This document shows, one piece after another, positions 1 to 32,439 of a stretch of DNA of 32,439 nucleotides. A model generated the notes under the pieces. That model ran no database searches, was not told the origin of the DNA, and worked only from the letters and a program-made list of their open reading frames with translations. The DNA lies in IMG/VR virus record IMGVR_UViG_3300021256_000007, positions 1 through 32,439 of that record; one strand, written 5' to 3'. Within the stretch, counting starts at the first letter, position 1. The number at the start of each line of letters is the position of its first letter. The DNA is from a virus (Duplodnaviria; Heunggongvirae; Uroviricota; Caudoviricetes). The position numbers and the translations under genes are program-made.

Positions 1-128
1 CGCATTACGACGCTGGAATCGATACTGCGACTCCTTTGCCAAGCGGGAAGACAGCCCTAAGACCATGCGATTATATTCACGCTGGAGCCAAATACACAGG
101 CTAAGCGTAAGATTGGAGAATCACTACT

Positions 129-401
129 ATGCGAGAAAATCTCATTAATGAAATGCTGGCGATTGCGGACGCCAACGAAGGAATGGCTTCGAGATTCACA
201 GGGGAAGACGGTCGGATTTACTGGAGCCTTCTTAACGATTCGTCTCATATTCTGAGAGAAGCCGCTGAGGAGCTGAAACAATACCAAGAACTTCAACAGA
301 AAGGCACCAGTAAAGGGATATTCATAAGCGGAAACGATGTACTGAACCAGATACAGAAAATTAACGAAGAGCGGGCCAGAAACGGTATGCCGCCTGTGTG
401 A
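129..401 (+). CDS. hypothetical phage protein (90 aa)
   Basis: ORF with GGAG RBS upstream, co-oriented with its neighbours; the last 10 codons lie in a 40-bp direct repeat. Confidence 0.7.
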   Translation: MRENLINEMLAIADANEGMASRFTGEDGRIYWSLLNDSSHILREAAEELKQYQELQQKGTSKGIFISGNDVLNQIQKINEERARNGMPPV

Positions 402-778
402 AAGGAAAACACCATGCTTAATGATGTTCTCAATGGCGAATGCTGTACTGATCGACGACAAAATCAGAATGTCATTGATCTAAATCGTTTTGATAGTAGT
501 TCTAATTGTTTAAAGTTTGCACCTATGACATTGGAATCTAACACTAATACTATATATGAAGAAACTTGTCCTGCTATCTATGACGAACTTAAAAAGACAG
601 CACAAGAAGCAATGGAGAATCCTGCCAAAATTTGGTTATATATGTTCCTATGCATATTTATTGCTGAAATTCAGAAAGAAAAAGGTTTAGAAGGGCTTAG
701 AGAATTAGAAAAGCAATATACTGACTGGCAAAATTCTAAAGAGCGGGCCAGAAACGGTATGCCGCCTGTGTGAAAGGA
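367..778. repeat. perfect 40-bp direct repeat (367-406 and 739-778) flanking an AT-rich gene
   Basis: aagagcgggccagaaacggtatgccgcctgtgtgaaagga is present at both positions. Confidence 0.95.
414..773 (+). CDS. hypothetical protein, AT-rich (119 aa)
   Basis: AAAGGA RBS supplied by repeat copy 1; ends in ERARNGMPPV, as does the upstream gene. Confidence 0.65.
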   Translation: MLNDVLNGECCTDRRQNQNVIDLNRFDSSSNCLKFAPMTLESNTNTIYEETCPAIYDELKKTAQEAMENPAKIWLYMFLCIFIAEIQKEKGLEGLRELEKQYTDWQNSKERARNGMPPV

Positions 779-785
779 TATTTGA

Positions 786-1136
786 ATGATCGAAAAACTT
801 GGAGACTTTGCAGAACCACTTGCCGCGCTCGGAATCGCAACACTGGCAATTGTGATATTCATTGTACTAGCTAATGCGTTTGTCAGCGCCAAGGAGCGAA
901 TTCAGCTCGGCATCATAAAATACCGGGACAGGCATAAGTTCGAAAAGCCGCCGATAGCTAAGTGCTACTGTATCGCCTGCGGACTGTGGTATGCGGACGA
1001 CAAAGAGAGAACCATGGGACGTTGCGATGCGTGGAACGGCTATCACACGAGTGCGGACGAATTCTGTGCCCGTGGATATTTGAGAGATGATGACGAATAC
1101 AAGAATGAAGAGTGGAGACTGAAAGATCATTCGTAA
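786..1136 (+). CDS. membrane-anchored protein with a Cys-rich C-terminal domain
   Basis: N-terminal hydrophobic helix (LAALGIATLAIVIFIVLANAFV); CYCIAC...RC...FC pattern; AAAGGA RBS. Confidence 0.75.
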   Translation: MIEKLGDFAEPLAALGIATLAIVIFIVLANAFVSAKERIQLGIIKYRDRHKFEKPPIAKCYCIACGLWYADDKERTMGRCDAWNGYHTSADEFCARGYLRDDDEYKNEEWRLKDHS

Positions 1137-1180
1137 AATTTGCAGGGACTAATACGGAAGAGGAAGATGAGCACCTCTTC
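1130..1180 (+). promoter_or_regulatory. putative phage promoter motif, copy 1, followed by a hairpin
   Basis: TTCGTAAAATTTGCAGGGACTAATAC aligns without gaps to the copies at 3888 and 14970; followed by a gaagagg/cctcttc stem. Confidence 0.5.
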
Positions 1181-1207
1181 TATATTTTTTGAAAGGAGAA
1201 TCGCATT

Positions 1208-1396
1208 ATGAAAAACGGAGCGTTTGTAGTCGGCGGAGTTATGGGAGGTATCGTCGGTATGGTGATGAGCGGCGTCTGGTTTATGGTTGGAGCGGTCTGC
1301 TGTTATGGACTGTTTGAGAGAGCCAAAGAAGAAGCGAAGAAAGAAAAAGAACCTTACGAGCCCTTGGACTTCAAGGTCTATAAAGAGGAGAAGTAA
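1208..1396 (+). CDS. small membrane protein (62 aa)
   Basis: GAAAGGAG RBS; Gly-rich hydrophobic N-terminal half and charged C-terminal tail. Confidence 0.75.
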   Translation: MKNGAFVVGGVMGGIVGMVMSGVWFMVGAVCCYGLFERAKEEAKKEKEPYEPLDFKVYKEEK

Positions 1397-1398
1397 GC

Positions 1399-1833
1399 AT
1401 GAAAGCATGCGCATCCAGACATGTGCCGCAAAAGTGCGGAGAACCGAGAGGACCGATGATCAATCGACCGTCAGTCGAGTATACGGGTCACGGGAACGAT
1501 CTCTGTTGTTTTGCCTGGAACGGCAGATATTTTCGGGCAGACAAAGAGTGGGTAAAAGACGGATGCAAGAAAGTCGTCGATCTTGTCAACGGAAAAGACG
1601 GTGAGGACGGTGACTATGCAAACGTCAATACCGTGCAGGATTACTGGGGCATCACCTGCGACGATTCCGGAGAGCGTTTCGGATGGGCGCCTTCGGAAGA
1701 GTGGGCGTATCCATGCTTCACATTCAACGATTGTGGGCCGGGAACGTATCTCTACGACCAGTTTGGAGAAACTGTATTTCTGATTTCCATTCCACCTGAG
1801 GCGAGTCCTTATGAATGTTATTGGGAGGTATGA
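1399..1833 (+). CDS. hypothetical protein (144 aa)
   Basis: GAGGAG RBS; tight packing between neighbouring genes. Confidence 0.7.
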   Translation: MKACASRHVPQKCGEPRGPMINRPSVEYTGHGNDLCCFAWNGRYFRADKEWVKDGCKKVVDLVNGKDGEDGDYANVNTVQDYWGITCDDSGERFGWAPSEEWAYPCFTFNDCGPGTYLYDQFGETVFLISIPPEASPYECYWEV

Positions 1834-1838
1834 TATTT

Positions 1839-2693
1839 ATGGAAATGAAAAACGTAAAAGCGAATAGCCTGTTTAACGGGATCAAGAAAGCCCTTGACAC
1901 GAATGCGCCGACCATTGCGACTTTCGGTTCGGTTCTCGGTGTTGGTCTGACGATATTTTTCATGCATCGGGCATCCAAGAACGCGGCGAAGATCGAGGAA
2001 AAGTATGAAGAGGATATGAAGTATGTCGAAGCCGATCTTGAGGATGATCACGGTAATCCAGCAAGTGAAGATGACATTAAAGCTGAAAAGACGAGACTTA
2101 AGATCGATAAGTATCTGAGACTCGTTTATATTTATCGCTGGGCACTTCTGAGCGGGATCGGTTCTGCCGGTTTCGCCATTCTGTCAAACTATCTGAACGG
2201 ACGCACGATCGCCACCATCACAGGCCTTCTCGCGCTCAACAACGAAAAGCTCAAGGAATACGCCAAGAAAGGCAAAGAAATGCTCGGCGAAGAGAAGTTC
2301 CAGGAGATGAAAGAGAGCGTAGAGCGGGATATTCTCGGCAAGAAGCTTGAGAAGGGCGATCTGAAAATTGAAAAGGCAGACGTGCCTTTCGGTAAGGATG
2401 ACGGTCCGGATCCCGGTTTCGAGCGTTACTATGTGCCTTTCTGGGGAGAGATCTATGATATTCCGGCTGGGAGGATCAAGGACGCCATAGCAGAAGCCGA
2501 GCGAATGGAGTTTCTCGACTACAATACGTGGCGAGGAATGCTTGGACTTGACTCATGCACAGCCGGTTACAAATTCAAGTGGGATCGGACCAATCCGTTC
2601 AAAGCACATATCGGATACGTCAACATGGGTGTCGGAGGCATGAAGGCGATCTGTTATGACAATGAGCCGGACTTCAACACCATTGGCAAGTGA
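1839..2693 (+). CDS. DUF6353-like phage membrane protein, paralog 1
   Basis: NAPTIATFGSVLGVGLT hydrophobic N-terminal motif plus a second hydrophobic segment; start moved to ATG 1839 behind GGGAGG; family call from recall. Confidence 0.65.
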   Translation: MEMKNVKANSLFNGIKKALDTNAPTIATFGSVLGVGLTIFFMHRASKNAAKIEEKYEEDMKYVEADLEDDHGNPASEDDIKAEKTRLKIDKYLRLVYIYRWALLSGIGSAGFAILSNYLNGRTIATITGLLALNNEKLKEYAKKGKEMLGEEKFQEMKESVERDILGKKLEKGDLKIEKADVPFGKDDGPDPGFERYYVPFWGEIYDIPAGRIKDAIAEAERMEFLDYNTWRGMLGLDSCTAGYKFKWDRTNPFKAHIGYVNMGVGGMKAICYDNEPDFNTIGK

Positions 2694-2717
2694 TATTTTG
2701 TGAAAGGAGAATCCGAT

Positions 2718-3692
2718 ATGAGCAAACTTAATCTTTCATGGGGTAAACTCAAAACACTGGCCGCTGGTGTTCTTGCTTCCGGTAAGAAAAACGCGCCGAC
2801 CATCATGACAGCGGGATCCGTTGTACTGGGGTGGACGGCGGCTTATATTTTCTGGAAGCAGGGACGTAAGGCGGAAAAGAAGATCGAATACGAAGAAAGT
2901 CTTCTGAATGCCGATCTCGACTGCGACACGCCGCTGGAAGATCTGAGAAAGCTTCCCGTCAAAGAGAAAGTTGTCATTTATATTCAGTATTGCTGGATGG
3001 CGGCTTTGCTTGGCGTCGGATCAACGGGTCTTGCCATCGGTGCAAACGGTCTGAATCTCTCAAGACTCACGGAAATGGCGCTGTTGACGCAGTTCATGAC
3101 CGATAAGGACGAAAAGCAGCAGAAACTGATCGAGAAGCTCAAAGGCGAAGTAGGTGACAAGAGATATGCCGAAATGCGGGATGAGATACGAGAAGAACAG
3201 TTTCCGCACGATGAAGTCATGGAAGCCGTTACAGAAGCGCCGGCAAACGGTCAGACGCTGTTTATCGACGTGGTAACCGGCAAAAAGTTCAGACGAAGCA
3301 TTCTCGATGTGACAAACGGGATCGCGGAATTTAATGAGCGACTCAAGGATCGACGAAAAGACGCTATTAAAAAGCGTGTTGGCGATGCGTTCTTTGTCAT
3401 GTCAGATATGCCGTGGGGAGCTGATGAAGATGCCTGCGTGGATATTTATTCTTCGATAGATGTGGAAGTATTTCTCCAGTGTATCGGCGAAATCGAGGGC
3501 AAAAACGAGGCAAGGATCGGTGATCTGCTCGAATTTCGGTATTACGGAGGCGGAGATCCTGTAAAAGCCAACCAGATCCTGGAGTATAAGAAGTATGTCG
3601 ATCCGGATTCCGGTTTCCCGGTGGTTTGCTATATCGACTACTCAGATCTTCTGGCTCCGTCAAGCGAACTGATCGAGCGAAACGACGTTTAA
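2718..3692 (+). CDS. DUF6353-like phage membrane protein, paralog 2
   Basis: NAPTIMTAGSVVLGWT motif; GAAAGGAG RBS favours ATG 2718. Confidence 0.65.
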   Translation: MSKLNLSWGKLKTLAAGVLASGKKNAPTIMTAGSVVLGWTAAYIFWKQGRKAEKKIEYEESLLNADLDCDTPLEDLRKLPVKEKVVIYIQYCWMAALLGVGSTGLAIGANGLNLSRLTEMALLTQFMTDKDEKQQKLIEKLKGEVGDKRYAEMRDEIREEQFPHDEVMEAVTEAPANGQTLFIDVVTGKKFRRSILDVTNGIAEFNERLKDRRKDAIKKRVGDAFFVMSDMPWGADEDACVDIYSSIDVEVFLQCIGEIEGKNEARIGDLLEFRYYGGGDPVKANQILEYKKYVDPDSGFPVVCYIDYSDLLAPSSELIERNDV

Positions 3693-3710
3693 TGGTATAA
3701 AAGTGGGGAA

Positions 3711-3744
3711 AAGTGGAGGCGCCTTACAGCGTCTCTGCTTTTTT
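3711..3744 (+). terminator. intrinsic terminator-like hairpin
   Basis: agtggaggcgc-cttaca-gcgtctctgct followed by a T-run. Confidence 0.65.
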
Positions 3745-3765
3745 CACGGATATTTGGAGGTAAAC

Positions 3766-3879
3766 ATGGAAGTTTTATGGTTTGTGGGAGGTACAGCCTT
3801 TGGACTTGTGGCTGGAGTCATAGCGATGGCGATTTTCATCGTTTCAAGCGAAGAAGACCGCAATATGGGCGCAAAATAG
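3766..3879 (+). CDS. small single-TM protein (37 aa), absent from the ORF track
   Basis: GGAGG RBS; MEVLWFVGGTAFGLVAGVIAMAIFIVSSEEDRNMGAK*. Confidence 0.7.
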   Translation: MEVLWFVGGTAFGLVAGVIAMAIFIVSSEEDRNMGAK

Positions 3880-3880
3880 G

Positions 3881-3931
3881 CTTAAAATTCGTAAAAATCG
3901 CAAGTTCTATAGTGAGGGAATAACTCTCTCA
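3881..3931 (+). promoter_or_regulatory. putative phage promoter motif, copy 2, followed by a hairpin
   Basis: CTTAAAATTCGTAAAA is identical to 14963-14978; CTATAGT at the same spacing; intergenic. Confidence 0.6.
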
Positions 3932-3969
3932 ATACTATAAAACTAATTTTTTAAAGGAGAAATTGAAAA

Positions 3970-4377
3970 ATGAGCAAAATGAACAAAGAGGAAATGAATC
4001 AGGTTGAGTCTCAGATGGAGGAATCCAACGAGAACGAAGAGAAAGCTGAAATTCCTGCTGTTCCGGCCGTTCAGGTGAAGAAAAACTTCATCGAACGCGC
4101 GGTTGATAAGGCTTACGACAAGCGAGTCGCTAAGGCCGAGGCAAAGGCTGCCAAGAAGGCGGAACCGAAGCCCGAGAAGACCCCTAAGAAGTGGGTCAAG
4201 ATCGGAGCTGCGGTCGCCGGTGGTGCCACTGCCCTGGGTCTGGGACTCCTTGCCATGGCCAATCACTGCGCGAGTGAAGACTATACCTGCGGTGAGAACC
4301 AGGATGAGGTCTCTTCGGATGGATCTTCCGCTGAGACGGAACCCGAAGTTCCTGTGAGTAGCTCAGACGAAACCTAA
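3970..4377 (+). CDS. acidic/Lys-Ala-rich protein with one hydrophobic helix (135 aa)
   Basis: AAAGGAG RBS; has its own promoter-like motif and terminator. Confidence 0.8.
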   Translation: MSKMNKEEMNQVESQMEESNENEEKAEIPAVPAVQVKKNFIERAVDKAYDKRVAKAEAKAAKKAEPKPEKTPKKWVKIGAAVAGGATALGLGLLAMANHCASEDYTCGENQDEVSSDGSSAETEPEVPVSSSDET

Positions 4378-4402
4378 AAAGGTCTAGTATTGAGGAAAGG
4401 AG

Positions 4403-4443
4403 AAGCTTTGAGAGGCTGTTTTTACAGCTTCTCAGAGTTTTTT
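4403..4443 (+). terminator. intrinsic terminator
   Basis: ctttgagaggctgt-tttt-acagcttctcagag followed by TTTTTT. Confidence 0.75.
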
Positions 4444-4466
4444 ATGGATGTTTATAGGAGGTAAAC

Positions 4467-4877
4467 ATGCAAATTACAGTTGATATTAATGATGATGCGC
4501 TAAGAGAGGCCATGGAGAAAGGTGTTAAGAGTCTTTCTGAAGAAACACTTACCGAAATGGCAAAAGAAGCCTTGCAAGCTTACATGATGGATCCGAAAAA
4601 TCTTAAGGATCTCGTGTTTAAGAATCTACTAGGTAATGGATATTACAACCAAAACGTTGAGATTCGCCCTGAAATTATGAAAATGCTGACGAACAGTTTT
4701 TCGGAAAATGAAATCGAAGAATATCGACAGAAGTTATTTCAAGTAATTGATGAACACGGAGATCAGCTTTTGGTCAAAACTCTTGCCGCCATCTTCGGAA
4801 ATATGTTGATGACAGAAGCGATGCAAAACGAATTAAGTGTGCAGATGTGGAAAATAGCACAAGGAAATCATACATGA
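4467..4877 (+). CDS. hypothetical helical protein (136 aa)
   Basis: TAGGAGG RBS; ATGA overlap with the next gene. Confidence 0.75.
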   Translation: MQITVDINDDALREAMEKGVKSLSEETLTEMAKEALQAYMMDPKNLKDLVFKNLLGNGYYNQNVEIRPEIMKMLTNSFSENEIEEYRQKLFQVIDEHGDQLLVKTLAAIFGNMLMTEAMQNELSVQMWKIAQGNHT

Positions 4878-5134
4878 CAAGAAAACGATTTAAAAAGCTT
4901 CTTATGTCACGCGGATATTCTAGAGACAACGCTGAACGTTTATCGAATCGCCCTAAAGTCATTGGCGTAAGCTACCAAACTTATTGGGATGATAATGCAG
5001 AAATATTCAAAGTCAAGTATGGAATATACCAACTTAACCAAGCCTGGGGAAAAATACAAAAAACTATGCGATCAGTAGCCAAAGCTATTGATGCATGCTG
5101 GAGGGAAGCGTTCAATGGAGCAACTGAAAATTAA
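4874..5134 (+). CDS. hypothetical basic protein (MTRKRFKKLLMSRG...)
   Basis: ATGA coupling to the upstream gene favours start 4874 over 4847. Confidence 0.65.
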   Translation: MTRKRFKKLLMSRGYSRDNAERLSNRPKVIGVSYQTYWDDNAEIFKVKYGIYQLNQAWGKIQKTMRSVAKAIDACWREAFNGATEN

Positions 5135-5492
5135 TCGCTACAAGCTTCGGTATGACGTAACCGAAGACGACCTCATGAAATACCATCTGCAAACCGGAGG
5201 GGGCTTCATTTCGGCAGATACGAGCGTGTTCATCTGGAAATCGATCGGAAAAGATATTTCACTAAACATCGGATTCCCGAAAGACCTCTCGCGCTGGAAC
5301 GACTTCGACTATGTCACAGTGCTTGATGAGGACTTCGGACAGCCGTATGTGCCATTTTACAAGTATCTGGACGGGACAGACGCCAAAAATGTCTCTCCGT
5401 TCCTGAGGCGGGTCATCGCAAACTACAACAAAACGATGGACAGCTTCGATTTTCTCTTAAAACTGAACAGAAAGGACGAAAAAGATGCCTGA
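5115..5492 (+). CDS. hypothetical phage protein
   Basis: GAGGG RBS before ATG 5115; VLDEDFGQPYVPFY segment; overlaps both neighbours. Confidence 0.7.
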   Translation: MEQLKINRYKLRYDVTEDDLMKYHLQTGGGFISADTSVFIWKSIGKDISLNIGFPKDLSRWNDFDYVTVLDEDFGQPYVPFYKYLDGTDAKNVSPFLRRVIANYNKTMDSFDFLLKLNRKDEKDA

Positions 5493-6111
5493 AAACACGA
5501 ATTACACGCAGGAAGAGGCAAAAACCAAGGTGATCAAGGGTACCGCCAAGCTTGAGAAGAAGAATCCGCGCAAGAAGATCGTGGACTTTTTGTTCTCCGA
5601 CAAGCTTGACAGCATCGGAAATTACCTTACTTACTCGATTCTCGGTCCTTCGCTCAAGGATATTGTCTTTAAAGTGATCCTCGGAGCGACACAAATGGCG
5701 CTTTTCGGCAACGGAAGTGTGCAGCAGGCGCCTCAGAGCGGAAATTATATTCCAGGATACGGCTATCAGGCGGCCAGGAGAGACCCGTACGTCTATAATA
5801 ATGTGTCAAATCCCGGTTATGCACAGCCTCAGCCGGCTCCGTATCAGCCCAGAGTCGGCATGAATGATATTTCGTTTGATACCAAGGACGATGCCTGGCT
5901 GGTTCTGGACCGCATGAGACGTGAAATCGCCCGTTACGGTAAAGTCAGACTCGCCGATTTCTACACATTTGCCGGAATTACCGGTCAGGAGGGCAACTGG
6001 GCGCTTCAGGGGAACGGCTGGTACAGTCTGACAGACCAGGAAGTGCACGTTCTGCTGCGTACTGACGGGCGCTGGGTCATCGAATTCCCGCCGGTACAGG
6101 TGCTGAGATGA
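5485..6111 (+). CDS. conserved hypothetical phage protein (208 aa)
   Basis: AAAGGA RBS; P/Q/Y-rich linker; C-terminal domain DDAWLVLDRMRREIARYGKVRLADFY. Confidence 0.8.
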   Translation: MPENTNYTQEEAKTKVIKGTAKLEKKNPRKKIVDFLFSDKLDSIGNYLTYSILGPSLKDIVFKVILGATQMALFGNGSVQQAPQSGNYIPGYGYQAARRDPYVYNNVSNPGYAQPQPAPYQPRVGMNDISFDTKDDAWLVLDRMRREIARYGKVRLADFYTFAGITGQEGNWALQGNGWYSLTDQEVHVLLRTDGRWVIEFPPVQVLR

Positions 6112-6269
6112 GCACAGAAGTACATTGTCCTTATTGCGGCAAGAAATTTTACATGATTATGGGCAGAAAAAGCGAAAAACAATGGCCTATCAACATTAAA
6201 TGTCCTCATTGTAATAAGATTATGCCTACTTTAACTAAATATTTCAACGACACGGAGGTAAATTCATGA
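6108..6269 (+). CDS. small zinc-ribbon protein (53 aa), absent from the ORF track
   Basis: MSTEVHCPYCGKK...KCPHCNK; ATGA overlaps at both ends. Confidence 0.7.
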   Translation: MSTEVHCPYCGKKFYMIMGRKSEKQWPINIKCPHCNKIMPTLTKYFNDTEVNS

Positions 6270-7264
6270 ATTTCGGTAATTTCTTTAAAGGAGACACTTT
6301 GAAAGGCGCTTTTCAGGGTTTCGGTATGAAAGTAAATGCCGCAAGACCGGAGATTATGCTTGTTTCCGGGGCACTTTCGCTACTTGCGGGCACAATTTTC
6401 GCCTGCACCAAGACGGAAAAAGCCAAAGCAGTTGCAGAAGATACGAAAAAGCAGTCCCAGGAGATCGAAAATAAGCTACAGATCAACGTTCCCGAAGGCA
6501 TTGATATTCTCCCGGAGACGCAGAAACAGCTCAAAGTTGAGCGCGGACGGCAGTATTTTAAGCTTTACGCGCATACCGCTTACGAATTTCTGAAGCTCTA
6601 CGGTGTTCCGGCTCTGCTGTGGTTTGGCGGTATGGGTATGATCGTCGGCAGTCACGGAGAACTCAGAAAACTGAACCGTGGTCTTGCTGCGGATATTCTC
6701 GCCGGAAATCAGCTGCTGCAGGAGTATCGCGAGAGAGTAGCCAAAGCGGTTGGCGAGGATGTTGAGAACAAAATCTTCATGGGCGCTCAGGAGGGTATGG
6801 TCACGGTAGTGGAGACTGACCCTGAGACCGGTGAAGAAAAGACCCGTCAGGAAAAGGCGGATGTGTTCTATGCGCAGCCTGGAAGCATTTTCGCGCGGAA
6901 CTTCACAGAAGAGAACACGGATATTATGTGGCGCCAGTTTACTGACGAATTCCTGGAGCAGAGAGTGAACGAAATTAACACCAAGCTTGAAGTCGGCTAC
7001 GTGAGAGCCTACAGCGGGCTTGATATTCTCCGCATCCTCGGCTTTAACGAGAACGCGCTCGGGGAAGGCGAGAGCATGGACAAACTTCTCAGCTACGGCA
7101 TCTCCGGCAACGCGCGTAAGGTTCCCGATCCCGAGATGCGGAAGCTTAAGATCACCCGTCTGCGTGGCTATCAGGAGAAATGGGACGTGGTACACCAGTG
7201 CAAGATCTACGTTCCATGCCTGAGAATCGATTTCAACTTCTATCCGCTGGAAGGGAAGATCTGA
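6266..7264 (+). CDS. DUF6353-like phage membrane protein, paralog 3
   Basis: RPEIMLVSGALSLLAGTIFAC hydrophobic motif and a second hydrophobic segment; GGAGG RBS. Confidence 0.7.
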   Translation: MNFGNFFKGDTLKGAFQGFGMKVNAARPEIMLVSGALSLLAGTIFACTKTEKAKAVAEDTKKQSQEIENKLQINVPEGIDILPETQKQLKVERGRQYFKLYAHTAYEFLKLYGVPALLWFGGMGMIVGSHGELRKLNRGLAADILAGNQLLQEYRERVAKAVGEDVENKIFMGAQEGMVTVVETDPETGEEKTRQEKADVFYAQPGSIFARNFTEENTDIMWRQFTDEFLEQRVNEINTKLEVGYVRAYSGLDILRILGFNENALGEGESMDKLLSYGISGNARKVPDPEMRKLKITRLRGYQEKWDVVHQCKIYVPCLRIDFNFYPLEGKI

Positions 7265-7458
7265 TGTTCTATCATGATGTCATCAAAGAACTGACCGAGT
7301 TTCGTACTATGATGGAAAGCTGCATCAGTGAACCGGATCGTTATTGCGACAACTGTGCTGTGAAAGAGAGTTGCAATAAGTTTTTCATTGAGCAGCCGGA
7401 ACATCTGATTGAGGTACTGGACAAAGCGATCGAAATGTTAAGAGAGGATTTAGAATGA
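7264..7458 (+). CDS. small Cys-containing protein (64 aa)
   Basis: TGATG coupling favours ATG 7264; CDNC...C motif. Confidence 0.65.
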   Translation: MFYHDVIKELTEFRTMMESCISEPDRYCDNCAVKESCNKFFIEQPEHLIEVLDKAIEMLREDLE

Positions 7459-8120
7459 AGTATATTTTAACGTTCCTTTTTGGGGCTGCATGCGGTGTCG
7501 GAGGGACACTTTTGTGGCTTCGTAAGGATATTAAGGAACGCCTTGAGAAGGCCGAAAATAGCGACGAGCTGCCTTTTGTTATAGGAGATGAAAATACCAA
7601 GGAAAATAACGAAAATTCCAGCAGAAGCGAAAATACGGCCTCTCAGGGGCATTCTACGCATGATATTTCGAAAAGGGAACAGGAGAAGGTCGATTATCAC
7701 CGTATTGTGAGCGCTGTTCAGAACGGAGAAAAGCCTTCTGTTCCGATCCCTGTCATGCCGAGAGAGCACGATGGCTACATGACCGAAGAGGAGAGTGATG
7801 AAGTGGAAGACGACCTTGATATTCAGAATCTGAGCGAGATTCCAAACGAAGTCTTCGAGATCGATAAAGAGACGTTCAACCATGACGAGAGCAATGAAAA
7901 GAGCTATCTGACATATTTTCAGGGCGATCGGATCATGGCGACGGAGAGCGGGGCGATCATTGCGGAACCTGCCGTTCTCATCGGTCCGAACTGGGAGCAA
8001 TATGTAGGCCACTATGCCATGAACACAGCCTTCATTCGCAATCCGAGACTCGCGACAGATTATGAAATTATACTGGAAGACGGACTGTACGAAGAAGAGT
8101 ACGGTCCTGCTGATATTTAA
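7455..8120 (+). CDS. acidic protein with an N-terminal membrane anchor (221 aa)
   Basis: GAGG RBS; hydrophobic first 22 aa; ATGA overlap. Confidence 0.8.
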   Translation: MKYILTFLFGAACGVGGTLLWLRKDIKERLEKAENSDELPFVIGDENTKENNENSSRSENTASQGHSTHDISKREQEKVDYHRIVSAVQNGEKPSVPIPVMPREHDGYMTEEESDEVEDDLDIQNLSEIPNEVFEIDKETFNHDESNEKSYLTYFQGDRIMATESGAIIAEPAVLIGPNWEQYVGHYAMNTAFIRNPRLATDYEIILEDGLYEEEYGPADI

Positions 8121-8141
8121 AAAGAGAGGACTGATAAGCCT

Positions 8142-8657
8142 ATGGAAGACAGCTATTTTTGTTGGTTAGAAGGGCTCATCGGCGATAGTTATCTCGTGAC
8201 GAATTACCAGAAACTGCTGTGGAAACTCTTTGTCACGGATTATATTTGGGAGCTCGACTACGACAGAAATAGGGCTGCGGACGGGCTTTATCTTCGCCGG
8301 GAGTACACGGCTCAAACGGGCCTTACGATGAACATGGGAAAGCCCTGTTCGATGCTGGAAATGTTTGTCGCACTGGCCCGAAGAGCCGAGGATAACATTA
8401 TGCACGACCCTGACATCGGGGATCGTTCTGGTCAATGGTTCTGGACGATGCTTCAGAATCTGGGGCTTGACGTGTATGACGACTACCACTATTTCGATGC
8501 AGAAGTGGAAAGGATCTTGGATATTTTCATACACAGACGGTACGCCAGAAACGGTCAGGGAGGTGCTTTTCCGATGCCGAACGACACGAGAGATTTGAGA
8601 AAAACGGACCTCTGGTGGCAGATGAATGCGTATCTGGAAGAGCATTATCCGGTGTAA
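8142..8657 (+). CDS. conserved hypothetical phage protein (171 aa)
   Basis: GAGAGG RBS; CSMLEMFVALARR segment. Confidence 0.8.
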   Translation: MEDSYFCWLEGLIGDSYLVTNYQKLLWKLFVTDYIWELDYDRNRAADGLYLRREYTAQTGLTMNMGKPCSMLEMFVALARRAEDNIMHDPDIGDRSGQWFWTMLQNLGLDVYDDYHYFDAEVERILDIFIHRRYARNGQGGAFPMPNDTRDLRKTDLWWQMNAYLEEHYPV

Positions 8658-8850
8658 TTTTGAAAGGAAAAACGTAAAAATTAAGTGAAAAGTTTTTAAA
8701 AGTTAAAAATCGATTTTTTTCATTTTTTCATAGAAAATGCGAATTTTTTGCGAAAATAAGTCAAAAAACAAGTCAAAAGTCACTTTTTTTTCAACTAATA
8801 CGTGAGAAAAATGCATTTTTGTATATAATAACCTGAAAAATTTTTGACTT
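8658..8850. other. very AT-rich intergenic region, candidate replication origin
   Basis: A/T tracts; AAGTCAAAA at 8758 and 8770 with an inverted copy TTTTGACTT at 8842; directly upstream of the replicase. Confidence 0.45.
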
Positions 8851-8891
8851 ATTGTCTTGTTCGCTATTTCTCCAGAAAGGAGGTTCGGTTT

Positions 8892-11800
8892 ACGGATTTT
8901 GTAAAAGCGGCGTTAAGGCCGCCTCAGAAAAAAGGACAGCCGGCGGAAGTATATCCGAAGTTTATTACAAAGCAGAGCAAAGACCTTATGATTCGTGGCG
9001 GAGATTTTTATGCAATCTGGGACGCGCGAAACGGACGTTGGTCTACGCGATGGGACGACGTCATTGATCTTATCGATGAAGAGCTTGAGCGCTATAAGGA
9101 AACGGTAAAAGATCAGTATGACGTTATTAAAGTCGCTTATATGTGGGACAGCGATTCGGGAAGCATCGACAAGTGGCGAAAGTATGTCACCAAGCAGACA
9201 AGTGACAATTACTATCCGCTCGATGAGACGCTCGTGTTTGAAAACACAACACCGAAGAGAGAAGACTATTCATCCAAACATGTTCCGTATGCACTTGAGC
9301 ATGGAAGCATCGACAATTGGAATGAACTTGTCGGAACTTTATATTCTCCGGAAGAGCGCCACAAAATCGAGTGGGCAATAGGATCGGTCGTAAGCGGGGA
9401 TTCGAGATGGATCCAAAAGTTCTTCGTGTTTTACGGAGCACCTGGTTGCGGTAAAGGTACGATCCTTGAAGTTATTGAAAAGCTGTTTGAAGGATATTGC
9501 GGCCATTTCGAAGCGGCAGCGTTGGGAACAAACACATCTGATTTTGCGTTGGAATCTTTTAAATCAAATCCCATTGTTGCGATTGATCCCGACGGCCAGT
9601 TGAGCAGAATCGAGACAAATACAAGATTGAATGCGTTGGTGTCGCATGAAGTGCTCACTATCAATGAGAAGTTTAAGAGCAAATACGAAATGCGCATTCA
9701 GACGATGCTGTTCATTGCAACAAACTCTCCGGTAAAGATCACGGATTCGAAGTCCGGCTTACTGCGTCGACTTATTGATATTTCTCCCACCGGAAATAAA
9801 ATACCGAACCGTCGTTACAACCAGCTTAAGAAGAACATTGGATTTGAGCTTGGAGCCATTGCATCTCATTGCCTGGATGTTTACAACGAAGATCCTCATT
9901 ACTATGACGACTATACGCCGCTCAGCATGATGTCGGCAACGAACGACTTCTATAACTTCATGCTGGATAATTACGACGCCTATAAGAAAGAGGAAGGCGT
10001 TAAGCTTGCGGACGTTTGGTTTCAGTATCGGATGTATTGCGATGAAGCCAAGGTTCCATATCCTTATCCGATGCGAATCGTTAAGGAAGAATTGAAGAAC
10101 TACTTTCTGACATATAAGGAACGTGGATATTTGAACGGAAAACAGGAAAGAAATGTTTATACAGGATTTCGTGTTGAAAAGTTCGAAGAGAAGACGTTTA
10201 ACAAAAAGCCGGACAAAAGTAGCGAAGAGAGCTGGCTTCAGTTCAACACCACAGAGAGTATTCTTGACAAGATAGGCGCCGACTGGCCTGCCCAGTACGC
10301 TTATATTAAGGAGGACGGTAGTGACCGGCCTTCCGTGGCGTGGGATGATTGTCAGACGATTCTGAAAGATCTGAACACGGCTGAGCTTCACTATCTTCGC
10401 TGCCCCGAACAGTTTTGTTTCGTTGACTTTGACAAAAAGGATCCGAAGACAGGAAAGAAATCGCTTGAGCTTAACATGAAGGCTGCGTCAAAGTGGCCGC
10501 CTACCTATGCCGAGTTAAGCAAAAGCGGGGCCGGCATCCACCTGACTTATATTTACACCGGCGACATAAGCAAAGTTCTTCCGATCTACGAAAACGATGT
10601 GGAGATCAAGTTTTATACCGGAAAGGCATCGCTAAGAAGAAAGCTGACACGCTGCAATGATATTCCCATCGCGACCATCAGTTCCGGTTTACCTTTGAGA
10701 AAGGAGAATCCCAAAACGGTAAATGAGTACACGATAGAGGATCAAAAGCATTTGCTTGCCGCAGTCCGAAAGGCACTTCGTAAGGAAATCTCTCCGTTTT
10801 CGACGGTTTGCTGCGTCGATTATATCGGAAAGGTTCTGAATGAAGCTTATGAAAGCGGTATGAAGTACGACTTGAGCGAGATGAAACCGCAGGTGCTCGC
10901 TTTTGCCGCTGCTTCACACAATCATTCGCTGCAGTGTCTGGACAAAGCCGAAAACTTTCCGTATTGCAGTGAAACCGAATCGGAATGGGTTCCGCCGGAG
11001 AAAGAGGAGAAGAAGATCGCTTTCTTCGATACGGAGGTCTTTCCGAATCTTTTTATTCTGGTTTACAAACCGGTCGGACATGACTGTATCACACTTATCA
11101 ATCCGGAACCGAACGAGGTTTTGCGTGTGTTCCAGTCGTACAATATGATTGGTTTCAATAATCTCGGATACGATAATCATATTTGTTACGCTCGTATTCG
11201 CGGCGATTCCATTTACGAGCTCTTTACCAGGTCGCAGAACATCATCAATGCACCGAAAGGAAAGAACGATTGGACGATCAACGAATCCAAGAACCTTTCC
11301 TACACAGATATTTTCGATTTCTGCTCCGACAAGAAGGGACTTAAGAAATGGGAGATCGAACTTCAGAAGAAAGGCGTTGATATTCGCCACGACGAAGCCG
11401 GTCTTCCTTGGGACAAACCGGTTCCGGAGAATAAATGGAAGCGCGTGGCTGAATATTGTTGCAATGACGTTATCGCGACCGAGCAGGTCTTCCTTGCCAA
11501 CCAGTCGGACTTTCGAGCGAGAGAAATTCTGGTGGAGCTCTGTAACGCTTTACGCGGTCCAGGCTCGACGGTAAACGATTCGACGAACACACTGACCACC
11601 AAACTGATCGTTGGGAACGAGAAGACGCCTCAGGCGTCGTTTGTGAAGCCTGATCTTTCGAAATTGTTCCCCGGTTATGAGTACAACCCCTACGGTTTCC
11701 CGAAAGAGCGGTATATGGTAGTGGTCGATGATATGCTGCCGACCTGCAACCCGAAGTTGTTCGAGTTCTATGAGTTGGATATTTCCGGGAAGTATGTTAA

Positions 11801-13121
11801 GACCAAGGATGAAGTTCCGATGCTCGGAAAGCAGTATTACCGCTGTACCATGATATCCGGCAAGAGCTGGTATAAGGGTTTCGATCCGGGAGAAGGTGGC
11901 TTTGTCTTTGCCAACTGGGGCATGTACGGATATGCCGAATGCTATGACTCAGCATCTCACCACCCTTCATCGCTCATCGCTGAAAACGGGTTTGGGCCTT
12001 ATACTGAGAACTTCAAGATGCTGCTGGATATTCGTCTGCACATTAAGCATAAGGACTACGACTGGGTTCGTTCGCTGTATAACGGCATTCTGGCTCCCTA
12101 TCTGACGTCTGATGAAGATGCAAAACAACTTAGCAAAGCACTGAAAATCGCTATAAACAGCGTATATGGCCTCACAGCGGCACACTTTACGAATCGTCTG
12201 AGGGATCCGAGAAACGACGACAACTGGGTGGCCAAGAGAGGCGCACTGTTCATGATCGATCTGATGCTCAAGGTAAAGGAAATGGGCTATCGAGTCATCC
12301 ATGTCAAGACTGATTCCATCAAGATCGCCGAGCCGGATGAGCGGGTCTATAATTTTGTTATGGATTACGGCAAAAAGTTCGGGTATACCTTCGAGATCGA
12401 GCATAAGTTCGAGAAGATCTGTCTTGTGAACAACGCAGTTTATATTTGCAAGTATACGGACGCGCCTGAGAACGGTAAAATGGCAGGGAAGTGGGAAGGT
12501 ACCGGAGACCAGTTCAAAGAAGCAAGTTCCCCGTACGAATTTAAAACATTGTTCAGCCATGACGAGATCAACTTTTGGGATCTGTGCGTAACACAGACGG
12601 TAAAGGTTGGTCTCGGTTTATATTTGGATCTGGACGAGAATCTGCCTTCTTCCGAGCTTTTGGAGAAGGAAGAGGACAAATTAGTGAAAAAGTGGCATAA
12701 GGTTCAGTTCGAGCTTTGCGACGAGAACGATAAGAAGCTTGTGGAAGGCTTTAATCCCGTTCTCACGGATATTCCGGATAAGAAACTCGCGCAGTACGCA
12801 AGCGACGAGTATCACAGGGATTATATTCGTCTCTGCGAAGTTCAGGAAGAGATCCGGAAATGCCATGATTACCACTTTGTCGGTAAAGCGGGACTGTTTT
12901 GTCCCATTAAACCCGGATGCGGCGGAGGCCGTCTGGTCCGGGAGAACAACGGTAAGTACGCTTATGCGGCTGGCTCCAAGGATTATCGCTGGCTGGAAGC
13001 GGAAACCGTCCGTGAACTGCACCTCGAAGACAAGATCGATCTTGGATATTTCGAGGGCCTTAAGAATGACGCAATCGCAACAATCTCGCAATTCGGCGAT
13101 TTTGAAGCGTTTGCCAAATAA
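8892..13121 (+). CDS. fused SF3-like helicase / primase-like domain / 3'-5' exonuclease / family-B-like DNA polymerase
   Basis: Walker A GAPGCGKGT; FVDFD and ELSKSGAGIH primase-like motifs; exonuclease motifs FDTE, GFNNLGYD and YCCND; polymerase motifs YDSASHHPS, KIAINSVYG and KTDS; probable start is ACG 8892 (track start is TTG 8844). Confidence 0.85.
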   Translation, partial: TDFVKAALRPPQKKGQPAEVYPKFITKQSKDLMIRGGDFYAIWDARNGRWSTRWDDVIDLIDEELERYKETVKDQYDVIKVAYMWDSDSGSIDKWRKYVTKQTSDNYYPLDETLVFENTTPKREDYSSKHVPYALEHGSIDNWNELVGTLYSPEERHKIEWAIGSVVSGDSRWIQKFFVFYGAPGCGKGTILEVIEKLFEGYCGHFEAAALGTNTSDFALESFKSNPIVAIDPDGQLSRIETNTRLNALVSHEVLTINEKFKSKYEMRIQTMLFIATNSPVKITDSKSGLLRRLIDISPTGNKIPNRRYNQLKKNIGFELGAIASHCLDVYNEDPHYYDDYTPLSMMSATNDFYNFMLDNYDAYKKEEGVKLADVWFQYRMYCDEAKVPYPYPMRIVKEELKNYFLTYKERGYLNGKQERNVYTGFRVEKFEEKTFNKKPDKSSEESWLQFNTTESILDKIGADWPAQYAYIKEDGSDRPSVAWDDCQTILKDLNTAELHYLRCPEQFCFVDFDKKDPKTGKKSLELNMKAASKWPPTYAELSKSGAGIHLTYIYTGDISKVLPIYENDVEIKFYTGKASLRRKLTRCNDIPIATISSGLPLRKENPKTVNEYTIEDQKHLLAAVRKALRKEISPFSTVCCVDYIGKVLNEAYESGMKYDLSEMKPQVLAFAAASHNHSLQCLDKAENFPYCSETESEWVPPEKEEKKIAFFDTEVFPNLFILVYKPVGHDCITLINPEPNEVLRVFQSYNMIGFNNLGYDNHICYARIRGDSIYELFTRSQNIINAPKGKNDWTINESKNLSYTDIFDFCSDKKGLKKWEIELQKKGVDIRHDEAGLPWDKPVPENKWKRVAEYCCNDVIATEQVFLANQSDFRAREILVELCNALRGPGSTVNDSTNTLTTKLIVGNEKTPQASFVKPDLSKLFPGYEYNPYGFPKERYMVVVDDMLPTCNPKLFEFYELDISGKYVKTKDEVPMLGKQYYRCTMISGKSWYKGFDPGEGGFVFANWGMYGYAECYDSASHHPSSLIAENGFGPYTENFKMLLDIRLHIKHKDYDWVRSLYNGILAPYLTSDEDAKQLSKALKIAINSVYGLTAAHFTNRLRDPRNDDNWVAKRGALFMIDLMLKVKEMGYRVIHVKTDSIKIAEPDERVYNFVMDYGKKFGYTFEIEHKFEKICLVNNAVYICKYTDAPENGKMAGKWEGTGDQFKEASSPYEFKTLFSHDEINFWDLCVTQTVKVGLGLYLDLDENLPSSELLEKEEDKLVKKWHKVQFELCDENDKKLVEGFNPVLTDIPDKKLAQYASDEYHRDYIRLCEVQEEIRKCHDYHFVGKAGLFCPIKPGCGGGRLVRENNGKYAYAAGSKDYRWLEAETVRELHLEDKIDLGYFEGLKNDAIATISQFGDFEAFAK

Positions 13122-13155
13122 ATTTATTTTTCAATTTTAGAAAGGAAAAAGTATT

Positions 13156-13698
13156 ATGCAGATCGTTGAAAGAAAGAGCCGTAGTTTTGTTATCGATGGT
13201 ATTGTTGATCGCGAGGTTCGATCCCGCAACTTTGGCGGTGAGGAGAAGAAGGACCGTGTAACGGGCCGCACTGTTAACAGCCCCGGCTATCGTAACTTCC
13301 TGCTTTTTGTGACGGAAGAGATCGCCGAAGAGCTGAAGGACCATGGTTGTGAGGTGAAGTATACCAAGGTGCAGGGTCCGAACGACGTTCCCATGCCCTA
13401 TGTGTCCATTACCGTGAGCTATTTTCTGAAGCCTGTGGAAGCTTGTATGATCTCCAACGGCGTTCCTACGCAGCTGGACGATGCGCACATCTTCCATCTG
13501 AACAACGTGGATATTCGCAACATGTGCCTTGAGCTTGAGCTCGGTAAGGAGAAGATCCACAATAATGGCGTGAAGTATATTCCGCTGTATGCACAGAAGA
13601 TCTGGGTCGAGGTCACGCCCGACTACTTTGCCGAGAAGTACGGCTATATGAATCAGGCTCCTGTTACGGCTCCCGGAACGGAGGAAGAGCCGTTCTGA
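13156..13698 (+). CDS. putative single-stranded DNA-binding protein
   Basis: beta-rich body; acidic/aromatic C-terminus EEEPF; located between the polymerase and helicase genes. Confidence 0.6.
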   Translation: MQIVERKSRSFVIDGIVDREVRSRNFGGEEKKDRVTGRTVNSPGYRNFLLFVTEEIAEELKDHGCEVKYTKVQGPNDVPMPYVSITVSYFLKPVEACMISNGVPTQLDDAHIFHLNNVDIRNMCLELELGKEKIHNNGVKYIPLYAQKIWVEVTPDYFAEKYGYMNQAPVTAPGTEEEPF

Positions 13699-13726
13699 TA
13701 TTTAGAGGTTGAAAGGGGAGTTTTTG

Positions 13727-14959
13727 GTGCAACCCGAATTCGATGAGGGACAGCTCAAAGCTCTCTCAAAACTTCGAAACGGAAATATACTTTGCGGTGG
13801 GGTCGGATCCGGTAAAAGCCGGACCGGCCTCGCTTATTATTTTTGCAGTGTATGTGGCGGACAGATCGACGGCAAGCGAAGAGGCCTTAAGAAGGATCTG
13901 GTTCCGATGCTCTGGCCAAAAGACCTTTATATTATTACAACGGCGAAAAAGAGGGACAAAGGCGAATGGGAAGAGGAACTGGAGCCGTTCGGCTTGAAAG
14001 TCGGAGAGGATGAGAAACCGAAGATCGTGGTGGACAGTTGGAATAACATCAAGAAATACGTGGATGTTACCGGCGCGTTCTTTCTGTTTGACGAACAGCG
14101 TGTCGTTGGCTACGGAAGCTGGTCAAAAGCGTTCATAAAGATTGCACGTTCCAACGGCTGGATATTCTTGTCGGCAACGCCGGGAGACTGTTGGATGGAC
14201 TATTTGTCGATTTTCATAGCGAACGGGTTCTACCGGAACAAAAGGGACTTTGAAAACCGGCATGTCATCTACAGCAGGTATACGAAATACCCGCAGGTCG
14301 ACCGCTATGTGGACGATTATATTCTGACGCGGCTTCGGGATTCTATCCTCGTGAACATTGAGTATGAGAAACCGACCGAACGTCATATGGATATTCGTCT
14401 GGTGAGTTATGACAGGGAAGCTTACAAAGCGCTGATGAAAGACCGGTGGAACATCTACGAAGACAAACCGATCGAGAATGTCAGTGAGCTTTGTTACCTG
14501 CTTCGAAAAACGGTGAATGCCGATCCGTCCCGAATCGAGATGGTTCTGCTGATCGCAAAGGAACGGCCGAGGCTCATCATCTTCTACAACTTCGATTACG
14601 AGCTGGATATTCTCCGAAATGCCGCATGGCCGGAAGGAACGGTCTGTCGGGAATGGAACGGTCATAAACATGAAGAAATACCGGATTCGGAACGCTGGGT
14701 ATATTTCGTAAACTACATGGGCGGTTCTGAAGGATGGAATTGCATTACAACAGATTCCATGCTGTTCTATTCCCAGAACTATTCCTATAAGGCGACCGAG
14801 CAGGCTATGGGCCGAATCGACCGTCGGAATACACCGTACAAAGATTTATATTACTACAGCTTTAAAACCTACGCGCCGATCGATGTCGCAATCGGTCGGG
14901 CACTGAAGAGAAAGAAGAATTTCAACGAGAGCATGTTTTTCCGTTCAAGATCCTCTTGA
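13727..14959 (+). CDS. superfamily 2 (SNF2/DEAD-like) helicase
   Basis: GGVGSGKS Walker A, FDEQ, LSATP, SEGWN and QAMGRIDR motifs; GTG 13727 behind AAGGGGAG. Confidence 0.9.
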   Translation: MQPEFDEGQLKALSKLRNGNILCGGVGSGKSRTGLAYYFCSVCGGQIDGKRRGLKKDLVPMLWPKDLYIITTAKKRDKGEWEEELEPFGLKVGEDEKPKIVVDSWNNIKKYVDVTGAFFLFDEQRVVGYGSWSKAFIKIARSNGWIFLSATPGDCWMDYLSIFIANGFYRNKRDFENRHVIYSRYTKYPQVDRYVDDYILTRLRDSILVNIEYEKPTERHMDIRLVSYDREAYKALMKDRWNIYEDKPIENVSELCYLLRKTVNADPSRIEMVLLIAKERPRLIIFYNFDYELDILRNAAWPEGTVCREWNGHKHEEIPDSERWVYFVNYMGGSEGWNCITTDSMLFYSQNYSYKATEQAMGRIDRRNTPYKDLYYYSFKTYAPIDVAIGRALKRKKNFNESMFFRSRSS

Positions 14960-14962
14960 CCG

Positions 14963-15030
14963 CTTAAAATTCGTAAAATTTACACCGACTATAGTAGGAG
15001 AGAGTAGATACTGCATTTTTTACTCTTTCT
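14963..15030 (+). promoter_or_regulatory. putative phage promoter motif, copy 3, followed by a hairpin
   Basis: CTTAAAATTCGTAAAATTTACACCGACTATAGT followed by a 10-bp stem (14997-15006/15021-15030). Confidence 0.6.
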
Positions 15031-15054
15031 AAGGGTTTTTTGAGGTGAAAAACA

Positions 15055-15345
15055 ATGCTTGAAAGTGAATTTCAGAGAAATTTGATCGGAGAGCTTCAGG
15101 AGATGTTTCCGGGAGCTCTTATCTATAAGAACGAAACAAAACAGGGTTTTCCGGATCTGACGGTGCTTTACGGGGAACACTGGGCGCTTCTGGAATGTAA
15201 AAAATCCGAGAATGCGTCGCACCAACCGAATCAGGATTACTATGTCGAACGAGCGGATCAAATGTCTTTCTCTCGATTTATCTATCCTGAAAACAAGCAG
15301 GAGGTATTGAATGAACTTCAATCGGCATTTCGAACTCGAAGGTAA
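15055..15345 (+). CDS. VRR-NUC-like PD-(D/E)XK endonuclease
   Basis: LESEFQ...GFPDL...LLECK...Q motif pattern; 96 aa. Confidence 0.8.
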   Translation: MLESEFQRNLIGELQEMFPGALIYKNETKQGFPDLTVLYGEHWALLECKKSENASHQPNQDYYVERADQMSFSRFIYPENKQEVLNELQSAFRTRR

Positions 15346-15883
15346 ACACGCCATACTAAGCCCGAGTAAACCCTACTGGTTGAACTACAATCAGGATCAG
15401 CTCAGAGCTTATATTCTCTCGCAGAACGCAGCCGCGCGAGGAACCAGACTTCATGATCTGGCGGCAAAACTGATTCAGGAGGGATTGAAGCTCAGAGGAT
15501 CTACGCAAACTCTGACAGCTTATGTGAATGACGCCATCGGTTACGGCATGACACCGGAAGTAGCACTGAAATATTCCGACACATGCTTCGGCCATACGGA
15601 TGCCATTGACTTCAGTCATGGTTTACTTAGAATTCACGATTTGAAAACGGGTACCGGTCCGGTGCACATGGAGCAGCTTGAAATTTACGCTGCTCTTTTT
15701 CTTTTGGAATATGAACGCGCCTTCGGCGTGAATCCTTTGAACACCAAGGTCAATCTTCGAATCTATCAGAACGATGATATTCAGGAATGGTCTCCGGACA
15801 AGGATCGAATGGAGGAACTAATTTGCACCATTAAAGAACGCGATGCCTGGACACAGGAAACGATGCGGGAGGTTGAAGGGTAA
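15311..15883 (+). CDS. PD-(D/E)XK (Cas4/RecB-like) exonuclease-family protein
   Basis: GTRLH...GHTDAI...IHDLKTG...QLEIY motifs. Confidence 0.75.
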   Translation: MNFNRHFELEGKHAILSPSKPYWLNYNQDQLRAYILSQNAAARGTRLHDLAAKLIQEGLKLRGSTQTLTAYVNDAIGYGMTPEVALKYSDTCFGHTDAIDFSHGLLRIHDLKTGTGPVHMEQLEIYAALFLLEYERAFGVNPLNTKVNLRIYQNDDIQEWSPDKDRMEELICTIKERDAWTQETMREVEG

Positions 15884-18855
15884 TGGACGGCTGGATATTC
15901 GAAGAAAAGAACGTCTTCGACGAAAGTACGGGACAGTATAAGAAAGAGTTTATTGCTCATTACGGTACGCCTCGTCATTCCGGGCGTTATCCCTGGGGTT
16001 CCGGTAAGAATCCGCAGAGAAATCGAAACTGGCTTCAGCGAGCGGACGATCTGGCTAAGCAGGGCCTGAGCGAAAAAGAGATCGCGCAAGCTTTCGGTCT
16101 CAGCACCGGTGACTACCGTGCCATTAAGAAAAACTTCAAGTATCAGGTGGCTATGGATAATCAGCGCCAGGCCATTAAATGGCGCGATGATGGTCATGCC
16201 AATACTTGGATAGCGGAAAGGCTCGGAGTTTCCGAAGGCACGGTCCGTAATCTTCTGGACCCGACCAAGAAACAGCGGGAAAATACAGTCATGAATATTG
16301 CGGATAATCTAGAAACCGTTTTGAAAGACAAACCGTTTCTGGACGTCGGTGTTGGCGTAAACCGTCAGTTGAACATCAGTGAGCCTCAGCTTCATGCCGC
16401 ACTTCTGGCATTACAGAACAAGGGATATAACGTTTATAATTATGATCTTCCTCAGGTGTCGAACCCGAAGCAGAAAACCAAGCTCAAGATATTATGCGAT
16501 GGCGATGTCAGCCTTCAGGAAGTAAAAGAGCACTTAGGTGAGGTCACGTCTCCGGACGGTTTATATTTCGAAAACTATGGAGAGACCGCTGTTACCAGAA
16601 AACCGATACCGAGCGTGGATTCCAAGAGGATTGCAATTAATTACAACACCGGAGAACCTGGCGGCGGTCAGGAAAAAGACGGTGTGATTGAGATTCGTCC
16701 GGGTGTGGAAGATCTGGCTCTAGGAAATCGGAACTACGCACAGGTTCGTATCGCGGTCGACGGAACCCACTACCTGAAAGGTATGGCCGTTTACGGGGAT
16801 CCTAGCAAAATGCCGGAAGGCGTGGATATTGTCTTCAATACCTCAAAACACGAAGGTACTGAAAAGATGGGTACCGGAGACAACACGGTTCTGAAACCGA
16901 TGAAAAATGATCCGCAGAATCCGTTTGGCGCTTCGTTCCGCCAGTGGGAATACCAGGATGCCAACGGCGAATCACATGTGTCTCCGATCAATATTGTAAA
17001 CAGCGATGAAGATTGGGATAAATGGCAGAAGAATCTGTCGTCTCAGTTTCTGTCCAAACAGATGCCGGCACTGGCAAAACGGCAGCTGGATATTCGCTAC
17101 AGCGAAATGAACGATGAGTTCAACGAGTACAAGTCGATCAACAATCCGACACTGAAACGCCAGATGCTGGAAGAGTTTGCCGACAGCTGCGATTCGGCGG
17201 CCGTTCATTTGAAAGCAGCGGCTCTGCCGCGTCAGGGTGCGTTCGCCATTCTTCCGGTTCCGAGTCTGAAAGATAATGAAGTGTACGCACCAATGTTCGA
17301 CAATGGGGAAGAAGTCATTCTGGTACGCCATCCTCATGCAGGAACATTTGAAATTCCGAAACTGATAGTAAACAACAACAATCAGGAAGGAAAAAATGTG
17401 ATTGGAACGCTGGCTCCGCATGCCATCGGAATTACGGCTGCCACGGCACAGCAGTTATCCGGCGCCGACTACGACGGTGATACTGTTCTGGTCATTCCGA
17501 CAAAAGGACAAAAATTAAAAACTGATGCGCCTCTTGACGAATTAAAAACGTTTAATCCGACAGAAAGGTATTCCCGTTCGCCGGATGATCCGATTCGCAC
17601 CGGAAAAGGTGACGGGGAAAAGAAAGGTGACGGTTTTAACAAAGGTCAGCAGATGGGCATGGCGTCTAACCTGATCACGGACATGACGATCAAAGGCGCC
17701 AGCATCGATGAAATTGAACGTGCTGTCAAACATTCCATGGTCGTCATTGACGCTGAAAAACACAACCTGGATTGGAAACAGTCGGAAATCGATAATGGAA
17801 TTGCTGAACTAAGAAATCGTTATCAGGATGGCGGAGGCGCTTCAACGCTGATCTCAAGAGCAAAAGGTGACGCCCGTATTCCGGAACGGAAAGAAGTCTA
17901 CGGCACGACCAAGATGACTGATGAGGAATACAAAGAGTATCAGGAAAGCGGCGGAAGAAAGAATTCGTTCAAGCTGACTCCGGATGAATATGAACGGTAT
18001 CAGCGCGGCGAAGTGATCTATAGGGATACAAATCGAAGCTATTCGAAAGACAAGAAGATCACGGATCCGAGCAAGATGACACCGGAAGAATTGGAACGTT
18101 ACAATTCTGGCAAATCTGTATACAGGAAAACCGGCAAAATTGAAGATGCGGTTACCAAAATTTCCAATATGGAAGCGGCTTTAACGACCGGAGAAAAAGA
18201 TGCGCACAGTATTTCCGCCGGGTATTACATTGAAGACATTTACGCTGATCATGCCAATCGTTTGAAAGCTCTCGGAAACGAAGCGAGAAAAGAAGCGAGA
18301 GCCACTGGACTTTTGCAAGAGATTCCTACTGCAAAGAAAGTATATGACGATGTCGTCGGAAAAGAAGGAACGCTGACAAAAAAGATCGCACTCGCCGAGT
18401 TGGAAGCTCCGAAAGAAAGACAGGCGCAAATGATTGCATCAAGTGTCATGCGGGCAACTATTCAGGCCCATCCGGAATTGAAAGATGACGACGATAAACG
18501 AAAGAAACTGGCATCCAAGGCACTGGAAAATGCACGCGATGCTGTAAATGGCGGAGAGCACAAGAAACGGTACCGGATTGAACTCACAGACCGTGAATGG
18601 GAAGCGATTCAGGCTGGCGCTATTTCGAACGAAAAATTCAAGACCGTCATTCGGTACTCCGATAAGGAGGAATTGAAGAAGCGTGCTACGCCGAGAGCAT
18701 CTACAGGCCTTGCTTCTTCGACACGTTCGAGGGCCAGACTGATGCTTAACGCCGGTTACGCACCGTCTACAGTTGCAAAGGAGCTCGGTATCTCGATCGA
18801 GTCGCTTAAGAAAGAATTCAATAACTTCAGCGGAATGACAGTAGGAGGCGATTAA
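15883..18855 (+). CDS. single-chain double-psi-beta-barrel RNA polymerase-like protein with HTH domains
   Basis: GADYDGD metal-binding motif (17461-17481) preceded by VRHP; HTH-like segments at the N- and C-termini. Confidence 0.75.
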   Translation: MDGWIFEEKNVFDESTGQYKKEFIAHYGTPRHSGRYPWGSGKNPQRNRNWLQRADDLAKQGLSEKEIAQAFGLSTGDYRAIKKNFKYQVAMDNQRQAIKWRDDGHANTWIAERLGVSEGTVRNLLDPTKKQRENTVMNIADNLETVLKDKPFLDVGVGVNRQLNISEPQLHAALLALQNKGYNVYNYDLPQVSNPKQKTKLKILCDGDVSLQEVKEHLGEVTSPDGLYFENYGETAVTRKPIPSVDSKRIAINYNTGEPGGGQEKDGVIEIRPGVEDLALGNRNYAQVRIAVDGTHYLKGMAVYGDPSKMPEGVDIVFNTSKHEGTEKMGTGDNTVLKPMKNDPQNPFGASFRQWEYQDANGESHVSPINIVNSDEDWDKWQKNLSSQFLSKQMPALAKRQLDIRYSEMNDEFNEYKSINNPTLKRQMLEEFADSCDSAAVHLKAAALPRQGAFAILPVPSLKDNEVYAPMFDNGEEVILVRHPHAGTFEIPKLIVNNNNQEGKNVIGTLAPHAIGITAATAQQLSGADYDGDTVLVIPTKGQKLKTDAPLDELKTFNPTERYSRSPDDPIRTGKGDGEKKGDGFNKGQQMGMASNLITDMTIKGASIDEIERAVKHSMVVIDAEKHNLDWKQSEIDNGIAELRNRYQDGGGASTLISRAKGDARIPERKEVYGTTKMTDEEYKEYQESGGRKNSFKLTPDEYERYQRGEVIYRDTNRSYSKDKKITDPSKMTPEELERYNSGKSVYRKTGKIEDAVTKISNMEAALTTGEKDAHSISAGYYIEDIYADHANRLKALGNEARKEARATGLLQEIPTAKKVYDDVVGKEGTLTKKIALAELEAPKERQAQMIASSVMRATIQAHPELKDDDDKRKKLASKALENARDAVNGGEHKKRYRIELTDREWEAIQAGAISNEKFKTVIRYSDKEELKKRATPRASTGLASSTRSRARLMLNAGYAPSTVAKELGISIESLKKEFNNFSGMTVGGD

Positions 18856-18857
18856 GA

Positions 18858-19124
18858 GTGGCAAGAACTATGATCACGACTACTGACAATAAATTCAATC
18901 CCTTTACACAGTATGATCGTTGGGCTGCCTATGACGAGAAAGAATGCGGTTATTATTCGGCCGCTTATCTGGCTCGGATCGCCGTTGTCTCGCCTGAATT
19001 TAGCCAAAAAGAAATGGATCAGGCAATTGAAGATGCTTGCGATGAGATCTGTAAAATGGATCTGCGGTTCATAAGTCCCGTCACGGGTAAAGAAGTCTGC
19101 TATGTGAAGGTTACTGAGCAGTAG
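18858..19124 (+). CDS. conserved hypothetical protein, last gene before the putative genome end
   Basis: TAGGAGG RBS; GTG start; NKFNPFTQYDRW segment. Confidence 0.75.
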   Translation: MARTMITTTDNKFNPFTQYDRWAAYDEKECGYYSAAYLARIAVVSPEFSQKEMDQAIEDACDEICKMDLRFISPVTGKEVCYVKVTEQ

Positions 19125-19386
19125 TCTTAGCTTTTAGTTTGTATTAGCCGATACTAGATAGCTTTTATGTGGATCAATGGGCATGAGTCTGCATACTTGC
19201 TGTCTGGTGTCGGCTTTTTTACAACGTTTATGGGCTTTGCTCGTGCTATTCGGTGTGGCACGGCCGTTTTGCCTGTGCTTTCGATAGGTTTCTATGCATA
19301 TAACATGAATATCATATAATTTTTGGCTAAATTCGATATAAAACACCCCGGGAGGGGGTCATTTTGGGGTCTAGGGGGTGCACAAT

Positions 19387-19398
19387 CGCGGCGGTCCT
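19387..19398. other. candidate cos (cohesive-end) site
   Basis: GC-rich CGCGGCGGTCCT in the only long gap between the replication and packaging genes; an HNH gene is nearby; resembles the CGCCGGCCT-type 3' overhangs recalled for related phages. Confidence 0.45.
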
Positions 19399-19442
19399 CA
19401 AAAAAGCTCCGGAGGCAATTTTTGATATTTAGTCCTAGGTTT

Positions 19443-19603
19443 TTCTAATGCTTTTAAAGTGGGTATGATGCTTCCTTTGCCAGTTTGCTCATGTCTGGCT
19501 CGTTTCCCCTCTCTGTCGTGGAATCAGGATTCTCCTTTCGTGATGTTTGCCTCCTATAAACTTCATAAAAACCCACATCATACCCACCTTAAAGGCATTA
19601 GAA
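19443..19603 (+). ncRNA. candidate structured antisense sRNA
   Basis: 28-bp inverted repeat (19443-19470/19576-19603) enclosing sequences complementary to the RBS and start regions of early genes. Confidence 0.6.
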
Positions 19604-19642
19604 GTTTACTTAAAGTCCGGCAGAAAGGAGATGAACTGATAT

Positions 19643-19996
19643 TTGGCTGCCAGAAAGTCTAGTAAAACTCAGAGCGATGTTTTGGATTCAGCACCTCCGC
19701 TTACTCCAGAAGAGTGGGAAAACCGCTTAATCGCAAAAAGTTTTCGAGCTGTTGAAGAGCGCATCGACAATGGTACCGCTACTGCTGCCGAATACGTTCA
19801 TTTTTTAAAAGCTGGTTCAGTAAAACAACGCGAAGAGATGGAAAAGCTTCGTGAAGAGAACGCTTTGCTTCGTGCAAAGACTTCGGCAATTGAATCTGAG
19901 AAAGATCGTGCCGTTTTCTATCGTGAAGTTATTGATGCTCTTCAATCGTACAGAACGGAGACTACTGATGAGCCATTTGATCCGTACGTATACTGA
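19643..19996 (+). CDS. conserved protein, possible terminase small subunit
   Basis: first gene after the putative cos; GAAAGGAG RBS; TTG start; C-terminal coiled coil; function inferred from position only. Confidence 0.5.
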   Translation: MAARKSSKTQSDVLDSAPPLTPEEWENRLIAKSFRAVEERIDNGTATAAEYVHFLKAGSVKQREEMEKLREENALLRAKTSAIESEKDRAVFYREVIDALQSYRTETTDEPFDPYVY

Positions 19997-20399
19997 ACTA
20001 ATTCAGATTCCGACGTTCATTGAGCGCTTTAGATATTTGAAGCTAAGAGGTGACGTCGGGCAGGAGACATTTGGTTGGGAACGGTATCTCAATCAGAAAC
20101 TTTATACTTCATATGAATGGCGTAGATTTCGTCGAAATATTATTCTTCGCGACAATGGCTGCGATCTTGGAGTCGATGGTCATGAGTACATAAATGATGA
20201 GCTTGTATTCATTCATCACATTAACCCATTAGATCCAAAAGATATTGCTGATCATACTGAGATGCTCATGGATCCAGAAAACGTTATCTCGTGCCGCTTT
20301 GACACTCACAACGCTATTCATTACGGCGATGAATCATTAATTATGCCGTTTGAGTTAACTTTAAGAAAACCGAATGATACATGTCCTTGGAAAAACTAA
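19968..20399 (+). CDS. HNH endonuclease, packaging-associated
   Basis: RDNGCD...IHHINP...NVISC...HNAIH; start moved to ATG 19968 behind GGAG. Confidence 0.8.
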   Translation: MSHLIRTYTELIQIPTFIERFRYLKLRGDVGQETFGWERYLNQKLYTSYEWRRFRRNIILRDNGCDLGVDGHEYINDELVFIHHINPLDPKDIADHTEMLMDPENVISCRFDTHNAIHYGDESLIMPFELTLRKPNDTCPWKN

Positions 20400-20408
20400 T
20401 AGGAGGTT

Positions 20409-20756
20409 TTGTTTATGGACGACTCTATTCTAGGAACAATAAGGAAAATGATCGGCCCGTCAGCCTCCTATGACGTGTTTGACACCGATCTGATTGTCAA
20501 CATTAATTCTGCTTTTTCGAGGCTTTGTCAGCTCGGTGTTGGCCCAAGTTCGCCTTTTAAGATCCAAAGCGATGAGCAAACGTGGTCTGACTTTATGGAC
20601 CCGGCGACAATGCCTGATGAAGTTAAGCAGTACGTTTATCTAAAAACCCGAATGATTTTCGACACTCCTGCAAGTTCTATCGTGGCAAATGCTTATAAAG
20701 AACAGATTGCCGAATTGGAATGGACTTTGAAGGAAGTTGCTCAGTTCGGGTATTAA
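20409..20756 (+). CDS. putative head-to-tail adaptor/connector
   Basis: 115-aa helical protein with SILGTIRKMIG and VKQYVYLKTRMIFD segments, as recalled for gp6/gp15-like connectors. Confidence 0.55.
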   Translation: MFMDDSILGTIRKMIGPSASYDVFDTDLIVNINSAFSRLCQLGVGPSSPFKIQSDEQTWSDFMDPATMPDEVKQYVYLKTRMIFDTPASSIVANAYKEQIAELEWTLKEVAQFGY

Positions 20757-20771
20757 TAGGAGGCGGTAATT

Positions 20772-21566
20772 ATGACCGTACCTGAAATACTATATCAGCG
20801 AGCACTTGATGAAGGCTTTACTATTGAAGCAGCATGCGCATTACTTGCTATGATTCAGGGTGAAAGTGCATTTCGCTACGACAATGCCGAAGATCGCATC
20901 AATCGTGTTGTCAGTGACGAAGAATACATTCGTCGAGCTGACGCAGGACTCATAACGTATAACGGCAGAAACTTCATTTACGATGAGGTCGGTTTCGGTT
21001 ATGCACAGTGGACTTTCTGGAGCCGTAAGAAAAAGCTTTTCGAGTATTGCAAGAACCGCGGAACTTCCGTAGCCGACCATGAATCTCAAAAGGAATTCAT
21101 TTTCGTTGAGATGCGAGAGGACTTTCCGGCTATCTGGAATATGTGTCGTACGTCCCATGACTTGAGTGCTTTAACTAAGAAACTGATCGATGTTTGGGAA
21201 AATTCTGCCGATCATCAGCGTGATATGAGCATTCGATATCCTTATGCGAAAGCGTGGTATGCGAAGTTCAGTAACTGGTACGAGCCGGCTGCTGAACAAA
21301 CGGCCCAAGATGTCGATGAAGAAGGCGTTCCGGTTGAAAAAACATGGCCGCCTCGTGTGATTCAAAATGGTTTGAACTGGACTGAAGTGTACTTGCTTCA
21401 GTCTTTACTTAAATGTAGAGGTTACAACGTTCTGGTTAACGGAATTTTCAGTGAAGAACTGACTGAAAAAGTGAAGTCCTATCAGTCGATGAATAAGCTG
21501 CTTCCGGATGGAATTGTTGGGCCTAAAACATGGAAGTCGCTACTTGGTCTTCCGGCGGATTATTGA
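20772..21566 (+). CDS. endolysin: phage-lysozyme-2-like domain plus peptidoglycan-binding domain
   Basis: ACALLAMIQGES (catalytic Glu) and GYAQWT; C-terminal VYLLQSLL...DGIVGPKTW. Confidence 0.85.
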   Translation: MTVPEILYQRALDEGFTIEAACALLAMIQGESAFRYDNAEDRINRVVSDEEYIRRADAGLITYNGRNFIYDEVGFGYAQWTFWSRKKKLFEYCKNRGTSVADHESQKEFIFVEMREDFPAIWNMCRTSHDLSALTKKLIDVWENSADHQRDMSIRYPYAKAWYAKFSNWYEPAAEQTAQDVDEEGVPVEKTWPPRVIQNGLNWTEVYLLQSLLKCRGYNVLVNGIFSEELTEKVKSYQSMNKLLPDGIVGPKTWKSLLGLPADY

Positions 21567-21572
21567 TTCAAA

Positions 21573-21956
21573 ATGGCTTTTGTACCTTACAATCCCAATC
21601 CTGCCGGACGCTACGTGGGCGATTGCACGATAAGAGCTATATGTAAATTGACGGATCAGGATTGGGATTCTGTTTATGCAGCAACCACTTTTGAAGGTTT
21701 TCTTCGGAAGGATATGCCATCTGGAAATTCTACATGGGGCGCTTATCTCGATCGTCTCGGGTATGTCCGGCGGGGTTTACCTGATACCTGTCCGTTTTGT
21801 TACACGGTTAAGGAATTTTGCCGAGACTATCCAGTTGGGAGATATTTGTTAGCATTGGATCAGCATGTCGTAGCAGTCGTCGATGGCAACTATTATGATA
21901 CATGGGATTCCGGAAACGAGATTCCGTTTTATTATTGGAAGAAAGGAGAAAACTGA
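21573..21956 (+). CDS. hypothetical protein, possible papain-like Cys peptidase
   Basis: GDCTIRA, QHVVAV and YDTWDS give a candidate Cys-His-Asp triad. Confidence 0.6.
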   Translation: MAFVPYNPNPAGRYVGDCTIRAICKLTDQDWDSVYAATTFEGFLRKDMPSGNSTWGAYLDRLGYVRRGLPDTCPFCYTVKEFCRDYPVGRYLLALDQHVVAVVDGNYYDTWDSGNEIPFYYWKKGEN

Positions 21957-21959
21957 GTT

Positions 21960-22397
21960 ATGGCAGATAACATGTTTGGGCCGACTTTGCTTCCGGCGAC
22001 ACCCGTCGGACCGATTAGACCCAACCCGGTTAATCCGGCGAATCTAGCGATGAATCAGCAGGCGCAGGCTATTCCTTCGCAGCCTCAGACTAATGTTATC
22101 TATGTCCACGGTATGCAGGAGGTTCTAGAGCATCCTGCTGGCCCTAACGAGCATTTGTATTTTCCTGAAATGGACGCTCGTGTAATTTGGGTTCGTGATA
22201 CGGACTCAAAGGGACAGATTAAAAATCCGCTTACTAAACTGAGCTATACGGCAGAAGAAGTCGCGTTCGGTCCGGAAGCGAATTTTGTGACGAAGCAGGA
22301 GTTTCAGAAATTGTTCGACATTGTTCTTTCGACAAATGGCAATGTCAACAAACTTATGAAAGAACTTGGAGGTAGCTCTGATGAATCCTCTGTATAA
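21960..22397 (+). CDS. hypothetical protein with a P/Q/N-rich N-terminus
   Basis: AAAGGAG RBS. Confidence 0.75.
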   Translation: MADNMFGPTLLPATPVGPIRPNPVNPANLAMNQQAQAIPSQPQTNVIYVHGMQEVLEHPAGPNEHLYFPEMDARVIWVRDTDSKGQIKNPLTKLSYTAEEVAFGPEANFVTKQEFQKLFDIVLSTNGNVNKLMKELGGSSDESSV

Positions 22398-22599
22398 ATC
22401 TTTTCAGGAAAAGCAAGCGGCGAACAGGCCTCCTGCTAATCTGAATGAGATGCTTCAGAATTTTGCCAGTCAGTATGTTCCGCAAGGGATGAGCGCTGAA
22501 CAGATGGTACGTCAATTGGTCCAGAGCGGACGAATGACACAAGATCAGTTCAGTCAGTTTGCTTCCGTTGCAGATGCATGGACGGGTAAGAAGCGTTAA
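22381..22599 (+). CDS. small Gln-rich helical protein (72 aa)
   Basis: GGAGG 8 nt before ATG 22381. Confidence 0.75.
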   Translation: MNPLYKSFQEKQAANRPPANLNEMLQNFASQYVPQGMSAEQMVRQLVQSGRMTQDQFSQFASVADAWTGKKR

Positions 22600-22610
22600 G
22601 ATTCAAAATG

Positions 22611-22647
22611 GCCTGAGAGATGCTTGACAGTTTCTCTCAGGCTTTTT
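22611..22647 (+). terminator. intrinsic terminator
   Basis: gcctgagaga/tctctcaggc 10-bp stem followed by TTTTT. Confidence 0.8.
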
Positions 22648-22821
22648 AATAAATTGGTTTTCTCTCTTTATATTTAGTTCCGCCTTTGAATGTATTGTGC
22701 CGGTAAGGACCCTAACAAAAGCCTTCATAATCGGAGGCTATTTACCGGATATTCTTCTGCATTTCCGATTGCGCATAAGGAAAGCGGTTGAATAAATATA
22801 TTCATTAGGGGGAATAAGAAG

Positions 22822-23643
22822 ATGTCTTATTCTGAAAATGGTGGAACTCAGTTTACTATGCCTGTGGCGCCCTATGGTGGTGGTTATGGCAACGATGGCT
22901 TCGGTTTCGGCGGTAACGGTGCCTGGTGGCTGATCATTCTGCTTCTGTTCGCGAATAATGGTTGGGGCAATGGCTTCGGCTTTGGCGGTGGTGGCGGTGT
23001 GATGCCCTGGATGCTGAATAATAGTACGAATGCCGATGTTCAGCGTGGCTTTGATCAGTCTGCTATCATGGGGACTCTGAACGGAATTAACAGCACGGTT
23101 AGCAATGGCTTTGCCAATGCTGAGATCTCTCGTTGCAATGCTCAGGCGAATGTTCTTCAGACTCTCAACACCAATCAGGCTGCTACTCTGCAGAGTATGA
23201 ACAGTTTGGCGATGGGTCTTCAGAACTGCTGCTGCGAGAATCGTGCCGGTCTTGCCGATCTGAAGTATACGGTTGCTACTGAGAATTGCGCGGATCGTAA
23301 CGCTCTTAGCGAAGGCCTTACCTCTATGATGATGGCCAATAATACGAACACGCAGAACCTGATGAATACTGTGAACAGTGGTATTCAGACGGTTATGGAC
23401 AAGATTTGCGCTCTGGAACTGGCTGGCAAGGATCAGCAGATTGCTGCTCTTACTGCTCAGCTTAACGAGGCGAATCGTCGTGCTTCTCAGAACGATCAGA
23501 CTGCTCAGATTCTTGCCGGTCAGCGTGCTCTGGCTAACGAGGTTGAGCAATACGTGATGCCCACTCCGCGTCCTGCGTGGATTGTGCAGAATCCGAGTTG
23601 CTGCAATCAGTCCTCCACTTGCGGTTGCGGTTGCGCCGCATAA
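22822..23643 (+). CDS. Gly/Asn-rich membrane-associated protein with Cys clusters
   Basis: GNGAWWLIILLLF hydrophobic segment; CCCENR motif; coiled coil; C-terminal CCNQSSTCGCGCAA. Confidence 0.85.
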   Translation: MSYSENGGTQFTMPVAPYGGGYGNDGFGFGGNGAWWLIILLLFANNGWGNGFGFGGGGGVMPWMLNNSTNADVQRGFDQSAIMGTLNGINSTVSNGFANAEISRCNAQANVLQTLNTNQAATLQSMNSLAMGLQNCCCENRAGLADLKYTVATENCADRNALSEGLTSMMMANNTNTQNLMNTVNSGIQTVMDKICALELAGKDQQIAALTAQLNEANRRASQNDQTAQILAGQRALANEVEQYVMPTPRPAWIVQNPSCCNQSSTCGCGCAA

Positions 23644-23652
23644 GGAGGTGGC

Positions 23653-24099
23653 GTGATGGCTGAATGGACTAGCGTGGCCGAACAGACGGTCAATCCTGGT
23701 GAGTCCATTGTCTTCACTGAAGCTTCGGAGCCTTGCTACTGTGGACTCATTCTGCACCGTGAAGACAGCGGTGCGTTTTTAATGAAGGGTATCGACGATA
23801 ATGTTTGCAGATGTGGCCGCAGAAGTCGTGTAGTACGCTATACGGCTGCGTTCGGTGCCAATATCGCGATTCCCGAGGGCGAAACCGTCGGTCCTATTTC
23901 CGTCGCCTTCGCTCTTGATGGTAACACTCTAGCCGGAACAAACATGACGGTTACTCCCGCGGCCGTTGAAGAATTCTTTAACGTGTCTCGTGAAACCGGC
24001 GTTCCGATCTGGAGAGGTTGCTGCCAGACACTCTCGGTTCGTAATACCAGCACTATTCCTATTCTGGTGCAGGGCGCGAACCTGCTGATTACGAAGTGA
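23653..24099 (+). CDS. beta-sandwich protein, possibly BclA-CTD/C1q-like
   Basis: AAGGAGG RBS; alternating beta-strand pattern; several Cys. Confidence 0.75.
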   Translation: MMAEWTSVAEQTVNPGESIVFTEASEPCYCGLILHREDSGAFLMKGIDDNVCRCGRRSRVVRYTAAFGANIAIPEGETVGPISVAFALDGNTLAGTNMTVTPAAVEEFFNVSRETGVPIWRGCCQTLSVRNTSTIPILVQGANLLITK

Positions 24100-24112
24100 G
24101 GAGGATTTCAAA

Positions 24113-24682
24113 ATGGAAGTTGAATCCATGAAACACGGAAAGGCAACCGTAGAAAAGTGCCTTGAAGAACTGTTTAAGAAGTCCGACCTCACCCCTGCCG
24201 AAACGAAGGCTGCGCTGGATGGTATGAATCTTCGCGATCTGTTAACTTGCGAGATTGAAGATTGCAAGATGAAAGAGCGGGAGAAAGAGGACATGGAGTA
24301 TTCTGAACGCGGATATTCTGGTCATGACACTCCTTACCGCCAGTATCATATCACGTCTTACGGGCGTCCTATGCGTATGCCTCGTTCTGACGGAAGTTAC
24401 CGTCCGATGAGGATTTCTTACGGCGGACGGACGATGGACGACTATTCCGGCGACTATGGCGTTCAGGGCTGGTACCGTAGCGGAGACGGTATGTCGAACT
24501 GTGGTCCTGAGCCTTATTATTATTCCGACGGTCGCTATCGCGATGACCACCGGTACAGCCGTCATAGTATCGGTGACAGGGTCGTTGAGAAGCTTGAACA
24601 TATGATGGACACTACCAGTTCTGAGTATGAAAAAGAGGAACTGCATAAGTTCATTCGTATGGTTCGGAGTGCTGCTGACTAA
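24113..24682 (+). CDS. protein with a Tyr/Arg/Gly/Ser-rich low-complexity middle region
   Basis: GAGG RBS; helical N- and C-termini. Confidence 0.8.
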   Translation: MEVESMKHGKATVEKCLEELFKKSDLTPAETKAALDGMNLRDLLTCEIEDCKMKEREKEDMEYSERGYSGHDTPYRQYHITSYGRPMRMPRSDGSYRPMRISYGGRTMDDYSGDYGVQGWYRSGDGMSNCGPEPYYYSDGRYRDDHRYSRHSIGDRVVEKLEHMMDTTSSEYEKEELHKFIRMVRSAAD

Positions 24683-24694
24683 GTTTAAGATTAA

Positions 24695-24735
24695 GGGGAG
24701 AGCTCTTGAGTCCTTCAAGGGCTCTCTTCGATTTA
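24695..24735 (+). terminator. terminator-like hairpin with a weak U-tail
   Basis: 15-bp stem ggggagagctcttga/tcaagggctctcttc. Confidence 0.6.
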
Positions 24736-24769
24736 AAAAATACGAATAGGAAAGTGAGGGTTCAGACAT

Positions 24770-25579
24770 ATGCCTGATAACACAATTGACTATCTGGCCC
24801 ATCACGGTTTGATCGGGCAGAAAGACGATTTAGTAAGCAATATTGAATTAGACGATGACTTTCTGGAACATTATCAGATTAAGGGTGCTAAGCATGGCAT
24901 CCGCAGATTTCAGAATTATGATGGCTCTTTAACTCCGGCAGGACGCGAACGCTATGGCATTGGACCTGCAAGAGAAGCGAAAAAAGAAGCCGCTGCAAGT
25001 GCTGCAAAAAATATTAATAAAAAAGCAAAAGCAGTTTTAAACACTTATAAAGAAAAACGGGCCAAAGCAAAAGAAGCGAGCGCCGCTAAAGCTCATGAAA
25101 TGCTAAAAGAATATGCTCGTAGGCATCCTAAGTATTTACCGATGCTTAGTAAAACAATGACTAAAGACGAGATTAATAAGATTGTCGACGATATAAATTT
25201 TGATCAGAAATTACGAGATATTCGACAGCGCGAACTTGATGAAGGAACTCGGCGTATACAGCGTGCAGCAAATACCATTGGTGCAATTTCAAATTTAATG
25301 AATAATAGCAAGAATCTTTATAACAATTCGGTTGAAATTTATAATTCGATTAAAGGAACTAATAAACGTAAAATCGGCGAAAAGAAAGAAGAAGATCGTA
25401 GCGAAATTACAAAGATTATTCGTAGTGGTTCGGCCGATGATGTTTATAAGAATATCTCAAGGATGACGTCTAGCGAACTTGGAGATGCTATTAAACGGTT
25501 AAACGCCGAAGAGGTGCTAAAAAATCAATACGGCGTTAAGGTCGATGATAAAACTAAAAACAAAGATGACAAAACGTAA
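24770..25579 (+). CDS. HHG-motif (DUF7211-like) basic helical protein
   Basis: YLAHHGLIGQK, then HYQIKGAKHGIRRFQNYDGSLTPAGRERY. Confidence 0.75.
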   Translation: MPDNTIDYLAHHGLIGQKDDLVSNIELDDDFLEHYQIKGAKHGIRRFQNYDGSLTPAGRERYGIGPAREAKKEAAASAAKNINKKAKAVLNTYKEKRAKAKEASAAKAHEMLKEYARRHPKYLPMLSKTMTKDEINKIVDDINFDQKLRDIRQRELDEGTRRIQRAANTIGAISNLMNNSKNLYNNSVEIYNSIKGTNKRKIGEKKEEDRSEITKIIRSGSADDVYKNISRMTSSELGDAIKRLNAEEVLKNQYGVKVDDKTKNKDDKT

Positions 25580-25593
25580 AGGATGAAATCAAA

Positions 25594-27339
25594 ATGGCGT
25601 TATCGAATACGGCTGTGCCGAAATACTACGGCGCTTTTCGTGACGCCGTTTTACGTGGAGAAATTGTAGTTAATCGTGAAGTGTCCATGCAGATGACGCT
25701 TATCGATAAACTTATTGAGGATCCTAGGTTTTACTATGACGATACGGTTCTGGAAGGCTGGATTCGTTTCTGTGAAAACGAACTGACGCTTACGGATGGC
25801 GGGGATCTTACGCTGCTTGATTCGTTTAAGCTTTGGGCCGAAGATATTTACTGTTGGTTTTACTTCGTTGAGCGGAGCGTTTGGGTTCCGAACCTCAGAG
25901 GCAGCGGCGGACATTTCGAAATCCGAAAGATTAAGAAACGTCTTCGCAATAAGCAATATTTGATCGTTGGCCGTGGTGCAGCGAAGTCTGTTTACTGCAC
26001 TTGCGTTCAAGGTTACGGCCTCATTATGGACGAAGAGGCGACCGATCAGATTGTAACAGCGCCAACCATACGTCAGTCCGAGGAAACTTTGCTTCCGTTA
26101 AAGATTGCTATAGCTCGATCTAAAGGGCCGGTCCTTAAATTCATGACAGAAGGTTCGCTTCAGAATACTACCGGTAATAAAGCAGATCGCGTCAAAATAG
26201 CTCCGACAAAGAAAGGCATTGAGAATTTCGTTACGAACTCCATTCTTGAAAGCCGTCCAATGCGTATCGATAAACTTCAGGGTGCTCGCTGTAAATACGC
26301 CACGGTTGATGAGTGGCTTTCTGGCGATGTTAAGGAAGATGTTGTAGGTGCTTTGGAACAAGGTGCTGCGAAAGTCGATAATTGGCTTATTGTAGCAACA
26401 AGTTCCGAAGGTACTGTACGTAACGGCCCTGGCGATACTATAAAGATGGAACTTATGGAGATTCTGAAAGGGGATTACTATAATCCTCACGTTTCCATTT
26501 GGTGGTATAAGCTTGATGACATTAAGGAACTAAACAATCCTACGATGTGGATCAAGGCCAACCCGAATCTTGGCGCAACCGTAAGTTATGAGACCTATAA
26601 GATCGAGCTTGACCGAGCTGAAAAGAATCCGGCAGTTCGCAATGATATTCTTGCAAAGCGTTTCGGTATCCCGATGGAGGGTTACACTTACTTCTTTACT
26701 TATGAAGAGACAAAGCCGCATCGGAGACAGTATTTCGATGGCATGATGTGCTCGCTTGGTGTCGATCTCTCGCAAGGCGACGATTTTTGTGCGTTTACAT
26801 TTTTGTTTCCTTTGCCAAGCGGAGGCTTCGGCATAAAAGCGCGTAGCTATATTACGTCCTACACCTTCCAGAAATTACCAAGAGCGTTGCGTTCCGAGTA
26901 CGAAAAGTTTATTCGAGAAGAGAGTTTAGTTGTTCTGGAATCGACTGTGCTAGACCTCGGTGAAGTCTATGAGGATCTCTATCATTTCATTGATGCAAAG
27001 CACTACAATGTCCAGTGCCTTGGTTACGACCCGTATAATGCTCCAGTGTTTATTAATCGTTGGGAAATTGATAACGGCCCTTATGGTATCGAAAAAGTAC
27101 CTCAGGGCGTTAAGACTGAATCGGTTCCTCTTGGAGAATTAAAGATTATGGCCGAACGCAGAGAATTATATTTCGACGAACAGATTATGTCGTTTTGTAT
27201 GGGTAACTGCATTACTCAGGAAGATACGAATGGCAACCGGAAACTTTTAAAGAAACGTCGTCAGGAAAAGATCGATAACGTTTCGGCTCTGATGGATGCG
27301 TATGTCGCTTATAAGATGAATCGAGACATGTTTGAATAA
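25594..27339 (+). CDS. terL: terminase large subunit
   Basis: Walker A GRGAAKS; Walker B ATVDEW; nuclease motifs GVDLSQGDD and KIDNVSALMD. Confidence 0.92.
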   Translation: MALSNTAVPKYYGAFRDAVLRGEIVVNREVSMQMTLIDKLIEDPRFYYDDTVLEGWIRFCENELTLTDGGDLTLLDSFKLWAEDIYCWFYFVERSVWVPNLRGSGGHFEIRKIKKRLRNKQYLIVGRGAAKSVYCTCVQGYGLIMDEEATDQIVTAPTIRQSEETLLPLKIAIARSKGPVLKFMTEGSLQNTTGNKADRVKIAPTKKGIENFVTNSILESRPMRIDKLQGARCKYATVDEWLSGDVKEDVVGALEQGAAKVDNWLIVATSSEGTVRNGPGDTIKMELMEILKGDYYNPHVSIWWYKLDDIKELNNPTMWIKANPNLGATVSYETYKIELDRAEKNPAVRNDILAKRFGIPMEGYTYFFTYEETKPHRRQYFDGMMCSLGVDLSQGDDFCAFTFLFPLPSGGFGIKARSYITSYTFQKLPRALRSEYEKFIREESLVVLESTVLDLGEVYEDLYHFIDAKHYNVQCLGYDPYNAPVFINRWEIDNGPYGIEKVPQGVKTESVPLGELKIMAERRELYFDEQIMSFCMGNCITQEDTNGNRKLLKKRRQEKIDNVSALMDAYVAYKMNRDMFE

Positions 27340-27386
27340 CATAAAATTACCTCCCCCATATTAATGGGGATTAAGGAGCTGATCAT

Positions 27387-27923
27387 ATGAGAAACGTATT
27401 TGAATATTATTCAGAAGATAACTATCTTGCGCATCACGGCATTCTAGGTCAAAAGTGGGGAATTCGTCGTTTTCAGAATAAGGACGGTTCGTTAACTAAT
27501 GCCGGTAAGCAAAGATATTCTTCTGACGATTCAAATGCCGAAAATACTTTAAGCGACCGTTCTAAGCAAATTGAACAGGCCGTTCATAATTCTCGCATGA
27601 AGAATGATTCTTACTATCAACTTGATAAACGTCAAGATATGACAAAAGAGCAAAAAGACGCTGTTTATAAAAAGCAAATGAATAACGCCCTTACAAAGAT
27701 GCTAAATAATGCAAAAACTGACGAAGAAAAAACGCGAAAAGTAACGTCTCTAAATACTGCATTAAAGGAAGATCGTTGGAATTTAGATTTTTTGGAAGCA
27801 ATACAGAACTCTGGGATTATGCACGACGGCAACACGAGAGCTATGCTTATTGAATATGCTAATTTTTTAGATGATCCAGATGACTATTGGCAGAACGGTC
27901 GAAATAAATTATACGGTGTATAA
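27387..27923 (+). CDS. HHG-motif (DUF7211-like) protein
   Basis: YLAHHGILGQKWGIRRFQNKDGSLTNAGKQRY; AAGGAG RBS. Confidence 0.8.
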   Translation: MRNVFEYYSEDNYLAHHGILGQKWGIRRFQNKDGSLTNAGKQRYSSDDSNAENTLSDRSKQIEQAVHNSRMKNDSYYQLDKRQDMTKEQKDAVYKKQMNNALTKMLNNAKTDEEKTRKVTSLNTALKEDRWNLDFLEAIQNSGIMHDGNTRAMLIEYANFLDDPDDYWQNGRNKLYGV

Positions 27924-27952
27924 CTAATTAAAGCAATCGGAGGAGACTTCCA

Positions 27953-28459
27953 ATGACGGTTGCAAAACTTGTCGAATTGATCGGAGCTAAAAGTGGCGAA
28001 CTTTCGTTCTGGGGGATCGTTATACTGCTTCTGAGTTTAGGCGTGGAGTTCACTTCGATCAAGATTAATCCCTGGACAACGATTCTCGGATGGATCGGGT
28101 CCAGACTGAACTCCAAATTAAACTCAAAACTCAATGAGATTGAAACTAAAGTTGACAAACTTGGAAACGATCTCGATAAACATATTTCAGAATCGACGGC
28201 CAAAGAGATCCGAGATACGCGCAGAGATATTCTTGAATTTTGTAATTCCTGTATGAATGGAAGAAAACATACTAAGGAGCAATTCGAGTTTGTTATCAAA
28301 CAATGCGACGAATACGAGGATTATATTCGTTCCCGTAAAATTAAAAACGGCGTAGTTGATGCCGCTATGACAGAAATACGTCGTCTCAATCTGAAATGCA
28401 TTCAGGAAAACTCATATTTGAAAGAAGGGGAAGACTATGAAAACCGCAATGTGGTTTAA
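27953..28459 (+). CDS. membrane protein with a coiled coil, possible lysis accessory factor
   Basis: N-terminal TM segment; overlaps the holin gene. Confidence 0.7.
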   Translation: MTVAKLVELIGAKSGELSFWGIVILLLSLGVEFTSIKINPWTTILGWIGSRLNSKLNSKLNEIETKVDKLGNDLDKHISESTAKEIRDTRRDILEFCNSCMNGRKHTKEQFEFVIKQCDEYEDYIRSRKIKNGVVDAAMTEIRRLNLKCIQENSYLKEGEDYENRNVV

Positions 28460-28769
28460 GGCAGCGCTTATTCGCATGGTTCGAACCGCCGCACAGACTG
28501 CCCTCAGTCTTATGACGATCGGCCAAATGGTTTCTGACATTGATTGGAAAACCGTTCTTTCCGTGTCAATTGTAGCTGCGGTTTATTCTTTTCTCACCAG
28601 TATTGTAACCGATCTTCCGGAAGTCGGCAGCGACGGCACAGTTCATCTCGAAGGCGACGGCGAAGTCGGTGCAATTGATATTGTTCTCACCAATGACGAC
28701 ATGGCAAAAAAGAAACTTGTGAAGCTTAATGTTGACAAGGGCGAAGAGCAGTATCAGGGTAAACATTGA
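28437..28769 (+). CDS. holin, r1t-type
   Basis: KAALIRMVRTAAQTA...DWKTVLSVSIVAAVYSFLTSIV.DLPEV. Confidence 0.8.
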   Translation: MKTAMWFKAALIRMVRTAAQTALSLMTIGQMVSDIDWKTVLSVSIVAAVYSFLTSIVTDLPEVGSDGTVHLEGDGEVGAIDIVLTNDDMAKKKLVKLNVDKGEEQYQGKH

Positions 28770-28788
28770 TATTTGGAGGGCGTAAATT

Positions 28789-29880
28789 ATGTACGACAAT
28801 GATTACGTAATCTTATTTGACGAGAATGGTCAGCCTTATATTGCGCATAGTCAGATTATTACCAATCTTAAGAAGGGCGCAAAATCTGTTGCCAAGCTTG
28901 TCGACGGCACTAAAACTCGATATTTTTCTACGCAGAAGGAGCTGCAGGCTTACTATAATAAAGGTAAGCAAAAAGTTTCTCAAGTGGCATCGAAGGCGAG
29001 AAGTGCGGCTTCTAATGCCTATAGTAACGTTAGAAGCACCGCGACTAAAGCATATAAAAGCGCTAAGAAAGCCGCATGGAAAGCTGCTGATAATCTCGGT
29101 GTCGATGAAGCCATCGTTCGTAAGCGTGCTAAAGATACTATGAAGAAGCAGAATGACGATATGACGCGTACCGATTATATGGTTGCTAATAATAAATTTG
29201 CTAAAACGCCTCTTGGCAAAGCAGAGAAAGCTGTGCGAACCGCAATCGATACTACTAAACGTTATGCTAAAATTACCATTAGTGAAATGGATCATTATTT
29301 AGATAATGCTAAAGATAAATCCGGCGATCTGATTAATAAGGGCCGTACCATGTACGAAGACGCAAGAGAGACTGCACGAAATGTCGGTGATAAGGCTGCT
29401 GAATTTAGTAATCGGGCCATCGATTTGGTGACGTCTCGTGACGAAAAGCGGGCTCTTGATACGGCTCGTAACGAGTATGAAAAGGTTCGCGGGACGGGAG
29501 GCAGTGAAGAATCTGATGCATATTGGGCTCAGCGCGAAGCTGAAGCTAATTATGATCGCACCATTGGCGGAAGAGTTGGTTCTGCAGCATCTTCAGTTTC
29601 GTCTGCGGCTAAAAATGCTGCTTCTTCCGTAGGTACTGCAGCTAAAAATGCTGCTTCTTCCGTCGGCAATGCAGCTACTTCTGTAGGTAATGCTGCTAAG
29701 AGTGCCGCCGATCGCGTTACTGGTAAGACTAAAGCTCAGGCTCAGTCGGCTTACGATAAGGCGCTTCGCGAATATGAAAAAGTTCGTGGCACTGGAAGTG
29801 GCGAAGAATCTGATGCATATTGGGCACTTCGTGAGGCCGAACTTGCACTCGAACGTGCCGGTGGCAAAATTAAGAAATAA
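28789..29880 (+). CDS. Ala/Lys/Ser-rich repeat protein
   Basis: GGAGG RBS; internal repeats; N-terminus paralogous to that of the next gene. Confidence 0.8.
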   Translation: MYDNDYVILFDENGQPYIAHSQIITNLKKGAKSVAKLVDGTKTRYFSTQKELQAYYNKGKQKVSQVASKARSAASNAYSNVRSTATKAYKSAKKAAWKAADNLGVDEAIVRKRAKDTMKKQNDDMTRTDYMVANNKFAKTPLGKAEKAVRTAIDTTKRYAKITISEMDHYLDNAKDKSGDLINKGRTMYEDARETARNVGDKAAEFSNRAIDLVTSRDEKRALDTARNEYEKVRGTGGSEESDAYWAQREAEANYDRTIGGRVGSAASSVSSAAKNAASSVGTAAKNAASSVGNAATSVGNAAKSAADRVTGKTKAQAQSAYDKALREYEKVRGTGSGEESDAYWALREAELALERAGGKIKK

Positions 29881-29902
29881 TTAATAAGTGAGGTGCTAGA
29901 AA

Positions 29903-31375
29903 GTGCCTTCTTCGAATTACGTAATACTACTAGACGAGAACGGTCAGCCTTATATCGCCCATTCCGTATGGTCAAAAGCTAAAAGTGCTGCCGGTTCGGT
30001 AGGTTCGAGAGTTAAGTCGGCTGCGAAGTCCGCTGGCGAAGGCATGGGGCGTGGGTATCGTGAATCCGTGAAGTATATTCTAAAGGTCGGCGAAGGCGCT
30101 AAGGCTCAGTATGCGTATACGAAAGAAGAAGCCGAGCGACTCTTAGGACGAGGTAGGCAAAAAGTTCAGCAGACTGTTGATACTGCAAAACAGAAAGCAG
30201 CTTCTGCGTATAACAGCGGCCGTCAAGCTCTTAGTACAAACAAGGAAAAAGTTTCCGAGGTGTACAACAAAGCGATTAAAAACGTTTCGTCTACCGCGAC
30301 CAAGGTTCCTGAGTATCTAAAAGACACGGTAGCCATTCGCGATAAAGCCACCGGCGCTATTGTTCGCGGACAGGAAGCTGTTAAGAAGATCGAATCTGGA
30401 GCTAAAGCGGCAGCTTCGAAGGTAAAAGATAAAGCTCGCGATATAGCCGGATACGATGAACTTGACCGCTATGAACAAGCATGGGATCGTACCAGCGAAG
30501 CTAAGGACCGTTTAGCAAACAATCCTAATTCCGCTTATGCTCAGCGTGAAGTAGATCGGGCTGAACAAAATGAGGCCAAGGCTCACGAAGATTATCTAAA
30601 GACTCCGATTGGTAGACTTAACGATGCCAAATCTAGAGTTCAGGAAGTTGCTGAAGAAGCCAAGGATGCAGCTAGAAATGCCAAAGATAGAGCTTCAGAT
30701 GCTGTTTCAAAAGTTAAGGATAAAGCTCGCGATATAGCCGGATACGATGAACTTGACCGCTATGAACAAGCATGGGATCGTACCAGCGAAGCTAAGGATC
30801 GTTTAGCAAACAATCCTAATTCCGCTTATGCTCAGCGTGAAGTGGATCGGGCTGAACAAAATGAGGCCAAGGCTCACGAAGATTATCTAAAGACTCCGAT
30901 TGGTAGACTTAACGATGCCAAATCTAGAGTTCAGGAAGTTGCTGAAGAAGTAAAAGCTAATTTACGAGATAAAATAGGTTATGATGAAAAAGAGCGTTTA
31001 GAAGATGCTCAAAAAGCGTTTGATGAAAAATATGAAGAGGGCGTAAAACTCACAGAACAGCGTGAACCTATATATCGCGCATATTGGGATTATGTTAGTG
31101 AGCTGGAAAATAAATACGGCAATGGATTAAGTAATGTCGAGTCTAAAATGACTAAATCCGAACGACGTGAATACGAGCAGTTGAAAGATAATTTATCCAA
31201 TATCTCTGAAAAATGGTGGGACGCTACTGTCATACAAATGAACCCGTCGCACATTCTTGTAAGTCCGTATGACGAGCCAAAAACGCTGTGGGATAAGCTT
31301 GATGCTGCGAAACGAGACTATCAGAATACGCCCCTTTCAAAAATCGAGTCGTTTAGAAAGAAATTAAAAAAGTAA
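29903..31375 (+). CDS. helical repeat protein with a recent internal duplication
   Basis: GAGGTG RBS; GTG start; YVILLDENGQPYIAHS N-terminus. Confidence 0.8.
   Translation: MPSSNYVILLDENGQPYIAHSVWSKAKSAAGSVGSRVKSAAKSAGEGMGRGYRESVKYILKVGEGAKAQYAYTKEEAERLLGRGRQKVQQTVDTAKQKAASAYNSGRQALSTNKEKVSEVYNKAIKNVSSTATKVPEYLKDTVAIRDKATGAIVRGQEAVKKIESGAKAAASKVKDKARDIAGYDELDRYEQAWDRTSEAKDRLANNPNSAYAQREVDRAEQNEAKAHEDYLKTPIGRLNDAKSRVQEVAEEAKDAARNAKDRASDAVSKVKDKARDIAGYDELDRYEQAWDRTSEAKDRLANNPNSAYAQREVDRAEQNEAKAHEDYLKTPIGRLNDAKSRVQEVAEEVKANLRDKIGYDEKERLEDAQKAFDEKYEEGVKLTEQREPIYRAYWDYVSELENKYGNGLSNVESKMTKSERREYEQLKDNLSNISEKWWDATVIQMNPSHILVSPYDEPKTLWDKLDAAKRDYQNTPLSKIESFRKKLKK
30428..30950. repeat. 232-bp near-perfect direct repeat with a 291-bp period
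   Basis: 30428-30659 versus 30719-30950; two differences seen, both synonymous. Confidence 0.95.
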
Positions 31376-31393
31376 CTTTCGGAGGTGATTCCA

Positions 31394-32439
31394 TTGCCCA
31401 CCTTAGGTGAGCGCATTCAGAAGGCTTGGAATGCCTTCCGGAACCGAGATCCCACTCCTGTTAAGCAGCAGGAGTTTTTTTCTTATAGTTCAGCAGGCAT
31501 GGTAAGACCGGATCGTCGAAGACCCAAACCTGGCGGCGAACGGTCTATTATTGCGCCAATTTTAAACCGTATTGCGGTCGATGCAGCAGCAATTGATATT
31601 CGGCATGTTCGTAACGATGAATTCGGACGCTATAAAGAAGACATTCCAGATGAACTCAATGATATTCTGACTCTTGAAGCAAATCTGGACCAGTCTGCAA
31701 GAGACTTTAAACAGGATGTTTATGCATCTCTTCTTGAGGAAGGATATATCGCCGTATGTCCGATCGTTGCCGACGTTAACTATACGACTCTTTCTGTAAA
31801 CAAGATTCAGTCGGCCAGAGTTGGTAAAATCATTACCTGGTATCCAAAAGATATCGATGTTGAACTTTATAATGAGGATACTGGTAAACGCGAGACGATC
31901 AGAATGCCAAAGAAGCTCTGCGTCATTCTACAGAATCCGTTTTACGAGATCATGAACGCTCCGAACTCTCTTATGATGCGACTTCGGAAAAAGCTTGCTC
32001 TCCTGGATCAGATAGATGACAAAACTGCATCCGGAAAGCTCGATATGATCATTCAGCTTCCATACGCAACTCGCCATGAGACACAGAAGGAGAGAGCCGA
32101 GCAGCGCCGTCACGATCTGGAAGTACAGCTCGCCGGTTCTCGATATGGTATCGGCTACATTGACGCAAGTGAAAAAGTCATTCAGCTTGGCAGGCCACTC
32201 GATAACAATCTGCAGTCTCAGATCGATTCACTTACTAAGCAGCTTCACGACCAGCTTGGTGTGAATCCCGAGATTCTGAACGGTAATGCCAATGAAATGA
32301 CAAAGCTGAACTATAACAACAATATTATTGAGCCTATTGTAACGACATTTACAGACGGAATTACCCGCAAGTGGCTTACGAAAGCGGCTCGCACCCAAGG
32401 TCAGGCGATACGGTCCTTCCATGATCCGTTCCGTCTTGT
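31394..32439 (+). CDS. portal protein (HK97-like), 3'-truncated by the window; absent from the ORF track
   Basis: GGAGGTG RBS and TTG start; open frame MPTLGERIQKAWNAFRNRD...NRIAVDAAAIDIRHVR...ARTQGQAIRSFHDPFRL. Confidence 0.85.
   Translation, partial: MPTLGERIQKAWNAFRNRDPTPVKQQEFFSYSSAGMVRPDRRRPKPGGERSIIAPILNRIAVDAAAIDIRHVRNDEFGRYKEDIPDELNDILTLEANLDQSARDFKQDVYASLLEEGYIAVCPIVADVNYTTLSVNKIQSARVGKIITWYPKDIDVELYNEDTGKRETIRMPKKLCVILQNPFYEIMNAPNSLMMRLRKKLALLDQIDDKTASGKLDMIIQLPYATRHETQKERAEQRRHDLEVQLAGSRYGIGYIDASEKVIQLGRPLDNNLQSQIDSLTKQLHDQLGVNPEILNGNANEMTKLNYNNNIIEPIVTTFTDGITRKWLTKAARTQGQAIRSFHDPFRL

Follow-up and report, generated by a model that had tools for sequence, protein, structure and literature searches.

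The c4 antisense RNA of phages P1 and P7 is a structured phage RNA that presents more than one exposed loop to an mRNA leader, including its ribosome-binding site (RBS), and represses translation in trans. RNase P excises it as an RNA of about 77 nt, and its single target operon, icd-ant, adjoins its own gene. In S. aureus, hairpins 7, 13 and 14 of RNAIII, together with RsaE, are host-encoded regulators of multiple targets that carry C-rich loops (UCCC) directed against the Shine-Dalgarno (SD) sequence, and the duplexes that they form are RNase III substrates. Trans-acting type I antitoxin RNAs, such as those of the IstR-1/tisB and SR4/bsrG pairs, block the ribosome site of small hydrophobic membrane peptides. 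Long RNase III stems, including the T7 R sites and those of the rRNA precursor, the lambda N leader and sib, surround rRNA or no functional sequence at all. To our knowledge, very few phage-encoded trans-acting RNAs have been described, with hardly any from phages that infect anaerobic gut Firmicutes.

Here these systems are compared with an element at 19443-19603 in a phage genome from IMG/VR. The window, meaning the whole stretch of DNA that was analysed (32,439 nt), is the first 32.4 kb of a 96,439-bp record. A first reading of the letters, here called the sequence-only reading, had proposed that a late phage RNA made from this locus pairs with the ribosome sites of several early genes. Its coordinates all proved correct on re-examination.

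Genomic context of the element

Nearly all genes of the window's phage lie on the plus strand, and the 127-bp terminal repeat of the record is an assembly overlap. Positions 1-19124 hold non-late genes. Here DUF6353/phrog_2152 paralogues form a module with small ORFs at 1.2-5 kb, accompanied by a helicase, a giant replicase ORF and, at 15883-18855, a YonO-like, single-chain RNA polymerase. From 19643 on, the genes encode a 117-aa phrog_4259 protein, an HNH endonuclease, a connector protein, an endolysin and the large terminase. The first of these, directly downstream of the element, has the SD GAAAGGAGA and a TTG start (19623-19645, plus strand); its 117-aa product, for which searches of Pfam and PDB gave no match, is a possible small terminase subunit as judged by position only.

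Relatives of the phage were recovered from rumen and human-gut metagenomes and from MAGs of Oscillospiraceae, Ruminococcus and Eubacterium, and the hosts are therefore Clostridia. Versions of the element are present in many rumen and gut Clostridia phages, and a search among GenBank phages for similar DNA found none. Other repeats were also noted in the window. A 27-nt inverted repeat with 93% complementarity (I2, 715-741 with 22453-22479) joins an early-region site to the 22.4-kb region and matches in length the pair behind the original finding, and a perfect 40-bp direct repeat (D10, 367-406 and 739-778) flanks the gene at 414-773.

A conserved plus-strand RNA structure

The element consists of a 28-bp stem that closes a 105-nt interior carrying three pairing modules. 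The 5' arm (19443-19470) and 3' arm (19576-19603) form inverted repeat I1, with 93% complementarity on the plus strand. Compensatory changes were found at 15 of the 28 pairs, 96.4% of cells are paired across 26 relatives, and a U.G wobble in the stem is conserved in 24 of the 26 sequences. At 28 bp, with 96% pairing across the 26 relatives, the double-stranded stretch is long enough for an RNase III site (at least about 20 bp).

Within the interior, hairpin 1 (19479-19499, plus strand) has the GCCAG/CTGGC stem that the sequence-only reading had described, and all five of its pairs covary. Its loop, UUUGCUCAUGU, complements AUGAGCAAA and is thus an anti-start-codon (anti-AUG) loop. The second module, GGAUUCUCCUUUC (19527-19539, plus strand), is single-stranded and anti-SD; close relatives share its core UCUCCUUUC without variation, and no other form is as common in the family as a whole. 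Hairpin 3 (19540-19566, plus strand) presents CCUCCUA (19550-19556) in its loop in the minimum-free-energy fold, and its stem covaries among close relatives (GTTTA/TAAAC, GTAAT/ATTAC, TGTAAA/TTTACA).

The plus strand of the element folds with z = -7.9. A covariance model was used to align 26 relatives, and 27 of the 42 pairs showed double changes, with 93.9% of cells paired compared to about 40% when the partner was slid; none of 500 shuffles matched the observed covariation. Among 63 distinct relatives, a closing stem of 24-45 bp was found upstream of the same gene family, with arms whose sequences are wholly different between lineages and which remain complementary. Non-Watson-Crick positions in these 63 stems were scored symmetrically for the two strands, an A.C on the plus strand being a would-be G.U on the minus strand, and amounted to 153 G.U on the plus strand, 51 A.C and 41 other. 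The covarying pairs and the wobble excess therefore establish a real RNA structure on the plus strand.

A cmscan of 18800-20000 against Rfam 15, on both strands and at E<=1, gave no match, including to C4, phi29 pRNA and known phage sRNAs, which agrees with the original remark that the element is not of a described family. Four metatranscriptome runs of the source study, compared with 16000-26000, yielded a few contigs of 150-350 nt at 16.6-18.5 and 21.8-24.1 kb; these contigs were absent over 18.7-21.7 kb, at a depth of only 2-4x that makes the comparison uninformative either way. No RNA run is listed as containing the element. Another stem-closed module, beside tRNA-Met at about 85 kb, was considered as a candidate and set aside as unrelated, being purine-rich and devoid of an anti-SD sequence.

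Pairing with initiation regions of the window's phage

The longest pairing of the sequence-only reading joined 19543-19571 to the leader, SD and AUG of gene 4467 (4440-4468, plus strand). The unbroken 19-nt helix with one G.U was recovered, but the overall figure of 27 of 29 nt was not, the ungapped register giving 24 Watson-Crick pairs and one G.U of 29. This 29-nt match has a BLAST E of 1e-4 within its own genome, and the predicted target ranks third by helix. Hairpin 3 pairs with 4447-4468 and also with 3756-3768, the SD and AUG of mini-gene 3766 (37-aa transmembrane; plus strand), a weaker predicted target for which the 12-nt pairing proposed earlier was confirmed.

The single-stranded module at 19527-19539 is, as had been claimed, a perfect 13-nt complement of 2702-2714 and a perfect 12-nt complement of 1191-1202, and its 9-nt match at 3953-3961 is present. 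The site at 1191-1202 (plus strand) is the SD of gene 1208, which encodes a 62-aa transmembrane peptide and is a weaker predicted target directly downstream of a promoter-like motif. In the anti-AUG loop, 19482-19492 is the perfect complement of 2718-2728, and with one G.U the pairing grows to 14 nt. The initiation region of gene 2718, a DUF6353 membrane protein gene (2702-2728, plus strand), is therefore predicted to be a bipartite target, with 13 nt at the SD and 14 nt at the AUG, and it has the second-best cofold ddG in the genome (-29.5 kcal/mol). Both gene 2718 and gene 3970 start with ATGAGCAAA. The SD and start ATGAGCAAAATG of gene 3970 (3953-3981, plus strand) form a further weaker predicted target; 12 nt pair without gaps at its start, and the approximately 19 nt described earlier are reached only with bulges.

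The strongest matches in this phage fall beyond the window, where the sequence-only reading could not see them: in genome numbering they are 76608-76629 (22 nt), 76390-76410, 83149-83165 and 63588-63601. The anti-SD module with its flanks (19524-19546) pairs with 76608-76629 in a 22-nt duplex with two G.U, and this site is the initiation region of gene 76632, which encodes a 354-aa membrane protein. It was noted that the product of this top target (genome 76632-77696; L161:333-1397; 354 aa) has two transmembrane segments and a long, coiled, alanine/glutamate-rich tail that looks SPFH/band-7-like by eye. In a related genome (G002) it has an orthologue with 58% identity, which is not among the predicted targets of that genome.

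A promoter-like motif, ATTCGTAAAA..CTATAGT, was also observed at 1129-1151, 3887-3909 and 14969-14991, with another copy at genome position 71739 and a degenerate copy at 19331. The copies at 1129-1151 and 3887-3909 directly precede the predicted targets 1208 and 3970. In a further relative (G020), CTATAGT stands directly before a targeted leader, ACGAAAGGAGAATC, a placement that suggests very short 5' untranslated regions which the RNA could cover entirely.

A shared membrane-protein module among the predicted targets

We ranked all initiation regions of each genome by cofold ddG. The loop interior was treated as a free molecule because loop-target pairing in the whole element is a pseudoknot. 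In all five genomes of this type with enough sequence (that of the window's phage, G001, G002, G015 and G020), the best or second-best predicted target falls in one syntenic module, defined by tblastn and comprising a homologue of gene 1399 of the window's phage, DUF6353 paralogues, small transmembrane peptides and an acidic MSK.. protein. A module gene ranks first in G001, G002, G015 and G020 and second in the window's phage, where gene 2718 follows gene 76632 (-30.3 kcal/mol). The module makes up roughly 5-10% of the candidate initiation regions, and the coincidence has a P of order 1e-5 if the genomes are independent; the five are related and not fully so, and the true significance is therefore weaker than this value.

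In the window's phage the module spans 1208-4877 and includes genes 1208, 2718, 3766, 3970 and 4467, and in four genomes it lies 15-17 kb upstream of the element. As a separate observation, the module is conserved in five related phages with two or three DUF6353 (PF19880) paralogues and transmembrane peptides of 37-87 aa. G002 (88.7 kb, 99% complete) has a homologue of the 19527-19539 module that pairs over 29 nt with the SD, spacer and AUG of a gene for a 47-aa hydrophobic peptide. In G015, a 54.7-kb contig of an Oscillospiraceae MAG, a duplex of 27 nt (26 Watson-Crick pairs and one G.U) lies in the initiation region of a transmembrane gene (76 aa) found 15.7 kb upstream and ends at the AUG. 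The anti-SD and anti-AUG modules of G001 pair in two parts with gene 7993, and ATGAGCAAA matches only twice in its 46.9 kb, at the starts of module genes 7993 and 10616. The complete 85-kb genome G020 has its best helix at an 87-aa transmembrane gene that also starts with ATGAGCAAA, and its best ddG at a DUF6353 orthologue.

From one genome to another the individual targets are not orthologues, and homologues of gene 4467 were sought in four relatives and not found. The matched sequences differ between G002, G015 and the set formed by the window's phage, G001 and G020. This indicates co-variation of the loops with each phage's own targets rather than mere inheritance, which is the outcome that the sequence-only reading had asked of its relatives. 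The top predicted targets include transmembrane peptides of 47 aa in G002, 76 aa in G015 and 87 aa in G020; in the window's phage, 1208 and 3766 are weaker predicted targets of this sort. Larger DUF6353 proteins and other genes are predicted targets as well, and the strongest single matches of the window's phage (76.4-76.6 kb) fall outside the module.

Cis pairing and distant members of the family

The element could instead be a purely cis-acting 5' leader of the packaging/late operon, its stem serving as an RNase III site, a 5' stabiliser or both, its anti-SD stretch folding back to hold translation of the first downstream ORF low, and its distant matches being by-products of SD complementarity. 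Such a role would fit its place, always directly upstream of the same gene family and 20-60 nt from the SD, and over 9 nt the invariant UCUCCUUUC is perfectly complementary to GAAAGGAGA, which is conserved downstream. However, the adjacent initiation region is a poor partner in the window's group, ranking 97th of 234 in the window's phage, 212th of 217 in G002, 30th of 105 in G015, 27th of 195 in G020 and 11th of 99 in G001. Scores of own against unrelated cis helices, taken across 63 elements, gave no general signal (mean z 0.2; 0.0 for the window's phage). A cis leader also leaves unexplained the anti-AUG loop, the CCUCC hairpin and the gene-specific duplexes of 22-29 nt that gather in one module.

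We found more in favour of cis pairing among distant family members. The group B elements of two complete genomes (G005, G006) showed no long-range complementarity; their loop instead gives a bipartite pairing with a leader ORF of 19-20 aa, at its SD and early codons, and translation of this ORF is coupled to that of the downstream gene. Pairing of the loop with the initiation region of this leader mini-ORF had a mean z of -2.45 relative to shuffles. It was also observed in L054-L070 (for example, L064:183-300) that the leader ORF ends in ..YIGGDG, that its stop overlaps the start of the downstream packaging gene, and that the loop complements both its SD and a CTCACC in its early codons. Sporadic members (L087, L015 and L041) carry complements of 14-20 nt to the adjacent ribosome site, and group C elements from three MAGs had no long complementary site in their contigs. 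A preference of the anti-SD stretch for the downstream SD is thus predicted in group B, compared to the window's phage, in which only the 9-nt core pairs.

Weighing both sides, we consider it unlikely that the element of the window is a cis leader and nothing else. Because distant members have no long-range complementarity, trans action cannot in turn explain the whole family. The only family-wide constants are the long stem and one anti-SD stretch, which suggests that the family may originally have served to control the packaging operon in cis, to process it, or both. The trans-targeting modules may have been added in the window's lineage.

Position at the packaged genome end

The contigs of 32 relatives all have their first base 12-13 nt before a conserved CCGGRGG; in the window this start corresponds to 19396/19397. 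As these are independent contigs with the same start, the position is the physical left end (cos) of the packaged DNA, with cleavage between 19396 and 19397. The element, which begins 45 nt inside this end, precedes the packaging/late operon. Between cos and the element lies a conserved box, CTCCGGAGG..TTTGATATTT (19407-19430, plus strand), which is kept in nearly all relatives and is a candidate terminase-binding site or (late) promoter. A second copy of it was sought across the 96-kb genome and none was found, so the box is single-copy. A scan for sigma-70 promoters and intrinsic terminators around the element returned none except a terminator-like hairpin on the minus strand at 19345-19359. 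In the right-end flank of cos (19343-19395), a conserved GC hairpin (ACCCCGGGAGGGGGT) is followed by a run rich in T or A, then by another G-run and by ATCGCGGCGGT; the flank is terminator-like on both strands and conserved across relatives.

The distance of 45 nt from the cleavage position in dozens of phages, and a neighbourhood of putative small terminase, HNH endonuclease and large terminase genes, would suit an accessory cos site acting as DNA, in which the 28-bp inverted repeat binds the small terminase subunit or bends the DNA and the complementarity to ribosome sites is irrelevant. However, the arms diverge and stay complementary with a 3:1 preference for plus-strand G.U over A.C, which is a signature of RNA, and the inner 5-bp hairpin covaries at every pair. 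Moreover, two relatives (G008, G009) keep the phrog_4259-like gene, and G009 the cos box too, with neither having the long stem; the box as such persists in relatives without the element. It follows that the element does not belong to the cos machinery and is best described as an accessory cassette, and we regard a DNA-level role as very improbable.

Controls for Shine-Dalgarno content

Any RNA that contains CCUCC matches many ribosome sites, and three controls were used for this reason: shuffles that preserve the SD core, swapped loops or genomes, and minus strands. In the window's phage, the best helix scored 51 compared to 37.6±3.4 in SD-core-preserving shuffles, of which 1 in 150 reached it, and the sum of the top three helices was 141 compared to 106±5.9 (0 of 150). 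G002 gave a best helix of 62 compared to 37.8±2.7 (0 of 150 SD-preserving shuffles), and for G007 the top-3 helix sum had P = 0.007 in the same test. The helix score of G001, which is half a genome, was not significant against SD-preserving shuffles. Loops of other phages on the genome of the window's phage, and its loop on other genomes, scored at most 43, compared to 51 and 62 for the own combinations of the window's phage and G002; minus-strand controls scored at most 42.

Pairing with the phage's own initiation regions thus goes beyond the SD core in comparison with all three controls, and the element is a structured RNA whose loops are complementary to SD and AUG beyond SD content, the mark of the anti-RBS antisense class. 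The idea therefore survives the comparison with SD-preserving shuffles on which the sequence-only reading had made it depend. The wobble bias of the loop-target duplexes was less clear, with 13 G.U and 9 A.C under symmetric scoring, a result that was inconsistent and leaned to A.C in G007.

A compositional artefact, in which any pyrimidine stretch with CCUCC matches SD regions and the longer matches arise by chance, would be in keeping with the 34 loop-complementary 11-mers on the plus strand (4 on the minus), which fall mostly at GAAAGGAGAAT-type ribosome sites. It would also fit duplexfold energies, which fail to separate own from swapped genomes: RNAduplex runs of the whole loop against 45-nt initiation regions gave no such separation. 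This method is too permissive and was therefore replaced by ungapped-helix scores and cofold ddG. The three controls, the pairing of gene-specific spacers and start codons, and the recurrence of top matches in the same module of five genomes all speak against an artefact, which was already disfavoured and which we hold to be very improbable. Least probable of all is a minus-strand product, either a small peptide or a GGA/AGGAGG-rich RNA that soaks up ribosomes or a CsrA-like protein: that strand has a chain of SD-like motifs, some followed by ATG, and folds equally well (z = -7.1), but the wobble asymmetry and the covariance model (179 bits on the plus strand, 56 on the minus) favour the plus strand, essentially all phage genes lie there, and the minus-strand ORFs are not conserved in frame, the ATG-AGC-AAA one shifting frame between close relatives and therefore not coding.

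Discussion

We put at about even chances the proposal that 19443-19603 encodes a plus-strand non-coding RNA of about 160 nt whose loops silence phage genes by base pairing. Under this proposal the RNA would be made together with the late operon or immediately ahead of it, its ends shielded by the long stem, and a possible RNase III cut would free a stable RNA of about 130-160 nt. A few phage mRNAs would then be bound by the loops at their leader, SD and start codon, which would block binding of the 30S ribosome; loop-target duplexes of 20-29 bp may be cut as well, as further RNase III substrates. The main targets would be the DUF6353 and small transmembrane module (1208, 2718, 3766, 3970, 4467), along with short-leader genes at 63-83 kb. 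The analysis establishes the structure, its strand, conservation and position, and a complementarity beyond the SD that covaries with the targets of each phage, so that the sequence-only reading is in large part upheld. Transcription, its timing, processing by RNase III and repression are what we infer, as are the labels "late" and "switch" attached to the element.

A wider reading can be offered tentatively, and we think it somewhat doubtful as a whole. The element would represent a widespread, undescribed family of RNAs encoded at the genome end of gut and rumen Clostridia phages, each a stem-closed cassette released by RNase III with interchangeable modules that co-evolve with the membrane/DUF6353 module, silence it in the manner of an antitoxin and so time the membrane-active genes, and its simpler relatives would throttle the first packaging gene in cis.

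Roughly 10,000 candidate structured RNAs have been catalogued in IMG/VR, among them unnamed candidates with a consistent place upstream of terminase genes (PMC10690425). The present element could be among these terminase-upstream candidates, for which no function, target or anti-SD feature was described (PMC10690425). The analysis adds a structured RNA family in dozens of uncultured rumen and human-gut phages, with concrete predictions on its mechanism (anti-SD and anti-AUG pairing) and on its targets (the DUF6353 and small transmembrane module). It thereby gives a first functional handle on this uncharacterised module, and it fixes the cos position for a large phage group. If confirmed, this design of a closed stem with several modules would offer a natural template for programmable silencers of translation in Gram-positive hosts.

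Relationship to known systems

Among the systems compared, c4 resembles the element as a structured phage RNA with several exposed anti-RBS loops, trans action being predicted here. The element has as its own the 28-bp closing stem, three modules, remote targets, Clostridia phages as carriers and a place adjoining cos, and it has no match in Rfam. RNAIII and RsaE share with it the C-rich anti-SD loops set against SD and start codon, and several targets, which are predicted in the present case. It differs from them in being phage-encoded, in its unrelated sequence, in using CCUCC/UCUCCUUUC, the sequence of the 16S 3' tail, and in its long enclosing stem.

The likeness to type I antitoxins lies in the targets, since several of the top predicted ones are transmembrane peptides of 37-87 aa. 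In contrast to those pairs, the targets are neither adjacent nor overlapping and lie 2.7-17 kb or more away, and the larger DUF6353 proteins and other genes are also predicted targets. The closing stem is like known RNase III stems in being long and near-perfect dsRNA with conserved internal non-Watson-Crick positions, located between transcription units. Taken together, these comparisons of sequence and predicted structure indicate that the element most likely represents a new family of phage antisense regulators, outside the families compared here and with a known kind of action.
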